The translations under genes were made by a program, and so were the position numbers. 64,000 bases of DNA, taken from NCBI GenBank assembly GCA_029261065.1, contig JAJDCB010000024.1, positions 12,129-76,128 on the forward strand, given 5' to 3'. Shown piece by piece: positions 1 through 64,000 of the stretch. The DNA comes from Candidatus Omnitrophota bacterium. GTDB lineage: Bacteria > Omnitrophota > Gorgyraeia > Zapsychrales > Zapsychraceae. How positions within the stretch are numbered: position 1 is the first letter of the stretch; the number at the start of each line of letters is the position of its first letter. The notes under the pieces were generated by a model, which was given only the letters and a program-made list of their open reading frames with translations, was not told the DNA's origin and did no database searches.

Positions 1-1032
1 GTAACTTGCAAAGTAAGTTGGGTATTCTGTTTTGATTCTTTCAAAACTTGTACTATGACCTAAAGCCTCTTGGTATTCTTTGAGGAGCAACATACGTGCT
101 GCTACAAATGTGTAATTAGGTTCTTTTTCAATAAAGGATTTTGTAGCCATAATGTTGGAATCAACCATCTGAGTTTCGGAGATCCCATTGTAATAATTTT
201 TTAAAGATTCTTCTAAGATGTTGTTAACGGATACATCGCTGATGCCTTGGCAGCATGTCTCAATTTGAAATCGAATGTCTTCTAAATTAAGAGATTTATC
301 CTCTCCTGTTTTAGTTTTGTATTTTAGCTTTTTGGTCCACTCAAAAGAATTGTCGGACAATAAATTTTCTGTATTTTTACGACGAGATTGGGCTCGTTGT
401 TCACGGTAAATGATGTAACGCCGCGTTTCATCGTGATGTCCAGATTTCATCAAGTTCTTCTCGACTAAATCTTGAATCTCTTCAATATGAATACATTTGC
501 CATTAGGCCAAAGTGTCTCGATTTCTGTAACAACGCTACTAGACACCTCTTTGGCTCTATCGAGCAATCTTTGAGACAGTATCTCATTATTGCTAGCGCG
601 GAAGACTTTGGCGACAGCGTATGTGATTTTTTCAGGTTTAAATGAGACTACTTTACCATCACGTTTGGTAATGGAATATAGATCAAATAAGGCGCGGCGT
701 GCAGCATGTTGTTTACGGTAGTTTGCATATAATTCGGCAGCTTCTTTAAAACCATTTTCAAATAATTGTCGAATAACTTCATCTTGGATTTCCTCGACAG
801 TGATATGATCTTTGTTTTGGATGCGTTCTGTCAGAACAGAAAAAACACATTCATAGACTTTTTCCACATGACGTGATGCCTCAATGGAGAGTTCGACTTC
901 CCGCGGGAGTTGGTTGAAATCTTTAAACGCATTACCGATCGCAACTTTAATACGGTGTTCGTTGTACGATACGATTTGACCGTTGCGTTTTTTGACTTTG
1001 ATGTCTAAGCGGGTTGTTGATTCATGAGACAT
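1..1032 (-). CDS. nrdA: Ribonucleoside-diphosphate reductase alpha subunit (class I NrdA), N-terminal part only; the gene continues beyond the window start
   Basis: Own translation of the minus strand from ATG at 1032 (AGGAGG SD about 9 nt upstream). It gives MSHESTTRLDIKVKKRNGQIVSYNEHRIKVAIGNAF..., i.e. at least two or three ATP-cone repeats (KRNG/KRDG + AI/AV motifs) followed by an RNR N-terminal domain. Absent from the ORF track because it is truncated by the window edge. Confidence 0.7.
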   Translation of the reverse strand, partial: MSHESTTRLDIKVKKRNGQIVSYNEHRIKVAIGNAFKDFNQLPREVELSIEASRHVEKVYECVFSVLTERIQNKDHITVEEIQDEVIRQLFENGFKEAAELYANYRKQHAARRALFDLYSITKRDGKVVSFKPEKITYAVAKVFRASNNEILSQRLLDRAKEVSSSVVTEIETLWPNGKCIHIEEIQDLVEKNLMKSGHHDETRRYIIYREQRAQSRRKNTENLLSDNSFEWTKKLKYKTKTGEDKSLNLEDIRFQIETCCQGISDVSVNNILEESLKNYYNGISETQMVDSNIMATKSFIEKEPNYTFVAARMLLLKEYQEALGHSTSFERIKTEYPTYFASY

Positions 1033-1235
1033 TAGGCGAGTCCTCCTGTTTTGCTGTGGTTTGGAGACAAATGTATTAAGAAATTTATTGTTTTTGAAGA
1101 AAAACGGATAGTTTTAATAGGAAAATAGCTAGTTTTGAAGTTTCTTTTAACTGTCATTTTTGAAGCGGTAAGTTGTTACTTAACTATTAATTTTTTGGTA
1201 CGAAGGCACAAGATATTGTAGATAAATTATTTAAG

Positions 1236-1251
1236 ATACTATATATAGTAT
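1236..1251. promoter_or_regulatory. NrdR box-like perfect 16-bp palindrome ATACTATATATAGTAT upstream of nrdA; a weaker second half-site lies about 30 bp away at ~1206-1221
   Basis: Perfect palindrome seen directly. It matches the published NrdR box consensus acaCwAtATaTwGtgt at 14/16 positions and lies ~200 bp upstream of the nrdA start on the correct side. Confidence 0.55.
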
Positions 1252-1364
1252 GTATATTTAATGCTTGCGTCAAGATCTATTTCAACTTTTTTAATAAAAA
1301 ATTGTAATTTTTTGCGCATCTCCCCTTAACGGCCTTCACCGTCAAGGAAAGGTAAGAATTTGTT

Positions 1365-1985
1365 TTATTGAGCGCTACTATAGCGTTTGGCAACAGCATC
1401 CCAATTAACTACATTCCAAAATGCGGCCACATAATCTGGACGACGATTTTGATAATTTAAATAATAGGCATGTTCCCAAACATCAATCCCAAGGATAGGT
1501 GTTCCTTTACAATCGACGACATCCATAGCAGGATTATCTTGATTTGCAGTAGAGCAGACACACAACTTTCCAGCAGATACACACAACCAAGCCCAACCAC
1601 TTCCAAAACGAGTAGCTGCGGCATTCGCGAACTTTTCTTTAAAACTATCAAAACTACCAAATTCTTTATCTATAGCATCAGCTAAATCACCGGAAGGAGC
1701 TCCCCCTCCATTGGGACCAATAACATCCCAAAATAACGAATGATTATAATGCCCACCTCCATTATTTCTAACGGGTCCTTGAATTTCTTGAGGAAGGCCT
1801 GATATGTTAGAAATTAATTCTTCGATACTTTTAGAGCCTAAATCATCTTTGCCTTCAATAGCAGCATTAAGTTTGCTTACATAAGCGGCATGATGTTTGC
1901 CATAATGGATCTCCATCGTTTTGGCATCAATGTGTGGTTCTAATGCGGTAAAGGCGTAAGCCAAATCTGGTACTGAAAAAGCCAT
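1365..1985 (-). CDS. Fe/Mn-family superoxide dismutase
   Basis: 206 aa; N-terminal FxLPxLxYxxxALEPHI and HHxxYV motifs and a C-terminal DVWEHAYY motif are typical of Fe/Mn SOD. Confidence 0.9.
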
Positions 1986-2012
1986 TTGCTTTCTCCTTTT
2001 TTTGATAAATGA

Positions 2013-2516
2013 TTAAAGTTTTTTAACGGCTTCTAAGACTTCGTCGTAATTAGGTTCCGTTGTAATTTCGTTAACGACTTGTTTATATTGAACAGTTCCA
2101 TTTGCATCAACTACAAAAATAGCACGCGCCAATAAACGAACCCCATCGACAAGCAAACCATAGCTTTGAGCAAAGTTTCCATCGCGATGATCAGAAAGTG
2201 TGATCACTTTATCGCTTCCTGTTGCTCCACACCATCTTTTTTGAGCAAAAGGCAAATCCATGCTGACGGTTACGATAACAACATCACCAAGGTTTTCAGC
2301 TTCTTGATTAAATCGTTTTGTTTGTAAATCACAAATTGGTGTATCTAGGGATGGAACGACGGAGAGGATTACTTTTTTCCCCTTTAGTGACGATAGTTTA
2401 AATTCTGATAAATCGTTAGCGACAAGGACACAATCTGGAGCATCATCGCCTACATTTATTTCATTTCCTAAAAGCGTAACGGGATTGCCTTTCATTGTTA
2501 CAGCTGACATGTGCAT
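2013..2516 (-). CDS. tpx: Thiol peroxidase (atypical 2-Cys peroxiredoxin Tpx)
   Basis: 167 aa, colinear with E. coli Tpx (GNPVTL..., SxDxPxC peroxidatic Cys, LPFAQxRxCGA, VDEITTEPxY). Confidence 0.9.
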   Translation of the reverse strand: MHMSAVTMKGNPVTLLGNEINVGDDAPDCVLVANDLSEFKLSSLKGKKVILSVVPSLDTPICDLQTKRFNQEAENLGDVVIVTVSMDLPFAQKRWCGATGSDKVITLSDHRDGNFAQSYGLLVDGVRLLARAIFVVDANGTVQYKQVVNEITTEPNYDEVLEAVKKL

Positions 2517-2540
2517 CTCCTTAAATTATTAATCGAGTAA

Positions 2541-3203
2541 TTATTCTTCTAAAAAGAGTTTGTAACTCATAGCCCCTAAGACGCTACCAATAATAGGGCC
2601 GACCCAATAAATCCAAATATTTTGAAGACCTCCACCTAGCAGTGCAGGGCCTAAATGACGGGCGGGATTCATGGCAGCCCCAGAAACAGGTCCGCCAATT
2701 AAAATATCTAATGTTACAGCTAATCCAATAAATAAAGCCCCCACTTGCGGCGCTCTTTTATCAACAGCTGTTCCATAAATGACAAAAACAAGAATGAAGG
2801 TTAAAAATATTTCCATGATTAAACCCATGTTTGCCGATATGCCAGTTCCTAAGGCAGGTGTTCCCATACCAACGGCCATTAACACGTCATTGGGCATACA
2901 TAGTTTGATGGCAACGGCTGCGGCAATACCACCTAAACACTGTGCGATGATATAACCAATGGTGTTAACAGCATCAATTTTTTTTGCAACAAATAAACCA
3001 ATACTAACGGCCGGATTTAAATGCCCACCACTGATAGCTGCAGTGGCTGATGCCATAACGGCAATGGTTAAACCATGAGCTAACGCGATACCAACTAAGC
3101 CGGATGCGCCTCCTGTGATATGATCAGAGGCAATTGCGCCAACACCAACAAAGATGAGTGCAAATGTTCCAATAAATTCTGCTATAAGTGCTTTTTGATT
3201 CAT
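2541..3203 (-). CDS. Aquaporin / MIP-family channel (AqpZ-like)
   Basis: 220 aa polytopic protein with two NPA boxes (HLNPAVS and MNPARHLGP). Confidence 0.9.
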   Translation of the reverse strand: MNQKALIAEFIGTFALIFVGVGAIASDHITGGASGLVGIALAHGLTIAVMASATAAISGGHLNPAVSIGLFVAKKIDAVNTIGYIIAQCLGGIAAAVAIKLCMPNDVLMAVGMGTPALGTGISANMGLIMEIFLTFILVFVIYGTAVDKRAPQVGALFIGLAVTLDILIGGPVSGAAMNPARHLGPALLGGGLQNIWIYWVGPIIGSVLGAMSYKLFLEE

Positions 3204-3406
3204 GAAGTCTCCTAAAATTGAGGATTTCTAATCTGTAGATCCTTTCGAAGTGTTATATATATTACTTCAATTATAATATTTGTCAATAAAAAGGTAGTCC
3301 TTAAAGACTAAAGAAAACAATAGTGTTAATTGTTAGTTAAAAAATGTATGTTATAATAATTCATAATAATTATTTTTAATAATATTCAATTCCTCGAGGA
3401 GAAATT

Positions 3407-3820
3407 ATGTATACTTATCAAACAAAAATTAAACTTCATCAAACAGATGCTGCAGGTTTATTGTTCTTTGCTCATCAATTTGAAATTATACATGATGCGT
3501 ATGAATCTTTGTTAGAAGGGATTGGTTTTGGGTTTGCAGAATTGATAAGAAACAAAGATTTTTTTCTTCCTATTGTTCATGCAGAGGCTGATTATAAATT
3601 ACCTTTGTTTGTGGGTGATGTTATAGAGGTTCAAGTGCGCGTTGGCAACATTGGTAAAACGTCTTTTAGTTTTGAATATCAATTGTTAAATACACAACAA
3701 CAAATTGTTGGAACAGCAAAAACAATTCATGTCACAATTGATAATAAAGAACACAAAAAAATTCCTCTCCCCTCTTTAATGCGAGAAAAAATTGAAGAGC
3801 TCTGCAGCGACAAGCAATAA
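3407..3820 (+). CDS. Hotdog-fold acyl-CoA thioesterase (4HBT/YbgC family); candidate 1,4-dihydroxy-2-naphthoyl-CoA thioesterase of the men pathway
   Basis: 137 aa; the N-terminal HQTDAAGLLFFAHQF motif fits 4HBT/YbgC thioesterases. A GAGGAG SD precedes the ATG. It is divergent from the menE-menC-menA-menB block. The DHNA-CoA role is inferred from context only. Confidence 0.6.
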   Translation: MYTYQTKIKLHQTDAAGLLFFAHQFEIIHDAYESLLEGIGFGFAELIRNKDFFLPIVHAEADYKLPLFVGDVIEVQVRVGNIGKTSFSFEYQLLNTQQQIVGTAKTIHVTIDNKEHKKIPLPSLMREKIEELCSDKQ

Positions 3821-3850
3821 AATTCATTTTTTGATTAACAATATTCTTTG

Positions 3851-5305
3851 TTAAGAACCTAATTCAACGGTATAGTTTTTAGCTAACTCTTTTAAAGCCT
3901 CTCGGTCTACTTTTAAGGTTTGATTATTTAGTAGCCCAGGCCAAAGGTAGTATCTATCGGGGAGTTTAAATTTAGGGACTTTTTGCTGCAGTATTTCTTC
4001 GGTTTGTTTTCGACTAAATTCTTGATTATGTGCTTGTTGAATAAAAGCTACTGGTCTAAACCCAAATTCTTCATCTTTGACAGGAACAACAATCGCATTT
4101 TCTACCTCAATACATTGACATAAGTAATGCTCGATCTCCTCGGGTTGAATGTTCTCCCCACCTGATATAAACATGTTATCTTTTCGTCCAACAATTTTGA
4201 TATTATGATTTTTGTCTTCCCGTCCTAAATCTCCCGTATGAAACCACCCTTCTTCATCAAGCGCCTGATCGATACCAGCATATTCTTTAAATAACGTAGG
4301 ACCTTTAACATATATTTCACGATCATCCGCAATTTTTATTTCACGGTGATTAAGTGTTTTTAAGTTTGCATGTAATGAGTCTTGTGTGAGCTTCTCAGAG
4401 GTTGCCACAGAAGATGCCATTTCGGTTAATCCATAAGTTACAAAAACGGAAAGCTTATGATCACATGCTTTTTTTAAAAGACTTTCATTAATGGCTGCCC
4501 CTCCCAACAAAAGGCCTTTTAACGTTTTCATCTTATCAACGGTCACTGTTTCTTTAATCAAACGAAGCAATTGTGTAGGAACTAATGACATATAACTTAT
4601 GTTATGATTTAAGATGGCTTCTGTTAAAGAAGAATTTGAATCAGGAACCACGATTGTGGCCCCAGCTAATAGACATCGAAAGATAATGCTTAATCCACCG
4701 ACGTGATATAACGGCAAAGATAATAGCCAAGTGTCTGTACTTTTAAGATCAAGATGCTCATTGTTTCCTATGGCATTGTAATGATGATTGGCATAAGTGT
4801 GTATGACAGCTTTTGGTTTGGCATTTGATCCAGAGGTGTAAATAATGGTCATTTCTTCTTCAGGGTTAAGACTTGATTTTTTTATTTCGCTATCTTCAAA
4901 AGCAACGGCGTAATGTTGAATCAAAAAGGGAAGATCAATTTTTTCTAACGTTACTGTTTGCGATTGTAAAATGTCTTTTAAAGAACTTACTAGAATTTTA
5001 CATTTTAGTTCTTGAGATTGAGTATTAATTTGCTCATGAGGTGATTTAGGATTTAGCAAACAGCTGACCGCCCCCATGCGCCACAAAGCAAGGAGAATGA
5101 CGATGGTATCAATACTTTTATCGACACAGACGGCAATGCGATCCTTAGGTTTAATCCCTCGTTTTTCTAGTTCAGCTTGAATAGCACATACGGAATTAAT
5201 AAGTAATTTATAGGAAATTGTAAGGTCCGCTCCAATAATGGCTGGGTGTTCAGGAGAGTTTTGGGCGTGTTGATCTAGAGGAAAGATTATTTCAGAGGTT
5301 ATCAT
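3851..5305 (-). CDS. menE: O-succinylbenzoate-CoA ligase (AMP-binding adenylate-forming enzyme)
   Basis: 484 aa; AMP-binding signature YTSGSNAKPKAV. 4-nt overlap (ATGA) with upstream menC. The men context supports MenE over a generic acyl-CoA ligase. Confidence 0.75.
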   Translation of the reverse strand: MITSEIIFPLDQHAQNSPEHPAIIGADLTISYKLLINSVCAIQAELEKRGIKPKDRIAVCVDKSIDTIVILLALWRMGAVSCLLNPKSPHEQINTQSQELKCKILVSSLKDILQSQTVTLEKIDLPFLIQHYAVAFEDSEIKKSSLNPEEEMTIIYTSGSNAKPKAVIHTYANHHYNAIGNNEHLDLKSTDTWLLSLPLYHVGGLSIIFRCLLAGATIVVPDSNSSLTEAILNHNISYMSLVPTQLLRLIKETVTVDKMKTLKGLLLGGAAINESLLKKACDHKLSVFVTYGLTEMASSVATSEKLTQDSLHANLKTLNHREIKIADDREIYVKGPTLFKEYAGIDQALDEEGWFHTGDLGREDKNHNIKIVGRKDNMFISGGENIQPEEIEHYLCQCIEVENAIVVPVKDEEFGFRPVAFIQQAHNQEFSRKQTEEILQQKVPKFKLPDRYYLWPGLLNNQTLKVDREALKELAKNYTVELGS

Positions 5306-6387
5306 AGTTCTTTTAATAAATCGAATCGAATATTGTCTTTGCGTAACAACTTACTACTAATATCTAATTTCCCGTTATGAAAGTCAAGGCTTTCCTTTAA
5401 TAATTGTTCTTTAAACCATTTTAGGGTATCGATACCAACGTTATTGTCTCTTGTAAAACTTCCTGAAAGATGTGCTAAGTTAAATAGTCCTATGTCTGAT
5501 TCAAAAGAAGAACTGATAACGGTTTTAATGGCTAAACCAACGGCTTGATTGATAATCGAACAGATTTTAGAAAAGCTTCTTTCTAATGTTGGTTTTAAAA
5601 TAAGCACATCAACGCCTACAATAGATCGAATGTCGTCAAAGCCAAACTCTCTTAAAGATTCATCTAAGGCCACAGGAATCATGCTTTCATTAAAGAAATC
5701 AGGAATTTTTTCAATATCTTTGAAAGGTTCTTCAATATAATCAATGGCCGCCAAGCCTACTTTATTGGCAAAATAAGTAGCTTCTTTAAAAGACCACGCT
5801 TGATTAGCATCGACGTGAAGAACCGCCTTACCTTTTAAAATTTCGGTGAGAGCAAGAACTTTTCGAATGTCTTCTTCAACGTTTGATCCCACCTTTAATT
5901 TTAATGCCTTAAAACCTCGATCTAATAAATCTTGTGCTTGAGGAAGGATTTCTGACTCCTTGCCTGTGAGCAAACCATTGATATGAACAATGTCATGCGT
6001 TTTATCAGATAAAAGTTTATTTAAGCAGATCTGTTTTTTGTTAGCTAAAAGGTGATATAGACTTGATTCAATTCCAAAAGAGACAGATTTTAATAATTTA
6101 TCTTCATCAAAATATTTTTCTAATTCTTTTTCTAATGTCTTTAGGGTTTCAGGCAGCTCAAGATTGTTAAAAAAATGTTTTAATTCTTTGAGCTGTTTAA
6201 TACTGTCTTCTAATGTTTCTTGGCTAAAGTTGGGTAAAGGAGCGCATTCGCCAAATCCTTCAAAACCATCGTCACTGGTCAGATGAATAATAACCCCTTC
6301 CCTTTGATCAAAGAGATCGCCTTTAAGCCATAGCGGTTTGACAAATGGAATTTTGTATTGATAGATTTTAAAAGAAGAGATCTTCAT
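5302..6387 (-). CDS. menC: o-Succinylbenzoate synthase (enolase superfamily, MR/MLE)
   Basis: 361 aa; enolase-superfamily motifs (KLKVG, HVDANQAW, IEEP, LD metal ligands). Sits between menA and menE. Confidence 0.75.
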   Translation of the reverse strand: MKISSFKIYQYKIPFVKPLWLKGDLFDQREGVIIHLTSDDGFEGFGECAPLPNFSQETLEDSIKQLKELKHFFNNLELPETLKTLEKELEKYFDEDKLLKSVSFGIESSLYHLLANKKQICLNKLLSDKTHDIVHINGLLTGKESEILPQAQDLLDRGFKALKLKVGSNVEEDIRKVLALTEILKGKAVLHVDANQAWSFKEATYFANKVGLAAIDYIEEPFKDIEKIPDFFNESMIPVALDESLREFGFDDIRSIVGVDVLILKPTLERSFSKICSIINQAVGLAIKTVISSSFESDIGLFNLAHLSGSFTRDNNVGIDTLKWFKEQLLKESLDFHNGKLDISSKLLRKDNIRFDLLKEL

Positions 6388-7264
6388 AGACCCAACCCAC
6401 GGAAAATAGAATGCTGTAGATAATTAATAATTTTCCCGTAAAAGCCAATGTTGCATTTAAGGCAGGGCCATCTTTTTGAGAACTAATTGTAATATAAGCC
6501 GGAATAGCGATAAGACTTATAATCGTTGCATATAAAATTTGTATATGATCTTTAATGAATAAGTAGATCAAGACCGGAATTAAAGAAGCGCAGATAATTG
6601 CAAAAATATATTCGTATTTGGCAAAGTTACGACCAAATCGGACAGCTAATGTCTTTTTGTTTGTTTTTTTATCGTCCTCAACATCTCGAAGATTATTGAC
6701 GGCAAGAATAGCCACAGAAATTAAGCCTGGTGCCAAACCAGCGAGGACAACAGCCATATTGATTTCAAATGATTGCACATAATAAGTTCCTGCCACAGCC
6801 ACTGGTCCAAAGAATATCAAAACAAAAATATCGCCTAATCCCAAATAACCTAAAGGTCTTGGACCGGCGGTGTAAAATAAGCCTGATAAAATCGATAAAA
6901 CACCAATGATGATAATCGGCATTCCTCCTCGTTTGGCTAAAAAAAGACAAATCAGAGCAGATAATGTAAAGGAAATGATTGTTGCCATTTTAACGGCTTC
7001 TGGTTTGATTAAACCGGCTTGTGTCACACGTGTGGGTCCAATTCTTTCTGAGGTATCTGTCCCCTTTTTAAAATCAAAATAATCATTGGCAAGGTTTGTG
7101 CCTATTTGAATCGTAAGCGCTGCGAAAAAACAAAGAATTGCGGTTGTGATATGATACACACCATCGCCCACCGCCATGGCCGTGCCAATAAGAACAGGAC
7201 TAATGGATGCGCTTAAGGTTTTTGGCCGGATGGCCATGATCCAAATTTTTAGTGGGGAGTGCAT
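6368..7264 (-). CDS. menA: 1,4-dihydroxy-2-naphthoate polyprenyltransferase (UbiA family)
   Basis: UbiA-type NDxxDxxxD motif (NLANDYFDFKKGTD) in a polytopic membrane protein. The ORF track extends to 7348, but the Met at 7264 (MHSPLKIW...) lies 4 nt after the menB stop, so 7264 is the likelier start. Confidence 0.8.
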   Translation of the reverse strand: MHSPLKIWIMAIRPKTLSASISPVLIGTAMAVGDGVYHITTAILCFFAALTIQIGTNLANDYFDFKKGTDTSERIGPTRVTQAGLIKPEAVKMATIISFTLSALICLFLAKRGGMPIIIIGVLSILSGLFYTAGPRPLGYLGLGDIFVLIFFGPVAVAGTYYVQSFEINMAVVLAGLAPGLISVAILAVNNLRDVEDDKKTNKKTLAVRFGRNFAKYEYIFAIICASLIPVLIYLFIKDHIQILYATIISLIAIPAYITISSQKDGPALNATLAFTGKLLIIYSILFSVGWVYEDLFF

Positions 7265-7268
7265 GATG

Positions 7269-8102
7269 TTAAGGTCTTCGTGGGAATTTGGAAAAATCTG
7301 GTTTGCGTTTTTCAACAAAAGCATTGCGCCCTTCTTGGCCTTCTTCACTCATGTAATAAAGCATCGTCGCATTACCGGCTAATTCTTGAAGGCCTGCTTG
7401 GCCATCGCAATCGGCATTAAGGGCCGCCTTCAAACATCGAATGGCCATGGGGGAATTGGCTAATATCTCACGGCACCATTGAACGGTTTCCGTTTCGAGA
7501 TCTTTATAAGGAACAACTTTATTAACGAGACCCATATCAAGAGCCTCTTGCGCATTGTATTGTCGACAAAGAAACCAAATTTCGCGTGCCTTTTTCTGAC
7601 CGACAATGCGCGCCATATAACTCGCACCATAACCACCATCAAAAGATCCTACTTTAGGGCCTGTTTGACCAAAAATTGCATTATCAGCGGCAATACTTAT
7701 ATCACAAATCAAGTGAAGAATATGCCCACCTCCTACTGCAAAACCAGCGATCATCGCAATAATGGGTTTAGGACATGTCCGCATCTGGCGCTGAAAATCA
7801 AGGACATTCAAACGATTCGTCCCCTTAGCATCTTTGTAACCCGCATCCCCTCGAATTTTCTGATCACCACCAGAACAAAAAGCCTTCTCACCCGCTCCGG
7901 TTAAGATAATGACGCCAATCGATTCATCCTCACGGGCGTCATTTAAGGCTTGAGACATCTCCATAACAGTCTGCGGACGAAAAGCGTTACGTACTTCAGG
8001 GCGGTTAATCGTGATCTTTGCGATCCCTTCGACTTTATTGTATTTAATATCCGTATATTCGTTGTTCGATTTCCAACTTATTTTTTGCATTTTTGTCGTC
8101 AT
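7269..8102 (-). CDS. menB: 1,4-dihydroxy-2-naphthoyl-CoA synthase (crotonase fold)
   Basis: 277 aa; characteristic MenB N-terminus and crotonase core ([12 protein letters not shown]..., [17 protein letters not shown]). Confidence 0.9.
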
Positions 8103-8195
8103 AATTTATCCAGTGTAACATAATTGAAAAAAAATTCAATCAAATCTAGAATTTGGTTTGTGATAACGGTTAAAAAAGAATGGACATCAATAGCG

Positions 8196-10121
8196 TTAAA
8201 GGTTTTGGATCTTCTTTTTTAATGTGTCGATTTGTTTTTGTTGTTTTTCAATGAGTTCTTTACGTCGTTCGATTTCATCGTTTTGATCCTGAACGACCTT
8301 TGTCAGGAGGGCCGTGATTTCAAGAGGACTTAAGCTTGAGCGATCTTGCGTGGCGATTAAATCAGGGACGTCTTCAGCGATAAATCCGATATTGGGTTGT
8401 TCTGGATTTTGCTTGTATAGAAAGGTAACAGGTTCTAAATTGTCTAAAGCGGCGTGAGCCCTTTTGGAATCAAGCGGGGTGATGTCTCTTTTATATTTTC
8501 GCGAACTAATACTCTGCCAAGTTAAGCCATCACTATAAGCACCATTAGCTGAGCCAACGATAAATAATCTGTCTGGGTCCTCTTCGCGTATGCCAACGTT
8601 ACCATTCGTATCAATCGTTAAATAATCATTACTCATATTTTCAGGGTTAAAACCATGACCTGTTGAAGTGCCATAACTAAAAGAAAAACGGTCATCAGCG
8701 GCCCCGCCGCTCCCGTTACCATAGTGGTTTATAAACCAATGATTATTTTGAGCAGTACCATTTATTGTTGCCGACATCATAATATGTGAGGAATTCCTGT
8801 TGTTATCTCTCACATTAAGTTGTAAGACTCCTACTTCCGCTTCTATGATTATTGATTCTATTCGGTTAGGGAGACGAGTTAGATAATCGACTCCGGTAAG
8901 TTCTTGGGTATCCACATGTAGGACCGCTGTGGTGCCTACGCTTCCAATGCCTAGAGTGTCTTTTTGTAAGTTAAAAACTTCAGTTCCACTTAAAGGATCA
9001 TCATCGTCTGCAAAAATTCTAAAGGCATTGTTGGAAGCGGTAAGGGCAAAGGTTCCACCAGTGGTGTCAATGAGTTCCATAAGGGGATCTGTTCCTTGCA
9101 TATCAATTGTTCCCCATCCTCCAACATGAAGTTCATAATTCGGTTTAACGATGCCTCCAAATCCGAAGAGGGCAAGATTTTGACCTGGTGGATCCCAATA
9201 ATTCATTACCACAGCTGTGTTTTCACTGCCTTCTTTTCCTCCGATTAGGGTAAAAGAATTTTTATCCGAGTTATAATTATCGTGAGCAGAAAGAGTCCAG
9301 TTTGTATGATCAGAACCAACAGAATCATACTCTCTGAGTTTTAAAGAAGTCACGCCGTCATCATTTGCAATATGGAGTTCTGATAGTGGTGGGTTAGGCG
9401 CATCAAATGAACCAAATCCGATTTGGCGTGTGCTTTTTATGGTCATACGATGTTGTTCGGGGCGCCACCACCACTCTGGGTCTGAAAATTTGTCATTATA
9501 TTTTAGAAAAAATGCATCATCGTCTGTCGTTAGACGTCCAAAGAGCCACATATTTGTGAATTGGCCGCTACCATCGACTTCTGTAAAATGAAATTGTGAC
9601 TCAGCCGCACTATGTCTTGGGGCAATTAAATTTAAGAGATTATCACTGTGTGACATCAATAGTTGACCATCAAAGGCTGTATCTCCATAGAGAGCACCAC
9701 TCGGCCAATCAACCGTGAAATTATCATCATGAATATGAAGAATAGCCTTGGGAGCAGATGTGCCTATTCCAAGTTTCATTGGTGTTGAAGAGGATGTTTT
9801 AGTAGGAAAAAGAATATTTCCATTTTGTGTCCATGTGCCTGGAATAGGTCCCCAAATGCCGACATTGGCACCATTATTACCACAGAAACGCAATAGCCCT
9901 GTCACACTATCGACAAAGAGCTCTCCGATCTGACAGTTTGCTGATTGCGTCCGTGGAATCAAGCGGAGTTGATCAAATTGTGCGCTTGGCGTTGAATGAA
10001 AAGAGCTGAGGTTTAAGGTATGTTTGGTCTCTGTATTGGTTAACGCGCTATTAGCATCAACTAAGAATACACCTTGCGTAGAAATCAGGATGATAAGCAT
10101 GATCATGACATTTCTTATCAT
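8196..10121 (-). CDS. Secreted tail-fibre-domain protein paralog 1: signal peptide, GxGT..P...LH(V/I) beta-helix-type repeats, C-terminal peptidase S74-like intramolecular chaperone domain and coiled-coil tail
   Basis: 641 aa. N-terminal hydrophobic signal. Repeats such as KLGIGTSAPKAILHIHD, NYELHVGG and TAVLHVDT. C-terminus SSRKYKRDITPL...NIGFIAEDVPDLIA...ITALLTKVVQ matches the phage endosialidase/tail-fibre chaperone domain, including a Ser-x4-Lys dyad. Confidence 0.75.
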   Translation of the reverse strand: MIRNVMIMLIILISTQGVFLVDANSALTNTETKHTLNLSSFHSTPSAQFDQLRLIPRTQSANCQIGELFVDSVTGLLRFCGNNGANVGIWGPIPGTWTQNGNILFPTKTSSSTPMKLGIGTSAPKAILHIHDDNFTVDWPSGALYGDTAFDGQLLMSHSDNLLNLIAPRHSAAESQFHFTEVDGSGQFTNMWLFGRLTTDDDAFFLKYNDKFSDPEWWWRPEQHRMTIKSTRQIGFGSFDAPNPPLSELHIANDDGVTSLKLREYDSVGSDHTNWTLSAHDNYNSDKNSFTLIGGKEGSENTAVVMNYWDPPGQNLALFGFGGIVKPNYELHVGGWGTIDMQGTDPLMELIDTTGGTFALTASNNAFRIFADDDDPLSGTEVFNLQKDTLGIGSVGTTAVLHVDTQELTGVDYLTRLPNRIESIIIEAEVGVLQLNVRDNNRNSSHIMMSATINGTAQNNHWFINHYGNGSGGAADDRFSFSYGTSTGHGFNPENMSNDYLTIDTNGNVGIREEDPDRLFIVGSANGAYSDGLTWQSISSRKYKRDITPLDSKRAHAALDNLEPVTFLYKQNPEQPNIGFIAEDVPDLIATQDRSSLSPLEITALLTKVVQDQNDEIERRKELIEKQQKQIDTLKKKIQNL

Positions 10122-12058
10122 AGAGCACCTCGATTCTCAATGGTATTGAGCATCTTCTGGATGTCATGCAATTTTTGTTGTTGTCCTTGCATAAATTCTT
10201 GCTGTTTGTCTAACTCGTGTTTTTGATGTTGCATGACCTTTGTTAACAGAGCAACAATATCCATGGCACTTAAACCTTTATGATCTTTTTGAGAGAGTAA
10301 GTCGGGTACATCTTCAGCAATAAACCCTGCCCTCTTGTTGTTATCCTTTGTTTTATAATTAAAGGTGACAGGGGCAAGGTGTTTAAAGGCGGTTAGGGCC
10401 TCTGTCAGATCAAGGTCCTCAATATTTGTCTTAGATTCGCGGCTAGAAACGTCTTTCCACTCTCCTGCACTTGTGACATGTGCGCCGCCAGCAAATGAGA
10501 GCGGGTGGTTATTAGGTCTTTGTCCAATAGCAACGGATTCAAAAGTTAGAGTTGGGTCAAAGCTTATTATGGTATTAGTCATATCATCTGGATTTAACTC
10601 ATTACCAGGATCTAGATTTTTATATGCTATAGAGAACAAATTATTTTGGTACGGCGGCGTGAAGGATAAAGTGGTATCATACCAATAATTCATACTCCAG
10701 TGTTGACTCCAGTCGTTTACATCTTTTCCGGAGGAAAGGAAGATATGGTTTGTCCAGGACGTAGAGCGGTGACTGATCATGTGTAAAGCTACGTTGTCAT
10801 TGTTTTCAATTAATATGCCATCGTGGATTGTTAAGTCACTTCTTCGGGGACTCCTGCCTACATCCAATTTTTTCCTTGGAAGGTTATGGTTCCGATTATT
10901 CGTTAATCCATCTGCGGTCAAACGCATCAAAATATTAGAGGGTGAATGGTCCTTAAGACGAAATGTCAGGTCATCCTCATTTGCCCCAGTAATTAAAAAA
11001 GCGTCATCGCCACTACTTCCAAATAGGTTTATTGTAAAACTTCTATCTATTAATTTCAATGAAGCTAATCCCCCAACGCTGAGTTGAGATCTAAAGATTC
11101 CGTTTCCTAATAGCGTCTGGCCATTTTCATTTATTGTGAGGCGTTCAGCCAGTGGTCCACCGGCATCTCCCCCATAAATAGAAAATCCATGCGGGATTGG
11201 ACTTGAATCTCCATAAGCCCGAAGTTCCCAGTGCGCGAAATTGCTGTCTGACAATTCCATGAGAGTCACAGCTGTTGTTTCATCGTTTCCACTAACCGTT
11301 AATTCGTCTGTAAGAGACCCCAAATAAGGCCCAAATCCAGCCTCACCATTAGGTTGTATCTTAAAACGGATATTACTATCATCATAAGCTGGGACAGCTG
11401 GATTTGAAAGAGCGCTGTAACCAATATAAAAATCTCCTCCACTCGCGGTGGGTAAGCGACCTGTTTCCCATCTGTTAGTATAATCACCTGTTATGGGTGC
11501 TACTTCGGAAAATTTTATGGCTGAGTGTGTTCCGCTTGAACTAGACATGATATTAAAACCGACGTCTTCATTAATAACTGTTGCTTCTCCGGTAAGAAAA
11601 TCAAATCCTCCAATGAGGCCGCTTGTCCAATCGACATTAACGTTTCCATGAATTTGAAGTTTTGTGTTTGGTGTTATTGTTCCTATGCCAATATTAAGGT
11701 TGGGTACTGGGTTTGAAAGAAAATCTGAAGGAAACACAATAGGGTCTCCTGCGCCGTCATCCGTTTGCGTCCACACCCCGGGAATTAGAGACCACGTTCC
11801 AGCAATACAATATTGGATCAGATCTGAATCATCGACAGAAAAATCTCCTGTAGCGCAGGATGGCGGGCTTCCTCCCCAGTAATTTGGGTTGAGTTTTAGT
11901 TGGTCATAGGCGCCAATAGGAGCAGGTAGATATGTTGTGAGAGTCACGGTCTCAGCCCACAGCTGTCCTCCACCCATTCCAAAAATAATTAAGATGGGCA
12001 AAAATAGATGTTTTATTCGCTTTAAGTTATCGCCAAAGGCGATTTTTTTGTTGTACAT
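10118..12058 (-). CDS. Secreted tail-fibre-domain protein paralog 2 (same architecture as paralog 1)
   Basis: 646 aa. Signal peptide. Conserved N-domain (YLPAPIGAYDQLKLNP ... C.TG ... YC ... W..IPGVWTQ). Repeat LNIGIGTITPNTKLQIHG. C-terminus SSRESKTNIEDL...RAGFIAEDVPDLL...IVALLTKVMQ plus coiled coil. ATGA overlap with paralog 1. Confidence 0.75.
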   Translation of the reverse strand: MYNKKIAFGDNLKRIKHLFLPILIIFGMGGGQLWAETVTLTTYLPAPIGAYDQLKLNPNYWGGSPPSCATGDFSVDDSDLIQYCIAGTWSLIPGVWTQTDDGAGDPIVFPSDFLSNPVPNLNIGIGTITPNTKLQIHGNVNVDWTSGLIGGFDFLTGEATVINEDVGFNIMSSSSGTHSAIKFSEVAPITGDYTNRWETGRLPTASGGDFYIGYSALSNPAVPAYDDSNIRFKIQPNGEAGFGPYLGSLTDELTVSGNDETTAVTLMELSDSNFAHWELRAYGDSSPIPHGFSIYGGDAGGPLAERLTINENGQTLLGNGIFRSQLSVGGLASLKLIDRSFTINLFGSSGDDAFLITGANEDDLTFRLKDHSPSNILMRLTADGLTNNRNHNLPRKKLDVGRSPRRSDLTIHDGILIENNDNVALHMISHRSTSWTNHIFLSSGKDVNDWSQHWSMNYWYDTTLSFTPPYQNNLFSIAYKNLDPGNELNPDDMTNTIISFDPTLTFESVAIGQRPNNHPLSFAGGAHVTSAGEWKDVSSRESKTNIEDLDLTEALTAFKHLAPVTFNYKTKDNNKRAGFIAEDVPDLLSQKDHKGLSAMDIVALLTKVMQHQKHELDKQQEFMQGQQQKLHDIQKMLNTIENRGAL

Positions 12059-12061
12059 GGG

Positions 12062-14017
12062 CTATAACCCTTCATTCCATTTTTTTAGATCATTTAAGAG
12101 TCTATCGATATCTTCTGCTTGTTTTTCAAGCGCATTATTTTGTTGTCCTATTGTATGTTCGTGTTGCTGCATGACCTTGGTTAAGACGGCTGTGATGTCC
12201 ATCGGCGTTAATGTTTTTCGGTCTTCGGAGGCTACCAATTCAGGGACATCTTCAGCAATAAAACCAATTCGAGGATCATCGGGATCCACCTTGTAATAAA
12301 ATTGGACTGGTTCAATGTCTTTAATAACCGCGAACGCTTCTTGTTCTGATAAAGGATAAATATTATTTTTGGATTCACGAGAAGAGACATTTACAAATGT
12401 TGTTCCGGTACAATGGGCTCCTGGCAAAGCTGGATTGCTTGGATTTTTTAACTCTAGAAGGTGTGCTGGGTTTCTCCTACCAATACCGACATTACCGTTT
12501 GCTTGGAGGACTAGATATTCGGGATCTGCTGTCGTAACATCAAAAGCGCCATTTGCTCTTTTATAGTGAATAGCAAAATCATGATTTCGGTCTGGACCAA
12601 AATGACTGATAATCCAATGTTTACTGTCCTGAGCGGGTGAATTAGGGGTTGAGGAAAGGACGATATGAGACATTGTCGTATCGGCATTCTCTCCAATAAT
12701 TTGTAACATCGAATCATGCGATTGAAAAATAAAGCCGTCAGCATTAGAATAATTGACATCTGTATGCAGGCCAAACTCTGTCTGGATGTGAAGATATGTT
12801 TCTGGGACTTGCAATCCCATACCAATATTCCCATCATCTCTTAAAATAAATGCCGGGGGCCAGGAAAAACTGAAATGACTAATTGGGGCTTCTTCGATCG
12901 CTAATAAACCATCTAGTTTACGGATGTTATAATCTTTGAATCCAGGGTCTTGATCGATAAAAGCAATGCCGACATCACCAAAAACTTCATTTTGGAGTAA
13001 TATGGACCCGTCTCCTCCTAATTCGAGTTGGCTTGAAGGGTTTTCCGTATTCAATCCAATTTTTCCATCAGGGAGAATAGTCATGCGCGTTTTACACGTC
13101 GCACCTGCATCCAAACATGTTCCATCAGGTGACTCTCCACCGTAAATATGAAACTTATTATCATCTTGAGACTGGAATTCAAAAACCGTTTTTCCATCGG
13201 CTGTTGTTTCTTCTTCTAGCCTTATGGCGACTGATGTGTCATCACTTTGAATATGGAGTTCAGAAAGGGGTCTACTAGGATCTCCGGCATTTTGGTCAAA
13301 TGCGCCTAGGGCCGTTTTGCCATCAGGTTCTATCATAAGAATGCGATTCTTGATTTCCCAAAATTCAGAATTAACAGTATCTGAGTAAGCAATCGAAAAT
13401 GTTCCAAAATCACTGGTGGTTCCATTGCGATTGATTGACCAAGTATTTTGATATAGCCCAGAAATATCAGTAGTTTCTGTCAGAAGAATAGATGACGCTA
13501 GTCCGGGAGCATCTTCAGCCACCATAACAAGAGAGGCATTGGGTGCGGCAAGGACAAGTTGACCCCCAAAAGAATAGTTGACATTAGCTGTGGTGTCAAA
13601 GTTTAAGCCATCTACAAGGTGTAAAGAAACGGAATCATCCAGATCAGGCACGTTTTCGATATTGATGCCAACGTGGACGTCTGGAAAAAGAGCGGTATCT
13701 GAAAGAAAAATATCATCTCCATTTTGCGACCATACACTTGGAAAGTTACTCCACGTTTGTGAGAGGTCACAATATTGGGGAACGTTTAAGGCATTGACAT
13801 ACACTGTTCCTGTTTGACAAGGTACAGCCAAATCATTTTGAGGTAACAAATTGAACGTGTTGAAGGTGCCGTAAGGGGTGGGAAAATAGGAATTAAGTTT
13901 AAATTCCTCAGCAAAGGCCAAATGGGATAGATTACAAACAATGAGCAGCAGGCTCAAGCAGATAGGAGAACGCTTAAGTATCTTACCTAATAGCTTTGGT
14001 TTCATGGCTTTATGCAC
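12062..14017 (-). CDS. Secreted tail-fibre-domain protein paralog 3 (same architecture)
   Basis: 651 aa. Signal peptide. N-domain (YFPTPYGTFNTFNLLP ... PCQTG ... YC ... W..FPSVWSQ). Repeats GKIGLNTENPSSQLELGG, GNIGMGLQVPETYLHIQT and GNVGIGRRNPAHLLEL. C-terminus SSRESKNNIYPL...RIGFIAEDVPELVA...ITAVLTKVMQ plus coiled coil. Confidence 0.75.
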   Translation of the reverse strand: MHKAMKPKLLGKILKRSPICLSLLLIVCNLSHLAFAEEFKLNSYFPTPYGTFNTFNLLPQNDLAVPCQTGTVYVNALNVPQYCDLSQTWSNFPSVWSQNGDDIFLSDTALFPDVHVGINIENVPDLDDSVSLHLVDGLNFDTTANVNYSFGGQLVLAAPNASLVMVAEDAPGLASSILLTETTDISGLYQNTWSINRNGTTSDFGTFSIAYSDTVNSEFWEIKNRILMIEPDGKTALGAFDQNAGDPSRPLSELHIQSDDTSVAIRLEEETTADGKTVFEFQSQDDNKFHIYGGESPDGTCLDAGATCKTRMTILPDGKIGLNTENPSSQLELGGDGSILLQNEVFGDVGIAFIDQDPGFKDYNIRKLDGLLAIEEAPISHFSFSWPPAFILRDDGNIGMGLQVPETYLHIQTEFGLHTDVNYSNADGFIFQSHDSMLQIIGENADTTMSHIVLSSTPNSPAQDSKHWIISHFGPDRNHDFAIHYKRANGAFDVTTADPEYLVLQANGNVGIGRRNPAHLLELKNPSNPALPGAHCTGTTFVNVSSRESKNNIYPLSEQEAFAVIKDIEPVQFYYKVDPDDPRIGFIAEDVPELVASEDRKTLTPMDITAVLTKVMQQHEHTIGQQNNALEKQAEDIDRLLNDLKKWNEGL

Positions 14018-14141
14018 ACACCCTTTTTATGATTTGTGTAATAAATCCTCTTACTTCTCTAAAGTATAACATATTGAACCTGCTTTAACATAGAGAAACA
14101 AGATAAATTAAGTTGTAACAGATTACGGCACAGAGGGTTGA

Positions 14142-15800
14142 TTAGGGGGTTTTTATTTCAAATATCGTAGAGGTCTTTTTTTCAAAAGATTTTGGGTAGT
14201 TTTTAGTCAAGGCCTTAATATCTGTTATCAAAACGTGATCTAAATTAAAGAGATGGGCTGTTGAGTCAAATTGAAGATTATGAGGAGTTATAAAGTATTG
14301 CTCAAAAACGTCTTTATATTCTGATATGGGAAGATTGCGAAAAATGCCGCCGCCATTGTTGTTTACAACAATAATTGTCATCGGGTTTTTTAGGTCTTTA
14401 AGCATGGCTAATGAATTGAGATCATAGAGAAAAGCCAAATCACCAATAAGAAGTGTCACGCGTTTATTTAATCCTTGTGAAAATCCACAGGCACTTGCAA
14501 TCGTGCCATCTATTCCACTTGCCCCACGATTGGAACCGATCATGGTCTCTTCTCCCTTATGGTCTGCAAACATATCCATCTCGCGAATAGGCAAACTGCT
14601 TGAAAGAAAGAGGCCTGTGTCTTTGGGAATCAATTGGGAGATGAGCCTTGGGATTGAAGGTTTAAATGAGATGGATTGTGATAATTTCTGAAGGTTTGAC
14701 AGTAACGTTGGTTTCTTTTTCTTCTTTAATTTGGTACAAATGCTATCACAAAGTTTACCCACAGGCGCTTGAAGTCGCATGGTGACATTATGTAAGGGAT
14801 CATTTCGTAAAGGATGATTGAGGACCATAATGTATTGTTTTGGCGATTTCTGTTCAACAAATTGATACCAGCGTTTAGATGTGATGCGGCCTCCTAAATG
14901 AAGAACACCGTCACAGGTTATTTGTTTTTTGGCAGAAGTCGATAAAAGGATTTGATCAAAATAAGGAATGATGTTTTTATGATCAATACCCACCCTCAAT
15001 CCTGAAGTGATATCTGGAAAAATGGGCCAACCAAGTTTTTCTGATAGTTTAAGAACGCTTAAACGATCTTTTTTTGCAATTTTTCCAACAACGATGATTC
15101 CCCTTTTTATAGCATTAATTTGAGATGTTACATTTAAGAGATCATCATTTGATAGTGTAGGGTTAGCCGTCGTGTAGTGTGTGTAAACTTTTTTTGACTT
15201 TTGCCAAGTTTGTATATGTTTAAGATACCGTGTAAAGTTCTCTTTTGATGGCGACGGTTCTAGCGGTTCACGAAACATACAATTTAAATGCACAGGTCCC
15301 TTCAATTCTCCCATAGAACGATGAATGGCCTGATCAACAGTCGTTAATATAAATTCAGCTGGGATATCTTGCGTGGGTGTTGGCATGTCAAAGCTCCAAC
15401 GCACATAATCACCAAAGATTTTAACTTGATCGATGGTTTGGTTCGCGCCGGTAAATCGTAATTCTGGCGGACGATCAGCTGTCAAAATGATGAGCGGAAT
15501 TTTTTTCTTTGAGGCCTCAATGATGGCTGGAAATAAATTGCCTAAAGCGCTGCCTGAGGTTGTAATAACGATACTTGGTTTCCCAGTTGCTGAGCTATAT
15601 CCAAGAGCATGAAAGCCCTCTCCTCGTTCGTCAAAATGCACAAAGGTTTTCATCTTTGGATTAAGTGCCGCTGCCACCGTTAAAGGCGCGCTGCGGGAAC
15701 CAGGTGAGATACAACAGTAATCTAAGCCATTACGCACAAACTCCTCAATCAAAAGATTCGACCAGAGATAATTAATGTTGGGAGATTTTGATATAGACAT
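14142..15800 (-). CDS. menD: SEPHCHC synthase (2-succinyl-5-enolpyruvyl-6-hydroxy-3-cyclohexene-1-carboxylate synthase), ThDP-dependent
   Basis: 552 aa; N-terminus LWSNLLIEEFVRNGLDYCCISPGSRSAPLT is typical of MenD; ThDP-binding GDLAFLYDLN motif. Confidence 0.9.
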   Translation of the reverse strand: MSISKSPNINYLWSNLLIEEFVRNGLDYCCISPGSRSAPLTVAAALNPKMKTFVHFDERGEGFHALGYSSATGKPSIVITTSGSALGNLFPAIIEASKKKIPLIILTADRPPELRFTGANQTIDQVKIFGDYVRWSFDMPTPTQDIPAEFILTTVDQAIHRSMGELKGPVHLNCMFREPLEPSPSKENFTRYLKHIQTWQKSKKVYTHYTTANPTLSNDDLLNVTSQINAIKRGIIVVGKIAKKDRLSVLKLSEKLGWPIFPDITSGLRVGIDHKNIIPYFDQILLSTSAKKQITCDGVLHLGGRITSKRWYQFVEQKSPKQYIMVLNHPLRNDPLHNVTMRLQAPVGKLCDSICTKLKKKKKPTLLSNLQKLSQSISFKPSIPRLISQLIPKDTGLFLSSSLPIREMDMFADHKGEETMIGSNRGASGIDGTIASACGFSQGLNKRVTLLIGDLAFLYDLNSLAMLKDLKNPMTIIVVNNNGGGIFRNLPISEYKDVFEQYFITPHNLQFDSTAHLFNLDHVLITDIKALTKNYPKSFEKKTSTIFEIKTP

Positions 15801-15808
15801 AAATAGGA

Positions 15809-17194
15809 TTATTCAAATATTTTCATAAATCGACTAATTTTATTTTCAATTTCTTCCCACTCCTCTTCCAACTTTGATCCTTCCACAATGCCAGCTCCAG
15901 AATAAAGGGAAAGATGATTGTTTTGCACAAGGCCTGAGCGAATGGCTACAGCAAATTCGCTTGTGTTATATCCTACATAGCCCATGGGTGCTGCATACCA
16001 TCCGCGATCAAAGGGTTCTAATTTGTCAATGGTATCAATGGCCTCTTTAAGAGGTGTTCCGGCAACAGCGGGTGTGGGATGTAAATGTTTTAAGATTGCA
16101 TCATCATGTTTGTCAGTTAGGAGTTTTGCTTCAAAGCGTGTGATAAGATGTTGAGTGCCTTTAAGGGTTAGAACCTGACAGTCTGGATTGTCATTTAAAA
16201 TCTCAGCCAGTTTAGCAAGAGAATCTTTGATTGAGGAAACAACATACTGGTGTTCTAACATATTTTTGGATGATGTTAAAAGCTCTTGAGCAAAACGTGA
16301 ATCTTCTTCTTCATTGGCTCCCCTTCTAATCGTTCCTGCAATAGCCTCCGTCCACAGATGATTGTCATGACGTTTAAATAAGCGTTCGGGACTAGCACCA
16401 ATAAAAGCTAGATGTTCTTCTAATTGGAAACAAAAATGAAAACAGTTGGGGGTTTTTTCTTTGAGATGTTTTATCAGAGCGCTTGGACGGATATTGACAT
16501 CAAATTCGAAATTGCTTTCGCGGGCTAAAACAATTTTTTCGATATTTGAAGGTTTGTCCATAAAAGTATTAAAGATTTGGCTCCACTGCTCTTTATTCGG
16601 TTTATCTTCTCGGCTTACGATTGTCGGTGTTTTTCGAAAAGTCGTTTGATTAGAAAAGTCAATCGCATCACATTTTTTTAGCAATGAGGCTATGTTCTCA
16701 TCCGTAATATCTTTGAGGGCAATATTAAAGGCAAAAACAGTTTCCTTTTCATTTTTATAGTGACACACCTCAAATTGTGGAATGATAAAATGATACTTGC
16801 CAAACTTATACCATTGATCAGACTTTGCATCAGGATTAAAACGAAATCCTCCAAAGTATTTTACATGAGGATTATTCACAGACAGTTGATTGTTCATGTC
16901 TTTTAGAATGTCTTCTAATGACTTATTTTGATCATCGGTAATCTCATCAGCAATATGAATACCTGCGGTTTCAAAATCTCCACGACGATCAGACCAATAA
17001 ATTTTATTCGGGATATGTTGATTGTGCAGCCAGGTTAAACAGTTAATATCTTGGCATACAAATTCATAACGTAGAATTTCTTGAGGTGTTCCTATAAAAC
17101 TGACGGCTTGAGGTAAATTTTTTATGTGAGCGTAAAGTTTTTGTTGGAGTTCTGAAAGGGACAGTAAGGTGTTTGAGCGGAAAAGAGTAATCAT
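15809..17194 (-). CDS. menF: Isochorismate synthase (chorismate-binding enzyme)
   Basis: 461 aa; C-terminal chorismate-binding core (AGTIRRG..., PTPAVAGTP, FDRGWYAAPMGY, SGAGIVEGS). Immediately upstream of menD. Confidence 0.85.
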   Translation of the reverse strand: MITLFRSNTLLSLSELQQKLYAHIKNLPQAVSFIGTPQEILRYEFVCQDINCLTWLHNQHIPNKIYWSDRRGDFETAGIHIADEITDDQNKSLEDILKDMNNQLSVNNPHVKYFGGFRFNPDAKSDQWYKFGKYHFIIPQFEVCHYKNEKETVFAFNIALKDITDENIASLLKKCDAIDFSNQTTFRKTPTIVSREDKPNKEQWSQIFNTFMDKPSNIEKIVLARESNFEFDVNIRPSALIKHLKEKTPNCFHFCFQLEEHLAFIGASPERLFKRHDNHLWTEAIAGTIRRGANEEEDSRFAQELLTSSKNMLEHQYVVSSIKDSLAKLAEILNDNPDCQVLTLKGTQHLITRFEAKLLTDKHDDAILKHLHPTPAVAGTPLKEAIDTIDKLEPFDRGWYAAPMGYVGYNTSEFAVAIRSGLVQNNHLSLYSGAGIVEGSKLEEEWEEIENKISRFMKIFE

Positions 17195-17206
17195 AACAGA
17201 GAGCCG

Positions 17207-17932
17207 TTATTTATCCCCTTGATAAATCGTTGCCACACCAAAGAGCAGTTCATTGGCTTTGACATTTTTAAAGCCTTTATCTCTCATGAGCTGACAAAAT
17301 TGATCACCAAAAGGAAAAGATTCAATGGTTTGATTCAGGTATTTGTAGGCCTTGTAATGCCGGGAGATGATCCACCCAACAATTGGAACAATCGTGCGTA
17401 GGTAAAAGATGTGAAGAATGCGCATAATGATATTTTTAGGTAATGAAAATTCTAAGATGAGCGCTCGGCCCCCTTTATTGAGTACCCGATACATCTCTGC
17501 CATCACCTGAGTTGGGTCCTCAACATTGCGGATACCGAAAGAAATCGTCACGTTATGAAAGGTATTTTCATCAAAAGGAATGTTGTTGGCATCACCGTGT
17601 TGAAGGGTGATTTTGTTATCCAGATTTTTGGTCTTGATTTTTTCTCGACCAATTTCCAGCATTTTCTCAGCCATATCAATACCAATAGCTGATTCGATAT
17701 AAGGATGTTGCTCAAATAAACTTAATAAAACATCTCCCGTACCTGTCGCCAAATCAAGTAATTTTGGATTCTCGCCTAAAACCAAAAAACGACCTAATTT
17801 TTTGCGCCACACAATGTCCAATCCAAAGGACAATAAATGGTTTAAAAGGTCGTATTTCGGCGAGATGGCATTAAACATCTGCCAAGATTCAGATTTTTCC
17901 AGCGCTAATTTTTGATTTGGAGATTTTGTCAT
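17207..17932 (-). CDS. ubiE: Demethylmenaquinone/ubiquinone C-methyltransferase
   Basis: 241 aa; class I SAM-MTase motif LDLATGTGD with the UbiE/MenG-type N- and C-terminal regions. Confidence 0.85.
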   Translation of the reverse strand: MTKSPNQKLALEKSESWQMFNAISPKYDLLNHLLSFGLDIVWRKKLGRFLVLGENPKLLDLATGTGDVLLSLFEQHPYIESAIGIDMAEKMLEIGREKIKTKNLDNKITLQHGDANNIPFDENTFHNVTISFGIRNVEDPTQVMAEMYRVLNKGGRALILEFSLPKNIIMRILHIFYLRTIVPIVGWIISRHYKAYKYLNQTIESFPFGDQFCQLMRDKGFKNVKANELLFGVATIYQGDK

Positions 17933-18059
17933 AATTTGATGAGTTGTATTTTAAGAAATTAAGAGTCATCGTAACATAATTATTTCACAAATTCAAACGA
18001 TACTCGTCTGTTTCTAAACAGCAGAATTTAGGGGAGTTATGGCGTATTGGGTGGGAGAA

Positions 18060-18989
18060 TTAAGATAAAAACTGTTCGGCTTCAAGGGCGGCCATGCAGC
18101 CTGTTCCAGCGGCTGTAATTGCCTGGCGATAAACTTTATCTTGAACATCACCACAAGCAAAAACACCTGGGATATTTGTTTTTGTTGTTCCATTTTGAGT
18201 GATGACGTAACCGGTATCATCGCATTCAATTTGATTCTCTAGAAAAGAGGTATTGGGGATGTGACCAATGGCATAAAACAAGCCATTAGCATCAACGATG
18301 GATTCTTCTTGCGTTTTATTATTGATGAGGCGCACCTGCGCTAAAGCCTTGTCTCCAATAGCCTCAAGTATTTCTGTATTCCATTTGACTTCTATTTTTT
18401 CATTAGAAAGCAATCGATCTTGCATGACCTTTGATGCGCGTAGAGCATCGCGTCTAACGCAGACAATAACTTTGGATGCGTATTTCGTTAAATAGCCCCC
18501 CTCTTCAACAGCAGAATCCCCGCCTCCAATAACGACAAGAACTTTATCGCGAAATATCGGTAGCGCCCCATCACAGACGGCACAGGCAGAAATTCCTCTT
18601 TGCCATAACGTATCCTCACCTTTAATGTGAAGACGTTTAGCTGTTGCTCCTGTCGCTAAAATGATAGATTTGGACTCAATTGTTTCTGATCCAACAAAGA
18701 CTTTAAATGGGGATGAGCTTAGATCTACTTTATCGACAGTGGCGGTTTTGATGCGAGATCCACAGTTTAGGGATTGTTGGCGCATGTTATCCATAAGTTC
18801 CGGACCTGAGACACCATTAGGAAATCCTGGATAATTTTCGACTTCAGTCGTCGTCGTTAATTGTCCACCTGCAGCAACCCCTGCGGCCATCATCCCTTCA
18901 TACATCAAAGGTTCTAATTTGGCGCGTGCGGTGTAAATAGCAGCGGTATGAGCAGCTGGACCTGATCCAATAATTATGACGTTTTCCAT
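18060..18989 (-). CDS. trxB: Thioredoxin reductase (NADPH)
   Basis: 309 aa; FAD motif IIGSGPAA, redox-active CAVCDG and an NAD(P) binding motif. Confidence 0.9.
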   Translation of the reverse strand: MENVIIIGSGPAAHTAAIYTARAKLEPLMYEGMMAAGVAAGGQLTTTTEVENYPGFPNGVSGPELMDNMRQQSLNCGSRIKTATVDKVDLSSSPFKVFVGSETIESKSIILATGATAKRLHIKGEDTLWQRGISACAVCDGALPIFRDKVLVVIGGGDSAVEEGGYLTKYASKVIVCVRRDALRASKVMQDRLLSNEKIEVKWNTEILEAIGDKALAQVRLINNKTQEESIVDANGLFYAIGHIPNTSFLENQIECDDTGYVITQNGTTKTNIPGVFACGDVQDKVYRQAITAAGTGCMAALEAEQFLS

Positions 18990-19068
18990 AAGCGAAGATT
19001 ATAGCAGTTAAATTTATAGGGTCAATTTAAAAATGCTACAGACTTTAAGCAGATTTAAGGAAGGATTG

Positions 19069-19971
19069 TTAAATTTTAAAGGTTTTAAACAAATCAGCTA
19101 TAGGTTGACTAGGAGTCTCTTTGGTTTGGTTGATTAAAATCTGATCGTAGCGTGGTTTATTGGGATCTACATAAAATAGGCCGAAATAAGGACGCTCGCT
19201 GCTTGCAAATTTAAAGGCCTCTTCTTTGTTCGTTGGATCATGCTTAACAACTTCCGTTTTGCCAACCAATCTTTTATCAGGAGCAATGCCTTTGTCATCT
19301 TCAAGAAAAGAAAACCAGCTTGATGTTTTATGATCGAAATTGTTTGGATCAAAATGAGGACAGCGCTGTGAGACGTGGACGAAAGAAAATCCTTTATGCG
19401 CGAAGGCTGCTTTTAACGTATTTGTTAAATGATCTGGCATCCAATCCGCTGTACTTGCGACAAAAGATCCGCCAATCCCTAAAACTAAACTAACAGCATG
19501 AATCGGATCTAAATAAGAACCGGCTGGTTGTGTATTTGTTTTGTGACCTTTTCGAGTTGTCGGAGATGTTTGACTTTTGGTTAAGGCATAAAGTTCGTTG
19601 TCATACATAATAAATACACAATTGAAATTTTTGTTAACGCCATGAATAAGATGACATCCCCCAATACTCATCGCATCGCCATCACCGGAGTGAATAAAAA
19701 GATTAAGTTCTGGGCGTGCTAAGGCTAATCCCATAGCAACGGGAATCGCTCGTCCATGAATAGAATGAACCCCGTAAGTATCAATGTAAAAAGAAGCACG
19801 TCCTGAACAACCTATGCCTGAGACATTCACCGTTTCATGCGCTGTTAATTGAGCATCAACCATAAAACGTTTAACAGCCATAATAATACTAAAGTCACCG
19901 CAACCCGCACACCATCTTGGGCTTTCTGTGTTGAGATCTTTTACTGTCAAAGGTTCTGTTTGAGCGGACAT
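19069..19971 (-). CDS. korB: 2-oxoglutarate/2-oxoacid:ferredoxin oxidoreductase beta subunit (ThDP-binding)
   Basis: 300 aa; CxGCGD motif near the N-terminus and GDGD ThDP motif. Start overlaps the korA stop (19971). Confidence 0.8.
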   Translation of the reverse strand: MSAQTEPLTVKDLNTESPRWCAGCGDFSIIMAVKRFMVDAQLTAHETVNVSGIGCSGRASFYIDTYGVHSIHGRAIPVAMGLALARPELNLFIHSGDGDAMSIGGCHLIHGVNKNFNCVFIMYDNELYALTKSQTSPTTRKGHKTNTQPAGSYLDPIHAVSLVLGIGGSFVASTADWMPDHLTNTLKAAFAHKGFSFVHVSQRCPHFDPNNFDHKTSSWFSFLEDDKGIAPDKRLVGKTEVVKHDPTNKEEAFKFASSERPYFGLFYVDPNKPRYDQILINQTKETPSQPIADLFKTFKI

Positions 19972-21785
19972 TATTTTAAAATCTCCTTTATTTCATTTTC
20001 AATAGTCTGAGGTGAAATGGGTCTTCCTGTTGCTCGACAAACCATAGGTTCAATATCAACAAGAGTTTTTGAGCGTAAGAACATAGCTAATGGTGTTCGT
20101 TTGTACTCATCACCATAGGCCATTTCAACGGTAACGACTTTTTTGAATTTTGAAAAAATTTCTTTTAACATTAAAGGCAAAGGATACACGACGCGAAAAC
20201 ACATCCCTCCAACCTTTAGGCCTTGATCTTGACAAGAATGAACGGCCTCAGCGATAGACCCACGCGTTGTTCCCCAACCAACCACTAACAATTCGCCTTC
20301 TTCAACTCCTCCAAATAACTCTGGAGCACGTAGGGCTCGTTGGACGTGGTGCACTTTTTCGTTACGAACAGCATGAGAGCGTTGATTGGTTTTAGCAAAA
20401 TAATTAACAGATCCAGATTTGTCGGTATTTAAACCGGTGACACGTCTCATTTGACCAGGTGTGCCTGGATTGGCTTGGATATCGCGAACCATCTCAATAT
20501 TATCAGGAAGCCGGTCCATCCAGAAATGATCAAGGATGTAGTCAGGAATATCATCAACATCTTTTAGTTCGCATGTTTTTGGTTTCTCGATGACTTTATA
20601 ACTATTGGCCATAATAAAATCACTCATAATAAAAACAGGCAACCGTAATTTTTCCGTTAAGTATCTCGCGAAAGCTGGCGCGTAAAAACAATCAAGAACA
20701 TTTCCAACCCCAATGACAATTTTTGTATGATCGCCGTGAGCTCCAAAAATGGCGGCGGTTAAATCGGATTGTTCTGTTTTAGTAGGCATCCCCGTCGATG
20801 GACCGGAACGTTGCACGTCAATAATAATGATGGGGATTTCGGCAACGCCTGCATAACCAATAAATTCTTGTTTTAAGGATAACCCAGGACCTGAGGTCGC
20901 TGTGGCTGCGGGGACGCCTCCAAAATAGGATCCAAGGGCTGTTCCAATGGCTGAGATTTCATCTTCAGCTTGATGAACCATCCCTCCATATGATGGAGAC
21001 ACTTTAGCGAGGGTGTGCATGATAGACGATGCTGGTGTAATGGGATAACCGCTTAAAAGTTTAACACCGGCATCAATGAGACCTAAACTCAATGCGGTAT
21101 TACCATCAATTAAAATACGATCTTTATCATCTGAAGGTTTTCCAGCAATTTCATAAGAGTGTTGAAAATTTGTTGAGGCATGTTCATGGCCGTAATGAAA
21201 AATTTTGATGTTTTTATCATAAACTTCAGGGGCTAAACGTTTACCAAAAATCGCTGTTATTTCATCAATCATAAATTCTTCAGGCACACAATAAATAGCG
21301 CTAAGCATGCCAAGATAATACATATTGCGCCCCTTACCTCCTAAAGCCTTGATGAGCATTTGCGCTTCAGCAGAGAGTTCAAAGGGATAAACGTTAATTC
21401 CATTTTTTGAGGCTCTTTTACAAACCTGTTCATAAGAATCTTCGTTAGACGCTTTGTAGCCCATATCTAATAAAATTTTACAATCTGGACTGTATTCTTC
21501 ATCATCTAAACGGCGGTCAAGGACAATTTCATGTTGGGCAATAATAAGGTCGGTATCATTCCCTATATTTTTAAGGTCGAATTCGGCGGTACGGACAATA
21601 ACACCAGATAGGGCTGGACGGGAACGTGCAGGCGGGCTGATTTCTGCTGGAATCATAGGTTCAATAAAAACATATTTTCCCATGTGGGCAAAAGCGCGAA
21701 TCAAAATATCCCCTGCCTTCTGGGCCCCGAATCCAGCATCCATCAAGAGTTCAAATCTTGAGACCTTCAAATTTTCTTTTGACAT
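19971..21785 (-). CDS. korA: 2-oxoglutarate/2-oxoacid:ferredoxin oxidoreductase alpha subunit
   Basis: 604 aa; OFOR alpha-subunit domain order, with conserved GYPITPAS and TATSGPG motifs. Confidence 0.8.
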   Translation of the reverse strand: MSKENLKVSRFELLMDAGFGAQKAGDILIRAFAHMGKYVFIEPMIPAEISPPARSRPALSGVIVRTAEFDLKNIGNDTDLIIAQHEIVLDRRLDDEEYSPDCKILLDMGYKASNEDSYEQVCKRASKNGINVYPFELSAEAQMLIKALGGKGRNMYYLGMLSAIYCVPEEFMIDEITAIFGKRLAPEVYDKNIKIFHYGHEHASTNFQHSYEIAGKPSDDKDRILIDGNTALSLGLIDAGVKLLSGYPITPASSIMHTLAKVSPSYGGMVHQAEDEISAIGTALGSYFGGVPAATATSGPGLSLKQEFIGYAGVAEIPIIIIDVQRSGPSTGMPTKTEQSDLTAAIFGAHGDHTKIVIGVGNVLDCFYAPAFARYLTEKLRLPVFIMSDFIMANSYKVIEKPKTCELKDVDDIPDYILDHFWMDRLPDNIEMVRDIQANPGTPGQMRRVTGLNTDKSGSVNYFAKTNQRSHAVRNEKVHHVQRALRAPELFGGVEEGELLVVGWGTTRGSIAEAVHSCQDQGLKVGGMCFRVVYPLPLMLKEIFSKFKKVVTVEMAYGDEYKRTPLAMFLRSKTLVDIEPMVCRATGRPISPQTIENEIKEILK

Positions 21786-21964
21786 GATTCCTTTTTAGTA
21801 AAATGTTTTATTAAACCTAATCTTTGTCAATTTTTCAAATAGAATTTAATTTTTTGAAATAAATTTAATATATCATTTGCTTGGCTAATAGCAACGATAT
21901 TCTACTTTATTTTAGTAATCTTTTTTTTATAAAAATTATATATTTTATATAGAAAAAATGAAGT

Positions 21965-23059
21965 TTAGGAGAGTGTGGGTCTTAAATCTTTAAGATCTTT
22001 CATGGAGAGCTCTGAGGGATTTTTTTCTGTTGCAGGGTAGTTGATTTTTGATGCAGCATCAATAAGTTGATTTAAATCTTGTGACGATTCAATATCAAAA
22101 CCAGCTTCTTTGATCATGCGAAGTGTTTTTAAGGTGTGCGATCCTTTTGTATTTAGATAACCATCAAGGAATAATGAGTTAGCTGGATACAAAGATAATA
22201 CCTCTAAATCTTTTAAGTGATATTCTCGACCAGCAGCAACACGAATTTCAGCTTTAGGATTTAAGAAACGAAATAAAGATAAGACTCGTAAACAAAAATC
22301 TGGAGTTAAAGGAGTTTGTTTTTTTATCGTGTTACCTTCAATGGGAATAAAAAAGTTTACAGGAATGGATGCCACTTGCATTTCATTTAACGTGTAGGCA
22401 ACATCGATAATGTCTTTAAGCGATTCATTCATGCCAACGATAATTCCCGAACATAAAGATATACCTTCTGTGCGAGCGGCTTTTAAAGTATTTAAACGAT
22501 CTTCGTAAGTGTGCGTTGTACAAATTTCAGGGTAATGTTTTTCAGAAGTATTTAAATTATGATTAAGCCGATCAAGCCCCGCTTCTTTTAACACCTTTGC
22601 TTTCATCTGATCTATTAGTCCTGCTGAGACACAAATTTCAAGTGGATATTGCGATTTTATTTTTTGAATTAATTGCGCCAGATGTTCAACGCGTTTCATC
22701 GAAGGCCCTCTTCCTCCAAAAACCATACAATAACGATGCGCCCCTTTTTCATATGCATTTTTAGCCTCAGCCAATATTTCTGATTCACTCTTTATAGGGT
22801 ACTCTTCAATTTTTGAATCGGACGTTTTCGCCTGGGCACAATAGTGGCAATCTTCGGGACAAAAGCCATTTTGGGCATTATTAATGATATGAATAGTGAC
22901 CGTTTTGCCACAATATTTTTTCCTAACATCATATGCTGCATGGATTAATGATAATAGTTCAATGTCCTTTGATTGCAAAATGTCAAGGGCTAGGCTTTTC
23001 TCAATGGTTTGAGAGTTTATCGCTTTATCAGTAAGATCTGTGTAATAGGATCGATTCAT
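21965..23059 (-). CDS. bioB: Biotin synthase (radical SAM)
   Basis: 364 aa; GFCPEDCHYCAQ radical-SAM/BioB cysteine motif, YCMVFGGRGP, NHNLNTS, CSGIIVG and AGRE, all colinear with E. coli BioB. Confidence 0.8.
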   Translation of the reverse strand: MNRSYYTDLTDKAINSQTIEKSLALDILQSKDIELLSLIHAAYDVRKKYCGKTVTIHIINNAQNGFCPEDCHYCAQAKTSDSKIEEYPIKSESEILAEAKNAYEKGAHRYCMVFGGRGPSMKRVEHLAQLIQKIKSQYPLEICVSAGLIDQMKAKVLKEAGLDRLNHNLNTSEKHYPEICTTHTYEDRLNTLKAARTEGISLCSGIIVGMNESLKDIIDVAYTLNEMQVASIPVNFFIPIEGNTIKKQTPLTPDFCLRVLSLFRFLNPKAEIRVAAGREYHLKDLEVLSLYPANSLFLDGYLNTKGSHTLKTLRMIKEAGFDIESSQDLNQLIDAASKINYPATEKNPSELSMKDLKDLRPTLS

Positions 23060-23242
23060 AATAAGTCCATTATTTGCTATTATTTAGGTGTTTTTTCTAC
23101 GGCCCGTCTAGGGTTGTCTCTCCGTAAAATGTATGCTATTCTATTATAAATAAGCTTGTTTTGCAAACTCTTCTAGAAAAAAACAAATTCCAAAGTTTAT
23201 GAAAAATATCTTGAATTCTTAAAGCAGCGCTTTAATATATAT

Positions 23243-25117
23243 TTGAGATATAAATTTAAAGAGAATATTATTATGGTTGTCAAAATTCACTCCTTTCATA
23301 TCCCTGTTATGGGTTCGGCTTTCTCTATTGATACGCCGATCAAGGTAGCTCAATACGGTATATCCTCTGTTATTTCTTTAGTGGATGATGCTCTTATTGA
23401 ACAAATGCGCCAACATTATGCCAAAATGGTCGGTGAAGAGTATACGCCCATTACGAAATATGATGAAGATTTTCGAGCGCAACGCATTAAAGAATATCTG
23501 AATCTAGTTCATCGCATCGTTAAACAAAAGTTTGAAAAAGTCAAAAATTCTTCCTTTGAAACGGGTAGCGAAATTGTTAAATATTTTGAATCTCTGCCTG
23601 AAAATTCTATTCTTAAAGCACAATATTTAAAAATGTTAGACGTAACTGATCCAAAATTGAAAGCGGTCTTACAAGAAAGACTTCGTAACGAAATGCAGCC
23701 AGGTAGTATTGATGTTAATATTATGACAAAACTGGATAAAACGAATTATGCAAAGGATCGAACAGAACTTCCTTCTGAGTATTCAGATGCCCTTGCGGCT
23801 CTTCGCGGTTATGCGGAAAGTTCTCTGGATTCGGCGATAGTTTTCTCCGCGGGTATTAACCGTCGTCTTTATAGTTATGTTGAAAAATTTAAAGATTTTT
23901 ATGCCGATGCCACAGGTCATATCAAGAAAAAAATTATATTAAAGGTAAGTGATTATCGGTCCTCTTATATTCAAGGTCGATTTTTCGCTAAAAAGGGTTT
24001 GTGGGTCTCTGAATACCGTATTGAATCAGGTCTTAATTGTGGAGGCCATGCCTTCGCCTCTGATGGTTATCTTATGGGGCCGATGTTAGATGAATTTAGA
24101 CGACGCAAAGACGAATTATGTACAACTCTTTACAAAATTTATAATGATGCTTTAAAAGCTAAGAATAAAGACACTTTTGATCAACCTCATGCTTTAAAGG
24201 TTACGGCTCAGGGTGGTATTGGGACGGCCAAAGAAAATAACTTCTTAATGAATTATTTTCAAATTGATGGTACAGGCTGGGCGACACCCTTTTTACTTGT
24301 TCCTGAGGTTACTAATGTCGATGGGCCGACACTTGAAAAATTATCCGAAGCCACTCAAAAAGAATTGTATTTAAGTGATGTCTCCCCTTTAGGAGTGCCT
24401 TTTAATAACATAAAAGGAAGTTTTAGTGATACCGAAAAAGAACGTAAAGCTACGACAGACAAGCCTGGTAGTCCTTGTCCAAAAGGGCATTTGATTTCTA
24501 ATACAGAGTTTACAAAAATACCTATCTGTACGGCTTCAAGGCAATATCAGAAACTAAAATTTGATCAACTCAAAGCCATGAATTTATCAAAGGCTGCTTT
24601 TGATGAGAAATATACGCAGATGACAAAAAAGGCCTGTATTTGTAATGACTTGGGTGAGGCGGCTTTAATCAAAAACGATATTGATCAAAAACCAAATATC
24701 AAACGGTTTTCAGCAATATGCCCTGGTCCAAATTTAGCTTATTTTACGAAAGTGACTTCTTTTAGTGAGATGGTGAGTCATATCTATGGTCGAATGAATC
24801 TATTGAATAATACCTATCGACCCAATATGTTTATTAATGAATTAAAGATGTATATCGATTATTTTAAAAAGGAAGTTCAAAAAATAGCTATTGAGCCAAC
24901 AGAAAAACAAGTTAAGTATTTAAATGAATTTAAAATAAATATGTTAGAGGGTATTGATTTTTATAAAGAGTTTTTTCCAAGGATGGTAGAGGAAACTCAA
25001 GACTATCGTAATCGGGCGTTAACAGAACTGAACAGCTATAAAAAGAAACTAGAAGAGTTTCTTTCCGAACACTCCAACATCTTCTCAAACTCTCTTCCAC
25101 CGATGCTCGTTGTGTAA
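23243..25117 (+). CDS. Large hypothetical protein with a divergent NMO/FabK-like FMN TIM-barrel N-terminal half plus a unique C-terminal ~250 aa
   Basis: 624 aa. PVMGSAFS...AQYGISSVISL (cf. PIIQAPMAGVS...AVSNAGGLG), NCGGHAF (cf. EAGGH) and TAQGGIGT...TGWATPFLLVPE (cf. AAGGI...MGTRFL..ES) are colinear with nitronate monooxygenase / enoyl-ACP reductase FabK family motifs. Divergently transcribed from bioB. Possible alternative start at 23273. Confidence 0.4.
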   Translation: MRYKFKENIIMVVKIHSFHIPVMGSAFSIDTPIKVAQYGISSVISLVDDALIEQMRQHYAKMVGEEYTPITKYDEDFRAQRIKEYLNLVHRIVKQKFEKVKNSSFETGSEIVKYFESLPENSILKAQYLKMLDVTDPKLKAVLQERLRNEMQPGSIDVNIMTKLDKTNYAKDRTELPSEYSDALAALRGYAESSLDSAIVFSAGINRRLYSYVEKFKDFYADATGHIKKKIILKVSDYRSSYIQGRFFAKKGLWVSEYRIESGLNCGGHAFASDGYLMGPMLDEFRRRKDELCTTLYKIYNDALKAKNKDTFDQPHALKVTAQGGIGTAKENNFLMNYFQIDGTGWATPFLLVPEVTNVDGPTLEKLSEATQKELYLSDVSPLGVPFNNIKGSFSDTEKERKATTDKPGSPCPKGHLISNTEFTKIPICTASRQYQKLKFDQLKAMNLSKAAFDEKYTQMTKKACICNDLGEAALIKNDIDQKPNIKRFSAICPGPNLAYFTKVTSFSEMVSHIYGRMNLLNNTYRPNMFINELKMYIDYFKKEVQKIAIEPTEKQVKYLNEFKINMLEGIDFYKEFFPRMVEETQDYRNRALTELNSYKKKLEEFLSEHSNIFSNSLPPMLVV

Positions 25118-25130
25118 TTCCATTCAAACG

Positions 25131-26957
<1,827 letters not shown>

Positions 26958-27001
26958 TCATTATAAGGGTAATAAGGTGATACATCAAGTGATTGGAAAA
27001 C

Positions 27002-27880
27002 TTAAAGTTTCTTATGAAGTGCATTTTCTAATATCGGGGTTGATTGAATGTGTAGATCTCTTTGTGGAAATGGAATGGTAATCTTCTCGTCTCTGAAGGC
27101 ATCATCTATTTTGTAATTCATATCACTACGAATTGAATCTTGCTTTTTAGGGTCTCGAATCCAAAAGAGCAGTTCAAAATTAAGTGAAGAATCCCCAAAT
27201 TCTTCAAATCGAACATCAGGAGCTGGCGTTTTTAACACATTGGGGTGCCCCTGGGCCACCTTTAATAATGACTGTTTAACTTTTGGGATATCAGATCCAT
27301 AGGCAACGCCTACTGGACAATGGATTCGAATTTTCTGATCTTCAATAGACCAATTTGTGACTTGATTTTCAATTAACTGAGAATTAGGAACAATGATGGC
27401 AACATTATCAAGGGTCATCACAATCGTTGATCTCATTTTTACATGAATGACGGTACCAATTTGTCCGCCTACATCAATAAAATCTCCTACAGAAATAGGT
27501 CTTTCAATCAGTAATATTAATCCTGAGATAAAATTGGATGTTATATTCTGTAGACCAAATCCAATCCCAACACTTAAAAACCCAAATATAAAAGCTAAAC
27601 TTCCTAAATTAAGTCCTATCGCTTGAACGGCGATCATGACAGCTGTTACCAAAATACCATAATGAATAAAGCGTTGAATAGCATAGCTCATGCCCTTATC
27701 CAGCTTGAACCTATTATCCATTTGGATGCCGACAGCTTTTTGAACAATTTTGGAAATAAAGATAGCAAAAATTACAATAAAACAAGATGTAATTATGCCA
27801 CTGACAGTGACAGGAGATTCACCAATGTGGATAAACGGCGTATTGATCCAATCGATGACACTTTGAAAGGTGATATCCAT
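27002..27880 (-). CDS. Small-conductance mechanosensitive channel (MscS family)
   Basis: 292 aa; three N-terminal TM helices and an MscS beta/alpha-beta cytoplasmic domain (GDFIDVGGQIGTVIHVKMRSTIV). Confidence 0.85.
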   Translation of the reverse strand: MDITFQSVIDWINTPFIHIGESPVTVSGIITSCFIVIFAIFISKIVQKAVGIQMDNRFKLDKGMSYAIQRFIHYGILVTAVMIAVQAIGLNLGSLAFIFGFLSVGIGFGLQNITSNFISGLILLIERPISVGDFIDVGGQIGTVIHVKMRSTIVMTLDNVAIIVPNSQLIENQVTNWSIEDQKIRIHCPVGVAYGSDIPKVKQSLLKVAQGHPNVLKTPAPDVRFEEFGDSSLNFELLFWIRDPKKQDSIRSDMNYKIDDAFRDEKITIPFPQRDLHIQSTPILENALHKKL

Positions 27881-27905
27881 AATAAATGGGCGAGGTGTTT
27901 TTTAA

Positions 27906-28289
27906 TTAACTAAAAGATGTTCCGCATCCACAGCTATTTTGTGCATTTGGATTTTTGTACTGAAAGCCACTTGCTTTTAAGGTATCCAGATAATCGATTT
28001 TTAGTCCTTTTAAAAAAGCAATGCTTTCGGGATTTACTAAGATTTTAATATCAGTATGTTCAATGATAATATCATTATCATAAGGTTTTTTCTGGAATCG
28101 TAAATCATAAGATAATCCAGCACAGCCGCCCGTAACAACAGCCACCCTAAGCGAATAGCCCACCTTATCTTCTTTGGCCATCATAGATTTAATCTTCGCC
28201 ACAGCGGAATCTGTTAAGACAATATTTGGATTTTCTACTTGATTTTTATTTTCTTGTTTTTCTTCTGACATAGTTAAAATATAACACAC
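27906..28289 (-). CDS. Fe-S cluster insertion protein (HesB/IscA/ErpA family, A-type carrier)
   Basis: 127 aa; C-terminal SCGCGTSF motif and an earlier conserved Cys (GGCAG). Confidence 0.85.
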   Translation of the reverse strand: MCYILTMSEEKQENKNQVENPNIVLTDSAVAKIKSMMAKEDKVGYSLRVAVVTGGCAGLSYDLRFQKKPYDNDIIIEHTDIKILVNPESIAFLKGLKIDYLDTLKASGFQYKNPNAQNSCGCGTSFS

Positions 28290-28342
28290 CCTATAAATAA
28301 GTCAATTATAAACTTATTTATAGTATTTTCTTAATTTTTTTT

Positions 28343-29770
28343 CTAACGCAAATTAACAGTTTGACCATCCGCAATACTTCCAACAACAAAAGGACCAAAG
28401 TTTAATCTTGCGGATTGGCCGTCTGCTGTGACATCAATGCTAATATCAAAACTCGTGCCATTAGCTGTTCCGGCAGGTATATCTAGATCCATATCTGAAG
28501 CGTTATCGGTTTGTGTGGTTCCTCCTGGTGGGGCATTGCTAAGAGTTGCATCTGTATTATGCGTAAAACTCCAGCCATTGGATACCTGCGCATTGCTATA
28601 GCTTATACCCGTGGAGGTGACTGTTCCTAAATTTACTAAAAGAAAATCGATCTCAAAACCATCCCCTGCTTGTACGAAACCATCACCATTGACATCCAGA
28701 CAACCAGAACAATTCACCCCTGGAAAACGTGTGGCGAGTTGAATATTAGTTAAGTTGCCTAAAACATTTTTACTATCTGAACTTTTCTCAACAACAATAT
28801 TAAAATTTCTTTCAACACGATCCAATAAGAGATCTTTTAAATCAATTTTTGGATAAGCTGTTTTTGAAAATTTGATCTCTTCGAGAATATCAGCAGGTTT
28901 CAAACTATTAATAGCAAATTTAAATCGCGCATCAACGCGATAATTCGTTTCTGCTAATTCATTATTAAAGGCTTGAAGGTTGATTGTAAATATATCTTTG
29001 GCTGATATTTCGGCTCGATGTGTCCAAGTTCTTAAATCCTCTGAATTTTTAAAATAATATCGTGTAAACCCTTCATATAATTTCAACCATGGTGCGTAAG
29101 GAACCCTCCCCCCAAGCTCAAGATCGAAACCATCAGCAGCCTCTTCATAGAAATTATTAAAAAACGTTTTTTTAACTAACTTTCTTCCAGAGTGGGCATT
29201 ATAAAGATTAAGGCGTCCTTCAATATTGTCACTTAACACCTCAAATCCAAGGCCTGTACGATAATGTATATTTAGGGATTGATAGTCAAAAAATCCATTA
29301 ATACCAAGGATCCATTCTTCATCCATGACAAGTCGTCGATAGCCAAGACCAACACTTCCCTTAAACTCACCATCGCCCTCACTAGAAACACGATCATGTG
29401 TAAATACGGTATGCCTTTTGTCAGTTGACTGATATATCGGCAGGACGGTTTCTATATAGTATTGCGGATGAGGGTTCACGGTATCATCATAGATAAGACC
29501 AAAATCGACATGCTTGAGAATTAAATCCAACCACTCTTCAGGATCGTCTGGTCTATATTTTTGTGTTGTATCCTCTTCATCGACATAGATCGGCTCTAAT
29601 TCTAAATATAACTGCTTGGCTTCATATTTTTCTATTTCATCAAGCTCATTGTTTATGATGTTATGACGTCGTTTTTGATATCTTTGATTGAATTCCGCTG
29701 AAGAGAAGGAATATTCGAAGAGAAATATACTAAAGATGATAATAATAGCGCAGTTTAATTTAGTTTGCAT
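28343..29770 (-). CDS. Inverse autotransporter-like outer-membrane protein (intimin/invasin-type beta-barrel with short C-terminal Ig-like passenger)
   Basis: 475 aa; signal peptide. Central region LGINGFFDYQSLNIHYRTGLGFEVL...RLNLYNAHSG...GFDLELGGRVPYAPWLKLYEGFTRYYF resembles the intimin/invasin beta-domain. Gly/Thr/Asp-rich C-terminus. Confidence 0.5.
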   Translation of the reverse strand: MQTKLNCAIIIIFSIFLFEYSFSSAEFNQRYQKRRHNIINNELDEIEKYEAKQLYLELEPIYVDEEDTTQKYRPDDPEEWLDLILKHVDFGLIYDDTVNPHPQYYIETVLPIYQSTDKRHTVFTHDRVSSEGDGEFKGSVGLGYRRLVMDEEWILGINGFFDYQSLNIHYRTGLGFEVLSDNIEGRLNLYNAHSGRKLVKKTFFNNFYEEAADGFDLELGGRVPYAPWLKLYEGFTRYYFKNSEDLRTWTHRAEISAKDIFTINLQAFNNELAETNYRVDARFKFAINSLKPADILEEIKFSKTAYPKIDLKDLLLDRVERNFNIVVEKSSDSKNVLGNLTNIQLATRFPGVNCSGCLDVNGDGFVQAGDGFEIDFLLVNLGTVTSTGISYSNAQVSNGWSFTHNTDATLSNAPPGGTTQTDNASDMDLDIPAGTANGTSFDISIDVTADGQSARLNFGPFVVGSIADGQTVNLR

Positions 29771-29863
29771 TGATTTAAATATATGGGAATGGCAGGCTCA
29801 ATACAAACATTATTTCGGATATTTATATATTAGGGAAAGAAAGAATCATAAGAATAAATGACG

Positions 29864-30991
29864 TTATCCTTTTGATATCGAGTTTTTTGCCTTCTCTCGG
29901 CCATAAGAAGTCAACATCAACTTATCACCCTGCTTTTTGATTAAACCTTCTTGAATGCTTTGGGCAATAACTTCTGAAGTATATTGTTTGGACCAGGACA
30001 TATGATCCTCCATATGACCAGTGATAAGTTCGGTGGCTTCAGCATGGGACCACTCGGCTTGTAATAAATGGACAGAGAGCGTTGATGCGCCAAAATCCCA
30101 ACGTGTCCATTTTTTTACAATGAATTTGGCTAATAAGCCATTTTCAGGAGCAAAGATGAGAATGATGAAAAATATAACACCAGAAACAGTTGCCATAGAA
30201 CCAGCAATGTTTGCATCAAATATTTGTGCTGTAAAGTAACCTCCGATGGCAGAAATAACTCCTAAGCCTGCACTAATAAAAAGCATGTGTGAAAGGCGGT
30301 TCGTTAAAAGATAGGCTGATGAGGGTGGTACGATCATTAAAGCAACAACAAGAATGGAGCCTACGGATTCAAAGGCACCAACAGCCGTAATGCTAACTAA
30401 CGTCATTAATCCATAATGAATGACAGCAGGAAATAAACCAAGCGATGCTGCTAAGCCAACATCAAAAGTAGCAATCTTTAATTCTTTGTAGAAGAGTGAA
30501 ATAAAAATTATGTTAAGGGCCAATATTCCAGCCATAATCCACATACTTTGTGGGCCAATATCAACGCCTCCAACAATAAGTCGGTTAAACGGGGTGAATG
30601 CTATTTCACCAAATAAAACACAATCCGCATCAATATGGACGGTGTTCGCAAATTGATTAATCAGAATGACACCAATGGAAAACAATAAGGGAAACACAAT
30701 TCCAATCGCTGCATCCTTTTTTAGTTTACGTGTTTTTATAATAAGTTCTGTGAGTGTTACGGTTAACAATCCTGTTATGGTCGCGCCTACAATGAGTAAA
30801 GGTGAAGATAGGTTTTTTGTTACAAAAAAAGCAAGTACAATACCTAACAAAATGGCATGGCTAATGGCATCGCTCATTAATGCAACGCGCCTGAGCACAA
30901 GAAACACGCCAGGCAACGCGCAGGCGACTGCCGTTAAACTTGCTAAAATCATGATTTCAACTTGTGGACTGATCATATATTTTATCCTCAA
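29864..30991 (-). CDS. Metal (Mn/Zn/Fe) ABC transporter permease, ABC-3 family, with ~90-aa C-terminal cytoplasmic winged-helix-like extension (YtgD-like position)
   Basis: 375 aa; about 8 TM segments typical of ZnuB/MntD/TroD. Hydrophilic tail with ...GLIKKQGDKLMLTSYGREKA. Confidence 0.8.
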   Translation of the reverse strand: MRIKYMISPQVEIMILASLTAVACALPGVFLVLRRVALMSDAISHAILLGIVLAFFVTKNLSSPLLIVGATITGLLTVTLTELIIKTRKLKKDAAIGIVFPLLFSIGVILINQFANTVHIDADCVLFGEIAFTPFNRLIVGGVDIGPQSMWIMAGILALNIIFISLFYKELKIATFDVGLAASLGLFPAVIHYGLMTLVSITAVGAFESVGSILVVALMIVPPSSAYLLTNRLSHMLFISAGLGVISAIGGYFTAQIFDANIAGSMATVSGVIFFIILIFAPENGLLAKFIVKKWTRWDFGASTLSVHLLQAEWSHAEATELITGHMEDHMSWSKQYTSEVIAQSIQEGLIKKQGDKLMLTSYGREKAKNSISKG

Positions 30992-32102
30992 ATTCTCGTG
31001 TAAGTCTTTTGGCCATACGTAATCCTTCAGGTGTTAAAGCCCAACGCCTATCTGCAAATTGCTGAGCCATCCCCTTTTTTGAAAGTTCCATCATTGTTTT
31101 ATTGATGGCCCCCCTTCCTATCGCATCAAGTGCTGCAATATCGTGCGGATGAAAAGGGTCTGTATTAATTTCAGAAAATAACATTAAATTCTTTAACATT
31201 GATGTGAGACGGATATTTTTTCGATGTTTCTGCATGCGGACATAATCCGATAAGATACCTCTGTTGGGTGCTAGAAATAATGAAAACATAACAATAAGGC
31301 TAACAAAAACTACAATAGTTGGTCCTGTTGGTAAATTAGGAATAAGGCTGCTGGTGAGAGCGCCTGCCATTCCTGAAAGAGCTCCAAATGTTGCCGATAA
31401 TAACACCATGATACTTAATTTGTCTGTCCATTGGCGGGCGGCAGCAGCGGGAGCCACAAGCATAGCACTCATTAAGACAACACCAACCGTTTGTAATCCA
31501 ATCACAATGGTAACAACAATAAGCGTTGTCAGAATAATGTCTAACCAATTGATCCGATAGCCAATACTTTGAGCAAAATCTTTATCAAAAACAATAATTT
31601 TAAATTCTTTCCATAATAAAAAAAGCACGACAAAAACTATCGCGCTTAGAATCATCATCGTGTGTAAATCTTCTTTTAATAGGGTTGCGGCATTGCCAAA
31701 TAAAAATTTATCTAACCCCGCCTTAGAAGCAGAAGGTAGCCGTTGAATCATGGTCAGTAACATCAAACCAAATCCAAAAAATACAGACAGAATGATGCCT
31801 AGTGCAGCATCTTTTTTGATGCGTGAGTGATGAGTGATGAGCATGACTAAAAGTGTACCAATCCAACCAGCAATTCCTGCTCCAATGAGTAATATTAAAG
31901 GGGCTTTGCTTTGCGTTATGATAAAGGCTAAACATACGCCTGGTAATGTGGCGTGGCTTATCGCATCACCTAGTAAACTTTGTTTACGTAATACGGCAAA
32001 GGCGCCTAAGCTTCCAGCGGAGATTCCAATTGTGAGGGATCCTAATAAAACAACTTGTAAGGTGTAATCACTAAATATTTGATGTATGAAGGAAAAATTC
32101 AC
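30957..32102 (-). CDS. Metal ABC transporter permease, ABC-3 family, fused to a C-terminal DtxR-like winged-helix domain (YtgC-YtgR-like architecture)
   Basis: 381 aa; ABC-3 permease core followed by ...DAIGRGAINKTMMELSKKGMAQQFADRRWALTPEGLRMAKRLTREFE, which resembles the DtxR/MntR N-terminal DNA-binding domain. Confidence 0.75.
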   Translation of the reverse strand: MNFSFIHQIFSDYTLQVVLLGSLTIGISAGSLGAFAVLRKQSLLGDAISHATLPGVCLAFIITQSKAPLILLIGAGIAGWIGTLLVMLITHHSRIKKDAALGIILSVFFGFGLMLLTMIQRLPSASKAGLDKFLFGNAATLLKEDLHTMMILSAIVFVVLFLLWKEFKIIVFDKDFAQSIGYRINWLDIILTTLIVVTIVIGLQTVGVVLMSAMLVAPAAAARQWTDKLSIMVLLSATFGALSGMAGALTSSLIPNLPTGPTIVVFVSLIVMFSLFLAPNRGILSDYVRMQKHRKNIRLTSMLKNLMLFSEINTDPFHPHDIAALDAIGRGAINKTMMELSKKGMAQQFADRRWALTPEGLRMAKRLTREFEDKIYDQSTS

Positions 32103-32875
32103 TTTTTAACATCCTCTTCATCTTTGCCAGCTAAAAACGCTGCTCGTCCTCCATAAGCTCCTCGTAGATTCTCCGGGGTAAGGACAGTTGTGACGGAACC
32201 TAAGGCAATACGTCTAATATTCAGTAACATGACCCAATCAAAATATTCTTTAAGGGTTTGTAAATCGTGATGGACACATATAACAGTTTTGTTATTTTGT
32301 TTAAGTTCTCGTAATAATTCGATAATGCTTTTCTCCGTTGTGGCATCTACACCAGCAAACGGTTCATCCATTAAATATATGGGGGCATCTTGCATAAAAG
32401 CGCGCGCTATAAAGACACGTTGTTGTTGACCGCCGGATAATTGACTTATTTGCCGATTAACGAAATCAGCCATGCCGACTTTCTCTAAACATTGAAAAGC
32501 TAATCTTTTTTCTTCTTTTCCAGGACGCTTAAACCAACCTAACTGACCGTAGCCCCCCATCATGACAACATCAAGAACGTTTGTTGGGAAATCCCAATCA
32601 ACGGTGCCTCGTTGAGGCACATAACCAATAAGCCGAGATTGAGGTTTATATTCTTTACCCATTACTAAAACTTGACCAGCAGCAGGTTTAATTAATCCTA
32701 AGATGGTTTTAATGAGTGTTGATTTCCCTGCACCATTTGGTCCAACGATGGCTAATAATTTTCCTTGAGGCGCCTGAAAATCAACATCCCAGAGAACCGG
32801 TTTCTCACGGTAGGCCACGGTTAAGTCATGAACATCAATGGCAGATAAAGTTTTTTGTTTTGTTTTAGCATTCAT
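32099..32875 (-). CDS. Metal ABC transporter ATP-binding protein (ZnuC/MntB/TroB family)
   Basis: 258 aa; Walker A GPNGAGKST, ABC signature LSGGQQQR, Walker B LMDEP. Confidence 0.9.
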   Translation of the reverse strand: MNAKTKQKTLSAIDVHDLTVAYREKPVLWDVDFQAPQGKLLAIVGPNGAGKSTLIKTILGLIKPAAGQVLVMGKEYKPQSRLIGYVPQRGTVDWDFPTNVLDVVMMGGYGQLGWFKRPGKEEKRLAFQCLEKVGMADFVNRQISQLSGGQQQRVFIARAFMQDAPIYLMDEPFAGVDATTEKSIIELLRELKQNNKTVICVHHDLQTLKEYFDWVMLLNIRRIALGSVTTVLTPENLRGAYGGRAAFLAGKDEEDVKK

Positions 32876-32895
32876 TTATTCATCTCCAATAACGC

Positions 32896-33810
32896 TTACT
32901 TTAAGGAGTCTACGATAGTATCAATATTATGCGTGACCATTCCTAAATAAGTACCTTCAACTGTTCCTCTATCACCTAAGGCATCAGAAAATAATTCGCC
33001 TCCAATTTTTACATCCCAATTGCGTGAACGAACAGCTTCAACAACGGCTTTGATGTTTCTTTCAGGTACAGAGCTTTCAACAAATAAGGCTTTTATTTTT
33101 CTTTTCGTAATAAAATCAGCCAACCTCATGACATCGGCTGCACCTGCTTGTGATTCTGTACTTATGCCTTGTAAGCCAACAACTTCAAATCCATATTTTC
33201 TACCAAAATAACGAAAAGCATCGTGAGCTGTGACTAAAACGCGCTGATTTTCTTCCAACTCCTGACTACGTTTGGAAATATAATCATGTGTTTTATCAAT
33301 CTCTTTTAAATAATCGTTTGCTCTTTTTTCATATTCATCCGAATGATCGGCATCATATTCTATAAGCGAATCACGTATTTTCTCCACACAAAGTTTCCAT
33401 AAATGAAGATCAAACCAAATATGAGGATCATAATGACCTTTATAATCCACACTATCTAGTAAAAAATTTACAGGAACCTTATCAGATACAGCAACGACCA
33501 TTAGCTTTCTATGCATTTTTTGAAAGATGACGCTCATTTTAGCTTCTAAATTTAACCCATTATAAAAAATGATTTGAGCATTTGCTAATTTTCTAACATC
33601 ACTTTCACTGGCCTTATATAAATGAGGATCAACACCTGGTCCCATCAAACCATGAACTAGCACATGATCCCCCCCAATAATTCTGACAATGTCCGTTATT
33701 TGACCGGTGGTTGAAACAATTTTTATCTTCTTTGGCTGTGCCTCTACACTCGCTAAGGGTAAGACCATAAAAAAGAAAAGTGATAGGCTTAATATTAATG
33801 TTTTTTTCAT
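32896..33810 (-). CDS. Metal ABC transporter periplasmic substrate-binding protein (TroA/ZnuA/MntC cluster-9 family)
   Basis: 304 aa; signal peptide and conserved His/Asp metal-ligand positions of the TroA-like fold. First gene of the A-B-C-D set. Confidence 0.85.
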   Translation of the reverse strand: MKKTLILSLSLFFFMVLPLASVEAQPKKIKIVSTTGQITDIVRIIGGDHVLVHGLMGPGVDPHLYKASESDVRKLANAQIIFYNGLNLEAKMSVIFQKMHRKLMVVAVSDKVPVNFLLDSVDYKGHYDPHIWFDLHLWKLCVEKIRDSLIEYDADHSDEYEKRANDYLKEIDKTHDYISKRSQELEENQRVLVTAHDAFRYFGRKYGFEVVGLQGISTESQAGAADVMRLADFITKRKIKALFVESSVPERNIKAVVEAVRSRNWDVKIGGELFSDALGDRGTVEGTYLGMVTHNIDTIVDSLK

Positions 33811-33834
33811 AAATAACCTCTAATTTAAATTAAG

Positions 33835-34287
33835 TTAGTTTTTACATTGTTTACAGATTCCGTAAAAATGCATTTCGTGTCCCAAAATCAGAAACCCTTT
33901 CTTTTTAAGAAGATCCTCATAAATTTTGTGTTCTCCTAAATCAGGAAATTCTAGGTTCTCATGACATCGGATACATCGGGCGTGATGATGGAGTTTTTCA
34001 TCATAAATGTGTTCGTAATGATGGTGTTTATCGCCAAAAGCTGTCTCTCGAATGATCCCTGCTTCAAGTAATTCTTTAAGGCAGCGATAAATGGTAGCGC
34101 GTGAGATATTACGTTTATTGTTTTTACATTGTTTAACAAGTTCCTCAGGGGCAAAATGACCGTGCGCATGCATCACTTCATCGAAGATGATTTTTCGACC
34201 ATCTGTATAACGCAAACGATTATTGAGAAGATATTTCTCAAATCGTTTTTCTTCTTTTTGAATTTTATTTTGTGTGCGCTTACTCAT
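33835..34287 (-). CDS. Fur-family transcriptional regulator (Fur/Zur-like)
   Basis: 150 aa; winged-helix N-domain, HHHxH-type metal site and two CxxC pairs (CIRCH...CKQCKN). Lies immediately upstream of the metal ABC operon with a 24-bp gap. Confidence 0.85.
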   Translation of the reverse strand: MSKRTQNKIQKEEKRFEKYLLNNRLRYTDGRKIIFDEVMHAHGHFAPEELVKQCKNNKRNISRATIYRCLKELLEAGIIRETAFGDKHHHYEHIYDEKLHHHARCIRCHENLEFPDLGEHKIYEDLLKKKGFLILGHEMHFYGICKQCKN

Positions 34288-34392
34288 ATGAGACAGTGTA
34301 TCATATATATAATAAAAAACAAGAGCTAATTTTTTCTTAGCCCTTGTTTTTTAATAAATTTACAATGTTCTAAATACTTGAAATAAAAGGAA

Positions 34393-34947
34393 TTATGAGG
34401 CATTCCACTTAATCGAACATCCCATAGATGGCATTTGTTTCCCCTCAACAGCAAGTCCAGCAGCATGATTATTTAAAGCTTCCTTAAGCTCCTCACGGGT
34501 GACTTTTGACTCGTCCTTCCAATTATCATCAATCCGGCCATGATAAACCAATTCTTTATCTTTATTGAAGAGATAAATGTCTGGCGTGCATTGGGCGCGA
34601 AAACTTTTTGCCACCTCTTGCGTTTCATCAACTAAATATGGAAAATCAATCCCATGTTCCTTGATTATAAGTTTCATGTTTTCTGGAGAGTCTTCAGGAA
34701 AATCTGGATGAATGTTAGGATTAATCGCAATTGAATTAATCCTCATGCCCTTGGCATATTGAGCCAAACGGACCAAACGCGACCAAACTGCAATGGCATA
34801 AGGACAATGATTACAGGTAAATGCGATCAATAGGCCTCTATCTCCGAATTGCTCAGATCCCTTTATTATTTGACCATCTGGATTTTTAAGTTCAAAGTCT
34901 GTCATCTTTGTTCCTAAAGGAACAAGAATAGATTCTAATAATGCCAT
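34393..34947 (-). CDS. Thioredoxin-fold thiol:disulfide oxidoreductase (AhpC/TSA-redoxin family, CxxC)
   Basis: 184 aa; CNHCPYA active-site motif in a redoxin fold; no signal peptide. Confidence 0.65.
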   Translation of the reverse strand: MALLESILVPLGTKMTDFELKNPDGQIIKGSEQFGDRGLLIAFTCNHCPYAIAVWSRLVRLAQYAKGMRINSIAINPNIHPDFPEDSPENMKLIIKEHGIDFPYLVDETQEVAKSFRAQCTPDIYLFNKDKELVYHGRIDDNWKDESKVTREELKEALNNHAAGLAVEGKQMPSMGCSIKWNAS

Positions 34948-35039
34948 TAGTTGCCTCCATGCTTAAATTATGATGAATTTGAAGATTAATTATAGATAAA
35001 CCTTAAGGACTGTCAAGAAGATTTAAGGGGACCTATCTC

Positions 35040-35615
35040 TTAGAAAGTAAATTTGAATTTAAAAGATTCTTTTGATTGCTCGAAGAATTTCCTAAAATTT
35101 TTAAATTGCGTATCTTCGGCTTGATATTGAATTTTGTAAAGTTTGTTATTATCTGTAATCATATAAAACTCAATATATAATCTTTTTTCCTTTAAGTTAT
35201 GAAAAAAGACCCATTTGGAGAGTTGTTTTGAAATTTTGATCTCACCATTATCAATAATTTTATAACCGTATTTTTTAATAGTACTAAGAATCTGAGGAAA
35301 ATCATCTTCTATCCAGGCTGCTGATGTTAGTTGATGAACGAGGACCGACATCTGAGCGATGGGTTTATCTGTTAATTCATTTATCTGTGGTGTTGATGCT
35401 TTTGCTTCTTGTGGTTTGGCACTACTATAAAACGGCTTTTTTGTAGAACCACCTTCATACGTTTCCACAACTTCCCAACCTTCAGGAAAAATTATAGTAT
35501 AACCATCACCTTTGTAAATGGGGGATTTAAACAGACAGCCTTGTGCTGTAAAAATCAAAATCGAGAATAAAAATATGGAAAGAAAAATGTGTTTACATTT
35601 ATTTATAAATCTCAT
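35040..35615 (-). CDS. Hypothetical lipoprotein
   Basis: 191 aa; signal peptide with lipobox-like ...TAQGC. No recognisable domain. Confidence 0.45.
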   Translation of the reverse strand: MRFINKCKHIFLSIFLFSILIFTAQGCLFKSPIYKGDGYTIIFPEGWEVVETYEGGSTKKPFYSSAKPQEAKASTPQINELTDKPIAQMSVLVHQLTSAAWIEDDFPQILSTIKKYGYKIIDNGEIKISKQLSKWVFFHNLKEKRLYIEFYMITDNNKLYKIQYQAEDTQFKNFRKFFEQSKESFKFKFTF

Positions 35616-35623
35616 ATCACTCC

Positions 35624-36769
35624 TTATTCTGTGTTAAGTCGTTGCCCTTTTTGATCATATTCTTTTGTTGCGACTAGTTTACCATTTTTATAAATCCATT
35701 CAACTCTAATATCTCCATTTTCATAAAACTCTTTTGTGGGGCCATCTTGAACGTCGTCTTTGTAATGATAAATGGCCTTACATTCCCCACTTTCTAAATA
35801 TTCCGTACTCGCCCCATTTAGCTTATCATTGCAATAATTCTTTTCATAATGCAGCTTTCCATCATCATAATATTCTTTGGTTAAACCATTTAATTCATTA
35901 TTTTTATACTGCCATTCCATTTTTAGAGTTCCATTTTCTAAAAATTCTTTAGATAGCCCATTTAATTGATCAGTATCATAGGTGCGTTGGTAGTGTAGTT
36001 GACTATTTAGAAAATATTCATTTGATAGTCCGCTAAGTTGGTTATTTTTGTAGTTCCAGCTAAACAAAAGATTATTAGATTGATCAAATTCGCGGGCCTC
36101 GCCTTCAAGGGTATCATTTTGATAGGGCCATTCGATAATTTTTTTCTCCTCTATTCTAAATTCTTTGGAGGATCCATTTAAAAATCCCTTTTCATAGTTC
36201 CATTGATATATTAAATTATTGTTATCATCATATTCTTCTGTAACGCCATGTTGTTCCATATTCAGATAATGTTTTTTAAAAATAACGGTTCCATTTTCTC
36301 TAAATTCTGTATGCATCCCATCTTTAAGCCTATCATTCTCAAAATGCCATTGATGAATAAGGTTTCCTTGTTTATCAAATTCTTGAGATAAGCCTTCAAG
36401 CTTTTCGTTTACATAATGACGTTCATAATGTAGCCCACCTTCTTCATAAAATTCTTTATGCACGCCATCTATGATCCTCCCTTTTTGAAAAGACCATTCC
36501 ATATGGAGATGTCCGCTTGGGTAGAAATCTTTGTGGGTGCCATCTGTAAGATTACCGTCTTTATAGAGCCTTTCTGAGCGTAGAGCTCCGTCTTCGTAAT
36601 ATGCTTTAAGAAGTCCTTCCATGTAATCATCTTTATATGGTTTTTCTTCTCTTATTTGGCCGCTTTTATAGAATTCCGTATAAACACCTTCTTTTTTACC
36701 ATAAAGTTCGTGCCACTGGGCTTTAAGCTCTCCAGAATCATAAAAAATCTTTTTTAAGGCGTGTTTCAT
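35624..36769 (-). CDS. MORN-repeat protein (YwqK-like)
   Basis: 381 aa composed almost entirely of ~23-aa repeats, e.g. G.HKEFYENG.L..E..Y.N.KLDG, repeated more than 12 times. No signal peptide. Confidence 0.8.
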   Translation of the reverse strand: MKHALKKIFYDSGELKAQWHELYGKKEGVYTEFYKSGQIREEKPYKDDYMEGLLKAYYEDGALRSERLYKDGNLTDGTHKDFYPSGHLHMEWSFQKGRIIDGVHKEFYEEGGLHYERHYVNEKLEGLSQEFDKQGNLIHQWHFENDRLKDGMHTEFRENGTVIFKKHYLNMEQHGVTEEYDDNNNLIYQWNYEKGFLNGSSKEFRIEEKKIIEWPYQNDTLEGEAREFDQSNNLLFSWNYKNNQLSGLSNEYFLNSQLHYQRTYDTDQLNGLSKEFLENGTLKMEWQYKNNELNGLTKEYYDDGKLHYEKNYCNDKLNGASTEYLESGECKAIYHYKDDVQDGPTKEFYENGDIRVEWIYKNGKLVATKEYDQKGQRLNTE

Positions 36770-36858
36770 ACAGCAAGTATAGCATTTTTGTGTTGCAGGT
36801 TAAAGTTGTAAATGTATAATATGAACGTTAATAATCATTAAATTAAGGAAAAATCACT

Positions 36859-37503
36859 ATGTCTATACCTGCCAATATGATCCTCCATCAAATGGAATTA
36901 GGTCCTTTACAGAACTTTCTCTACTTTATAGGGGATGCTGAGAGCCAAGAAATTGCGGTCATTGATCCAGCCTGGGATGTCGAATATCTGTGCGATCAAG
37001 CAGATAGTAAAGGATACAAGATAAAATATGTGTTTTTAACCCACGGTCACCCTGATCATGTCAATGGTTTGGATGATATGCTTAAGCGCTATGATGTTCC
37101 TGCCTACATCTCCAAACACGAAGCACCCTTTTATATGCCCAAACATAAAAATATTATAGAAGTTGAGAACGGAGAAATTTTAAAGGTAGGTAATATTGAA
37201 TTTGAATGCATCTTAATGCCTGGACATACCCCTGGTTGCCAGAGTTTTAAACATCAAGATGTGCTTATTACGGGAGATGCTATTTTTATTGATGGTTGTG
37301 GGCGTTGTGATTTACCAGGTGGGGATCCAGCCGTTATGTATGATACGCTTTATGATATCGTTATGAAACTTCCGGATTCAACTCTTCTCTATCCCGGCCA
37401 CAACTACGGTCCAACTCCTTTTGATACCTTAGGGCATCAAAAAATAACCAATCATTATTTGTTATGCAGCAGTAAGGAAGAATTTCTGGAAACGAGGATG
37501 TGA
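36859..37503 (+). CDS. MBL-fold metallo-hydrolase (glyoxalase II-like)
   Basis: 214 aa; THGHPDHVNG metal-binding motif plus downstream His/Asp ligands. Confidence 0.85.
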   Translation: MSIPANMILHQMELGPLQNFLYFIGDAESQEIAVIDPAWDVEYLCDQADSKGYKIKYVFLTHGHPDHVNGLDDMLKRYDVPAYISKHEAPFYMPKHKNIIEVENGEILKVGNIEFECILMPGHTPGCQSFKHQDVLITGDAIFIDGCGRCDLPGGDPAVMYDTLYDIVMKLPDSTLLYPGHNYGPTPFDTLGHQKITNHYLLCSSKEEFLETRM

Positions 37504-37571
37504 TTTTGGAAGGTGGGTTTTAATAGTGCTAGCGTGTTAAAAGTTATCTACAACTTTATCACTATTTTATT

Positions 37572-39239
37572 CTATTTCTTTTTATGATGTACTTTCCATT
37601 TCATTTTCCCAAGCACACTTTGAGCAATATTCGTTAGTCGATCACCAATTTTTTCTAAATTATCAATATATTCCAGAAAAACAAAACCAGCTTCCAAGTG
37701 AGAGTTTCCTTTATTAAGCCGTAGAATATGAGCTTCTTTGATTTTTTCTTGCAAGCCATTAATCGTCTCTTCTCGTTCCAACATCTTTTTAGCCGTAGCC
37801 GTATCATTGTTTCTCAAGGCATAATCAGCTTCCTCAAACATAGTGCTTATTTCCTGCCACATCAGTTTAATTTCCGAAACGGCTTGTTCGGAGATGACTA
37901 ATTTTTCACTTATTTTTCTTCTTGCTGCCTCAGCCAAATTCTGAGCATGGTCACCAATACGCTCAATATCATTGACATTATGTATTAAAACGGGTAACTC
38001 TTCCGATTCTTCTTTTAAAAGGTTCCTTTGCGATAAATCAACGATATATTGCGTAATGGAGGATTGAAGATTATCTGTGATATTTTCCAACTCAATAACA
38101 TCCGCAATTTTTTTAGAATCATCGTATAAAAAAGAATCAATGCCTTTTGTGACGGCTTTTCTAGCAATTTTTAACATATAAATATTTTCTTTATGAATTT
38201 GTTCTAAAGCCAGCGTTGGGGTATCAAGGAGATGTGTTTCTAAATATTGCGTTCCATAATCGAGTCCCTCTTCTTTTTGAGGAACCAGCCAAATACAGGC
38301 TTTTTCAAGAATGCCTATAAAAGGTAAAAAGAATAACGTGTTTAAGACATTAAAGGTGCTGTGGGAGACCGCAATGTAGAACATAATATTTTCTGTCGTA
38401 ATATTTCCTGGAATAATAAAATCAATAAAATGGATGAACCATCCTGTGTATACGAAAATAAGCATGTAGCCCACACCTAAGGTATTAAAGAGAAAATGGG
38501 ACATCGCAGCCCTTCTAGCGTTTAGATTGGTACCCAAAGAGGCCATCCAAGCAGTCACCGTGGTTCCGATGTTATCTCCTAAAATGATGGGTATGGCCGC
38601 ATCAAAGCTGATTACGCCGTTAAAGGCAAGAACTTGGACAATGGCAATTGTTGCAGAGGAACTTTGAAGTAAGACGGTAAAAACAACTCCAGCAAGAACG
38701 CCTAACATAGGATGTTCGCTAAAACTAGTAAAGACATCTTTAACGTATTGACTTTCTTTAAGGGGACTAAAAGCATCTTTTAAATAATGTAAACCAATAA
38801 AGAGAATACCAAAACCAAATAAAACTTGTCCCCAGGATTGAACTTTTTTTGTTTTTGCAAAAGACATAATGGCAAAACCTATGCCAATGGCTGGAAGGGC
38901 GTATTGCGAAATTTTAAATACAGACATTGAGGAAACAAGCCACGCGGTAAAGGTTGTCCCAATATTCGCGCCCATAATAACAGGTATAGCTTGTTTGAGA
39001 ACAAGTAATCCTGCATTAACAAAACCAACAACCATGACGGTTGTCGCTGATGACGATTGTATGAGAACTGTGACTAAGGCACCGACCATAACGCCAAAAA
39101 CACGATGTTTTGTCACATGATGTAGGAAACTTTTAAGTTTGTTACCAGCTATCTTTTTTAAGCCTTCGGACATCGTCTTCATGCCAAAGAAAAAGAAACC
39201 TAAGCCGCCTAGTAATCCAAAAATTAAATCTGGTATCAT
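37572..39239 (-). CDS. Na+/phosphate cotransporter family protein (NptA-like) with C-terminal PhoU-like domains
   Basis: 555 aa; duplicated Na/Pi-cotransporter membrane repeats (QSSSAT x2) and a helical PhoU-like C-terminal region. Confidence 0.85.
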   Translation of the reverse strand: MIPDLIFGLLGGLGFFFFGMKTMSEGLKKIAGNKLKSFLHHVTKHRVFGVMVGALVTVLIQSSSATTVMVVGFVNAGLLVLKQAIPVIMGANIGTTFTAWLVSSMSVFKISQYALPAIGIGFAIMSFAKTKKVQSWGQVLFGFGILFIGLHYLKDAFSPLKESQYVKDVFTSFSEHPMLGVLAGVVFTVLLQSSSATIAIVQVLAFNGVISFDAAIPIILGDNIGTTVTAWMASLGTNLNARRAAMSHFLFNTLGVGYMLIFVYTGWFIHFIDFIIPGNITTENIMFYIAVSHSTFNVLNTLFFLPFIGILEKACIWLVPQKEEGLDYGTQYLETHLLDTPTLALEQIHKENIYMLKIARKAVTKGIDSFLYDDSKKIADVIELENITDNLQSSITQYIVDLSQRNLLKEESEELPVLIHNVNDIERIGDHAQNLAEAARRKISEKLVISEQAVSEIKLMWQEISTMFEEADYALRNNDTATAKKMLEREETINGLQEKIKEAHILRLNKGNSHLEAGFVFLEYIDNLEKIGDRLTNIAQSVLGKMKWKVHHKKK

Positions 39240-39348
39240 ATTTTAAAAAACCTTTTGCCAAGCTGATTGACGCAAGTACGCTGTTAGGAGTCTTATGCTA
39301 TATTTTTGATGAAATTCTGTCAATCATAAAACAATATTTCTAATGCCT

Positions 39349-39444
39349 ACTGAACTTCGCAAAAGTAATAGGACGGTCTCGGGCTTTGATTCTCCGTCTG
39401 AGGAGTCGATTAGGGAAGGCACTATTACTTTTGCGAAGTTCAGT
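39349..39444. repeat. 96-bp palindromic element: perfect 22-bp terminal inverted repeats (ACTGAACTTCGCAAAAGTAATA / TATTACTTTTGCGAAGTTCAGT) flanking a 52-bp GC-richer core; the right arm overlaps the stop codon of the SDR gene
   Basis: Arms at 39349-39370 and 39423-39444 are exact reverse complements (checked base by base). The stop codon of the 39440..40309 CDS lies inside the right arm. Confidence 0.6.
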
Positions 39445-40309
39445 AATTATTTAATCCTTTGAAAGTTACGGTTTTGATGATCCAACTATATAAAGAAAAT
39501 GGTAATATTTTTCTCATTATAGCCATAATACGGGTTTCTATATCCGGAATATTACGAAATTTAGATTTATTCGCTACAATTAAATTTGATACAAGTTCGG
39601 CCACATCTTCAGGATTTTTTTTGGATGATTCAACATAATCAGAGACTTTATTTTTCAAATGTTGAGACATTGGAAAATAAGGGCTCTCAGGGTTATCAAA
39701 ATTTTTGGCATATTTGCGATTCTCATAGAATATTTTTGTTTTATAGGTGCCTGGTTGCACAAGAAGGACATCGATGCCAAAGAGTTGTAATTCATATCTA
39801 AGAGATTCGCTAAAGGCCTCAAGGGCAAATTTGCTACAATTATAGGCGCTAAAAAAAGGAGATGCTGAGAAGCCAGCGACGCTTGAAATATTGATAATCT
39901 TTCCCTGACGACGCTGCCGCATTAAGGGAATAGCTTCGCGTGTCACATTAAGCACACCAAAAAAGTTTGTCTCCATCTGACTTCTGATGTCTTCATCCGT
40001 TAAATCTTCAAAAGCGCCCCCTATTCCATAACCCGCGTTATTGATCAAAATGTCTAAGTGACCATGTTTGGATGCAATGTGATGCATGGCCTTCTTTATT
40101 GTTTCATTAACAGTGACATCTAACTCTAAAATTTCAGCTGTCGTGTCTCGTATTTTTAATTCACTTAATAATTCACTTTGTTTATCAAGATTGCGCATAG
40201 TGGCATAGACATGATGTCCCTGAGTGGCCAGTCTTACCGCACAAAGCATTCCAAAACCACTGGAACAACCTGTAATGAGAATTATTTTTTTGTTTGGTGA
40301 TTCTGACAT
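39440..40309 (-). CDS. Short-chain dehydrogenase/reductase (classical SDR)
   Basis: 289 aa; ITGCSSGFG cofactor motif, NNAG, and catalytic YxxxK (YNCSK). Confidence 0.85.
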   Translation of the reverse strand: MSESPNKKIILITGCSSGFGMLCAVRLATQGHHVYATMRNLDKQSELLSELKIRDTTAEILELDVTVNETIKKAMHHIASKHGHLDILINNAGYGIGGAFEDLTDEDIRSQMETNFFGVLNVTREAIPLMRQRRQGKIINISSVAGFSASPFFSAYNCSKFALEAFSESLRYELQLFGIDVLLVQPGTYKTKIFYENRKYAKNFDNPESPYFPMSQHLKNKVSDYVESSKKNPEDVAELVSNLIVANKSKFRNIPDIETRIMAIMRKILPFSLYSWIIKTVTFKGLNNY

Positions 40310-40326
40310 GAAGTGAGTTTAAAACT

Positions 40327-41397
40327 TTAAGAAGTTGAAATTGTTTTTTGAAGCAAAAGACAATCAACTAATGTTAAGGCGATCATCGCCTCGACAACGG
40401 GTACAACACGTGGACAGATACAGGGATCATGTCGCCCTTTTACTTCAATAGTCGCATCTTCTCCTGAAGCATTAACTGTTTGTTGAGCTGAGGCTATTGA
40501 AGATGGTGGTTTAACAGCAACACGTAGTAAAATATCTTCACCTGTGGATATGCCACCTAATGTCCCTCCGGCATTATTTGTACGCGTGCGGATACGATCA
40601 CCATCTAAATAAAATTTGTCATTATGTTTTGATCCAAGCATTTCGGTGGCATCAAATCCTAGGCCGAATTCTATGCCACGAATCGTTCCAATAGACATCA
40701 GTCCATAGGCTAATTTGGCATTGAGTTTGCCAAAAACAGGATCGCCCAATCCTACAGGTGTTCCATGCACACGTGCTTCAACGACACCCCCAATAGAATC
40801 AAGGTTTTTGCGGGCTTCATCAATTTTTTTTACCATACGTTTGGCAGCCGCTAAATCAGGAGCTCGAACAATGTTTTTTTCAATGACGGAATGATCAATC
40901 TTTTTAGCCTCAACGGATCCGACAGATAGCGTGTAGGCAATGATTTTAATGTTTTGCAAATCTAATATTTTTTTAGCCACGGCACCAGCCGCCACGCGAC
41001 ACGCTGTTTCACGTCCAGAAGATCGGCCTCCTCCTCTATAATCACGAATGCCGTATTTTTTTTGAAATGTATAATCGGCATGTCCAGGACGAAATATATC
41101 TTTAATATTAGAATAATCTTTGGAACGATGATCTTCGTTACGAATTAACATCGCAAGCGATGTTCCTGTTGTCTGTCCTTCAAAAACACCGGACAAGATT
41201 TCAACAGTATCGCTTTCTTTACGTTGGGTTGTGATTTTGCTTTGACCTGGACGTCTACGATCAAGATCGAATTGAATGTCTTTTTCAGAGAGAGGAATTT
41301 GGGGTGGCACGCCATCAACGATAACACCAATGGCTGGCCCATGGCTTTCGCCAAAGGTTGTTACTTTAAAAATGTCGCCGTATGAGTTTCCTGCCAT
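40327..41397 (-). CDS. aroC: Chorismate synthase
   Basis: 356 aa; conserved AroC N-terminus (FGESHGPAIGVIVDGVP), RRRPGQS and GGRSSGRETA motifs. Confidence 0.9.
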   Translation of the reverse strand: MAGNSYGDIFKVTTFGESHGPAIGVIVDGVPPQIPLSEKDIQFDLDRRRPGQSKITTQRKESDTVEILSGVFEGQTTGTSLAMLIRNEDHRSKDYSNIKDIFRPGHADYTFQKKYGIRDYRGGGRSSGRETACRVAAGAVAKKILDLQNIKIIAYTLSVGSVEAKKIDHSVIEKNIVRAPDLAAAKRMVKKIDEARKNLDSIGGVVEARVHGTPVGLGDPVFGKLNAKLAYGLMSIGTIRGIEFGLGFDATEMLGSKHNDKFYLDGDRIRTRTNNAGGTLGGISTGEDILLRVAVKPPSSIASAQQTVNASGEDATIEVKGRHDPCICPRVVPVVEAMIALTLVDCLLLQKTISTS

Positions 41398-41433
41398 TTT
41401 TAACCTTTATTAAAATAATCAAGTTACAAGTTA

Positions 41434-41525
41434 TCGGCCTTCGGCCGACCTTGAGCGTCTGGACGACGCCAAGGCAAGTTATACCAGCCTTTGGCCGGTA
41501 CCCGCGTATATGGGTTGCGGGCAAA
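41434..41525 (-). other. GC-rich multi-hairpin intergenic element between the ilvD stop and the aroC start; candidate structured leader or small RNA, or a composite terminator
   Basis: At least three stem-loops are seen: CGGCC-TTC-GGCCG; CCTTGGCGTC-(loop)-GACGC(T)CAAGG; CCCGC-(11 nt)-GCGGG. This island is strongly GC-rich relative to its AT-rich flanks. Not a tRNA (no T-arm or acceptor pattern). Confidence 0.35.
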
Positions 41526-41640
41526 AAATAATCAATAACCAAATACATTAATAAACAAACGTTTGATTATTTTGTTTTTGGTATTTGTTTCTTTTTTGTC
41601 TCTTGTATCTTGTTATCTTGGATGTTTAATACGCTTTTTA

Positions 41641-43338
41641 CTAACGATCCGTAACAGCTCCAAGTGAAGCCGAAGTTACATTCCGCATATACTTAGCCAA
41701 TACCCCTCTAGTATAACGTGGCTTTGGTGCTTTCCATTGAGATAATCGTTTTTTAATTTCTGCTTGAGGAATATCTAAATTGAGTTCCCGTTTCTTGGCA
41801 TCAATCGTTATTTTGTCACCATTTTTAACAATCGCAAGTGGTCCACCTTCATACGCTTCAGGAGAGATATGTCCAACAACAAATCCATGACTTCCTCCGG
41901 AAAATCTTCCATCGGTTATAAGAGCCACATCTTTGCCTAATCCTCTTCCCATGACCGCTGATGTTGGGGATAACATCTCTCGCATACCAGGGCCACCCTT
42001 AGGTCCTTCATAACGAATAACAATAACATCACCTTTTTTAATCGTGCCATCTAAAATACGTTTAAGCGCTTCTTCTTCCGATTCAAAAACACAAGCCTGA
42101 CCTTCAAAGTATTCACCTTCTTTACCTGATATCTTAGCAACCGCACCCTCTTTTGCAAGGTTTCCATATAAAATTACCAAATGGCTTGTTTTTTTGATGG
42201 GGTTATCAAACGAACGAATAACCTCTTGAGATTTTGGATAAGGTTTTACCTGCTTTAAATTTTCTTTTAGTGTTTTACCTGTGACGGTCAGACAATCCCC
42301 ATGCAATAATCCTTTCTCTAACAAAATCTTCATCATCGGTGTGATACCACCAATCTTAACTAATGCTGCCATAACAAAACGGCCGCTAGGTTTAAGGTCG
42401 GCTAATACAGGAACATGTTTTCCAATACGCGTAAAATCATCAATTGTGATTTTAATGTCCATGGCATCTGCCATAGCGATAAGATGTAACACAGAATTAG
42501 TTGATCCGCCAAGTGCGATAACAACCGTAATCGCATTTTCAAAAGCCTTCTTCGTTAAAATATCTTTAGGACAAATGTTTTTCTTTAATAGATTGAGAAC
42601 CGCGTGACCGGCATTGATACAATCATCACGTTTGGCTTTTGAGGTGGCTGCTTGTGCCGAGCTATTGGGTAAACTCATTCCTAATGCTTCAATCGCACAG
42701 GCCATGGTATTGGCGGTATACATCCCTCCGCAGGACCCAGGTCCGGGGATGGCGCATGTTTCGATGCTCGTTAAATCTTTTTTAGAAATGCGTTTGTTTG
42801 CATATTCCCCAACAGCCTCAAAAATAGAAACAATGTCTTGATCTTCTCCCTTAAAACAACCAGGCAAAATGGTTCCGCCATACACAAAAACAGAAGGACG
42901 ATTTAAACGCGCCATAGCAATGAGACAACCAGGCATATTTTTATCACATCCACCAACCGCAACCATGCCATCAAATCCTTGGCAACCCATAACCGTTTCA
43001 ATGGAATCCGCGATAACTTCACGCGAGACAAGAGAATATTTCATTCCCTCTGATCCCATGGAGATGCCATCAGAAATCGTAATCGTATTAAAAATGACGG
43101 CCTTTCCCCCTGCCGCATCAGCGCCTTTGGCGGCATTAAGGCTAAGTTTATCAATATGCATATTACACGGTGTCACCTGACTCCAGGTGGAGGCAATACC
43201 AATTTGAGGTTTTTTGAAATCTTCCGTTTTGAAACCAACAGCACGAAGCATCCCACGAGATGGGGCGCGATCGTAACCATCGGTTACAATGGAGGAATGT
43301 TTGCGGATATTTTTTGCCATTATGAGGTAACCAACCAA
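41641..43338 (-). CDS. ilvD: Dihydroxy-acid dehydratase (IlvD/EDD family)
   Basis: 565 aa; IlvD/EDD motifs (CDKxxP, SDGxxMG, GGSTN, and [Fe-S] Cys ligands). Confidence 0.85.
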
Positions 43339-43940
43339 GGTTGATTGGTTTTAAGATGTGTTTCAAAAGTGTCAATTTTATCTGTAAATTGCATGGTCCA
43401 TCCGATTTGATCTAATCCTTTTAATAAACATTCTTTAGCAAAAGAATTTATCTCAAAAGAGTGTTCGCGACCATTAGGAGCAATAACAACTTGTTTTTCT
43501 AAATCAGCTGAAATTTCAGTATTTGGTTTGCCTTCGACTTGATTAAATAAGTCATCAATGTCTTTAGTTGGTAACGTCACTAAAAGAATTCCGTTTTTAA
43601 CACAATTGTTATAAAAGATGTCAGCAAAACTGGGGGCAATGATCAAAAGAAAACCATAATCGGCTAACGCCCAAGGCGCATGTTCACGAGAAGATCCACA
43701 GCCAAAATTGTCACGTGTTAACAAGACGCTTGATTGGCGATAGGCTTCTTTATTTAAGATGAAATCAGGATTTTCTTGAGTGCCTTCGTAATCCAAAAAA
43801 CGCCATTCGTGAAAGAGATGTTTTCCAAATCCCGTGCGTTCAATTTTGCGAAGAAATTGTTTAGGAATGATCGCGTCGGTATCGATATTCACACGATCGA
43901 TGGGGGCCACGATTCCTGAATGTTTGATAAAAGGTTTCAT
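43320..43940 (-). CDS. leuD: 3-isopropylmalate dehydratase small subunit (aconitase-family swivel domain)
   Basis: 206 aa; LeuD-type sequence ([11 protein letters not shown]). Follows leuC with a 3-nt gap. Confidence 0.8.
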
Positions 43941-43943
43941 TGC

Positions 43944-45344
43944 TTAAAGGATCTCTCTTATATCTGAAATTTTTCCATTGATGGCGGCTAAAACAACCAT
44001 TTCAGGGCTCATTAAATGCGTTCGTCCGCCAGGTCCTTGTCGTCCTTCAAAGTTTCTATTACTTGATGAGGCACAACGTTCGCCTTTTTTAAGTTGATCG
44101 TCATTCATCCCCAAACACATCGAGCAACCCGCAAAACGCCATTGGAATCCAGCTTCCGTAAAGATTTTATCTAATCCTTCCGCTTGAGCTTGATTACGCA
44201 CACGGCCAGAACCAGGAACAACAATGGCTTCAACGTTTGCGTGCACTTTTTTTCCTTTAACGATTTCGGCAGCGACTCGTAAATCTTCAATACGGCCATT
44301 GGTACAAGAACCCAAAAATGCTTTTTCGATTGTGATGTTATTCATCGGCGTCCCGGGCTTTAAATCCATATAATCAAGGGCATTACGAGCCCCTGTTCTT
44401 TCGACGGGATCTGTGAATGAATCAGGATCTGGAACAACACCATCGATTGATGTCACTTGTCCGGGTGATGTTCCCCAAGTCACTTGAGGTTTAATATCTT
44501 CCGCTTTAATATCCATTCTGTGATCAAAAGAGGCTCCTTCATCACTCGATAACGTTTTCCAATAAGCAACAGCTTGTTCCCACAATTCACCTACGGGAGA
44601 AAACTCTTTATCTTTTAAATACGCAAACGTTGTGTTATCAGGAGCAATCATGCCCGCTCGTCCCCCCGCTTCAATACTCATGTTACAAATCGTCATCCGG
44701 CCTTCCATGGATAAATTTTTGATAGCGCCTCCGGCGTATTCCATCACATAACCCGTCGCCCCAGCTGTTCCAATTTGACCAATAATATAAAGAATAATAT
44801 CTTTAGGCGTAACCCCTTTTTCAAGGTTGCCTTCGATATTGATTAACATTGTTTTTGATTTGTTTTGTTGAAGAGTTTGTGTGGCCAAAACATGTTCGAC
44901 CTCTGAGGTTCCAATACCAAAAGCCAAAGAACCAAAAGCGCCATGTGTCGCGGTGTGTGAATCGCCACAAACAATAACTGTTCCAGGCTTCGTAATCCCT
45001 AATTCAGGACCAATGACATGAACAATACCCTGATTTTTATGAGAAAAGTCATAAAGCGTGACATCAAATTCTTTGCAGTTTTTAGACAATGTATCCATTT
45101 GAATGCGTGACGTTTCCTCAACCAACGACCAATCTTTCGTTCGTGTTGAAACATTATGATCCATCGTCGCAAACGTCTTCTCAGGACAACGCACCCCGCG
45201 TTTTGTAAGTCTTAATCCTTCAAACGCTTGCGGACTTGTCACTTCATGAACAAGATGAAGATCGACATAAATAATAGAAGTATCCCCTTGTGACTCCCGC
45301 ACCAAATGCGCATCCCAAATTTTTTCGAACATTGTTTTTGGCAT
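43944..45344 (-). CDS. leuC: 3-isopropylmalate dehydratase large subunit
   Basis: Aconitase-family catalytic domains. [15 protein letters not shown] aligns with the LeuC N-terminus, so the start is more likely 45344 than the ORF-track 45419. Confidence 0.8.
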
Positions 45345-45555
45345 AGTATAGATATTTTTGTAAATTGGCCTGAACAGACTTTTTAGGAAATTAATAAGCT
45401 CAGATTGTATATGATTCATTTCTTATTGTCAATATTTGAATACGAACAGTTAATTAAGAAAAGATATAGGCTTTATTGTTTTATACTGACCCCAGTTAAC
45501 AAAAAGGGCTAAATAGTGTTGAATTAAGTTCCAAGAAAGGAGTCTAATTTTTATT

Positions 45556-47004
45556 CTAAAAAGCCGATGGATACAATAATTCTATTAAGGTTTGGTCGCC
45601 AAAATATTTGTAATCTCGATTACCTGGATCCGTCAATAGTTGACTAAAGTCTAAAGAGTCATAAGTTGAATTGTGTCGTGACTGTTCTATGTGAGCGATG
45701 AGCCGGGCCGAGGGTTGATCGAAAACGGCTCTTTTTTGTAAGATTCCATAGTCTATCCAGCCATAACAGAGAGTTAAGATTAGACAATTTATTGCAATAA
45801 TTTTATTTGATAGAGACCAATTGGGAAAGGGATTTATCTGGTCATGGGCAATGAGTATATATATAGCTGTCATCATGAAGGCCCAATAAAAGTAGGCCCA
45901 GTATAAGGTTTGTTTGAGATAGCTTAGGCTGCGTGGGCCGACGCGAAAAATGGAGAATAAAAAACATAGCAAAAGAATTAGGCTAATAAATAGAAAAAAC
46001 AAATTTTTTAGCCCTGTTTCCCCTTTCATCAATGTTCGACTTTTTTTTAGAACTAAGAAACCCTTGATAATGAGAATGATGTTTAAGATAGTTAAAGGAT
46101 TAAATTGAGTAATAATTTTAAACGAAAAACGTTCTGCTAAGAAACAAAATTGATTTTGAAAAGGGAAAATCCCTAAGTTAAGCCATCGAAGAAAGACACA
46201 GGGGATGTTGCCTAAGCCTTTTGTCAAAAATTTTCCTTTAATGGCATAGCCTTGCTGACTAGAAAGACTTGAATAATAATTTGCGAACCAGTTGATACCA
46301 TTAAACGCCATAAACACAAGAATGGGGACAAAAAGCATAACAAGCCATTTCTTTCCTTCTCTATTTTGTGGCCAGGTTGCCCAAAGATAAAGGATCAACC
46401 CCAATATTATAAACACGCTAAATTCGCAAAACAAACAGGCCATTGTCAGCATAACGCTGTTGGTGACAATCATCTTTTTTAACGTTATGTGTTGGCGTAC
46501 AAATAAAAAACAATTCCGAATGGCCAAAAATACGAATATAAGCGATACAAGATAGCCATTGATATTTGTCCAGATGACCAAGTCCAAATTAACGGGCATA
46601 ACCGAGAACATCGCTGTAAATAAAAGCGCTAACCAACTCTCCTTGATGCTGGTTAAGAGTCGCCATAAGACCCACAAAAATATCAAATGAAATCCAATTC
46701 CAACTAATTGCCAAAGATGAAAAGAATAGCCGAACAAAAAGCGCTCTGTTCCTAAGAGAGCATACAAAAAAGGACGAAAAAGCCAAGTATCACCAGAGGA
46801 GATATATGTGCCGCGATTTAAGTCCATATTTTTTAGCACTAAGGATGAGAAATTTGTTTGATCAGCGACTGTAGATAGATAAGCGATTTGATCACTACGG
46901 GGAATGTGTTTTAAAGAAGGCCAAAAAACAATAAGATTAAATATACAAATCAGAGCGAAAAAAAAGTATGTATTAAAGATCTTCTTGTTTGTTTGATTCA
47001 TCAT
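45556..47004 (-). CDS. Polytopic integral membrane protein (>=10 predicted TM), possible GT-C-type glycosyltransferase or polysaccharide-export component
   Basis: 482 aa, very hydrophobic and aromatic-rich. No soluble domain recognised. Same strand, immediately downstream of the FemAB-like/deacetylase pair. Confidence 0.4.
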   Translation of the reverse strand: MMNQTNKKIFNTYFFFALICIFNLIVFWPSLKHIPRSDQIAYLSTVADQTNFSSLVLKNMDLNRGTYISSGDTWLFRPFLYALLGTERFLFGYSFHLWQLVGIGFHLIFLWVLWRLLTSIKESWLALLFTAMFSVMPVNLDLVIWTNINGYLVSLIFVFLAIRNCFLFVRQHITLKKMIVTNSVMLTMACLFCEFSVFIILGLILYLWATWPQNREGKKWLVMLFVPILVFMAFNGINWFANYYSSLSSQQGYAIKGKFLTKGLGNIPCVFLRWLNLGIFPFQNQFCFLAERFSFKIITQFNPLTILNIILIIKGFLVLKKSRTLMKGETGLKNLFFLFISLILLLCFLFSIFRVGPRSLSYLKQTLYWAYFYWAFMMTAIYILIAHDQINPFPNWSLSNKIIAINCLILTLCYGWIDYGILQKRAVFDQPSARLIAHIEQSRHNSTYDSLDFSQLLTDPGNRDYKYFGDQTLIELLYPSAF

Positions 47005-47142
47005 GATGGGGGATTATACAGATATTGGTTGGAGAAAGCAAGGTGTGCCCATTCAACGAAAAACGAATCAAATAAAGTCACCCGTATTTGATTTATAAAT
47101 TTTTGTTCTGCACAATGTTAACAATAGCGTCTGCTATTTTTC

Positions 47143-48174
47143 TTAAAGAGGGAATTGTTTTATCGCATGTTGTCCAATAATTTTTGTGATGAAGACAGGC
47201 ATTTTTTTGTAAAGAGATAAGGCTAACCCCATTTTATTTTTGGATTCTCCTACTGAGGGTGGATGTTTGGTATTTTTTAAAAAATAAGAATGGTAAACTT
47301 GTTCTGGGGCGCCACCCCATTGACGTTTAAATAAATAGGTTCCTGAACCATGTTGACTGCGACCAAAATTAAAATTTTTAAACCCTGCCTCGCCACTATT
47401 TTTGATAGCCTCCCAATAGAGAAGAAAATTAGGACTATAACGGAAGTATTCTCTTAATGATGATGCGAATAAATTAAAAGCTAAATCTTTAAAACAAAAT
47501 AATAGAAGTCCTCCTATCATTTTATCGTTGTGATAAGCAACAAACAATTTTGAGGGAAAGATATTACAAAGCTGTTGCATAAAAGATATAGGATACGTTA
47601 GCCCACCGATGTCTCTCATATTGCGTGCATAAATCGTATGGAAATCTTTTAAAGCTGAGATATCTTCTTTAACAATAATTTTTGATTTAATGGCCTTACG
47701 CACAAGATTTCGTGCTTCAGCTTGAAGAGCATTTTTCCAGATTTGATCAGTATCTGTTGATAAAGGTAAAATAAATTCGACATTTTCTTTTGTTACCTTT
47801 TGTGCTGTTTGAATAGCTGAAAACTGACGAAACTCGAGAAAATCAACTTTTAACTCATCTCCTAGTTTTTGAGCCTTTTTTATTAGCTCTTCTTGAGCAT
47901 CATTATCATCAGCTAGAAGTCCGCTCGCGCCGAATGGTACATTAATTAAAATTTTTCCGAAAGGTTTTGTTCTTGCAAAAAAAAGGGGTAATACGCCCTT
48001 GATAACACCATTGTTTTCTGCCGTCAGATAATATCCTTTATAGCCATAATATTGTTCAATGAGTTGCTTTAAGCCATAATCATGAAAAATGGTTGCGTTG
48101 TTATTGTGTTGGATATACTCATTCCAAGTCAATTTTTTATCAGAATTTGAAATGTTGGGGGGCGTCATCTGCAT
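47143..48174 (-). CDS. FemAB-family (GNAT-fold aminoacyl/peptidyl transferase-like) protein, of the kind associated with exopolysaccharide loci
   Basis: 343 aa; N-terminal ...WNEYIQH...IFHDYG... region. Overall size and pattern recall FemAB-related proteins found adjacent to polysaccharide deacetylases. 35-nt overlap with the upstream deacetylase gene. Confidence 0.5.
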   Translation of the reverse strand: MQMTPPNISNSDKKLTWNEYIQHNNNATIFHDYGLKQLIEQYYGYKGYYLTAENNGVIKGVLPLFFARTKPFGKILINVPFGASGLLADDNDAQEELIKKAQKLGDELKVDFLEFRQFSAIQTAQKVTKENVEFILPLSTDTDQIWKNALQAEARNLVRKAIKSKIIVKEDISALKDFHTIYARNMRDIGGLTYPISFMQQLCNIFPSKLFVAYHNDKMIGGLLLFCFKDLAFNLFASSLREYFRYSPNFLLYWEAIKNSGEAGFKNFNFGRSQHGSGTYLFKRQWGGAPEQVYHSYFLKNTKHPPSVGESKNKMGLALSLYKKMPVFITKIIGQHAIKQFPL

Positions 48175-49147
48175 GAACGTTTTTTCCTTTTAAAGAGGCT
48201 GCCATCTCATTAAGGGTAATGAGTGTATAATCGCGTTTCATCCAATTTAGCAGACTAGAAAAGGAAGTTAAACGTTTTTCTAAGGGGAGCGAACAATAGG
48301 TTTTGGTAAGAATAAAATCTTCTTCTACTCCTGCGATATCACTTTCTTGAGTAAATTCGTTAATATGAAATTGAAGATTGATCATAGGTCTGCGGCTTAA
48401 ATTATAAAATAATGAGGCTGGAAGAAAACGATGAAAACAAAGAAGCACTGCACTGATAAAGGGCAAATCGATTCCTTTCATTTTCCCAATCGGAATTTCT
48501 ATAAAACTAGATTTCTCATCATTTTCTTCTTTTTTCCAAAAGGCATCCGCCCTCGGAATATAGGGAACGGCTGGTGAAGCATAATGTTTCAATTTCTGTA
48601 AAACCAAATAATTTTTATTTTTAATAAACAATTGTTTATAAATACTTTTCAAGATGAAATAAAATAAAGAATTGTTTAACGAGGCATCATATGAATATTG
48701 ACGTTTTCGTAAAATTGTAAAAACATCTTCATCGATTGTATAACCAGGCGCTCTAAATCCTTCTGGTCGTTTTCCCGTAATCCTTTCTATTTCTTTCTCC
48801 GCCAGCGCAATCTCCTGCTCTTTATCCACCATGGAAAGAAGCGCAAATTGCTTAGGATGATTCATCGTGTGATTAGCAATCTCATGGCCGTCGTTATCAA
48901 TAGATTTGATAACTTCTGGAAATGTCTTTACATCTTGACCAATACAGAAAAAAGTAGCTTTAAGATTTTCACTTCTAAGAAAATTTAAAAATCGTGGTAC
49001 AACCCTTTGATAAGTAATTTCCTTTAAAAGGTTAGGATTATTCGAAGGCTCACGCAAATCATCGTTAAGCGTATCGAGGTCAATGTTGATATTGGCAAAA
49101 GTTTTATTTTGTGACATTAGTTTAGTAATAATAAAGATGGCAAACAT
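48140..49147 (-). CDS. Polysaccharide deacetylase (CE4 / NodB-homology domain)
   Basis: 335 aa; the NodB motifs TFFCIGQD and HEIANHTMNHP are visible. Confidence 0.8.
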   Translation of the reverse strand: MFAIFIITKLMSQNKTFANINIDLDTLNDDLREPSNNPNLLKEITYQRVVPRFLNFLRSENLKATFFCIGQDVKTFPEVIKSIDNDGHEIANHTMNHPKQFALLSMVDKEQEIALAEKEIERITGKRPEGFRAPGYTIDEDVFTILRKRQYSYDASLNNSLFYFILKSIYKQLFIKNKNYLVLQKLKHYASPAVPYIPRADAFWKKEENDEKSSFIEIPIGKMKGIDLPFISAVLLCFHRFLPASLFYNLSRRPMINLQFHINEFTQESDIAGVEEDFILTKTYCSLPLEKRLTSFSSLLNWMKRDYTLITLNEMAASLKGKNVHADDAPQHFKF

Positions 49148-49181
49148 ATTATCTATAAAATATATTTACCATCTTTAGGTT

Positions 49182-51884
49182 TTAAGCCAATTTTCGAATA
49201 ACAGTCTGCAGAATACCTCCATTACGGAAATAATCAATTTCCACAGGAGTATCCAAACGAACTGTCATTGAAAAGGTTTGTGATGAGCCTTTAGGAGGGG
49301 TTGCAGTAACCTTAATTGTCTGGCGTGGTTTTAGCGTATCATCAACACCTTCAAAGTCAAATGTCTCATCCCCCTTTAAGCCTAATTTCTCAGCACTTTG
49401 ATTATTTTGAAATTCTAGAGGTAACACACCCATGCCAGCTAGGTTGCTACGATGAATGCGTTCGTAGCTTTGGGCTAGAACGGCGCGGACACCTAAGAGT
49501 GCGGTTCCTTTTGCTGCCCAGTCACGGCTAGAACCTGTCCCGTATTCTTTTCCAGCCAAGACAACGAGCGGAGTGTTTGATTCTTTATAAAGGTTGGATG
49601 CGGCATAAATGCTCATTTTTTCTTTGGTAGGAAAATGCATCGTCCATGAACCTTCTGTACCTGGAGCTAATTGATTGCGCAGTCGAATATTGGCAAAGGT
49701 TCCGCGTGTCATGATGCGATCATTTCCTCGGCGAGAACCGTAGCTATTAAAATTATTTTGTGAGACCCCCTCTTCTTCTAAATAATCACCAGCTGGACTT
49801 AGTTTTGCAATCGCGCCAGCGGGAGAAATATGATCCGTTGTAATCGAATCGCCCACCATAACCAGAACGCGTGCGCTATTAATTCCTTTAATATCATCGG
49901 GCTCTTTATTCATACCAATAAAAAAGGGTGGTTCTTGAATGTAGGTGCTTTTTTTCTTCCAAGCATATAAATCCGATTTTGTTTCTTTAATCGCATTCCA
50001 ATTTTTATTGCCACGGCTGACATCTTTGTAACGTTTACGAAAGGCTTTGGCGTTAACATATTTGGCGATGTAATCCCCAATCTCTTTTTGTGTTGGCCAA
50101 ATGTCTTTCAGAAAGACATCCTTACCCTTCTTATCTTGTCCAATAGGCTCTTTATCTAAATTTTGATCAACACGACCGGCTAACGCATAGGCGACAACTA
50201 AAGGTGGACTTGTTAGATAGTTCGCTTTTGTATGAGGATTGACTCGGCCTTCAAAATTACGGTTACCACTTAAAACACTAGCCGCCACAAGATCTACTTT
50301 TTGAATAGCGGTTGATACCGCCTCTGGCAACGGTCCACTATTTCCAATACATGTCGTGCAACCATATCCGACAATATGAAATCCTAATTTTTCCAAAAAC
50401 GGCAGTAAGCCTGAGGCGCGAATATATTCATCAACCACTTGAGAACCTGGAGCGAAACTGGTTTTGATATATTTTTTTACCCTTAATCCACGTTCAACAG
50501 CCTTTTTGGCTAATAAGCCGGCTCCAATGAGAACCGAAGGGTTAGACGTGTTGGTACAACTTGTAATAGCCGCAATAACAACGGAACCATGCTCTAATTT
50601 TTCTTTTGTTCCATTTTCAACAAAAGTGCTTTTGCTTAATTCATTTGTTTTTAATCCAAACCCTCTATCTTTTACAGGAGCGATAAGATCTTTTTGAAAG
50701 TTTTGTTTCATCGAAGACATAGGAACTCGGTCTTGAGGCCGTTTGGGTCCAGCTAGACAAGGCTCAACAGTAGAGATATCTAATTCCATGGATGAGGAAT
50801 ATTTAGGGTCTTTGTCTGTTGGCGAATAAAACATATTTTGATCTTTCATGTAACGTTCAACAAGATCAACCTCAGCCGGTGTTCGTCCGGTGAGTTTGTA
50901 GTAATTTAGCGTTTCTTGATCAACAGGAAATAAACCAATGGTAGCTCCATATTCCGGAGCCATGTTTGATAGGGTCGCGCGATCGGGTAAACTTAAATGA
51001 GCAAGACCATCACCAAAGAATTCAACAAATTTGCCAACAACACCTTTGGCCCTTAACATTTGAGTAACCGTTAAAACTAAATCCGTGGCCGTGATCCCTT
51101 CTTTGAGTTGTCCCTTTAATTTAAAACCAACGACTTCGGGCATAAGCATGTAAATAGGTTCACCTAACATAACAGCTTCTGCTTCAATTCCTCCCACGCC
51201 CCAACCCACAATACCCAGTCCATTAATCATCGTTGTGTGACTATCGGTACCAACAAGGCTATCAGGATAGACAACGGTTTCTTTGCCAATCTTTTTCTTT
51301 AAAACCCCTTTGGCTAAATATTCTAAATTGACTTGATGAACAATCCCTGTTGCTGGCGGTACCACACGAAAATTTTTAAAGGCATTCTGCCCCCATTTTA
51401 AAAATTCATAGCGTTCTTTATTACGTTTAAATTCCAAAGCTACATTTTTTCCAAGGGCTGATTTTGATCCAAAAGCATCAACTTGAACGGAGTGATCAAT
51501 AACGAGATCACACGGCACTTGTGGATTAATTTTTTTAATGTCTCCTCCAAGCCTTTTCATTGCCGCTCGCATGGCCGCTAAATCAACAACACAAGGAACC
51601 CCTGTAAAATCTTGTAAAACAACGCGTCCTGGTTTAAACGCAATTTCTTTTGGTTTATTAGATTTTGGAGACCAACTTAATAAATTTTTGATATCTGTTA
51701 ATGTAACTTGATAGTCATCATAATTTCGTATGGCACTTTCTAAGAGGATTTTGATGGAAAAAGGCAAATGCGATGGATCACCTAAACCTACTTTGGCGAG
51801 TTTGGGTAACGAATAAGTTGTAAAACTTGAAGATTTAGATTTGAGTGTTTTTTTAACATCTTTTTGAGGAAATGTGGATCCCAT
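49182..51884 (-). CDS. acnA: Aconitate hydratase A
   Basis: 900 aa; aconitase A/IRP-type four-domain protein with the three Fe-S Cys ligands and SR(R/G) motifs. Confidence 0.9.
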
Positions 51885-52109
51885 GAATTGACTCCAATTT
51901 AAAATATTAATAAATCGAACATTTTATTAGATGCTGAGTATTATATAGAATGCTTAATGGGGCGTCAACAGAGCAATTAGTTATTATTTAAAAATTAAGA
52001 GATAAATGGTAAAAATATATTAAAATTTTCTTGCAATAGCCTCAATCAATGCCTAATATAAGTCAATTATAGCGTTAACCTAAATCCTACCTAATTTAAG
52101 GGAAATACC

Positions 52110-53627
52110 TTGAAAGTATGTATTCTAAATCCATCTTTTGGAGATGATTTTGTGCGTGTGGCGCGTTGGGCGGCAAAGTCCAGAGGACGGGTTCAACGCC
52201 ATCCAGAATATATGTTAACAGCGGCACAAGTCCTTATTGATCAAGGTCATGACGTTATTTATGTTGAGGCCGCAGCCCGAAACTTTACACCTGAAGAAAC
52301 CTATAAAATCGTTAATGATTTTAAGCCTGAATTGTTAATGCTTCATGCAACAACTCCCTCCATTTATAACGATATCGAACAAGCCAAGGTTATTAAAGAA
52401 CAAAACAATTGCAAGGTTGCCTTTGTCGGTCAACATGCGAGTGCTGAACCAGAAAATACCATTACGATTAGTGAGGGTGTTGTGGATTACATTTTATTAG
52501 GGGAATATGACTACACCCTACGGGATCTTGCCGACGGGTTGACACCATCAAAAGTATTGAGCTTGGTCTGGAATGATGGTGGAAATATTATTACAAACCC
52601 TCAACGTCAATCCATTGATGTTAATGAACTCCCTTTTCCTGCTTGGCAATTAATTGAACCCGAATGGTATCCAGATGGTGGTAAAAAATTTCCATTTTTA
52701 ACGTTAATGACGGGTCGTGGTTGTAATAATGGTTGTACGTTTTGTCGTGACCCTCAAATCATGTATGGCTATCGTCTTCGAAATAGAACGGCACAGAGTG
52801 TTGTGGATGAAATGGAATATGATATTAAATTACACCCACAAGTGCGTGAAATCATGTTTGAAACAGATACCTTTGCTGCTGACGATGAGCATGTGACAGA
52901 AGTTTGTAATGAGATTATTAAAAGAGGATTACATAAGAAAATTAGTTGGTCATGTAATATGCGTGTGAATACTAATCTTGATCTCTTACCTCTTATGCGT
53001 AAATCGGGTTGTCGTATGCTTATGACGGGGTTTGAATTTGGTTATGATGAAGGGTTAAAAGCGGTAGCTAAAGGTGGTGTTGATGTCGCGATGGCGGCTA
53101 AGTACGCGCATAAAGCCAATGAATTAGGTTTTACGATTCATGGATGTTTTATGATTGGTGCTCCTGGCGAAACACGCGAAACAGCCCAACAAACTATCGA
53201 TTTTGCTAAATCTCTTCCCCTGGATACTATACAGATTACAGGTGTAGCAACGTATCCTGGAACATCTATCTATAAATGGGCAAAAGAAAATGAATATCTG
53301 CGGGCCAATGATTGGCGTGAATGGCTCAATGCTGAGAAAGAACAACGAACTTTGTTAAGTTATCCTCAGTTCTCCTCGCAGGATATTGATGAATATATCG
53401 ACCGCGGTTTAAAAGAATTCTATCTACGCCCTAAGCAAATATGGCAGATGTTTATCTCCATTCGAAGTGTGGGCGATTTATTAAGAAAAATACACGGCTT
53501 TAAAGCTTTTACCGATTACTTTTATAAAAAGCTCTCAGGAAAGTTTGACAATCATGATATGCCTGAAACACCAGCTCTAGAAAAACAAGCGGAATCAATA
53601 GAAAGATGTGAAACTGTTGGCGTTTAA
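52110..53627 (+). CDS. B12-binding-domain radical SAM protein (class B-like), substrate unknown
   Basis: 505 aa. Rossmann-like cobalamin-binding N-domain, then radical-SAM GRGCNNGCTFC. Apparent TTG start at 52110 (in-frame TAA 18 nt upstream, AAGGGA SD); no in-frame ATG nearby. Confidence 0.75.
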   Translation: MKVCILNPSFGDDFVRVARWAAKSRGRVQRHPEYMLTAAQVLIDQGHDVIYVEAAARNFTPEETYKIVNDFKPELLMLHATTPSIYNDIEQAKVIKEQNNCKVAFVGQHASAEPENTITISEGVVDYILLGEYDYTLRDLADGLTPSKVLSLVWNDGGNIITNPQRQSIDVNELPFPAWQLIEPEWYPDGGKKFPFLTLMTGRGCNNGCTFCRDPQIMYGYRLRNRTAQSVVDEMEYDIKLHPQVREIMFETDTFAADDEHVTEVCNEIIKRGLHKKISWSCNMRVNTNLDLLPLMRKSGCRMLMTGFEFGYDEGLKAVAKGGVDVAMAAKYAHKANELGFTIHGCFMIGAPGETRETAQQTIDFAKSLPLDTIQITGVATYPGTSIYKWAKENEYLRANDWREWLNAEKEQRTLLSYPQFSSQDIDEYIDRGLKEFYLRPKQIWQMFISIRSVGDLLRKIHGFKAFTDYFYKKLSGKFDNHDMPETPALEKQAESIERCETVGV

Positions 53628-53696
53628 TTGACATCAAGAACTAATTTTGTTATAACGATTTAAAGTATTCCTACCAATCATAAAAGGAGAAAATTC

Positions 53697-53981
53697 ATGA
53701 CTCATGTTGTTACTGAACCTTGTGTAAAATGTAAATATACGGACTGTGTGACAGTATGTCCTGTTGATTGTTTTCATGAAGATGCTGAGATGCTTGTCAT
53801 CGATCCAGAAGTTTGTATCGATTGCGGTGCTTGCATCCCTGAATGCCCTGTTCAAGCAATTTATACCGAAGAAGACGTCCCCGAACAATGGGCAAGCTAT
53901 ACAAAATTAAATGCCGATAAAACGCTTGAATTGCCTGTTATTACTGAGAAAAAAGAACCGTTAGCTAAAGACGATAAGTAA
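53697..53981 (+). CDS. 2x[4Fe-4S] ferredoxin
   Basis: 94 aa; two CxxCxxCxxxCP motifs ([14 protein letters not shown]; [12 protein letters not shown]). 70 nt downstream of the rSAM gene on the same strand. Confidence 0.85.
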
Positions 53982-54003
53982 GGTTTTCAAATATTTTCAA
54001 TTT

Positions 54004-54046
54004 CCCCCGCATAAATAGTGATATCACTTATTCTATTTGTGCGGGG
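54004..54046 (+). terminator. Hairpin with CCCCGC/GCGGGG clamps downstream of the ferredoxin gene (probable transcription terminator)
   Basis: cccccgcataaatagtgat|atcacttattctatttgtgcgggg is an imperfect ~18-bp stem, followed by an A/T-rich tract. Confidence 0.4.
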
Positions 54047-54069
54047 TTAATCATTTAAGAGAATAGATT

Positions 54070-54567
54070 ATGTGGTTTTTCATGATTAGTTGTTATGTGA
54101 TGAGTTTGTTAACATTGCTCATGCTTTGTATTGGTTTTTTTCAGAGCTTTTTAAATTTTCACATCCTTAGTGCTAATCATGTGGTCTTTATGATTTTAAC
54201 CAGTATTATTTATTCCTTCACAGAAACGCTTGTGATCTTTTTCTTCGTCGGCACGGGAGTCAGTGTTAAGGAGTATGTGCGTGATCACAAAGTAGAGGGC
54301 GATTTCCATAAACGTTCTATTGCTATTAAAAGAATAGTCTATCCTCCCTTACTTATGAATATGCTTTATATGATTATCCTCTTCGTTCTCGTTGGTGCTG
54401 TGGATACCCTTCGTATTGCAGGTTGGATTTATTATGTGTTGTTTGCCTTTTGCATTATCGATTATGTACGCATAAAAGCCATACAAAACAAATGTTTTAA
54501 AGATAACACAGCAATCATTCTTGAGATGTCCGGGATTAAATCACCGCTCGTTACGGGAACGACTTAA
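54070..54567 (+). CDS. Hypothetical membrane protein
   Basis: 165 aa with 4-5 hydrophobic segments; no recognisable motif. Confidence 0.4.
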   Translation: MWFFMISCYVMSLLTLLMLCIGFFQSFLNFHILSANHVVFMILTSIIYSFTETLVIFFFVGTGVSVKEYVRDHKVEGDFHKRSIAIKRIVYPPLLMNMLYMIILFVLVGAVDTLRIAGWIYYVLFAFCIIDYVRIKAIQNKCFKDNTAIILEMSGIKSPLVTGTT

Positions 54568-54836
54568 AATTCAATGTATTTATTAGCGAAATGTGCCCAA
54601 GCTGCTGGTCTAACAATCATCCTCATTGATTTTTTACGAAACTTTCCTAATTTGATGAGTCGAACGATATTATGTGTAGGGATTGGAGTTTTCTTTTTTG
54701 GTTGGAGTATAAACAAATTTTTATTAAAAAAATAGCAACATGGCAAAATTACGAACTATTCTCAAATTTGACACGGGCGCTGATGGGTTTTTAAAGATGA
54801 TTTATGTCCTGGCTTTTCTTATGATACTTACCTTAG

Positions 54837-55199
54837 TTGTTGGTATTTATTTTGTCGTTACAACCTTTTAAAGATATGAATGAAATTTTTAAAAAATTAA
54901 AAGACAAATGGGCTATTACAAGCAATTGGCAATTTTTTGTCATAAATGTTGTTTTTGCATTGGCGGGTATGACAGTTGTTCTCGAACGTCGATTTGTTTT
55001 TGATATCTTTGGTATTACCCAATGGGCATTATGGGTTAAAATTTTTATTTACCTTCCTCTTATCTTTCCTCTCTATCAACTTAACTTGATCATCTTTGGC
55101 ACACTCTTAGGTCAGTTTTCTTTCTTTTGGGAAAAAGAAAAGCAGTTAATGCTATTGATGAAAAAAGTTTTAGCACGCGTTACTTTAAAAGACGTATAA
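54837..55199 (+). CDS. Hypothetical small membrane protein (true start possibly the internal Met, MNEIFKK...)
   Basis: 120 aa ORF with 2-3 TM segments. An additional unlisted 44-aa membrane ORF (MAKLRTILKFDTGADGFLKMIYVLAFLMILTLVVGIYFVVTTF) sits at ~54740-54871. Confidence 0.3.
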   Translation: MLVFILSLQPFKDMNEIFKKLKDKWAITSNWQFFVINVVFALAGMTVVLERRFVFDIFGITQWALWVKIFIYLPLIFPLYQLNLIIFGTLLGQFSFFWEKEKQLMLLMKKVLARVTLKDV

Positions 55200-55592
55200 C
55201 ATCAAATAGATAATGACACCCGTCACAGAAACATACATCCACGTCGGATATAACCATCGTGTTATCCTTACATGCTTATCAAATTGCCCCTTAATGGCAT
55301 GATAAACAGCAATAATGCAGGCTGGTACTATTAGGGCGGCTAGTGGTGTGTGGGTTAAAAGGATAGTAAAATATAAAACGCGTAAGAACCCTTCCTTTTT
55401 ATAGTAGGTCGGACCAGGGGATAAGTAATGATATGTTAAATAGGAACATAAGAAAAGACCTGAGGCTATAAGCGCGCAAACCATAAAGTTGCGATGCAGA
55501 TCCCTTCTCCCCCTTTTTATCGAACAATACCCTAGAAATAAAAAAAGACCTGCTGTAAGGTTTAAGCAGGCGTTAAGAGTTGGCAGGTGCAT
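55185..55592 (-). CDS. DUF420-like 4-TM membrane protein often found with heme-copper oxidase clusters
   Basis: 135 aa; four TM helices with conserved His residues. Positioned at the distal end of the cox/cta/sco cluster. Confidence 0.45.
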   Translation of the reverse strand: MHLPTLNACLNLTAGLFLFLGYCSIKRGRRDLHRNFMVCALIASGLFLCSYLTYHYLSPGPTYYKKEGFLRVLYFTILLTHTPLAALIVPACIIAVYHAIKGQFDKHVRITRWLYPTWMYVSVTGVIIYLMLYVF

Positions 55593-55593
55593 A

Positions 55594-56187
55594 CTATCTT
55601 TCTTTGGCTAATTGGGCGGCATCTTTAAAGAGTTTATTTAGGGCTTGTGTATTTGTACCGTCATAATAACCGCGTATTAAACCATGTCGATCAACTAATG
55701 AAAAATAGGAACTATGAAAAATAGGTTTTTCAATGGATCCTAATTTAAAACTATTAATAACAACATCTCTTATATCTTCCCTCTCACCGGTTAAAAAATG
55801 CCACTTACCATCCTCTTTTCTGTGCTTTTGTGCATAAGCTTTCATAACCTCAACATTATCGTATTCGGGATTTACAGAAATAGAAACTAATTCGACACCA
55901 GCTACGTGTTCAAAGGTTTTATATAATTTTGTCATATTTTTTGTCATTACTGGACAAATATCAGCACACGTTGTAAAGAAAAAATCTGCAATCCATACCT
56001 TATCAGTTAATTCTTTTAAACCAAAGTTTTTCCCTTCCGTCGTGGTTAAAGAAAAGGGATTAACTTGACCCAGGACTGGTATCTGTTCTCGTTTTACCTC
56101 TTGGACAAACGAATACACAGTAAAACTAACAAATAATAAGGTGATAAAAATACTTGCTGAAATAATAAGGATTTTTTTTGATTTCAT
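55594..56187 (-). CDS. SCO1/SenC-family copper chaperone (thioredoxin fold)
   Basis: 197 aa; N-terminal membrane anchor, CADICP (CxxxCP) copper-binding motif and a conserved downstream His. Confidence 0.85.
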   Translation of the reverse strand: MKSKKILIISASIFITLLFVSFTVYSFVQEVKREQIPVLGQVNPFSLTTTEGKNFGLKELTDKVWIADFFFTTCADICPVMTKNMTKLYKTFEHVAGVELVSISVNPEYDNVEVMKAYAQKHRKEDGKWHFLTGEREDIRDVVINSFKLGSIEKPIFHSSYFSLVDRHGLIRGYYDGTNTQALNKLFKDAAQLAKER

Positions 56188-56190
56188 GAT

Positions 56191-57060
56191 TTAAAATTGA
56201 ACGTCACAAATAATGAGAATAAATAATAAAGGTAGATAAATAACAGTGGCTCTTAAAAGCTTTCGCGCATCACAATCTGATTGTGTATTAATAAAAATTT
56301 GACTGACAAAAAACATACCAATTCCTAAAATAGCAGCTCCAAAAAAATATAATCGTCCGGTTAACCCAATAAAAGAAGGTATGAGCGAAATAGGAACGAG
56401 TAAGAGTGAGAAAACAAATATTTGAAAGAAAGTCATCTCACCATTTTTATCAATACAGGGAAGCATTTGGTATCCTCCCTTTTTATAATCCTCTTTATAC
56501 AACCAACCAATGGCATAAAAGTGTGGATGTTGCCAAAGAAATAGAATTGTAAATAAGACCCACGCTCCATAATCCACCTCTCCTGTGGCCGCTGTCCAAC
56601 CACCCATTGGCGGCAAAGCACCTGGAATAGCACCAACGGTTGTATTTAACCAAGACATTCTTTTTAAAGGGGTGTAAATGACAATATATAAAAAACAAGT
56701 TAAAAGACTGATAAATGCGGTTAGTAAATTGATTTGTGTTTGTAAAATGATAATTCCACTTAAAACTAAAATTACACCGAAATTAAGGGCTTCTGAAGGA
56801 GTTAATGTTTTGCTTGGTAACGGCCGTGATTTCGTACGGTCCATCTTGGCATCATATTCTCTTTCCAAAAAGTGGTTTAGGGTAGATGACCCACCACAAA
56901 CCAAACCAGAGCCAAGCAATAACCAAAAGAAATGTAAATAAGAAGGAATGCCTTGAGCGGCAAGATAATAACCTAAGGCGGTTGTTATGAGCACAAGGAG
57001 AAGAATTCTTGGTTTCGTTAATTCTAAATACGCTAATAATTTTTTTTTATTAATAGACAC
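56191..57060 (-). CDS. ctaB: Protoheme IX farnesyltransferase (heme O synthase, UbiA family)
   Basis: 289 aa; UbiA-superfamily membrane protein of the CyoE/CtaB type. Sits between sco1 and ctaA. Confidence 0.85.
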   Translation of the reverse strand: MSINKKKLLAYLELTKPRILLLVLITTALGYYLAAQGIPSYLHFFWLLLGSGLVCGGSSTLNHFLEREYDAKMDRTKSRPLPSKTLTPSEALNFGVILVLSGIIILQTQINLLTAFISLLTCFLYIVIYTPLKRMSWLNTTVGAIPGALPPMGGWTAATGEVDYGAWVLFTILFLWQHPHFYAIGWLYKEDYKKGGYQMLPCIDKNGEMTFFQIFVFSLLLVPISLIPSFIGLTGRLYFFGAAILGIGMFFVSQIFINTQSDCDARKLLRATVIYLPLLFILIICDVQF

Positions 57061-58024
57061 GGGAAACTAACCTTTTAAAGCCTGAGCATGTTAAAGGAGA
57101 AGATCTTAAAATTAGAAGAAATGTAACACCTAAGATACTAGCGCCTATAACGACATGGAGACTTGTAATAATGGGCGATTTTAATGTAAAGATTGTCATG
57201 ACCCCTAATAGAATTTGCAAAATAATGAGGGTATCAAGTGCGTATATTGTTTTTCTAATAGTCGTATCTTTATAGTATTTTAGTCCTATCACATTGACAA
57301 AGCAAATGGCAATACAAATAAATAAAGCGCCTATGCGATGGGAAAAATGAATTATGATTTGTCCCATTTTGACGGGATCAAAATCATTATCAAAACGCCA
57401 ACTGTTAATAATATAGAGCAATTCATCATCAAAGAGCGGCAACCATTTCCCTCCAACTGTCGGAAAATCATATATAGCAAGACCAGAATGCGTGTGTCTC
57501 ATAATAGCACCTAGGAGAAGCTGAATATAGATAAGGATGAGAAAGCTAAAAGTCACCTTTAAAAACAAGGCACTTCTCTTTCGTTCTAAATAATCTCTGT
57601 CTGACCTTTCATCTGAAAGACTGTAAGCGATAAAAATGGTTATTAAAAAAAATGTTTGGGCAAGTATGCCATGAGAAACAGATATGGCTGTAGGAAGAAA
57701 AAATAATACAGTTAATCCTCCAAGGACACCTTGAAGGATAACGGCAAATAGACCAACAGCGCCCACAATCTTTAACCATTTACGTTGATCTTTCACAATT
57801 ATCCAAATGGCCAGGATAAGCATACACAATCCCACAAAACTCGCCACCATACGGTGTCCGTGTTCATAAAAGACCCCTCCAATCATAGGTGGAAATAATG
57901 TCCCATAAGACAAAGGCCAATCAGGAACTGCAAGACCAGATCCTGTACTTGTCACCATGCCTCCAACAAATATGAGAAAAAAGGTAGAAAAACAGGTAAA
58001 TTTTGAAAGATGTTTAAGCCACAT
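57050..58024 (-). CDS. ctaA: Heme A synthase (CtaA/COX15 family)
   Basis: 324 aa; 8-TM protein with conserved His pairs (HRxxA, HxxH-like) typical of COX15/CtaA. Confidence 0.7.
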   Translation of the reverse strand: MWLKHLSKFTCFSTFFLIFVGGMVTSTGSGLAVPDWPLSYGTLFPPMIGGVFYEHGHRMVASFVGLCMLILAIWIIVKDQRKWLKIVGAVGLFAVILQGVLGGLTVLFFLPTAISVSHGILAQTFFLITIFIAYSLSDERSDRDYLERKRSALFLKVTFSFLILIYIQLLLGAIMRHTHSGLAIYDFPTVGGKWLPLFDDELLYIINSWRFDNDFDPVKMGQIIIHFSHRIGALFICIAICFVNVIGLKYYKDTTIRKTIYALDTLIILQILLGVMTIFTLKSPIITSLHVVIGASILGVTFLLILRSSPLTCSGFKRLVSRVY

Positions 58025-58055
58025 GATAAAAATGATGTTTTTTAAAATTTATTTA

Positions 58056-58082
58056 GGAATTTCGAAGCTTTAACGAAATTCC
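58056..58082 (-). terminator. Perfect 9-bp stem hairpin (GGAATTTCG-AAGCTTTAA-CGAAATTCC) between coxII and ctaA; possible terminator or attenuator
   Basis: Seen directly. On the minus strand it is followed by an A/T-rich stretch (TAAATAAATTTT). Confidence 0.3.
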
Positions 58083-58187
58083 AGGTTGGTTTAATAACCC
58101 GTAGCTTGCTGCGGATAATTGAGTCCAGAGCATACCCTGGGTTTAATACCTTGAGTAAATGAATGTAAGCTTAGAAAATGGTGCGTA

Positions 58188-59039
58188 TTAATTCCAAAAG
58201 TCATCGTATCCATCATCGCCAGCACCACCACCCGATCCACCAGATGACGCCGATGCATTGCTGGCAAGCCATGAGTTAAACTTATCTTCATGATGAATGG
58301 TAAGTTTTCCGCGCATGTAGTAATGACCGATACCACATAGTTGTGCGCAGGCAATCTCCGATGTTCCACTTTTGGTTGGTGTAAACCACGTGGGGATACT
58401 CATTCCAGGAATAATATCCTGTTTGACTCGCATTGTAGGAAGTCCAAAACTATGCATTACATCTTTAGAAGTGAGATGTACAATAGCGGGTTTGCCAATT
58501 GGTAGGTGTAGTTGATTTATCGTAGTAAAATCATCATCTCCATTTGGGTCGTTTGGATCAAGTCCTAAGGGATTGGATTGTTTATCAAAATAAGTATTAG
58601 ACGATTTACCAAAAGTTTTGTCTTCACCTGGATAATGAACATTCCAGGCAAATTGTTCGGCGACAACCCTCACCTCAACTTTATCATCTCTCTGAGGATA
58701 GTTATTAACCTGTTTATTCCAGTAAGGAATAGAAAAACCTACTAATAAAATAACTTCTAAGGTAACAACGCCAATTTCAATATAACTAGATATATGATTT
58801 TTGACGCCATGGTAATTAGCACCCTTGTTTTTTTGTTGCCTAAACTTAACTAAGGTTAAAGTAAAAAAGATTGCCCAACCCACAAAAAGAAATAACATCA
58901 GATAGTGAACTAAATACATAACAAAGTCAATTTCCTGAGCATGAGATGATCCGACTTCAGGTAGTCGAAACGTTAAGAGCTTCAGCGTTTCAGGAGAGAA
59001 TGCATTTTGAAATTTTTGAAATAGAGTAGTTGTTTCCAT
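58188..59039 (-). CDS. coxB: Cytochrome c oxidase subunit II (CuA-containing)
   Basis: 283 aa; two N-terminal TM helices and a cupredoxin domain with CuA ligands H...CAQLCGIGHYYM. No fused cytochrome c domain. Confidence 0.85.
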   Translation of the reverse strand: METTTLFQKFQNAFSPETLKLLTFRLPEVGSSHAQEIDFVMYLVHYLMLFLFVGWAIFFTLTLVKFRQQKNKGANYHGVKNHISSYIEIGVVTLEVILLVGFSIPYWNKQVNNYPQRDDKVEVRVVAEQFAWNVHYPGEDKTFGKSSNTYFDKQSNPLGLDPNDPNGDDDFTTINQLHLPIGKPAIVHLTSKDVMHSFGLPTMRVKQDIIPGMSIPTWFTPTKSGTSEIACAQLCGIGHYYMRGKLTIHHEDKFNSWLASNASASSGGSGGGAGDDGYDDFWN

Positions 59040-59045
59040 AGAATT

Positions 59046-59288
59046 TTATTTTATTGATAATTTTGATTTTCGAGCGCAATTAATAAAAAATTTAATAAAT
59101 AACGCAAAAACAGCCATCAAAACTAATAATAACGCAATAATACCTAGTCGTAAGGCCTTGTTGGCGGAGCTATTAGGATCTCCATAAAAGCAAATGCTAC
59201 AAGCCTGAGCTGCAACAGGAAATAGGAGTGTGAATAAATAACACCAACTAAGCGATAACTTTTTTAAAAGTTTTAAAACCATAAACAA
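59046..59288 (-). CDS. Small membrane protein in the cox cluster (function unknown)
   Basis: 80-aa ORF (likely shorter, from MVLKLL...); signal/TM segment, CSIC motif, second TM. Confidence 0.3.
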   Translation of the reverse strand: MFMVLKLLKKLSLSWCYLFTLLFPVAAQACSICFYGDPNSSANKALRLGIIALLLVLMAVFALFIKFFINCARKSKLSIK

Positions 59289-59442
59289 TTAGTCCTATCC
59301 CTATAAATATAGAAATAATACTTGTTACGATATAACCCGTTTGAGATTTTTGAGCAAATTGTTGAAAAGCCCAAAATCCAAAAAATAAACTCAACAAACA
59401 CGAGGCTGATATGAAAATCAAATGAAAGCCTTTAAGATCCAT
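59248..59442 (-). CDS. Small 2-TM membrane protein in the cox cluster (function unknown)
   Basis: 64 aa, two hydrophobic helices; overlaps neighbours. Confidence 0.3.
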   Translation of the reverse strand: MDLKGFHLIFISASCLLSLFFGFWAFQQFAQKSQTGYIVTSIISIFIGIGLIVYGFKTFKKVIA

Positions 59443-59830
59443 GATGATCCTCTACAATTTTGTCATGATTCGCTTCTGTCTCTTCAAGGTGATTGCCTGT
59501 GCCATGGTTTGAATTTCTAAACTCTTGTTTAAAATAAACAGTCCCTTCGGGAAGATCATATTTAGCTGCAACCGTTAACAACAGCATTCCAACAAAAAAA
59601 ATGCCCGTAAATATTAAAATGACATAAATAATCTTTTTTTCAGCAATCAAATGCATGAAAAATGAAGCAACTAAAGAGGCTTTAGCCGTTGCGATGATCA
59701 AAGCAACAACAACAGCCGCTGCAACACCAATATTCAAATCCGATGCCTTCAATGTTAAGAATGTCAGTGCCATCAAAGCAACAAAAACCAGATAGAACCT
59801 TTTTATCTCTTTGTTGATGTCGTGTGCCAT
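59432..59830 (-). CDS. Cytochrome c oxidase subunit IV-like (prokaryotic CoxIV/CtaF family)
   Basis: Start taken at the internal Met (MAHDINKEIKRFYLVFVALMALTFLT...). Three TM helices and the ~100-aa size fit bacterial subunit IV; located directly after coxIII. Confidence 0.45.
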   Translation of the reverse strand: MAHDINKEIKRFYLVFVALMALTFLTLKASDLNIGVAAAVVVALIIATAKASLVASFFMHLIAEKKIIYVILIFTGIFFVGMLLLTVAAKYDLPEGTVYFKQEFRNSNHGTGNHLEETEANHDKIVEDHHGS

Positions 59831-59840
59831 AAAAACCTTT

Positions 59841-60434
59841 TTATAGTAAATACAAAACTGGAAAAAGAAATATCCAAACAAGATCCACAAAATGCCAGTA
59901 TAGACCAACAACTTCTAATCGATTGGTAAACTGAATGGGGTTTGTCTTCCACATCTTGGCTCCGGGGCCCCATAAATAAACCAACACGATGATGCCACCG
60001 ACGATATGCAATGCATGCAATCCTGTTAATGTAAAATAGATCGCATAGTAGGTGTTTTCTTTCGGAAATATGCCATGGCTAAATTTGGCAGAATATTCAA
60101 CACTTTTGATACACATAAATGCTAACGCACAAAGTATCGTTAGCCCTAACATTAATCGAAACTTACCAAAATTATTTTGTTTTAAAGCGGCCCAGGACAA
60201 CAACATGGTGACACTTGATGTGATAAGGACAACCGTATTAATCGCACCAAGAGGAACATTTAGAGTTTCTGAGCCAACAGGCCAATAAACAGCACCAACA
60301 CGCATTAAAATGTAGGCTGAAAACAAAGCCCCAAACAACATGACTTCAGAAGCTAGAAATAACCATATCCCAAATTTGGCATTATAAAGCCCTGTGTCTT
60401 CGCGTTCTTCGAATGTATAAGGAATCGTGTCCAT
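59841..60434 (-). CDS. coxC: Cytochrome c oxidase subunit III
   Basis: 197 aa; 5-TM short-form subunit III with conserved HxxHV and W..VDxVW motifs. Confidence 0.8.
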   Translation of the reverse strand: MDTIPYTFEEREDTGLYNAKFGIWLFLASEVMLFGALFSAYILMRVGAVYWPVGSETLNVPLGAINTVVLITSSVTMLLSWAALKQNNFGKFRLMLGLTILCALAFMCIKSVEYSAKFSHGIFPKENTYYAIYFTLTGLHALHIVGGIIVLVYLWGPGAKMWKTNPIQFTNRLEVVGLYWHFVDLVWIFLFPVLYLL

Positions 60435-60446
60435 TAACTGTAACCT

Positions 60447-62195
60447 TTATCGTATATGTTCTTCTGATTGAGGTGTAAAATCGTCTTTAGCCCCTGGTAC
60501 GCTATATTCATAAGGACCGCGATAAACAACCATTTCTTTTGTAAAATTGCCGTGAGGCGGCGGTGTTGGTGTTTGCCATTCAAGGGTTGTTGCATTCCAA
60601 GGGTTATCAGACTCAACTTTTTTACCAGCAAACATACTCCAAAAAAAGTTAATGATAAATGGAATCTGACCAATGGCCAAAAACCAAGCGCCCCAAGAAA
60701 TTAATTCATTTAAAGCAAAGATCTCTTGTCCATGTTCATAACCAATGCCTCCATCATAAAGACGTCTTGACACCCCCGCTAATCCTTGGACGAGCATAGG
60801 AAAAAAGATGATATTCATACAAATTAGTGATGGCCAAAAATGAAGATGACCTAAAAATTCATTCATTTTTCGTCCTGTTGCTTTAGGGAACCAAAAGTAA
60901 ATCCCAGCAAAAAGCGCAAATATTGTTCCAGGGGCAACAACATAATGAAAATGTCCAATAACATAATAAGTGTCATGCAAGTGAACGTCTGTAATAGCAA
61001 TACCAAGAGGTAATCCCGTTAAACCACCAATTCCAAACATAGGTAAAAATGTGATTGCAAAAAGCATCGGCGTGTTAAATCTAATAGATCCGCCCCAAAA
61101 TGAAATAAACAAAGCCGTTAAAATAATAATAGATGGAATCGAGATGATCATAGTGGTGGCTTGAAAAAAGGAACTGATAGCGGTCCCCATCCCCGTGATG
61201 TACATGTGATGCGCCCACACGATAAATGACATAAATCCAAGAAAGATAACAGAATAAACCATGGATTTATATCCCCACAATGGTTTACGTGTATTATTAG
61301 CAATAATTTCTGCGACAATACCCATACCTGGCAACGTCAAAACGTAAACCTCAGGATGCGCTAAAAACCAAAACAGATGTTGCCATAAAAGAACACTTCC
61401 TCCCCCACTATATTCAACTAATTCTTGGCCACTAACAAGTAAACCACTAGGAATAAAAAAGCTGGTGTGTGCTAAGCGGTCCATGATTTGTAAAACAGCT
61501 GCTCCTAATAAAGGTGGAAAAGCTAAAAGTAGCAAAAATGAAGTAATAAGCTGCGCCCAGACAAAAAATGGTAATCGCATGAAAGTCAGACCTTTGACGC
61601 GTAATTGAAATATAGTAACAATAATGTTGATGGACCCTAATAACGAGGATTGAATGAGAAAGGCCATTCCAAACAACCAAACGGTTTGTCCTTGTGTTGC
61701 AATGACGGATAACGGTGGATAAGCCGTCCAACCCGAATTGGCCGCCCCTCCTGGCAGAAAAAAACTAAACAACATAATACATCCACCCACAAAATATAAC
61801 CAGTAGCTGGCCATGTTTAATCGCGGGAAAGCCATATCAGGAGCCCCGATCTGTAGAGGAACAACAAAATTTCCAAATGCACCAACGGCCAATGGCACAA
61901 CACCTAAAAAGATCATGATAGTTCCATGCATAGCGCCTAATTCGTTATAGAATTCGGGAAGCATAATCCCACCTGGTAAACGCGTGTGATCATCACCAAA
62001 AAGTTTGAGTAAAATATCCGGTAGTGGCAAAGGTTGTTCTGGGTAAGCCAATTGCCAACGCATAAGCATCATTAATCCAAAACCAAATAACAAAAAGACT
62101 AAGGCTGTAATGCCATATTGAATACCAATAACTTTATGATCAGTTGAAAATATATATTTTTTCCAAAAAGGTAATTTAGGATGAGAATCACTCAT
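60447..62195 (-). CDS. coxA: Cytochrome c oxidase subunit I (heme-copper oxidase catalytic subunit)
   Basis: 582 aa; canonical heme a / heme a3-CuB ligands (WAHHMY..., HxH pairs, GHFHYV). Confidence 0.9.
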   Translation of the reverse strand: MSDSHPKLPFWKKYIFSTDHKVIGIQYGITALVFLLFGFGLMMLMRWQLAYPEQPLPLPDILLKLFGDDHTRLPGGIMLPEFYNELGAMHGTIMIFLGVVPLAVGAFGNFVVPLQIGAPDMAFPRLNMASYWLYFVGGCIMLFSFFLPGGAANSGWTAYPPLSVIATQGQTVWLFGMAFLIQSSLLGSINIIVTIFQLRVKGLTFMRLPFFVWAQLITSFLLLLAFPPLLGAAVLQIMDRLAHTSFFIPSGLLVSGQELVEYSGGGSVLLWQHLFWFLAHPEVYVLTLPGMGIVAEIIANNTRKPLWGYKSMVYSVIFLGFMSFIVWAHHMYITGMGTAISSFFQATTMIISIPSIIILTALFISFWGGSIRFNTPMLFAITFLPMFGIGGLTGLPLGIAITDVHLHDTYYVIGHFHYVVAPGTIFALFAGIYFWFPKATGRKMNEFLGHLHFWPSLICMNIIFFPMLVQGLAGVSRRLYDGGIGYEHGQEIFALNELISWGAWFLAIGQIPFIINFFWSMFAGKKVESDNPWNATTLEWQTPTPPPHGNFTKEMVVYRGPYEYSVPGAKDDFTPQSEEHIR

Positions 62196-62202
62196 AAGTT
62201 AT

Positions 62203-62922
62203 TTACTTTTTTCCTGGGCGTGAAAATGAAAAGTTGACTTCCTTGGTTTCCCCTTCAGCTAAAGTTACAGAAACACGTTTTGGGTCTAAACGTTGCTGAA
62301 CGGCCTCAATAACATAAGTTCCCGCTGGCAAATTATCGATTGTAAATTTACCATCATCGCCTGTGACGTTATAAAAAGGATGTTTCAAAACATTGCCATA
62401 TGTGACCATCCAAGGATGAACATCACATTTGATTTGAAACATGAATTCTTCTTCTTTAAAAGTTTTTGTCGTTTCTTTGCGAAATTTGGGCATGGCCAAA
62501 TTGAATTCGGGATTCTTTTTTGATAAACAATGCACGTTATGTAACGTGCCGTCTGGATTAAGAATTTTTAAAGGTTGGCCGACTTGAATGCCAAAAATAG
62601 GAGGATCGTACATACATCCTTTTTGGTCAAGGACAACAGGTTCTGTAGGAGTCGGATAATCTTTATTGGGGACGCCTTCAGCGATATGAATAAAGACGTT
62701 AGCCATTTCATTATTTTCACCTAATGTGATAGATTGTCCAACAACCTCTCCCGAATGATGCGTTAAACATATAGGATCCGCATCCATCTTTATGGGACGT
62801 AATTTGGGTTTTTTACCATCATAAATCACTTGACCTGTAATACTTGCTGAGAAAGCTGTAGAAATAAAAATAAGTTGAAGCCCAAGAAACACTCCAACCT
62901 TTACTAATTTTTTTGTATTCAT
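62203..62922 (-). CDS. Secreted cupredoxin-like (type-1 copper site-like CxxHxxM) protein with C-terminal beta-sandwich (carboxypeptidase-regulatory-like) domain
   Basis: Start at the internal Met (MNTKKLVKVGVFLGL...; AAGGA SD 4 nt upstream), which gives a signal peptide. QIKCDVHPWM resembles the amicyanin/pseudoazurin CTPHPFM copper site, with an upstream His (TLHNVH). C-terminal GKFTIDNLPAGTYVIEA beta-sandwich. Confidence 0.45.
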   Translation of the reverse strand: MNTKKLVKVGVFLGLQLIFISTAFSASITGQVIYDGKKPKLRPIKMDADPICLTHHSGEVVGQSITLGENNEMANVFIHIAEGVPNKDYPTPTEPVVLDQKGCMYDPPIFGIQVGQPLKILNPDGTLHNVHCLSKKNPEFNLAMPKFRKETTKTFKEEEFMFQIKCDVHPWMVTYGNVLKHPFYNVTGDDGKFTIDNLPAGTYVIEAVQQRLDPKRVSVTLAEGETKEVNFSFSRPGKK

Positions 62923-63012
62923 TTTGTCCTTAAAAACGGCTAATAGTTTAATTTCCCTTAAACTACTATATGCGCAATCCGTTGTCAAGAAAGGTTTTAG
63001 ATATTTTTACTA

Positions 63013-63092
63013 TCCCCGCGAATACTCCAGCCGGCTGGAATATTCGCGAGGATAATAAATCTTAAACATGTCATCCCCGCGAAAGCGGGGAT
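63013..63092. repeat. Two adjacent palindromes sharing an ATCCCCGCGAA core: a 41-bp imperfect IR (63013-63053) and a perfect TCCCCGC-GAAA-GCGGGGA hairpin (63073-63092)
   Basis: Seen directly in the intergenic space between the vWA gene stop and the cupredoxin-like gene start. Neither is followed by a T-run. Confidence 0.5.
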
Positions 63093-63108
63093 CCATAGAT
63101 AGTAATAT

Positions 63109-64000
63109 TTATTTAAAATGGAAACCAGAATTGGAATTATTCTCAGGATAAGCTGGTTCTGGGTTTTGATTATTTGGATGGTATCGAACGGGTCGATGAT
63201 CTAGAGATCGAGCTTTTTTGATAAGGTCAATAAACTCTCCTCGATAACCATTAACATCCTTGCCTCTTGTCTGTTGAGCGGTATGAAGAATACGATCATA
63301 CGAAGCGTGAGCTTTGTAGGCTGAGTTTTTTAGCAACAATCCAAATTCAGCCACACTCGCGGCGAACTGAAAGTCATGACCTGGTCGATTTGTAATGTCA
63401 TTGTGCTTAACAATCTTTTTGATCAATCTACTGTTTGATTGATTTGGTTCTTTGTAGCGAAGCTTAACGGTCATCATCTCATGGTTGCTCCAAGGATTTC
63501 TTTTTTGATATTTCAATTCATCGACACCTGCTTGATGAGGCGTTTGTCCTTTGTATGTTGGTACAATTTCATAAAAAGCTGTCACCGTATGCCCCGCCCC
63601 AATCTCACCGGCATCGATGCGATCGTTATTAAAATCACGATTGGCTAGCGCTCGATTTTCATAACCAATTAATCGATATCCTTCAACTTGTTGAGGATTA
63701 AATTCAACTTGTATTTTGACATCTTTTGCAATGGTAAACAGCGTCGATCCAAGTTCCGCAACAAGAACTTTGTGTGCTTCATCATTGGAATCAATGTAAC
63801 TGTAATGACCATTACCTTTATCAGCGATTTGTTCCAATTTTCCATCTTTCAAATTACCAGTTCCAAATCCTAGGATACTTAAAAAGACACCTTCGCGTCT
63901 TTTATTTTCTATGATTTGAACTAACTCTTGATCAGAGCTGACACCAACATTAAAATCACCATCTGTAGCAAGAAGAATACGATTGTTACCCTTACGGATA
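63109..64000 (-). CDS. von Willebrand factor type A domain protein (YfbK/BatA-like), C-terminal part; the gene continues beyond the window end
   Basis: Translation upstream of the listed Met continues in frame (…RKGNNRILLATDGDFNVGVSSDQELVQIIENKRREGVFLSILGFGTGN…), i.e. a vWA MIDAS-fold region, followed by a conserved C-terminal domain. Confidence 0.65.
   Translation of the reverse strand, partial: IRKGNNRILLATDGDFNVGVSSDQELVQIIENKRREGVFLSILGFGTGNLKDGKLEQIADKGNGHYSYIDSNDEAHKVLVAELGSTLFTIAKDVKIQVEFNPQQVEGYRLIGYENRALANRDFNNDRIDAGEIGAGHTVTAFYEIVPTYKGQTPHQAGVDELKYQKRNPWSNHEMMTVKLRYKEPNQSNSRLIKKIVKHNDITNRPGHDFQFAASVAEFGLLLKNSAYKAHASYDRILHTAQQTRGKDVNGYRGEFIDLIKKARSLDHRPVRYHPNNQNPEPAYPENNSNSGFHFK

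Follow-up and report, generated by a model that had tools for sequence, protein, structure and literature searches.

Three tandem MAT-like fibre genes of the S74 type at the menD-menB junction of an Omnitrophota genome

Introduction

Mosaic adhesive trimer (MAT) fibres are currently the best candidates for the recognition of diverse prey by Bdellovibrio. The family includes surface fibres of Bdellovibrio bacteriovorus and was described by Caulton 2024 (PMC10769870). In these proteins a signal peptide is followed by a beta-rich, conserved domain ~130 aa long, the capping loops have the motif V-G-G/N-pi-x-x-P-x-x-x-L, and members of the S74 subgroup carry a C-terminal S74 domain with an SDxxxK catalytic motif (PMC10769870). 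Bdellovibrio has multiple, divergent MAT paralogs, some of them adjacent (bd0704/0705 and bd3266/3267), and the “short” MATs include Bd2740 with 627 aa and Bd2872 with 626 aa (PMC10769870). Suppl. Table S3 of the same study includes a MAT from Omnitrophica, A0A2H0LB00 (COV76_08125, 713 aa, with an S74-like tip). Omnitrophota have not been cultured and are mostly ultra-small bacteria; they are suspected of depending on hosts or of living as predators, and giant ORFs and Tad pili are the only attachment factors that have been discussed for them (PMC10066038). Here we describe a locus with three fibre genes in a 64-kb stretch of Omnitrophota DNA, referred to as the window.

Arrangement of the fibre genes

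Positions 8196-14017 of the window are occupied by three closely spaced paralogs of 641-651 aa on the minus strand, designated P3, P2 and P1. The open reading frames extend over 8196-10121 (641 aa), 10118-12058 (646 aa) and 12062-14017 (651 aa); P2 and P1 overlap by the 4 nt ATGA, and P3 is separated from P2 by a 3-nt gap. Both the ORF list and BLASTP agree with the original prediction of three co-oriented, tightly packed paralogs with this overlap and gap. Pairwise identities amount to 27-29% across ~640 aa (BLASTP, E 1e-44 to 1e-65) and, judged from these alignments, paralogy is far above chance level. A BLASTP search found no fourth copy elsewhere in the 64-kb window. The genes are:

12062..14005, minus strand: P3, MAT-like fibre gene, 647 aa from the ATG at 14005; the ORF reaches a GTG at 14017 (651 aa)
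10118..12058, minus strand: P2, MAT-like fibre gene, 646 aa, AAGGG 9 nt upstream of the ATG
8196..10121, minus strand: P1, MAT-like fibre gene, 641 aa, GAGGTG ribosome-binding site, ATGA overlapping the P2 stop

P1 is an exact match to the database record P0001, and the database copy of P3 (P0009) starts at the ATG at 14005 (647 aa). The copy of P2 (P0010) starts 27 codons further downstream and we favour the longer ORF, because the P0010 start omits the signal peptide.

The men genes and the insertion

The fibre genes sit between ubiE-menF-menD and menB-menA-menC-menE. The identities predicted earlier for the flanking men genes are borne out by NCBIfam equivalogs:

17207-17932: ubiE, NCBIfam equivalog
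15809-17194: menF, NCBIfam equivalog
14142..15800, minus strand: menD, flanking the insertion upstream, TIGR00173 E 3e-130
14006..14141, minus strand: menD-P3 intergenic region, upstream edge of the insertion, no terminator-like hairpin
8103..8195, minus strand: P1-menB intergenic region, downstream edge of the insertion, AT-rich, no more than weak promoter-like hexamers before menB
7269..8102, minus strand: menB, flanking the insertion downstream, NF005637 E 2.9e-157
6368-7348: menA, NCBIfam equivalog
5302-6387: menC, NCBIfam equivalog
3851-5305: menE, NCBIfam equivalog

Exact look-ups of P1 and P2 in the contig index returned nothing, but via MenD the Logan contig L082 was reached, which is identical to positions 12639-20955 of the window, so that the menD-P3 junction has been assembled independently. 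All MenD homologs with an organism name (52-56% identity) come from Omnitrophota/Omnitrophica, which makes this phylum the probable host. On the P0185 contig, whose MenD is 59% identical, menD and menB are separated by a 176-nt gap with no fibre genes in between. Upstream this contig has the order thiC, a gene for a 623-aa hypothetical protein, radical SAM, korA, korB, trxB, ubiE, menF and menD, and downstream menB, menA, menC, menE, 4HBT, MIP, AhpC and SOD, which is the order of positions 1365-26915 of the window (~25 kb) minus the fibre genes. A second contig, L165, has the same gene order as the P0185 contig and no fibre remnants at menD-menB. The fibre genes are thus absent from this junction in the two closest relatives, and they are absent as well from 80 loci around MenB homologs that served as distant synteny controls; these loci (none above 86% identity) span many bacterial phyla because MenB is highly conserved. 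Gene order in the closest relatives, where menB follows menD directly, indicates a lineage-specific insertion of the fibre block into the menD-menB junction of a conserved neighbourhood, in line with the insertion that had been proposed.

GC content, GC3 and codon usage of the fibre genes lie within the range of the window and give no support for recent horizontal transfer. The neighbours of the block are men, trxB, kor and thiC genes; phage genes were not found near it, nor were repeats flanking it. By its composition the block is old or native; it is not a prophage. An Rfam search of the window returned nothing.

Signal peptides and N-terminal domain

Each N-terminus has a basic n-region and a hydrophobic core, with a cleavage site of the A-x-A type. 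This prediction was read off the sequence, and in the AF2 models a helix covers the h-region of P1 and P2; a secretion signal, as claimed beforehand, is legible in each of the proteins. A lipoprotein anchor was rejected, as the end of the signal peptide shows no lipobox ahead of a Cys; the L-I-V-C of P3 has Val at -1 and lies within the hydrophobic core.

13910..14005, minus strand: P3 predicted signal peptide, aa 1-32, ...HLAFA|EE, read off the sequence
11954..12058, minus strand: P2 predicted signal peptide, aa 1-35, ...QLWA|ET, read off the sequence, AF2 helix 11-28
10053..10121, minus strand: P1 predicted signal peptide, aa 1-23, ...LVDA|NS, read off the sequence, AF2 helix 3-15
13601..13909, minus strand: P3 conserved N-terminal domain, ~aa 33-135, alignments A2 and A4, N-domain HMM E 1e-41
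11639..11953, minus strand: P2 conserved N-terminal domain, ~aa 36-140, N-domain HMM E 1.3e-34
9717..10016, minus strand: P1 conserved N-terminal domain, ~aa 36-135, N-domain HMM E 4.1e-41

Directly after the signal peptide follows a beta-rich domain of ~100-110 aa (N-domain) with two invariant Cys residues; the alignment contains the previously noted N-domain motif in all three proteins. In P3 the C-terminal edge of the domain is formed by the first G-I-x capping loop. AF2 places a small beta-sheet at aa 73-110 of P2 (pLDDT 75-87) and strands at aa 68-106 of P1 (pLDDT 65-83). An exhaustive homolog search revealed the N-domain in at least 49 of the best 149 cluster representatives (clusters at the 50% identity level). 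These N-domain-bearing representatives mostly have 600-710 aa with S74 at the C-terminus, and all N-domain matches with an organism name belong to Omnitrophota/Omnitrophica. A metagenome scan with the three paralogs yielded relatives that were mostly S74-only, and many of its weak “N-domain” matches covered capping loops only.

Stalk and S74 domain

The middle of P1, P2 and P3 is all-beta with G-I-G-T-x-x-P-x-x-x-L loops, four of which match in P1, one in P2 and three in P3. These loops, e.g. KLGIGTSAPKAILH, NIGIGTITPNTKLQ and NVGIGRRNPAHLLE, agree with the published list of MAT loops (NVGIGATAPTAKLE, AVGIGTTNPSGILH) and also with the published MAT consensus. The C-terminal regions are:

12065..12385, minus strand: P3 S74 chaperone/protease domain and C-terminal helix, aa 541-647, Ser541/Lys546 in SSRESK
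10121..10447, minus strand: P2 S74 domain and C-terminal helix, aa 538-646, SSRESK
8199..8507, minus strand: P1 S74 domain and C-terminal helix, aa 539-641, Ser539/Lys544 in SSRKYK

Peptidase_S74 (PF13884) was detected by Pfam in all three proteins with 32-38 bits at a gathering cut-off of 22 bits (E 1.4e-7 for P3, 1.9e-9 for P2 and 6e-8 for P1). The Ser and Lys of the S74 dyad are correctly spaced within a motif variant, SSRxxK, and S539, S540, R541 and K544 (P1 numbering) are invariant. In the P1 model the C-terminal helix extends over residues 599-640. The PHROG tail-fibre families 1980, 6921, 372, 9942 and 18345 were also matched. The HMM search suggested for the locus, for which Peptidase_S74 or tail-fibre hits were expected, has therefore returned both, with S74 above gathering in 3/3. 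The G-x-G-T..P...L-H repeats and the C-terminal helix of the original prediction were likewise found, and Pfam, PHROG, profile search and AF2 concur with its tail-fibre-like, beta-rich middle and S74 C-terminus.

Similarity to MAT fibres

A profile of the three sequences matches the Bd2133 fibre (8ond) with E 8e-5, and a family profile of 22 sequences does so with E 1.6e-19. The latter also matches 8ojn/8onb/8onc (Bd3182-type) with E 7.5e-10, where the chain end WTVAS lies at the cleavage Ser, as well as 8oml (Bd1334), 8ol4 and 8on4. For the AF2 monomer models of P1 and P2 confidence is medium to low (mean pLDDT 64 and 60); in a Foldseek search with the AF2 model the Bd2133 fibre (8ond) came out top (E 4e-5, prob 0.93), with low TM-scores to MAT structures. 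The ICA domain of MyRF was matched by both approaches (profile 7dc3, E 3.5e-6; Foldseek prob 0.99).

By these profile matches P1, P2 and P3 appear to fall into the MAT family's S74 subgroup. They have in common with Bdellovibrio MATs such as Bd3182 the order of signal peptide, a conserved N-terminal domain, beta-rich stalk with capping loops and S74 Ser-Lys chaperone, the occurrence of several divergent paralogs with neighbouring genes, and a stalk whose profile directly matches solved MAT structures; in length they are similar to the short MATs Bd2740 and Bd2872. The N-domain (~100-110 aa) is found at the exact position of the ~130-aa MAT N-domain and is likened to it by position and beta-richness. 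In contrast to the Bdellovibrio proteins, P1, P2 and P3 belong to another phylum and have SSRxxK in place of SDxxxK. A0A2H0LB00, compared by its published description, shares the candidate phylum, the length class and the S74-type C-terminus, but is a single listed protein, whereas a tandem triplet at the men locus is present here. Phage S74 fibres and spikes (K1F endosialidase, the T5 L-shaped tail fibre pb1 and the long tail fibre of phage S16) share the C-terminal chaperone/protease and the adjoining stalk; however, they are attached to virions and have neither a signal peptide nor a counterpart of the N-domain, and no phage context surrounds P1, P2 and P3. With MyRF, a eukaryotic membrane-bound transcription factor, only a common module is shared, namely a domain of the S74 type that trimerises, cleaves itself and has a capping loop.

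Discussion

We consider it probable that P1, P2 and P3 are short (~640 aa) MAT-type fibres of the S74 subgroup in Omnitrophota, encoded by a lineage-specific insertion of non-prophage nature. The precursors would be exported via Sec with a cleavable signal peptide, as read off the sequence. The S74 domain and its motif are observed, and from knowledge of the family we infer that the beta-rich stalk trimerises from a nucleus formed by S74 and the long helix, and that S74 then cleaves itself off at the Ser of SSRxxK. By analogy with Bd3182 and Bd2439, the mature fibre of ~500 aa would be anchored on the surface of the producer by its disulfide-bearing N-domain, and the divergent distal stalk, bounded by V/I-G-I-G-T-x-x-P-x-x-x-L loops, may bind ligands, for instance glycans on the surface of other cells. 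With only 27-29% identity among them, the three copies may provide three binding specificities.

Phage records and the PHROG tail-fibre families are matched by the S74 domain and a portion of the stalk, as would be expected if a phage had integrated between menD and menB and had left prophage remnants or domesticated tail fibres. This similarity is, however, confined to the final ~120 aa (phage tblastn matches to P1 cover aa 518-641 only), and genes for integrase, capsid, tail or lysis functions are absent, as are a tRNA and flanking repeats. The proteins have a Sec signal and a cellular N-domain, which has no match among 50,697 phage records and, with a weak query model, no significant match among predicted viral structures (BFVD). 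Together with the native composition this makes a phage origin highly improbable. A function as secreted, tailspike-like polysaccharide depolymerases rather than passive adhesins could be proposed from the beta-rich middle, from the first description of the S74 chaperone on an enzymatic tailspike (endosialidase) and from published structural comparisons that tie the Bd3182 stalk to the cleft of the P22 tailspike. Yet no glycosidase or lyase family was detected in any of the three proteins, the stalk profile finds its best matches among non-enzymatic MAT fibres, and the low identity of the paralogs does not suggest a conserved active site; we regard an enzymatic function as unlikely.

The location of the genes raises the question of a functional coupling to menaquinone synthesis, i.e. 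a single ubiE-menFD-fibre-menBACE operon in which fibre display tracks the respiratory state. All genes are encoded by one strand, the gaps are short (124 and 93 nt), and neither the menD-P3 nor the P1-menB gap contains an intrinsic-terminator-like hairpin or a consensus promoter, but the promoter scans were consensus-only and the region is AT-rich. Relatives do well without fibre genes at menD-menB, and MAT-like tandem arrays are present in unrelated genomic contexts (L083, L142 and L167). In L165 menD and menB are separated by a spacer of 1.3 kb, which holds an unrelated small ORF and, before menB, a TTGACA-17-TATAAA consensus promoter. A junction that varies in this way, with a menB promoter in one relative, suggests that two transcription units probably meet at menD|menB, and the earlier description as the “middle of the operon” is not supported. 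Coupling to quinone synthesis is unlikely, and the place of the MAT-like fibre block beside the men genes is most likely incidental.

The locus had been regarded as unexpected and the genome as host-associated. The former view is not supported, because the MAT family has been described before, with a member from Omnitrophica and with genes in tandem pairs (PMC10769870); the family being known from predatory bacteria, the locus is a new example and not a new kind of system. As to the latter, no sign of reduction is seen in the window, since leuC, ilvD, thiC, aroC, acnA and an aa3-type cytochrome oxidase are encoded. One could speculate that in an aerobic, menaquinone-using lineage of Omnitrophota this fast-diverging MAT triplet serves as host or prey recognition apparatus and is expressed by read-through from the men genes. 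We give this idea little weight, but if it is true, the “fibre repertoire” model of Bdellovibrio would also apply to a phylum whose members are suspected to be nanosized predators or symbionts.

In their placement the genes represent a clean case of insertion at a boundary inside a biosynthetic cluster, which by itself does not imply new biology. What is new is a further example of MAT-like fibres, a well-defined triplet of short S74-type proteins in an Omnitrophota genome. The triplet and its family of at least 49 cluster representatives constitute concrete, expressible candidate attachment proteins.

Three fibre genes among the menaquinone genes

The three paralogous genes lie between menD and menB and are listed here as open reading frames (ORFs) in the direction of their transcription.

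12062-14017, reverse strand: P3 (likely true start ATG 14005, as in the database entry P0009)
10118-12058, reverse strand: P2
8196-10121, reverse strand: P1

P3 and P2 are separated by 3 nt, P2 and P1 overlap by ATGA, and a GAGGTG ribosome-binding site precedes P1. The proteins share 27-29% pairwise identity over their full length (E 1e-44 to 1e-65), and there is no fourth copy elsewhere within the 64-kb window. According to NCBIfam equivalog models, the triplet is flanked by ubiE, menF and menD upstream and by menB, menA, menC and menE downstream, next to which a convergent 4HBT thioesterase follows. Every descriptive point of the original prediction (three co-oriented secreted paralogs among men genes) holds for ORFs, spacing, identity and neighbours.

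The men cluster (3407-8102 and 14142-17932) lacks menH, as do the men clusters of relatives. The 4HBT-family thioesterase (3407-3820, forward strand), conserved beside menE, is probably the DHNA-CoA thioesterase. The listed menA ORF (6368-7348, reverse strand) begins at GTG 7348, giving an 80-nt overlap with menB; since the family match begins only at residue 31, the true start is probably located further downstream.

Each protein starts with a Sec-type signal peptide, read from the sequence (P1, ...LVDA/NS; P2, ...QLWA/ET; P3, ...LAFA/EE), directly followed by an N-domain of about 100 residues with the pattern L-x-T-Y-Y-P-x-P-x-G-x-Y-x-x-L-x-L-x-P ... C-x-x-G ... Y-C ... W ... G-x-W-x-Q. Its two cysteines are invariant, and it ends at the first G-I-G-T-x-x-P-x-x-x-L-H loop. 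The middle region is divergent; the AlphaFold2 monomer model (mean pLDDT 64) shows it as all-beta, and it features further capping-type loops by the strict pattern (four in P1, one in P2, three in P3). The predicted S74-like C-terminus was confirmed, with a Peptidase_S74 domain above the Pfam gathering score in all three proteins. It carries an S-S-R-x-x-K motif, of which Ser and Lys are invariant, and is followed by a modelled helix of about 40 residues.

Relationship to MAT and phage fibres

A profile of the three paralogs searched against all PDB sequences matched Bd2133 (8ond), a Bdellovibrio fibre, at E 8e-5. When 1.84 billion cluster representatives were searched exhaustively with HMMER, 18,359 proteins reached E <= 1e-3, the majority being S74-only; the N-domain was present at the N-terminus of 49 of the best 149 representatives, mostly proteins of 600-710 aa with a C-terminal S74 domain. 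Since YadA-like GG-x-N-x-A-S-G repeats replace the stalk of P1-P3 in some members (P0016-P0021), the family is, as judged from these sequences, a mosaic of constant ends and a swappable middle. With a 22-sequence family profile, Bd2133 was matched at E 1.6e-19 and 8ojn/8onb/8onc at E 7.5e-10, the chain end ...WTVAS aligning with the SSR serine; 8oml (Bd1334), 8ol4/8onf and 8on4 were also matched, as were MyRF and the T5 L-shaped tail fibre. When the AlphaFold2 model was searched with Foldseek, the Bd2133 fibre ranked first (E 4e-5, probability 0.93) and the MyRF ICA domain was matched (probability 0.99), with low TM-scores as expected when a monomer model stands for an extended trimer.

The matched Bdellovibrio structures and the definition of the superfamily of mosaic adhesive trimers (MATs) were published by Caulton et al. 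2024 (PMC10769870). MATs begin with a signal peptide and a beta-rich N-domain of about 130 aa that does not vary and is believed to keep the fibre attached to the cell; a trimeric stalk follows, its capping loops reading V-G-G/N-pi-x-x-P-x-x-x-L, and the tips are variable, 13 of the 21 having S74 with SDxxxK at their end (PMC10769870). The published loops (NVGIGATAPTAKLE, AVGIGTTNPSGILH, ...; PMC10769870) resemble those of P1-P3 (KLGIGTSAPKAILH, NIGIGTITPNTKLQ, NVGIGRRNPAHLLE), whereas the motif SDxxxK differs from the SSRxxK of P1-P3. Outside Bdellovibrio, Supplementary Table S3 of that study (PMC10769870) includes a 713-aa Omnitrophica MAT whose tip is S74-like and a Micavibrio protein of 654 aa. 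At the profile level P1-P3 are related to MAT stalks and S74 domains; their N-domain may be homologous to that of the Bdellovibrio MATs. P1-P3 are probably further members of this already described kind of fibre.

Similarity to phage proteins is restricted to the C-terminus. PHROG tail-fibre families align with the final 100-270 residues, tblastn matches in 50,697 phage records are confined to residues 518-641, and the N-domain of P0068, a representative family sequence, had no match in phage records. Neither mobile-element or phage genes nor flanking repeats were found around the fibre block. Its GC content is 0.41-0.42, and GC, GC3 and codon usage stay inside the range spanned by the window's other 37 genes.

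P1-P3 are as distant from one another as from P0011 (29-31%), which is the closest outside relative. The nearest relatives outside the window, including P0011 and P0036, are fragmented paralogs, at least three in number, arrayed in tandem on a 4.9-kb metagenome contig (L167:1-4879, JGI 3300022697), and such arrays are common in the family (contigs L083, L142). Short proteins of 100-250 aa in Omnitrophota MAGs (P0159, P0167 and P0171, L084:10001-10654) consist of nothing but a signal peptide and a complete or partial N-domain; they could be S74-less members or gene fragments.

Insertion at the menD-menB junction

The menD-P3 junction was recovered in an independent Logan assembly. For synteny we used the contig of P0185 (59% identical), which among the MenD proteins encoded on long contigs is the closest. 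This contig reads thiC, a 623-aa hypothetical gene (opposite strand), radical SAM/BATS, korA, korB, trxB, ubiE, menF, menD, menB, menA, menC, menE, 4HBT (opposite strand), MIP, AhpC and SOD, matching window 26915-1365 gene for gene, with one extra 121-aa ORF between trxB and ubiE. Its menD-menB gap is just 176 nt and contains no fibre genes. The 623-aa gene, without Pfam match, shares position and orientation with a 624-aa ORF of the window (23243-25117, forward strand) for which neither Pfam nor NCBIfam gave a match; both lie between thiC and the radical-SAM/BATS gene.

Gene order is likewise conserved in a second relative (L165, GCA_964630825.1), whose MenD is 57% identical. Its 1.3-kb menD-menB spacer (L165:11741-13061) encodes a 107-aa signal-peptide ORF (12450-12773), has a consensus TTGACA-17-TATAAA promoter immediately 5' of menB and is free of fibre-gene remnants. 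An upstream promoter-like site, followed by a long untranslated stretch, was also seen in this spacer. More distant men clusters contained no S74 genes. Since the relatives' junctions lack fibre genes, the triplet is a lineage-specific insertion, as originally predicted. The site, originally described as the middle of the operon, is variable in relatives and appears to behave as the boundary of a ubiE-menF-menD and a menB-A-C-E unit rather than lying inside one fixed operon.

Neither the menD-P3 gap (124 nt) nor the P1-menB gap (93 nt) contains a terminator-like hairpin or a consensus promoter, so that read-through from menD via the fibre genes into menB would be possible. The folding energies of both gaps were not better than shuffled controls (z +0.26 and -0.32), and the promoter-like hexamers ahead of menB are weak and AT-rich. 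To judge from relatives, any coupling of fibres and quinones would be a side effect of the block's place of insertion; within the finding, the suggested tie between surface-fibre expression and quinone synthesis has the least support.

Host lineage and proposed function

The best MenD homologs are 52-60% identical, and all organism-named ones, like all organism-named N-domain matches, belong to Candidatus Omnitrophota/Omnitrophica. Host-dependent or predatory lifestyles are suspected in this phylum (PMC10066038), whose main survey does not discuss S74 fibres (PMC10066038). The original description of the genome as apparently host-associated finds no support in the window, which encodes leuC, ilvD, thiC, aroC, acnA, a 2-oxoacid:ferredoxin oxidoreductase and an aa3-type cytochrome c oxidase and shows no signs of a reduced, host-dependent metabolism. 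Another candidate surface adhesin of the window, 475 aa long, carries an inverse-autotransporter beta-domain (28343-29770, reverse strand; Pfam IAT_beta, E 4e-21). The window also encodes a MORN_2 repeat protein (35624-36769, reverse strand; E 8e-43) and a B12-binding radical SAM protein (52110-53627, forward strand) that is HpnJ-like, although under the cut-off (330 versus 578 bits).

Domain architecture, catalytic motif, profile relatedness to MAT and S74 proteins, the lack of phage context and the insertion are established directly. By analogy with the family, P1-P3 would be exported via Sec, and the C-terminal chaperone would drive trimerisation and presumably cleave itself off at the first serine of SSRxxK. 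The N-domain would then retain the fibre on the cell while the divergent distal stalk binds a ligand, and three paralogs may provide three specificities. Rather than a new mechanism, P1-P3 offer testable candidates for attachment proteins in an uncultured phylum.

Follow-up and report, generated by a model that had tools for sequence, protein, structure and literature searches.

Three tandem non-phage genes for fibre-like proteins with Peptidase_S74 tails in an Omnitrophota genome

Three consecutive genes in the genome of a Candidatus Omnitrophota bacterium encode proteins with closely similar C-terminal tails, each bearing a Ser-x4-Lys signature of the kind known from the intramolecular chaperones of phage endosialidases and tail fibres. 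Two questions follow: could these proteins release their own C-termini, and do the genes belong to a phage or to the cell? The window analysed here, a stretch of 64,000 nucleotides from contig JAJDCB010000024.1, holds the three genes as follows:

8196-10121, minus strand: P1, third gene of the trio, an ORF of 641 aa with a Pfam S74 match at aa 539-588
10118-12058, minus strand: P2, second gene of the trio, an ORF encoding a 646-aa paralog with a Pfam S74 match
12062-14017, minus strand: P3, first gene of the trio, an ORF of 651 aa from GTG 14017 or 647 aa from ATG 14005, with a Pfam S74 match

The reading we favour, at a probability of about 0.8, is that the trio encodes co-transcribed, Sec-exported fibre- or adhesin-like proteins of non-phage character that carry a self-releasing S74 chaperone tail. 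All three ORFs are intact and each has a signal peptide; that of P2 is regained by starting at ATG 12058, the deposited 619-aa version (P0001) being without one. Behind the signal peptide of P1 come the N-terminal module, a body that is all beta, and the S74 tail. Neighbouring genes of the trio abut or overlap, with SD-like sequences at the junctions, and the ATG of P1 overlaps the stop codon of P2 as ATGA. A promoter and terminator scan performed no better than on shuffled sequence, and Rfam gave no matches within the window. Identity among the paralogs is 45-47% in the C-terminal domain as compared with 27-28% in the body, where the alignment contains many indels.

The first-pass annotation had placed three motifs in the tails of all three paralogs, and the exact strings were indeed found in the translations, in the order SSRxxK, GFIAEDVP, A[LV]LTKV[VM]Q, within the last 103-109 residues of each protein. 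The motifs and the domain to which they belong are located as follows:

P1 motifs: SSRKYK at aa 539-544, GFIAEDVPDL at aa 579-588, ALLTKVVQ at aa 604-611
P2 motifs: SSRESK at aa 538-543, GFIAEDVPDL at aa 578-587, ALLTKVMQ at aa 603-610
P3 motifs: SSRESK at aa 545-550 counted from GTG 14017 (541-546 from ATG 14005), GFIAEDVPEL, AVLTKVMQ
8199-8507, minus strand: P1 S74 intramolecular chaperone domain, aa 539-641, 103 aa, release predicted (Pfam, PDB alignments, AF2 model)
10121-10447, minus strand: P2 S74 domain, aa 538-646, 109 aa (Pfam and paralog alignment)
12065-12385, minus strand: P3 S74 domain, 107 aa (Pfam and paralog alignment)
8505-8507, minus strand: codon of P1 Ser539, predicted nucleophile, with the predicted scissile bond between I538 and S539 (Pfam model position 1; PDB alignments)
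8490-8492, minus strand: codon of P1 Lys544, which aligns with the catalytic Lys and is predicted to be the dyad's general base
10445-10447 and 10430-10432, minus strand: codons of P2 Ser538 and Lys543
12383-12385 and 12368-12370, minus strand: codons of P3 Ser545 and Lys550
8364-8387 (P1, aa 579-586), 10304-10327 (P2) and 12242-12265 (P3), minus strand: GFIAEDVP core
8289-8312, minus strand: P1 ALLTKVVQ, start of the long C-terminal helix, a predicted trimeric coiled coil (AF2 helix)

Some boundaries had to be adjusted. The range 8196-8520 first proposed for P1 covers the S74 domain but takes in the stop codon and four upstream residues, and those given for P2 and P3 miss the Ser codon by 5-7 nt. 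The list above has the corrected ranges. The proposed loss of about 100 aa agrees with the Ser-to-C-terminus fragments, which measure 103 (P1), 109 (P2), and 107 (P3) aa.

The identity of the domain is secure. Peptidase_S74 (PF13884) scored 33.3, 38.1, and 32.1 bits in P1, P2, and P3 (E-values of 6e-8, 1.9e-9, and 1.4e-7), above the curated gathering cut-off of 22 bits, and the match spans model positions 1-53 of 58, position 1 being the first Ser of the motif in all three proteins. Because these scores lie at 32-38 bits and paralog identity is higher in the C-terminal domain than in the body, the motifs are not a product of chance. The call itself is routine, as standard pipelines already give the S74 annotation, and a public collection also annotates the trio proteins with PF13884.

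Whether the Ser and Lys occupy catalytic positions was addressed by alignment to characterised chaperones, the check that the first-pass annotation had proposed. When the PDB was searched by sequence and by profile, the segments aligned to SSRxxK were SGIEYK in 8hqz, a T5-like L-shaped tail fibre, SDERLK in 8jov, a tail fibre from a phage, and A(S587A)DLRAK in 7dc3, the MyRF structure; these matches to solved structures were weak (E 0.001-0.5). In these alignments Ser and Lys fall on the catalytic dyad and not elsewhere. In MyRF, S587 and K592 are an experimentally essential dyad equivalent to S911/K916 of endoNF (PMC8326128), and the dyad of phage T5 is S1264/K1269 (PMC4690869). Members of the same family with SDxxLK align in register with SSRxxK. 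Among 61 relatives, S539 was conserved in 60 and K544 in all, and GFIAEDVP was near-invariant; the last is better described as the structural core that this S74 subtype conserves than as a catalytic hallmark. Two further conserved residues of P1, F567 and Y569, match Y615 and Y617 of MyRF, which flank the cleavage centre. The register thus supports the Ser-x4-Lys of the trio as the putative S74 catalytic dyad, whose residues in P1-P3 are now defined exactly, and from it we infer cleavage.

The main departure from known chaperones lies next to the nucleophile, where the trio has Ser (S-S-R-x-x-K) in place of the Asp of the canonical S-D-x-x-x-K. Of the 147 top relatives, SS stands at this point in 118 and SD in 6. 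Because Ser540 is also invariant (61 of 61 relatives) where the canonical Asp would stand, the exact scissile bond may be either I538-S539 or S539-S540. It could be argued that the domain is a permanent C-terminal trimerisation module, left uncleaved, with its coiled coil staying on the mature fibre. The second motif residue is one point in favour of this alternative. Another is that, in the monomer model, no equivalent was located in the trio of the upstream sensor Arg found in endoNF (R897) and T5 (R1250); the capping loop described below is degenerate in P2, and MyRF shows that S74 proteins differ in how the stalk is coupled to cleavage (PMC8326128). We nevertheless consider it unlikely. 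Without catalysis it is difficult to account for Ser and Lys being nearly invariant across 61 diverged relatives. Asp is not obligatory, since T5 cleaves (PMC4690869) and the T5-like fibre carries Gly as its second motif residue, and a cellular fibre of Bdellovibrio also cleaves (PMC10769870).

The reconstructed order of events under self-release would be as follows: P3, P2, and P1 would be co-transcribed and translationally coupled, and each chain of about 645 aa would be exported via Sec, with a conserved N-terminal module (about 100 aa) behind its signal peptide, then an acidic, all-beta body (about 400 aa), and last the S74 domain (103-109 aa). Three chains would then associate through their S74 domains, by homology as a beta-hairpin 'donut' and a three-helix coiled coil, and this S74 trimer would nucleate folding of the upstream trimeric beta-structure. 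Once the trimer had folded correctly, Lys544 (Lys543 in P2; Lys550 in P3) would activate Ser539 (538 in P2; 545 in P3), with cleavage of the peptide bond that immediately precedes this Ser. The predicted mature fibre would retain about 500 residues per chain, having lost the last 105 or so together with the coiled coil. Phage S74 domains work in the cytoplasm. In the trio, S74 folding and cleavage would have to come after Sec export, a point that we counted against the explanation.

Structure prediction agrees with the domain assignment. The AF2 model of the P1 tail (pLDDT 76.5) shows the short helix, beta-hairpin, and long C-terminal helix of the S74 fold (elements H84-92, E97-101/E104-111, and H131-172, the last being P1 aa 599-640); the terminal helix is 40 residues long and on inspection shows heptads with Gln in the d positions. 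Its top PDB matches were the MyRF ICA (7dc3, probability 0.97-0.99), the endoNF CIMCD (3gw6), and Bd3182. Foldseek E-values against the PDB were weak (2e-3 or worse) because a single chain of an obligate trimer, modelled alone, comes out extended. Against BFVD the tail model gave 100 matches at E<=1e-3, and the named ones among the 50 listed were S74, auto-processing, or tail-fibre/tail proteins. The full-length P1 model has an all-beta body at a pLDDT of only 66; its best PDB match was the Bdellovibrio MAT fibre Bd2133 (8ond, E 6e-5), followed by the T4 gp34 fibre, with further MAT fibre matches to 8oml and 8onf.

The body and N-terminal region contain additional features, located as follows:

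8562-8597, minus strand: P1 pre-S74 loop VGIREEDPDRLF, aa 509-520, which fits the capping-loop pattern V-G-G/N-pi-x-x-P-x-x-x-L
12455-12490, minus strand: P3 pre-S74 loop VGIGRRNPAHLL, just outside the S74 range
9732-10022, minus strand: P1 N-terminal module, approximately aa 34-130, after the signal peptide (alignments)
near 11651-11953 (P2) and near 13613-13909 (P3), minus strand: N-terminal modules of the paralogs (alignments)

This capping-loop motif was described for Bd3182 and MyRF (PMC10769870). Matching loops were found in P1 (LGIGTSAPKAIL and VGIREEDPDRLF), P2 (IGIGTITPNTKL), and P3 (three), and the pre-S74 loop stands 19-24 residues ahead of the Ser in P1 and P3. A beta fibre body with capping loops, as in MAT-type proteins, is thus indicated by the motifs together with the Bd2133 match to the pLDDT-66 model. 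The N-terminal module had no Pfam match; its conserved features are two Cys, two Trp, and the motif GIGTxxP, and it is probably the cell-proximal anchor.

Of the systems known, the S74 subgroup of MAT surface fibres in Bdellovibrio comes closest. One of these, Bd3182, is a signal-peptide-bearing cellular fibre with an S74 domain that cleaves itself, the cleavage being blocked by S782A (PMC10769870). Like the trio, the MAT fibres (e.g. Bd3182, PMC10769870) are encoded by chromosomal, non-phage genes in multiple paralogs and combine a signal peptide, a conserved N-terminal domain, a beta-rich body with V-G-x-x-x-x-P-x-x-x-L loops, and a C-terminal S74 domain; the MAT body is a trimeric fibre. 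We infer that the trio proteins trimerise and reach the cell surface, where they may act in adhesion. The MAT fibres differ in being about 1,000 aa long, as compared with about 645 aa, and in having SDxxxK where the trio has SSRxxK. Their N-terminal domain of about 130 aa is invariant and beta-rich; in the trio the signal peptide is followed by the conserved module of about 100 aa. Unlike the MAT fibres, the trio forms a tight three-gene operon inside a men cluster, and its host gives no indication of being predatory.

The phage chaperones of endoNF (the CIMCD of phage K1F, 3GW6) and T5 (pb1, 4UW8) share with the trio PF13884, the Ser-x4-Lys register, and a C-terminal domain of about 100-130 aa with a terminal trimeric coiled coil, predicted in the trio. 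Sequence identity is only about 15-30%, however, and those proteins are viral whereas the trio is cellular and, from its signal peptides, Sec-exported. The beta-hairpin 'tentacles' of the trio appear shorter than those of T5, since the domain is 103-109 aa long and that of T5 133 aa. The MyRF ICA (7DC3), the best structural match of the tail, shares the dyad and the two aromatics; MyRF is a eukaryotic ER-membrane transcription factor of unrelated function, with an internal rather than a C-terminal S74 domain.

The genomic setting answers the second question. The gene order is menG/ubiE-menF-menD-[P3-P2-P1]-menB-menA-menC-menE, with the trio flanked by menD and menB on the same strand, and no neighbouring phage structural or tail-assembly genes, or other phage genes, were found. 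P1-P3 are cellular genes on a bacterial chromosome. A decaying prophage remnant, in which tail-fibre genes persist without cellular function, might be suspected from the PHROGs tail-fibre families that match the trio and from its GC content, slightly above that of the flanks. The PHROG matches, however, fall mainly on the C-terminal part of the proteins, the men biosynthesis genes continue on both sides, and the ORFs are intact, with signal peptides that a phage fibre would not require. In MAGs this N-terminal module occurs in housekeeping contexts, this S74 subtype has more than 540 matches in bacterial genomes versus three close matches in IMG/VR, and identity to cultured phages is only 25-33%. 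We rejected this explanation on genomic context as extremely improbable.

The self-releasing, cellular fibre remains our reading of each gene. Word-indexed homologue searches, one by P2 and one by an alignment of 18 sequences, yielded hardly anything beyond the window's own proteins. An exhaustive profile search gave 18,359 cluster representatives, and a genome scan for this S74 subtype more than 540 genome loci. Based on these numbers, use of the phage 'fold, check, then cut' chaperone appears to be widespread among cellular bacteria, which apply it to exported fibres of their own, a distribution to which the trio adds; experimental demonstration of cellular use so far comes from Bdellovibrio only.

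In Omnitrophota and Planctomycetales MAGs, relatives likewise lie in tandem triplets whose genes are orthologous by position; the genes flanking triplets in MAGs encode SMC, enoyl reductase, GlgC, and RecO. The orthology was 1:1:1 in all six genome loci with full-length matches (L002, L005, L019, L045, L053, L065); L120 has one more triplet, and L081 has three or more copies in tandem. This conserved arrangement is the sole part of the locus that stands out. It raises the idea that the three paralogs co-assemble as one heterotrimeric fibre, one chain each, an idea also favoured by the tight coupling of the genes and by matched body lengths from N-motif to Ser (496-502 aa in the window trio, 501-532 aa in other triplets). 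Against it, the S74 proteins of PMC10769870, PMC4690869, and PMC8326128 are described as symmetric single-chain trimers, and there are many indels between the paralog bodies. We demoted the idea to a distinctly unlikely rival because HMMs of the orthogroups g1, g2, and g3 gave no one-to-one mapping of P1-P3, the tandem genes of L081 showed no clear correspondence with members of the trio, the C-terminal helices of the paralogs lack charge complementarity, and arrays in a metagenome census ranged from one to four genes (singles, pairs, and fours as well as threes). We are similarly doubtful of the broader proposal that the trio represents an undescribed class of surface-fibre operon, with a new N-terminal anchor, an SSRxxK S74 tail, and three orthologous genes in Omnitrophota/Planctomycetales-like lineages, whose chains co-assemble as a heterotrimer or a three-fibre complex. 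Co-assembly of three chains, if true, would give the first heteromeric S74-chaperoned fibre. The uncharacterised N-terminal module and the recurring three-gene arrangement could guide study of attachment to other cells in these little-known, possibly host-dependent lineages.

A trimeric autotransporter adhesin was also considered for the trio and rejected, as the C-terminus is S74 and there was no match to YadA_anchor, the 12-stranded beta-barrel. Separately, YadA-head-like SGxYSxIxGGxxNxA repeats were observed, confined to the Omnitrophota-type relatives.

P1, P2, and P3, three tandem fibre-like paralogs, each end in a Peptidase_S74 domain (PF13884), the C-terminal intramolecular chaperone domain with predicted self-cleavage, its Ser-x4-Lys dyad intact, correctly placed, and strongly conserved; the proteins are exported, and their operon is not a phage operon. 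The genes and dyads, located by translation, are as follows:

12062-14017, minus strand, P3, open reading frame of 651 aa from a GTG start or 647 aa from the ATG at 14005; SSRESK starts at aa 545 (Ser codon 12383-12385)
10118-12058, minus strand, P2, open reading frame of 646 aa; SSRESK starts at aa 538 (Ser codon 10445-10447)
8196-10121, minus strand, P1, open reading frame of 641 aa; SSRKYK starts at aa 539 (Ser codon 8505-8507)

P3 and P2 are spaced by 3 nt, the P2 stop and P1 start overlap as ATGA, and SD-like sequences are present at the gene junctions. The first-pass annotation had read SSRxxK, GFIAEDVP, and A[LV]LTKV[VM]Q in all three paralogs and proposed C-terminal autoproteolysis. 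The strings are found in the translations exactly as quoted; its positions hold for P1 and need small corrections for P2 and P3. From the Ser to the C-terminus, P1, P2, and P3 have 103, 109, and 107 residues. Pairwise identity among the paralogs is 45-47% in the tail as compared to 27-28% in the body. The public P2 record (P0001, 619 aa) begins at an internal Met and thus loses the signal peptide (region 11978-12058). The ATG at 12058 is preceded by an SD-like GAAGGG and restores a signal peptide resembling that of all relatives; the record probably gives the wrong start.

In Pfam, PF13884 ("chaperone of endosialidase") matches P1, P2, and P3 at 33.3, 38.1, and 32.1 bits, all above the curated cut-off of 22 bits, with E-values of 6e-8, 1.9e-9, and 1.4e-7, respectively. 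The first Ser of SSR falls on model position 1 in all three. An NCBIfam search of the proteins returned no match. The register of the dyad was tested by comparing a 12-sequence tail profile with PDB sequences. SSRxxK aligned to three motifs: SGIEYK in 8hqz (a T5-like L-shaped tail fibre), SDERLK in 8jov (a phage tail fibre), and ADLRAK in 7dc3 (MyRF, S587A mutant). MyRF cleavage requires both S587 and K592, equivalent to S911/K916 of endoNF (PMC8326128), and the T5 dyad is S1264/K1269 (PMC4690869). Because SSRxxK aligns with known catalytic dyads, the objection that Ser and Lys might lie at non-catalytic positions fails. The conserved F567 and Y569 correspond to MyRF Y615 and Y617, which adjoin the cleavage centre. 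In an alignment of diverged relatives, S539 is kept in 60 of 61 sequences and S540 and K544 in all 61, while G579, A582, E583, V585, and P586 are invariant; relatives bearing the canonical motif SDxxLK align in register with SSRxxK. The sole departure in the Ser539 column is a Cys (1/61), and the invariant Ser540 sits where the canonical motif has Asp.

Predicted folds agree with this assignment. An AF2 model of the P1 tail (aa 469-641; pLDDT 76.5) has a beta-hairpin between a short helix and a terminal helix of 42 residues. Its top Foldseek match in the PDB was the MyRF ICA (probability 0.97-0.99), followed by the endoNF CIMCD (3gw6) and Bd3182; E-values were weak because the model is a monomer of an obligate trimer. 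Against a viral model library the tail gave 100 matches at E<=1e-3, and among the 50 matches listed the named ones were S74, "intramolecular chaperone auto-processing", or tail-fibre/tail proteins. In the full-length model (pLDDT 66, moderate confidence) the body is all-beta, and the top PDB matches were the Bdellovibrio MAT (mosaic adhesive trimeric) fibre Bd2133 (E 6e-5), the T4 long tail fibre gp34, and further MAT fibres. Pfam, PDB register, conservation, and fold thus all identify the tail as an S74 chaperone with a Ser-Lys dyad, as the first-pass annotation had read it, and its cleavage is inferred from the family.

The closest known system is the MAT fibres of Bdellovibrio bacteriovorus, in which a signal peptide is followed by an invariant N-terminal domain and a trimeric beta-helical body with capping loops (V-G-G/N-pi-x-x-P-x-x-x-L); 13 of 21 carry a C-terminal S74 domain, and that of Bd3182 self-cleaves at S782, which S782A abolishes (PMC10769870). 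P1-P3 share this architecture, capping-loop motifs included, with their N-module as a candidate counterpart of the MAT N-domain. However, they are shorter (about 645 aa as compared to about 1,000 aa) and carry SSRxxK rather than SDxxxK. By analogy with endoNF, T5 pb1, MyRF, and Bd3182, the tails would trimerise, act as templates on which the trimeric beta-structure upstream of them folds, and finally be cut before Ser539 (P1), Ser538 (P2), or Ser545 (P3), releasing about 105 residues, coiled coil included. Folding would have to come after Sec export. Since the second Ser is invariant, the scissile bond might instead lie one residue further on. A sensor Arg was not found in P1-P3, and the pre-S74 loop is degenerate in P2.

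An exhaustive profile search recovered 18,359 cluster representatives at E<=1e-3 (1,076 at E<=1e-30), most matched over the last ~145 residues only. The dyad starts with SS in 118 and SD in 6 of the top 147. A genome scan confirmed >540 loci in many bacterial phyla; cultured-phage matches reached 25-33% identity only, and IMG/VR held 3 close and about 60 distant matches. The SSRxxK-type S74 subtype is therefore mainly cellular. P1-P3 are further cellular fibres of an S74-terminated kind already known, which any Pfam scan would annotate; their value lies mainly in a conserved three-gene arrangement and an uncharacterised N-terminal module.

Full-length relatives were present at six genome loci, each with three tandem, tightly abutting genes flanked by housekeeping genes:

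L002, 4489-10373, Omnitrophota MAG
L005, 2432-8475, Omnitrophota MAG
L019, 3927-9810, MAG labelled Planctomycetales
L045, 2683-7323, MAG labelled Planctomycetales; contig end cuts the third gene
L053, 919-7215, MAG labelled Planctomycetales; second gene split over two overlapping ORFs
L065, 4498-10627, MAG labelled Planctomycetales

A further locus (L120) has a shorter triplet, and a JGI contig has at least three tandem copies with the window-type body. Triplet genes group by position (g1, g2, g3) and not by genome; the triplication is therefore old and its order conserved. Such an arrangement might indicate that P1-P3 form a heterotrimer, but this has a low probability: orthogroup HMMs, helix charges, and an array census gave no supporting evidence, as P1-P3 lack one-to-one orthogroup assignments, their C-terminal helices lack charge complementarity, and members of the wider family also stand alone, in pairs, or four in a row, some without S74. 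The relatives' central bodies are unrelated in sequence and carry YadA-head-like SGxYSxIxGGxxNxA repeats. N-motif and catalytic Ser lie 496, 499, and 502 aa apart in the three window proteins (8199-14005) and 501-532 aa apart in these relatives, which suggests a constraint on fibre length.

By inspection, each paralog begins with a Sec-type signal peptide (AFA|EE, LWA|ET, VDA|NS), followed by a conserved module of ~100 residues (consensus LTTYYPAPxGxYDxLRLxP..C.IG..Y....C....W....W.Q...GIGTxxP), placed by alignment at:

9732-10022, minus strand, P1 N-module
about 11651-11953, minus strand, P2 N-module
about 13613-13909, minus strand, P3 N-module

The module has no match in Pfam and is common to many metagenomic proteins, with or without an S74 tail, in arrays of 1-4 genes. 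Two loci (L089 and L090) have four N-module genes in tandem, none of the four with S74.

That P1-P3 are phage genes was ruled out by their flanks, a bacterial men cluster. The order is ubiE/menG, menF, menD, P3, P2, P1, menB, menA, menC, menE, all on the minus strand (3851-17932), with no convincing promoter or terminator between the trio and the men genes in that interval. Apart from the trio, which separates menD from menB, the menaquinone cluster is unbroken. PHROGs tail-fibre families match chiefly the C-terminal part of the proteins, mostly at the profile's end. The remaining window genes are housekeeping (aconitase, cytochrome oxidase I, IlvD, chorismate synthase). Other features include:

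28343-29770, minus strand, inverse-autotransporter-like protein of 475 aa; beta-domain PF11924 (E 4e-21), C-terminal passenger without assignment
35624-36769, minus strand, MORN_2-repeat protein of 381 aa (E 8e-43)
23243-25117, plus strand, ORF of 624 aa without a Pfam match at the thresholds applied
45556-47004, minus strand, ORF of 482 aa, likewise without a match

The PF11924 protein is likely another surface adhesin, and its presence points to a diderm host. An Rfam scan of the whole window gave zero matches. At 90% identity the window proteins, even core ones such as MenB and aconitase, form singleton clusters in a collection of 15 billion proteins; the lineage is therefore sparsely sampled. 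The GC content of the window is 37.8%.

What the first reader, a model, noticed from the sequence alone, without database searches (positions are those of the whole stretch)
21965..25117. bioB without other bio genes, divergently paired with a 624-aa NMO/FabK-like protein of unknown function
bioB has no bioA/D/F/C/H neighbours. The divergent gene encodes a large protein whose N-terminal ~330 aa carry the three signature motifs of FMN-dependent nitronate monooxygenase / enoyl-ACP reductase FabK / PUFA-synthase ER enzymes in the correct order. Several insertions are present, and a unique ~250-aa C-terminal helical region follows. Shared divergent promoter space (23060-23242) contains a small GC-rich hairpin (~23078-23110). 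Possibly an enoyl-reductase-like enzyme feeding the pimeloyl moiety to biotin synthesis, or an unrelated redox enzyme; either way it is an uncharacterised architecture.
Basis: inference. Interest (0 to 1): 0.6.

Follow-up and report, generated by a model that had tools for sequence, protein, structure and literature searches.

The report
Uncharacterised FabX-like flavin/iron-sulfur enzyme beside bioB
Next to an ordinary biotin synthase gene lies a 614-residue protein from a very large, unnamed family that is a distant relative of the FMN enzymes FabK and FabX of fatty-acid synthesis, probably carries an added iron-sulfur site, and shows no convincing functional link to biotin.

Summary
Both genes exist. 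The gene at 21965-23059(-) is a bona fide BioB. The divergent gene is real but starts at 23273, giving 614 aa rather than 624.

It hits no Pfam, NCBIfam or PDB sequence model. An AlphaFold model built with homologues (pLDDT 93.5) matches H. pylori FabX best, then PfaD, trans-AT PKS enoyl reductases, FabK and NMO (Foldseek E 1e-10 to 1e-6). A profile-profile comparison with FabX-like fragments gives 91.6% probability.

The "unique" C-terminus is conserved across the family. It holds four invariant and one near-invariant cysteine, probably an Fe-S site. The family has at least 8000 clusters at 90% identity, all "hypothetical".

At least 14 clusters carry a natural fusion to an NADPH diflavin reductase, which implies electrons are fed into the enzyme. 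Fusions to a PlsC acyltransferase and to TetR hint at a lipid-like substrate.

The bioB<>X><thiC arrangement is conserved only within Omnitrophota. About 90 loci elsewhere have no bioB; some lie by cbb3 oxidase, hemN, fnr-type regulators or nrdJ. The intergenic hairpin is not significant.

Verdict: a new variant of the NMO/FabK/FabX superfamily. The substrate is unknown and the biotin link is unsupported.

The parts
21965..23059 (-). bioB, biotin synthase (364 aa). Radical-SAM motif C67-x3-C71-x2-C74. Auxiliary-cluster ligands C111, C143, C203 and R278.
   Evidence: TIGR00433 equivalog 367 bits (cut-off 225), PF04055 and PF06968. Cys/Arg positions read from the sequence. Their equivalence to E. 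coli C97/C128/C188/R260 rests on my own knowledge.
23060..23272 (.). Divergent intergenic region. No conserved element or significant structure was found.
   Evidence: RNA fold z -0.43 (+ strand) and -0.63 (- strand). Mean column identity is 47% and there is no conserved block across 6 Omnitrophota loci. No Rfam hit. Promoter-like hits are not above shuffles: 14 found against 9.9 +/- 3.2 expected.
23273..25117 (+). Gene X, 614 aa: an uncharacterised member of the NMO/FabK/FabX superfamily. The in-frame TTG at 23243 (624 aa) is not the supported start.
   Evidence: The exact 614-aa sequence is in public data as P0155. Homologues align from residue 15 or so of the 624-aa ORF. AF2 model pLDDT 93.5, pTM 0.93. 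Foldseek top hits are FabX, PfaD, DfnA-ER, FabK and NMO.
23273..24307 (+). Residues 1-345: predicted FMN-binding TIM barrel.
   Evidence: Alternating strand/helix pattern in the model. Fold hits. Conserved G14, N149, M151, E251, S252, G257, G258, H259, Q313, G314, G315 and G335 correspond by order and spacing to the FabX FMN contacts listed in PMC8626469.
23387..23692 (+). Residues 39-140: helical insertion (lid-like) between barrel strands 2 and 3.
   Evidence: Helices 39-52, 67-91, 100-106, 113-123 and 127-140 in the model. The insertion is present in all family members.
24011..24049 (+). Residues 247-259, E-Y-R-I-E-S-G-L-N-C-G-G-H: active-site loop with the NMO-type histidine (H259) and a near-invariant cysteine (C256).
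   Evidence: E247, R249, E251, S252, N255, C256, G257, G258 and H259 are conserved in at least 50 of 52 diverse representatives. FabX E175...S179-G180-x-H182 is the catalytic/FMN loop. The equivalence is by inspection only.
24209..24403 (+). Residues 313-377: QGGIGT...GTGWATPFLLVPE...SPLGVPF. This is the FMN phosphate-binding motif plus the start of the C-terminal subdomain.
   Evidence: hhalign of A1 against FabX-like fragments: probability 91.6%, E 8e-7, X 311-391. phmmer of family member P0081 against the PDB ranks FabX best over this stretch, though not significantly (E 0.11). PF03060 gives a sub-threshold hit on P0081.
24467..24730 (+). Residues 399-486: cysteine-rich subdomain with C402, C419, C455, C457 and C483. 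Probable [4Fe-4S] site (or another Fe-S or metal site).
   Evidence: C402, C419 and C457 occur in 175/175 sequences, C455 in 174/175 and C483 in 173/175. Precedent: FabX holds a [4Fe-4S] cluster in the equivalent C-terminal subdomain. Metal binding itself was not testable here.
24827..25084 (+). Residues 519-604: bundle of three long helices. Poorly conserved in sequence but present in most members.
   Evidence: Helices 519-538, 544-570 and 576-599 in the model. There are only weak, non-significant amphipathic-helix matches to ApoA-I.
25131..26915 (-). thiC, convergent with X. Part of the synteny block conserved in Omnitrophota.
   Evidence: NF006763 1020 bits. It lies adjacent to X in about 15 Omnitrophota loci.
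18060..21785 (-). trxB, korB and korA (thioredoxin reductase and 2-oxoacid:ferredoxin oxidoreductase). These are the other conserved members of the block.
   Evidence: Pfam/NCBIfam hits. Synteny in L002, L022-L026 and L035.
27906..28289 (-). A-type Fe-S carrier (IscA/ErpA-like). Distal member of the block.
   Evidence: tblastn orthologues in 9 Omnitrophota loci. Those genes carry PF01521.

Best explanation
Gene X (23273-25117) encodes a cytoplasmic oxidoreductase from a large, unnamed family. The family is a deep branch of the NMO/FabK/FabX FMN TIM-barrel superfamily.

Proposed mechanism:
1. FMN sits in the barrel, held by the conserved PVMG.G, VNIM, E..ESG.NCGGH, QGG.G and GWxTPF motifs.
2. 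A C-terminal subdomain with four invariant and one near-invariant cysteine binds an Fe-S cluster, most likely [4Fe-4S]. It occupies the place where FabK binds NAD(P)H, as in FabX.
3. The enzyme therefore does not take hydride from NAD(P)H directly. It is reduced one electron at a time by flavodoxin or ferredoxin. In the fused forms the donor is a built-in NADPH-FAD-FMN diflavin reductase.
4. Reduced FMN then acts on a carbonyl-activated C=C/C-C bond, with H259 and C256 as acid/base. This would be an ene-reduction, or the reverse or an isomerisation, of an acyl-thioester-like and probably lipid-type substrate.

Status of the steps: the fold and the motif conservation are shown. Cofactor binding, electron direction and substrate class are inferred.

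Its position next to bioB is lineage-specific synteny in Omnitrophota, not a biotin function.
For: Fold:
- AF2 model pLDDT 93.5.
- Foldseek against the PDB: FabX E 8e-11 to 6e-9 (TM normalised by target length 0.63-0.68). PfaD, DfnA/MlnA ER, FabK and NMO give E 3e-10 to 4e-6. Other FMN TIM barrels (TMADH, OYE) and IMPDH give only E of about 1e-3 or weaker.

Sequence:
- hhalign probability 91.6%, E 8e-7, to FabX-like fragments over X 311-391.
- The conserved residues parallel the FabX FMN contacts and His182.

Fe-S site:
- C402, C419, C455 and C457 are invariant and C483 occurs in 173/175 sequences.
- FabX carries a [4Fe-4S] cluster in the equivalent subdomain, which replaces FabK's NAD(P)H site.

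Electron input:
- X fused to Flavodoxin_1, FAD_binding_1 and NAD_binding_1 occurs in at least 14 clusters at 57-83% identity, on independent assemblies.
- Family members occur in strict anaerobes such as Desulfosarcina BuS5, so the chemistry cannot be obligately O2-dependent.

Lipid hint:
- All functionally known close fold relatives except NMO and the NADH:quinone reductase PA1024 act on acyl-ACP.
- There is a PlsC-type acyltransferase fusion on 2 assemblies and TetR fusions in at least 4 clusters.

Not biotin:
- bioB is adjacent only in Omnitrophota.
Against: - No cofactor was observed.
- The Cys spacing (C-x16-C-x35-C-x-C-x25-C) is unlike FabX's CX3CX3CX11C. A zinc or structural site is not excluded.
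- PF03060 does not recognise the protein.
- None of the 144 immediate neighbours in non-Omnitrophota loci was reported as a fab, ACP or lipid family. The census lists only the 25 commonest of 156 families, and the maximum recurrence of any family is 4.
- Enoyl-thioester reduction does not need a low-potential one-electron donor.
- The nearest solved relative, FabX, runs in the opposite (dehydrogenase) direction.
- The PlsC fusion was seen in one cluster only.
Confidence: 0.55

Rival explanations
1. X is a functional analogue of FabX/UfaA. It would be an O2-independent acyl-ACP dehydrogenase/isomerase, or a redox-neutral enoyl isomerase that merely needs reduced FMN. Its role would be to make unsaturated fatty acids or modify lipids when O2 is scarce.
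For: - FabX is the best structural hit and the only close relative with an Fe-S subdomain.
- In one Bacteroidota clade X lies at the end of, or divergent from, the cbb3-oxidase cluster ccoI-ccoNO-ccoP-ccoG-fixH. hemN (TIGR00538, 427 bits), Fnr/Crp-type regulators, Usp and a D-LDH-like gene lie beside it.
- nrdJ is near X in four separate clades, and U32/RIC/hemN genes are near it in L047.
- A paper held in the library states that the Neisseria FabX homologue is needed for anaerobic unsaturated fatty-acid synthesis with an unknown electron acceptor (PMC11300592).
- PlsC fusion.
Against: - The NADPH-diflavin fusion points to electron input. Oxidising an acyl thioester cannot reduce NADP+ (thermodynamic argument from my own knowledge).
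- Canonical FNR boxes upstream of X are not enriched: 4 of 110 loci against 3.0 +/- 1.8 in shuffles.
- The low-O2 neighbourhood is seen in only about 20 of about 90 loci, and the immediate-neighbour census is diffuse.
- Bacteroidales already have a true FabX.
Confidence: 0.15
2. One reading: X is an enoyl-reductase-like enzyme dedicated to biotin synthesis, for example making the pimeloyl moiety, and is co-regulated with bioB from the shared divergent promoter region.
For: - The divergent bioB<>X arrangement with a 90-230 bp spacer is kept in about 11 Omnitrophota loci, and the two genes are within 4 kb in 4 more.
- The fold is that of fatty-acid-synthesis enzymes, and pimelate is made by modified fatty-acid synthesis (my own knowledge).
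Against: - None of about 90 non-Omnitrophota loci has bioB within 7-10 kb.
- thiC, korAB and trxB are conserved in the same block, so the synteny is not specific to biotin.
- In L001, L037, L038 and L040 a 1060-aa gene separates bioB from X.
- The intergenic region has no conserved operator.
- Omnitrophota bio genes are scattered and partial.
- BioB acts after the pimelate stage.
Confidence: 0.05
3. X is an electron-transfer or maintenance partner for radical-SAM and Fe-S enzymes. It would supply or relay low-potential electrons to BioB, ThiC, HemN and others, rather than being a metabolic enzyme with a small-molecule substrate.
For: - X is flanked by two radical-SAM genes (bioB, thiC) plus korAB and iscA throughout Omnitrophota.
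- In Desulfosarcina BuS5 it sits among five radical-SAM genes: a glycyl-radical activase, a B12-rSAM, an AhbD-like gene, thiC and rimO.
- hemN lies beside it in Bacteroidota.
- There is a surface Fe-S site by analogy with FabX.
Against: - The substrate-type active-site loop (N255, C256, H259) and the lid insertion are near-invariant, which argues for a bound small molecule.
- The diflavin fusion would already be a complete electron donor without X.
- These associations were noticed post hoc. With about 12 independent contexts examined at that point, I estimated by hand, not from a tool, that some shared neighbour family is expected by chance at roughly p = 0.1.
Confidence: 0.08
4. X acts in nucleotide, pterin or RNA metabolism. 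Examples would be a DHODH/DPD-like dehydrogenase or a base-modifying reductase.
For: - Recurrent neighbours include nrdJ in 4 clades, a QueD/PTPS-family gene in L013, L043, L088 and L047, DEAD-box helicases, RimO, RlmL and the CCA-adding enzyme.
- An FMN barrel plus a catalytic-type Cys plus Fe-S plus an NAD(P)H-flavin module is also the architecture of class 1B DHODH and of DPD (my own knowledge).
Against: - DHODH, DPD and Dus structures are absent from the top 50 fold hits, whereas NMO-family hits are eight orders of magnitude better.
- The pI is unremarkable, with a median of 7.9 and an often acidic tail.
- Each of these neighbours occurs in only 2-7 loci.
Confidence: 0.07

Closest known systems
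FabX (HP0773), H. pylori decanoyl-ACP dehydrogenase/isomerase, PDB 7E1Q
   Same: - Best structural match: E 8e-11 to 6e-9, TM 0.63-0.68 over the FabX length.
- NMO-type FMN TIM barrel, with equivalents of the FMN-contact motifs and of His182.
- A C-terminal subdomain after an SP.G.P motif carries cysteines. In FabX this subdomain holds a [4Fe-4S] cluster and replaces the NAD(P)H site of FabK.
   Different: - Only about 15% identity.
- X is about 250 aa longer, with a 100-aa helical insertion after strand 2 and a terminal three-helix bundle.
- The Cys pattern is C-x16-C-x35-C-x-C-x25-C, not CX3CX3CX11C.
- PF03060 does not detect X.
- Natural fusions to an NADPH diflavin reductase imply electron input, whereas FabX exports electrons.
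FabK (enoyl-ACP reductase II) and NMO/NADH:quinone reductase PA1024 (Pfam PF03060)
   Same: Same barrel and same FMN motifs. Foldseek E 1e-8 to 4e-6.
   Different: - These enzymes are 310-370 aa, have no Fe-S site, and use NAD(P)H (FabK, PA1024) or O2 (NMO) directly.
- X fails the PF03060 gathering threshold.
PfaD and trans-AT PKS enoyl reductases (DfnA-ER, MlnA-ER); ER domain of fungal and mycobacterial FAS I
   Same: NMO-type FMN barrel elaborated with extra helical domains. Foldseek E 3e-10 to 1e-4.
   Different: - They are embedded in, or dock to, megasynthases and are NADPH-dependent, with no conserved Cys cluster.
- X is a stand-alone gene with no PKS or PUFA-synthase neighbours.
FadH (2,4-dienoyl-CoA reductase), DPD and class 1B DHODH. 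These are 'works like' analogues only.
   Same: The X-diflavin fusions recreate the same logic: NAD(P)H, then flavin, then Fe-S, then an FMN TIM barrel, then the C=C of a carbonyl compound (my own knowledge of these enzymes; fusion).
   Different: - They belong to different barrel families. OYE/TMADH fold hits reach only E 1e-3 to 3e-2.
- Their Fe-S motifs and reductase modules differ.

Membership tests
NMO / FabK family (Pfam PF03060) | Match to the family HMM at or above the gathering score | tested here: not met
   The window protein gives no PF03060 hit even at E <= 1. A divergent relative, P0081, scores 21.8 bits against a cut-off of 28.
NMO / FabK family (Pfam PF03060) | FMN-binding TIM-barrel fold of the NMO type | tested here: met
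   The high-confidence model matches FabX, PfaD, FabK and NMO at E 8e-11 to 4e-6. Other TIM barrels score E >= 1e-3.
NMO / FabK family (Pfam PF03060) | Conserved FMN phosphate-binding motif (GG.G ... G..G.Q.GT.F) | tested here: met
   hhalign probability 91.6%, E 8e-7 over X 311-391. Q313-G314-G315 and G335...P339-F340 are conserved.
NMO / FabK family (Pfam PF03060) | Catalytic histidine in the E..GGH loop | tested here: inconclusive
   H259 in E251-S-G-L-N-C-G-G-H259 is conserved in 51 of 52 representatives. No residue-level structural alignment was available, so equivalence to FabX H182 is by inspection only.
FabK (enoyl-ACP reductase II) | Direct NAD(P)H binding and enoyl-ACP reduction | not testable with these tools
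   By analogy with FabX, the Cys-rich subdomain occupies the NAD(P)H site. The diflavin fusions suggest an indirect NADPH supply.
FabX (dehydrogenase/isomerase) | [4Fe-4S] ligands C300-x3-C304-x3-C308-x11-C320 | tested here: not met
   X has C402-x16-C419-x35-C455-x-C457-x25-C483. FabX ligands are from PMC8626469.
FabX (dehydrogenase/isomerase) | Close sequence relationship (the authors count homologues at more than 50% identity) | tested here: not met
   About 15% identity in the Foldseek alignment. phmmer E 0.11 for the best family member.
FabX (dehydrogenase/isomerase) | Bound FMN and [4Fe-4S]; activity on decanoyl-ACP | not testable with these tools
   Requires protein chemistry.
Biotin synthase BioB (neighbouring gene) | Equivalog HMM; CxxxCxxC radical-SAM motif; Cys3-Arg auxiliary-cluster ligands | tested here: met
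   TIGR00433 367 bits against 225. C67/C71/C74 and C111/C143/C203/R278 are present. Their assignment to E. coli residues rests on my own knowledge.
Old Yellow Enzyme / FadH / TMADH FMN + 4Fe-4S enzymes | OYE-type barrel with a CxxCxxC...C cluster | tested here: not met
   Fold hits reach only E 1.5e-3 to 3e-2, with TM <= 0.35. No such Cys motif is present.

The most novel reading that the evidence does not exclude
The family is a previously unrecognised class of O2-independent enzymes driven by flavodoxin or ferredoxin, with FMN and [4Fe-4S]. It would be used under low oxygen to carry out a lipid (acyl-chain) desaturation, isomerisation or saturation step that aerobes do with O2-dependent enzymes. 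That would make it an evolutionary sister solution to FabX/UfaA. It would explain the position beside cbb3 oxidase, hemN, fnr-type regulators and nrdJ, the PlsC and TetR fusions, and the reductase fusions (needed to keep FMN reduced).
Probability: 0.2. Interest if true: 0.8.

Novelty: new variant of a known kind. Interest (0 to 1): 0.55.

Why it matters
The family is very large: at least 8000 clusters at 90% identity and 1089 representatives at 50% identity. It spans Omnitrophota, Bacteroidota, Desulfobacterota, Ignavibacteria, Margulisbacteria and Kiritimatiellia-type genomes. It has no Pfam or NCBIfam model and is annotated everywhere as 'hypothetical'.

This work gives it a confident fold, a cofactor prediction, candidate catalytic residues, a predicted electron-donor type and natural fusion proteins. 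The fusions are ready-made self-sufficient enzymes for biochemical testing.

If the substrate is an acyl chain, the family would add a second Fe-S-containing branch to the FabK/FabX group. It could also fill gaps in anaerobic lipid metabolism in widespread environmental bacteria. For the original question, the result shows that the bioB neighbour is not evidence for a new biotin pathway.

Tried and rejected
- **HMM and PDB sequence searches.** Pfam, NCBIfam and PDB searches with the single protein and with the family profile gave nothing beyond spurious coiled-coil or ApoA-I matches.
- **Single-sequence AlphaFold.** The model was useless, pLDDT 36.6.
- **Homologue search.** The big homologue search failed twice. 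It then returned only 'hypothetical' relatives.
- **Fetching full-length FabX homologues.** A search from a 69-aa FabX fragment returned only short fragments. These were still usable for hhalign.
- **Intergenic hairpin or operator.** Not significant and not conserved.
- **Rfam.** No hits in the whole window, so no riboswitch.
- **Conserved gene neighbourhood across phyla.** None was found in 16 genome loci. A census of 144 immediate neighbours found no family in more than 4 loci.
- **L007 neighbour as a thiamin or purine link.** I first suspected PurM or ThiL, but it is HypE.
- **Canonical FNR boxes upstream of X.** Not enriched.
- **Nucleic-acid-binding idea from pI.** No consistent basic character.
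- **Plasmid collection.** No homologue.
- **Literature.** No paper describing the family was found. The Neisseria UfaA paper is not held.
- **Window heme-copper oxidase ORF against a cbb3 CcoN.** Pairwise phmmer found no hit, so the oxidase assignment rests on motifs only.

Full report
**Observation**

The window has two divergent ORFs at the stated place: 21965-23059(-) and 23243-25117(+).

The minus-strand gene is an orthodox biotin synthase:
- TIGR00433 scores 367 bits against a cut-off of 225, with Radical_SAM and BATS domains.
- The CxxxCxxC motif lies at C67/C71/C74, and the Cys3-Arg set at C111/C143/C203/R278. The residue equivalences to E. coli BioB rest on my own knowledge.

The plus-strand gene is real but should start at the ATG at 23273, giving 614 aa. 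Homologues align only from about residue 15 of the 624-aa reading. The 614-aa sequence is the one on record.

No other bio gene turned up among the window ORFs that were scanned.

The window comes from an Omnitrophota genome. The closest loci are Omnitrophota MAGs, with X at 60-70% identity and ThiC at 76-80%. [quoted passage not shown] A lone bioB is therefore ordinary there.

**What the protein is**

Sequence models fail. No Pfam or NCBIfam family hits, including PF03060 NMO. No PDB sequence matches, with either the single protein or the family profile.

Yet the family is large and well conserved over its whole length:
- 1089 representatives at 50% identity with E <= 1e-3.
- At least 8000 clusters at 90% identity with E <= 1e-10, which was the candidate limit of the search.
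- Every named member is called 'hypothetical'.

An AlphaFold model built with 38 family sequences is confident: pLDDT 93.5, pTM 0.93. The single-sequence model was useless.

Foldseek against the PDB ranks the hits as follows:
- H. pylori FabX first: E 8e-11 to 6e-9, TM 0.63-0.68 over the FabX length.
- Then PfaD, the trans-AT PKS enoyl reductases DfnA and MlnA, FabK, NMO, and the ER domains of type I FAS: E 3e-10 to 1e-4.
- Other FMN or TIM barrels (TMADH, OYE, IMPDH, DAHP synthase) reach only E of about 1e-3 or weaker.

At sequence level, a profile of the family aligns to FabX-like fragments with 91.6% probability (E 8e-7) over residues 311-391. This stretch covers QGGIGT...GWATPFLLVPE...SPLGVPF. 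One divergent member gives a sub-threshold PF03060 hit on the same stretch.

The conserved residues are G14, N149/M151, E251-S252...N255-C256-G-G-H259, Q313-G314-G315 and G335...P339-F340. They follow the order and spacing of the FabX FMN contacts and catalytic His182 reported in PMC8626469.

The C-terminal 270 residues are not unique. They are conserved family-wide.
- C402, C419 and C457 are present in 175 of 175 full-length sequences.
- C455 is present in 174, and C483 and the active-site C256 in 173.

FabX carries a [4Fe-4S] cluster in the equivalent C-terminal subdomain, where FabK binds NAD(P)H. I therefore infer an Fe-S site here. The ligand spacing differs from FabX, and I could not check geometry because model coordinates are not exposed.

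Other additions are a helical insertion at residues 39-140 and a poorly conserved three-helix tail at 519-604.

**Direction of electron flow and substrate class**

Natural fusions are the most informative evidence:
- X is fused at its C-terminus to a flavodoxin-FAD-NADPH diflavin reductase of the CysJ/CPR type. This occurs in at least 14 clusters at 57-83% identity, on independent assemblies.
- In all known enzymes of that design, electrons run from NADPH into the partner domain (my own knowledge). Oxidation of an acyl thioester could not reduce NADP+. So X is most likely reduced by one-electron donors, which would be flavodoxin or ferredoxin in the stand-alone forms.
- Members occur in strict anaerobes such as Desulfosarcina sp. 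BuS5, so the chemistry is not obligately O2-dependent.
- A PlsC-type acyltransferase fusion occurs on two assemblies.
- TetR fusions occur in at least 4 clusters, and there is one glycosyltransferase fusion.

Together with the acyl-ACP specificity of nearly all close fold relatives, these fusions hint at a lipid-type substrate. This is weak evidence.

**Genomic context**

Within Omnitrophota the block trxB-korB-korA-bioB<>X><thiC-(iscA) is kept in about 15 loci although the outer flanks differ. In four loci a 1060-aa gene is inserted between bioB and X.

Outside the phylum none of about 90 loci has bioB nearby.

X is usually a stand-alone gene. The first 16 genome loci share no neighbour. A census of 144 immediate neighbours finds no family in more than 4 loci and lists no fab or ACP family among the 25 commonest.

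Some recurrent themes do appear:
- In one Bacteroidota-type clade (X 62-81% identical within the clade) the gene ends the cbb3-oxidase cluster, or is divergent from it. The cluster is ccoI-ccoNO-ccoP-ccoG-fixH-DsbD_2. hemN (TIGR00538, 427 bits), response-regulator/Crp-Fnr hybrids, Usp and a D-lactate-dehydrogenase-like gene lie beside it.
- nrdJ lies within 1-4 genes in four separate clades.
- L047 adds a U32 peptidase, a RIC/hemerythrin gene, QueD and hemN.
- In Desulfosarcina BuS5, X precedes thiC and sits among four other radical-SAM genes.

The common denominator may be 'low-oxygen or reduced-flavodoxin-dependent enzymes'. This reading is post hoc, and canonical FNR boxes are not enriched upstream of X: 4 of 110 loci against 3.0 +/- 1.8 in shuffles.

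**Intergenic region**

The 213-nt spacer has no significant fold (z -0.43 and -0.63) and no conserved block among six Omnitrophota loci. There is no Rfam hit and no excess of promoter-like sites. The reported hairpin is a trivial short stem.

**Interpretation**

*Most likely (0.55).* X is an FMN plus Fe-S oxidoreductase of the NMO/FabK/FabX superfamily. It is fed by flavodoxin or ferredoxin, or by a fused diflavin reductase. It acts on a carbonyl-activated C=C/C-C bond of a probably lipid-like substrate, with H259 and C256 as acid/base. Fold and conservation are shown. Cofactors, electron direction and substrate are inferred.

*Rivals:*
- A FabX/UfaA-like dehydrogenase/isomerase for low-O2 lipid synthesis (0.15).
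- An electron-relay role for radical-SAM enzymes (0.08).
- A nucleotide, pterin or RNA role (0.07).

**Comparison with known families and novelty**

X works like FabX and FabK, and its fusions work like FadH, DPD and class 1B DHODH. It is not a member of PF03060 by the curated threshold. It is not a FabX orthologue: identity is about 15%, the Cys motif differs, it has 250 extra residues, and the inferred electron direction is opposite.

I classify it as a new variant of a known kind. Interest is moderate (0.55). The bioB pairing itself is ordinary lineage synteny. However, the family is very large, unnamed and now directly testable, especially through the self-sufficient fusion proteins.

Noticed in passing
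window 8196-14017 (-): Three tandem paralogous ORFs of about 640-650 aa interrupt the menaquinone gene cluster. The one that was scanned carries a C-terminal Peptidase_S74 'chaperone of endosialidase' domain, which is typical of phage tail-spike or fibre-like surface proteins.
   Followed up: partly
window 3407-17932: A menaquinone-type cluster lies next to the conserved block. It includes isochorismate synthase (15809-17194), UbiE/MenG methyltransferase (17207-17932), a UbiA-family prenyltransferase (6368-7348) and a 4HBT thioesterase (3407-3820). ORFs that are probably menD/B/C/E, judged by size and N-terminus, were not scanned. menF and ubiE are also adjacent in L002, L022 and L026.
   Followed up: partly
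window 26916-27001 and whole window: There is no Rfam hit anywhere in the 64 kb at gathering thresholds. In particular no TPP riboswitch lies upstream of thiC, and there are no tRNA genes.
   Followed up: partly
window 59432-62988, 55185-58024, 1365-2516: An ORF with motifs of heme-copper oxidase subunit I lies at 60447-62195, but it was not HMM-tested and pairwise phmmer against a cbb3 CcoN was negative. Nearby ORFs that I guess to be heme A/O synthases were not scanned. Fe/Mn superoxide dismutase and Tpx/AhpC peroxiredoxins were confirmed. Together these suggest an O2-exposed Omnitrophota lineage, unlike the fermentative, oxidase-free Gorgyraeia described.
   Followed up: partly
window 29864-34287 (-): A metal ABC importer sits next to a Fur-family regulator; the regulator was confirmed by Pfam. 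The syntenic genes in L022 and L026 carry ABC-3, ABC_tran and ZnuA. The two permeases (375 and 381 aa) have C-terminal extensions of about 100 aa that look like a fused winged-helix or DtxR-like domain. This was not tested.
   Followed up: no
window 28343-29770 (-): A 475-aa protein with the beta-domain of an inverse autotransporter (intimin/invasin type) lies in an Omnitrophota genome.
   Followed up: no
L001 6568-9750; also L037, L038, L040, L096, L024/L025: A conserved ORF of about 1060 aa with no Pfam hit recurs in Omnitrophota. In several genomes it is inserted between bioB and X.
   Followed up: partly
L004 3505-6891: The class II ribonucleotide reductase upstream of X in a Syntrophobacteraceae MAG carries an intein with a LAGLIDADG homing endonuclease.
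   Followed up: no
L097/L104/L106 6512-6925 and 8786-9550: In the Bacteroidota cbb3 clade, X is bracketed by a conserved 116-135 aa ORF with no Pfam or NCBIfam hit and by a DUF1275 membrane protein. Both appear to be in the same transcription unit as ccoNO-ccoP-ccoG-fixH.
   Followed up: partly
window 52110-53627 (+): A B12-binding radical-SAM protein (505 aa) is followed by a small ferredoxin-like ORF at 53697-53981. The function is unknown.
   Followed up: no

Follow-up and report, generated by a model that had tools for sequence, protein, structure and literature searches.

When both permeases of a metal ABC importer end in a winged helix and a Fur-family gene heads the same operon, which protein controls the genes and what do the permease tails do? 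A sequence-only reading of the window, the 64,000-nucleotide stretch of Omnitrophota DNA analysed here, had compared the tails with the Chlamydia YtgC-YtgR permease-repressor fusion and proposed layered metal-responsive control. The explanation we arrived at, and hold with slightly better than even confidence, is a Tro-type importer repressed by its Fur-family protein, in which the tails form a regulatory module of the transporter.

A Tro-type operon headed by a Fur-family gene

The order Fur-family gene, binding protein, ATPase, permease 1, permease 2, on the minus strand throughout, had already been proposed and was confirmed from the open reading frames and Pfam.

34947..34393, minus strand: AhpC/TSA-redoxin gene (Pfam), upstream of the operon
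34313..34353, minus strand: terminator-like hairpin at the end of the AhpC/TSA-redoxin gene
33835..34287, minus strand: Fur-family metalloregulator, 150 aa (PF01475, E 1.4e-21, 77.3 bits against a cutoff of 23.1)
32896..33810, minus strand: periplasmic metal-binding protein (PF01297, E 2e-77), orthologue of Treponema pallidum TroA
32099..32875, minus strand: ABC ATPase, TroB-like
30957..32102, minus strand: permease 1, TroC-like, 381 aa (ABC-3 domain PF00950, E 7e-71, residues 12-277)
29864..30976, minus strand: permease 2, TroD-like, 370 aa from ATG (ABC-3 domain PF00950, E 1e-45)

Since the intergenic gaps measure 20-24 nt or neighbouring genes overlap, we read the five genes as one operon. 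Among solved structures the binding protein matched 1TOA with E 1.3e-87, the next-best family following at 5e-46, and permease 1 matched PsaC (6e-36 across residues 5-284). A TroA-like binding protein and the troA-B-C-D gene order, by which a Tro-type importer is recognised, are both present; no DtxR-family (TroR-like) reading frame lies inside the operon, and the Fur-family gene occupies the first place instead. We class the locus as a Mn/Fe/Zn ABC importer of the TroABCD type (cluster A-I), read from one transcript together with its own Fur-family regulator gene. The Cys/His sensing motif is absent from the C-terminus of the ATPase. Permease 2, identical to a public protein (P0121), has an alternative TTG start at 30991 that yields 375 aa; the Pfam scan used this longer frame, in whose numbering the ABC-3 domain covers residues 14-280 (9-275 when counted from the ATG). 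An inverse-autotransporter-like gene (28343-29770) lies downstream of the operon and was left out of the system because it is not conserved beside the operon in 13 related genome loci.

The Fur-family protein holds two CxxC pairs and a His-rich stretch, and residues C105, C108, C145, C148, H42, H44, H88, H93 and H100-102 are invariant across seven orthologues. Compared with solved relatives it came closest to C. jejuni Fur (3e-24) and B. subtilis PerR (2e-20), Fur and PerR outranking Zur, and every NCBIfam equivalog model stayed far under its cutoff, the best being PerR with 64.6 bits against 180.

The 17-nt palindrome and the promoter

A palindrome abutting the fur start codon, noticed in the sequence-only reading, overlaps the elements of a putative promoter.

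34288..34304, minus strand: near-palindrome ATGATACACTGTCTCAT, 17 nt, putative Fur-family operator, ending directly before the ATG at 34287
34303-34302 (TG) and 34300-34295 (TACACT), minus strand: extended -10 box inside the palindrome
34317..34322, minus strand: putative -35 hexamer TTGTTT, 16 nt upstream of the -10 box

The arms of ATGATACACTGTCTCAT match in 7 of 8 pairs. The window holds 45 equally good palindromes and shuffled sequence about 35, so quality alone is not rare, and the significance of the element lies in its conservation, not its symmetry. The palindrome was recovered as an exact 15-17-mer upstream of the fur orthologue in all six fur-bearing genome loci, where the flanking intergenic sequence diverges. 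The exact 17-mer occurred 120 times in metagenomes, with the start of a fur orthologue no more than 120 nt downstream in 33 cases, and Fur was the sole large gene family downstream. At no fewer than 10 motif-bearing metagenome loci, fur is followed by an NRAMP-like reading frame of about 450 aa (the one scanned against Pfam gave PF01566, E 6e-133); an OprB porin is also present at some of them, and no tro genes were seen in the sequence covered at these fur-NRAMP loci. Because the palindrome stands before Fur orthologues even there, we assign it to the Fur protein. Furthermore, because this regulator and its putative operator also lead NRAMP (MntH) genes at other loci, Mn2+ (or Fe2+) is the metal most probably sensed, which would suit a Mur-like protein.

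Other occurrences of the motif were set aside. Sixty-six of the 120 exact matches lie inside long reading frames and look like chance, and a wider regulon was not adopted, as beyond Fur only a small outer-membrane protein group recurs downstream (3 loci). A further site resembling the operator, with 3 mismatches at 571-587 of the window, falls within a coding frame with ATP-cone-like sequence and is probably fortuitous.

The hexamer TTGTTT was not called in a consensus promoter scan of the window; orthologous loci carry TTGACT or TTGATT at the same spacing, and a metagenome fur-NRAMP locus has TTGACT 16 nt upstream of TGaTACACT. As the ATG directly abuts the 17-nt element, the fur mRNA may be leaderless, and part of the conservation of the 17-mer is owed to the extended -10 box and possibly to a leaderless start, not to repressor binding. 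From the conserved sequence we infer a putative operator of the Fur-family repressor, a candidate 7-1-7-type inverted repeat, with a half-site ATGAKAYA that we take to be unlike the published Fur, Mur, Zur and PerR boxes. Once metal-loaded, the regulator would occupy this 17-bp inverted repeat, which overlaps both the transcription start and the extended -10 box, and so obstruct RNA polymerase.

Winged-helix tails on both permeases

Both permeases continue beyond the ABC-3 domain by C-terminal tails of about 95-105 aa, in which the strings RRWALTPEGLRMAKRLTREFE (permease 1) and KLMLTSYGREKA (permease 2) are located.

30960..31268, minus strand: permease 1 tail, residues 279-381; basic linker helix, DPFHPHD loop, winged helix
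29867..30148, minus strand: permease 2 tail, residues 277-370; basic linker helix, conserved H/E cluster, winged helix

Neither tail is of low complexity, profile similarity to winged-helix regulators was found, and both tails are conserved. Among the closest listed homologues the tail was aligned in 119 of 119 for permease 1 and 118 of 119 for permease 2; identity falls from 67-70% across the membrane domain to 54% across the winged helix. AF2 models (pLDDT 83.5 for tail 1 and 87.2 for tail 2) consist of a basic linker helix of about 30 residues followed by a winged helix of about 70 aa, with helix-helix-helix-hairpin-helix topology. Foldseek matched both models to MarR and DtxR/IdeR/MntR domains with probability 0.98-1.0; against IdeR/DtxR/MntR the rmsd was 1.7-3.2 A over 67-80 residues, at E-values of just 2e-3 to 1e-1, and tail 2 fitted IdeR/DtxR at 1.7-2.3 A over 67-69 residues. 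Aligned with one another, the two tails proved homologous (hhalign 95%, E 4e-8). Aligned to a DtxR N-domain profile, built only partly from retrieved sequences, tail 1 scored 95% and tail 2 76%, and to a Fur profile 41% and 0.6%. The helix-turn-wing segments proposed for both permeases were thus recovered by AF2, Foldseek and hhalign alike, with DtxR/IdeR/MntR N-terminal domains among their relatives.

The resemblance extends to the DtxR N-domain and not to a complete YtgR-type repressor. In Pfam, the window tails matched neither Fe_dep_repress (PF01325) nor Fe_dep_repr_C (PF02742); among 31 tail-1 sequences PF01325 appeared in two at a noise-level E of 0.12 and PF02742 in none. Searched by sequence alone against Pfam and PDB, the tails gave weak generic winged-helix matches and nothing stronger. 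The tails are paralogous winged-helix domains joined to the last transmembrane helix by a basic helix, and remote relatives of the DtxR DNA-binding domain without the DtxR metal-binding/dimerisation domain. They belong to a domain family typical of Tro-type permeases that is not annotated by any Pfam or NCBIfam model. The linker, with a net charge of +3 to +4, together with the C-terminal GFP fusion made for PsaC (PMC8346216), suggests that the tails are cytoplasmic. Stand-alone winged helices (about 15 representatives of 67-81 aa) were treated as artefacts, because the one inspected was a frameshifted permease gene.

Candidate metal ligands cluster in both tails. Across 153 representatives of tail 1 at no more than 50% identity, His is found at position 35 in 89%, at 40 in 70% and at 42 in 94%, with W76 in 97% and G82 in 100%; the window protein has Asn at position 35. 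The exposed positions of the tail 1 recognition helix are not conserved. The tail 2 cluster comprises H27, E32, E40, H49 and W52 (tail numbering), of which E32, E40 and H49 are invariant and H27 reaches at least 90% in the main clade. Metal sensing cannot be universal to the tail domain, since the versions of Deinococcus deserti and Paracoccus aestuarii have lost the H/E cluster.

Permease pairs with two tails recur in several lineages, Omnitrophota and Margulisbacteria among them: beside a Fur gene in Omnitrophota, beside a full-length DtxR gene (L013, L014/15) or with no regulator (L016/17). A DtxR gene is present at related loci of Margulisbacteria and other groups, and where one adjoins a tailed pair the upstream palindromes differ. 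Single-tail systems occur in Deinococcus and, by protein length, in Treponema (PMC2628430). With the neighbouring regulator changing by lineage in this way, the layered metal control proposed earlier is not indicated.

What the tails may do, and known systems

For the function of the tails, a metal sensor built into the transporter on its cytoplasmic side seems to us likelier than a released repressor. The tails would not repress the operon but would most probably regulate the transporter from within the cytoplasm: metal brought in would occupy the conserved His/Asp/Glu clusters lying between helices 1 and 2 and give feedback on transport, which would make the tails the permease-side equivalent of the ZnuC zinc-sensing domain. 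The full version, in which Mn/Fe/Zn on the clusters of the paired tails switches the transporter off by post-translational trans-inhibition, is put forward tentatively and falls well short of an even chance. A structural or protein-interaction role without sensing, for example in docking the two permeases on the ATPase dimer, in setting subunit stoichiometry or order, or in recruiting a cytoplasmic metallochaperone or acceptor, is held with low confidence. Winged helices are often protein-protein modules, and the match lists of the tails include O-methyltransferase dimerisation domains, eS10/eS19, the MUS81 winged helix and HemN_C; the best-conserved tail 1 residues are mostly of the core or hairpin (L25, L62, W76, T79, G82), and the putative tail 2 ligands are missing in Deinococcus and Paracoccus. 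Against this role, His is strongly kept at three tail 1 loop positions among representatives at or below 50% identity, packing alone hardly explains the invariant E32/E40/H49 of the tail 2 main clade, and many ABC-3 transporters (PsaBC, ZnuBC) function without tails.

It is improbable, in our estimate, that one or both tails act as YtgC/YtgR-like DNA-binding repressors, cleaved or as a membrane-tethered heterodimer, on the near-palindromic operator of the operon as a second layer over Fur. Their fold is nearest to bona fide DNA-binding domains, including DNA-bound DtxR/IdeR, their profiles resemble the DtxR N-domain, and two tails per complex could form the dimer that a palindrome needs. The charge analysis is compatible with DNA binding, a test that is uninformative because genuine DtxR N-domains span -4 to +6. 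Cleavage of YtgC and permease-repressor fusions in 11 phyla offer a precedent (PMC5599777), and a 2026 preprint names the TroD tail a DNA-binding domain (10.64898/2026.05.05.717303). Yet the metal-binding/dimerisation domain and any Pfam repressor match are missing, the exposed recognition-helix positions of tail 1 vary, and single-tail systems (Deinococcus, Treponema by length) would put one winged helix in each complex. Moreover, the operator accompanies Fur into loci without tailed permeases, and beside DtxR genes other palindromes replace it while the tails persist.

Metal ABC importers of the Tro class are virulence factors and drug targets, and limits imposed on such importers after synthesis are for the most part poorly understood, the ZnuBC zinc sensor having been described only in 2025. 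Permease tails with conserved histidines are a testable candidate for ZnuBC-like control of Mn/Fe uptake. If true, the sensor reading would extend the self-regulation of ZnuBC to Tro-type importers, that of the syphilis spirochaete included, and would do so with a fold otherwise known for DNA binding. A further outcome is a proposed regulator-operator pair for poorly known phyla, Omnitrophota and their relatives: a Fur homologue together with ATGATACACTRTCTCAT over an extended -10 box, which could help to annotate regulons of Mn uptake in metagenomes.

In rhizobia, Mur controls sitABCD and mntH. The present system resembles it in pairing a Fur-family protein with a putative 7-1-7-type inverted repeat over the promoters of Mn-uptake genes of both ABC and NRAMP type, whereas here the regulator gene heads the operon that it regulates, possibly on a leaderless mRNA. 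With TroABCD(R) of Treponema pallidum and T. denticola the operon shares a TroA orthologue, the order binding protein, ATPase, permease, permease and an extended second permease (370 aa here, 366/367 aa for Treponema TroD; PMC2628430). An extended second permease is the normal state of TroD-type subunits (PMC2628430) and is not exceptional. The likeness of the tails rests on protein length and on the preprint, which predicts a winged helix at the T. pallidum TroD C-terminus (10.64898/2026.05.05.717303). Unlike TroC (304/298 aa; PMC2628430), the first permease here is extended too, to 381 aa; TroR is DtxR-like and encoded last, whereas our regulator is of the Fur family and encoded first, and the tro dyad is unrelated to the operator described here.

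Chlamydia YtgC-YtgR likewise joins an ABC-3 metal permease to a C-terminal cytoplasmic DtxR-type winged helix, and, going by the names that NCBI gives the homologues, Omnitrophota share the PVC group with it. YtgR, however, is an entire DtxR-like repressor that keeps the conserved metal ligands, is cleaved off and binds its own promoter (PMC5599777), whereas the tails here are winged helix only, on both permeases, beside a separate dedicated regulator. The tails do not make a fusion of this type: a winged helix of about 70 aa leaves no room for the metal-binding/dimerisation domain. The combination of permease and winged helix comes in at least three grades: none, the TroD-type tail on that subunit alone or on both, and the full YtgR repressor. 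[quoted passage not shown] That domain, too, is a cytoplasmic C-terminal extension with conserved ligands on a related metal ABC importer; it sits on the ATPase, relies on CxxxHxCC and has a fold other than the winged helix, whereas the extensions described here sit on the permeases and offer His/Asp/Glu as candidate ligands.

The tro operon and its extended permeases

On the minus strand, five tightly packed genes occupy 34287-29864, and the coordinates, gene order and peptide strings quoted in the sequence-only reading were all correct.

34304-34288, minus: ATGATACACTGTCTCAT, 17-nt near-palindrome adjoining the fur ATG, 7 of 8 arm pairs matching
34287-33835, minus, first gene: Fur-family regulator, 150 aa (PF01475 with 77 bits, cutoff 23)
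second gene, minus: ZnuA-fold binding protein
third gene, minus: ABC ATPase
last two genes, minus: ABC-3 permeases 1 and 2, 381 aa and 370 aa

The binding protein matched Treponema pallidum TroA (1TOA) with an E-value of 1.3e-87, the next family following at 5e-46; judged by sequence it is an unambiguous orthologue of TroA and the importer is therefore Tro-type. Numbered along the ORFs that were scanned (for permease 2 the 375-aa form with a TTG start), the ABC-3 domain stops near residue 277-280 in both permeases, the alignment of the solved homologue PsaC reaches residue 284 only, and about 95-105 residues per permease beyond the domain are unaccounted for. We refer to these extensions of the TroC-like permease 1 and the TroD-like permease 2 as tail 1 and tail 2.

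Nearly all of the best 120 homologues of each permease measure 365-395 aa, their named sources being Candidatus Omnitrophota, Margulisbacteria, Longimicrobium and unclassified MAGs. Among the respective closest homologues listed, tail 1 was aligned in 119/119 and tail 2 in 118/119, with a mean identity of 54% in the winged-helix part against 67-70% in the membrane domain. A tail-1 pattern retrieved 13 genome loci, in all of which the tail-1 permease is followed by the tail-2 permease. Omnitrophota-like MAGs keep the whole order of redoxin gene, fur, binding protein, ATPase, permease 1 and permease 2, while a Marinamargulisbacteria locus and an unrelated contig of 3.1 Mb have, in place of fur, a full-length DtxR-family gene (Fe_dep_repress, Fe_dep_repr_C and FeoA) as neighbour, and another lineage with tailed permeases has no adjacent regulator. 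Plasmids of cultured organisms also supply examples, in Paracoccus aestuarii with tails on both permeases and in Deinococcus deserti with a short first (307 aa) and a tailed second permease (363 aa). The published Treponema lengths (TroC 298/304 aa, TroD 367/366 aa; PMC2628430) agree with this single-tail layout, and a C-terminal winged helix was predicted for T. pallidum TroD (2026 preprint, 10.64898/2026.05.05.717303). Thus the second extended permease, singled out by the sequence-only reading, is present but not exceptional, an extension being normal for TroD-type subunits; it is the tail on the TroC-type subunit as well that is less usual in this clade.

Several other minus-strand genes of the window were noted. 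The AhpC/TSA-redoxin gene directly upstream of fur (34393-34947) ends in a strong terminator-like hairpin, and most Omnitrophota-type loci share this neighbour (53-81% identity). Downstream of permease 2, at a distance of 93 nt, a protein of 475 aa with an inverse-autotransporter beta-domain is encoded (28343-29770; PF11924, E 4e-21), which the 13 related genome loci do not conserve at this position. ORFs at 1365-3203 resemble, judged by sequence, Fe/Mn superoxide dismutase, a Tpx-like thiol peroxidase and a MIP/aquaporin-family channel; if so identified, this oxidative-stress set could be related to manganese homeostasis. By appearance, a 381-aa protein with repeated Y-x-D/N-G-x-L-x-G/E units (35624-36769) is a MORN/YwqK-type repeat protein.

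Fold and family of the tails

A comparison by hhalign showed that the tails are homologous (probability 95%, E 4e-8), and AlphaFold2 models built from the family alignments were confident (pLDDT 83.5 and 87.2). In both models a helix of about 30 residues emerges from the membrane and leads through a loop to two short helices, which are followed by a beta-hairpin and a last helix. Foldseek searches of the PDB with these models returned winged-helix proteins exclusively, with modest E-values (2e-3 to 1e-1); MarR-family regulators matched over the whole length, and DtxR/IdeR/MntR N-terminal domains over 67-80 residues with an rmsd of 1.7-3.2 Å and probabilities of 0.98-1.0. A DtxR N-domain profile, composed of two DtxR genes from related loci and three textbook sequences, aligned from helix 2 to helix 4 with probabilities of 95% for tail 1 (E 3e-8) and 76% for tail 2 (E 2e-5), whereas the winged helix from the Fur family of this operon, used as a control, reached 41% and 0.6%. 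Fold and remote homology thus support the proposal of DtxR-like helix-turn-wing tails.

The similarity does not extend to a complete repressor. With Pfam, Fe_dep_repress was not matched in the window tails and was touched by only 2 of 31 tail-1 family sequences (E 0.12), while weak matches went most often to winged helices of a generic kind, namely HVO_A0261_N, MarR_2 and GntR in tail 1 and HemN_C and wHTH-PRTase in tail 2. Across the tail families, Pfam never found the metal-binding/dimerisation domain of DtxR, and past the linker helix the tails offer no space for it. Among 1.84 billion cluster representatives, the tail profile search found only 272 clusters, and of the 150 listed, those of full length are permeases 354-415 aa long that carry the tail C-terminally. 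Short stand-alone copies of the tail were dismissed as artefacts, the one case inspected showing a frameshift. The tail-1 search also gave seven weak matches in a 1614-aa protein (P0350), apparently a long array of winged-helix-like repeats ("...Y/FSITEKGFEE...") with no relation to transporters.

The putative operator and the genes of the Fur homologue

The symmetry of ATGATACACTGTCTCAT alone proves nothing, since palindromes of this quality are common in the AT-rich window (45 observed, about 35 in shuffles). Its significance lies in conservation: TGATACACTRTCTCA stands at the same place in 6/6 fur-bearing genome loci, in which the remaining spacer is divergent. On this ground the palindrome is a genuine conserved element and a putative operator. 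An exact-match scan of metagenome contigs yielded 120 loci with the motif; in 33 of them a fur orthologue starts at most 120 nt downstream (41-67% identity in the aligned segment, the two lowest cases being shortened at contig ends), in 66 of the remaining ones the motif lies inside long ORFs, likely by chance, and Fur is the only large gene family downstream. A near-copy in the window (TTGAGACAGTATCTCAT, 571-587, three mismatches) was rejected as a second operator; it lies within a coding frame with ATP-cone-like sequence, which may belong to a ribonucleotide reductase cut off by the beginning of the window, and is probably due to chance.

Within the element is an extended -10 box (TGaTACACT), preceded at a distance of 16-17 nt by TTGACT-like hexamers. 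The ATG follows the element directly in many loci, the window included, often exactly 7 nt from the -10/operator and with no Shine-Dalgarno sequence (window 34285-34322; related loci L022, L043, L057, L072, L074 and others), which suggests a leaderless fur mRNA; some orthologous loci have instead a short leader with AGGAG.

In at least ten metagenome loci, the ORF of an NRAMP-like transporter takes the place of the tro genes behind motif and fur, and therefore the operator travels with the Fur homologue, independently of the tailed permeases. Eight loci (L022, L026, L051, L055, L056, L057, L072, L074) have the operator, the Fur homologue and an NRAMP-like ORF of about 450 aa, of which the L072 copy was scanned (PF01566, E 6e-133). 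An ORF of 300-460 aa follows in L022, L026, L055, L057 and L072 (an OprB-family porin in L072, the copy scanned), and in each of the eight except L051 an upstream gene looks LacI-family-like from its N-terminal sequence. These loci constitute a second putative operon type for the Fur homologue. In L088, L099 and L121, the 17-mer precedes a signal-peptide-bearing protein of outer-membrane-like appearance, neighbouring fur or a fur-tro cluster, which may be a further regulon member.

The 17-mer would most simply be read as the site at which the Fur homologue controls its own expression. With Tro and NRAMP as targets, the metal of this regulator is likely to be manganese, or possibly iron; the homologue scored far below the cutoffs of all NCBIfam equivalogs, its closest solved relatives being Fur and PerR, not Zur. 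Different palindromes were found beside full-length DtxR genes before tailed Tro-type operons, namely TTAGGAGGaCCTCCTTA in L013 (3323-3339) and the perfect 20-bp TTTTTAGACATGTCTAAAAA in L014 (2294-2313). In L013, an unannotated ORF of 366 aa separates the DtxR gene from that of the binding protein.

Possible function of the tails and comparison with known systems

The tails are predicted to be cytoplasmic: the net charge of the linker is +3 to +4, PsaC tolerates GFP fused at its C-terminus (PMC8346216), and the cytoplasm is where YtgR acts (PMC5599777). In tail 1, conservation covers core and hairpin positions (L25, L62, W76, T79 and G82; tail numbering throughout), and a second conserved group in the tails, situated where helix 1 joins helix 2, consists of candidate metal ligands: H35 (89%), H40 (70%) and H42 (94%) of tail 1 among 153 representatives with at most 50% identity to each other, and E32, E40 and H49, all invariant, with H27 in at least 90%, in tail 2. 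In the hhalign pairing, tail 1 H42 stands opposite tail 2 E40. The exposed recognition-helix positions of tail 1 showed no conservation. In the related E. coli importer ZnuBC, a C-terminal zinc sensor sits on the ATPase and bound zinc locks the complex shut (PMC12236471), whereas the Tro-type ATPase here, as read from its sequence, has no such motif.

Taking together the ligand cluster, the unconserved recognition helix, the ZnuBC precedent and the ATPase devoid of the motif, we tentatively favour a sensor or regulator of transport borne by the permeases, a possibility still short of an even chance. The main evidence against sensing is that most of the tail-2 His/Glu cluster is missing in the Deinococcus and Paracoccus versions; a structural or docking role, ranked next, appears rather unlikely. 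A YtgR-like or membrane-tethered repressor is more doubtful still: the winged-helix fold is shared, but as far as sequence goes the tails are not YtgR-like repressors. While the observation and the winged helices of the sequence-only reading stood and its palindrome is a putative operator, its paired repressor fusions with layered metal control are not indicated, as the metal-binding/dimerisation domain is absent and the operator follows the Fur homologue instead of the tailed permeases.

With these tails an important transporter class has a conserved feature that lacks annotation, and their favoured role as permease-borne sensor or regulator is open to direct testing. None of this conflicts with established biology; what is new compared with known systems is a Tro-type importer in which both permeases end in a minimal winged-helix tail and the regulator belongs to the Fur family instead of the DtxR family.
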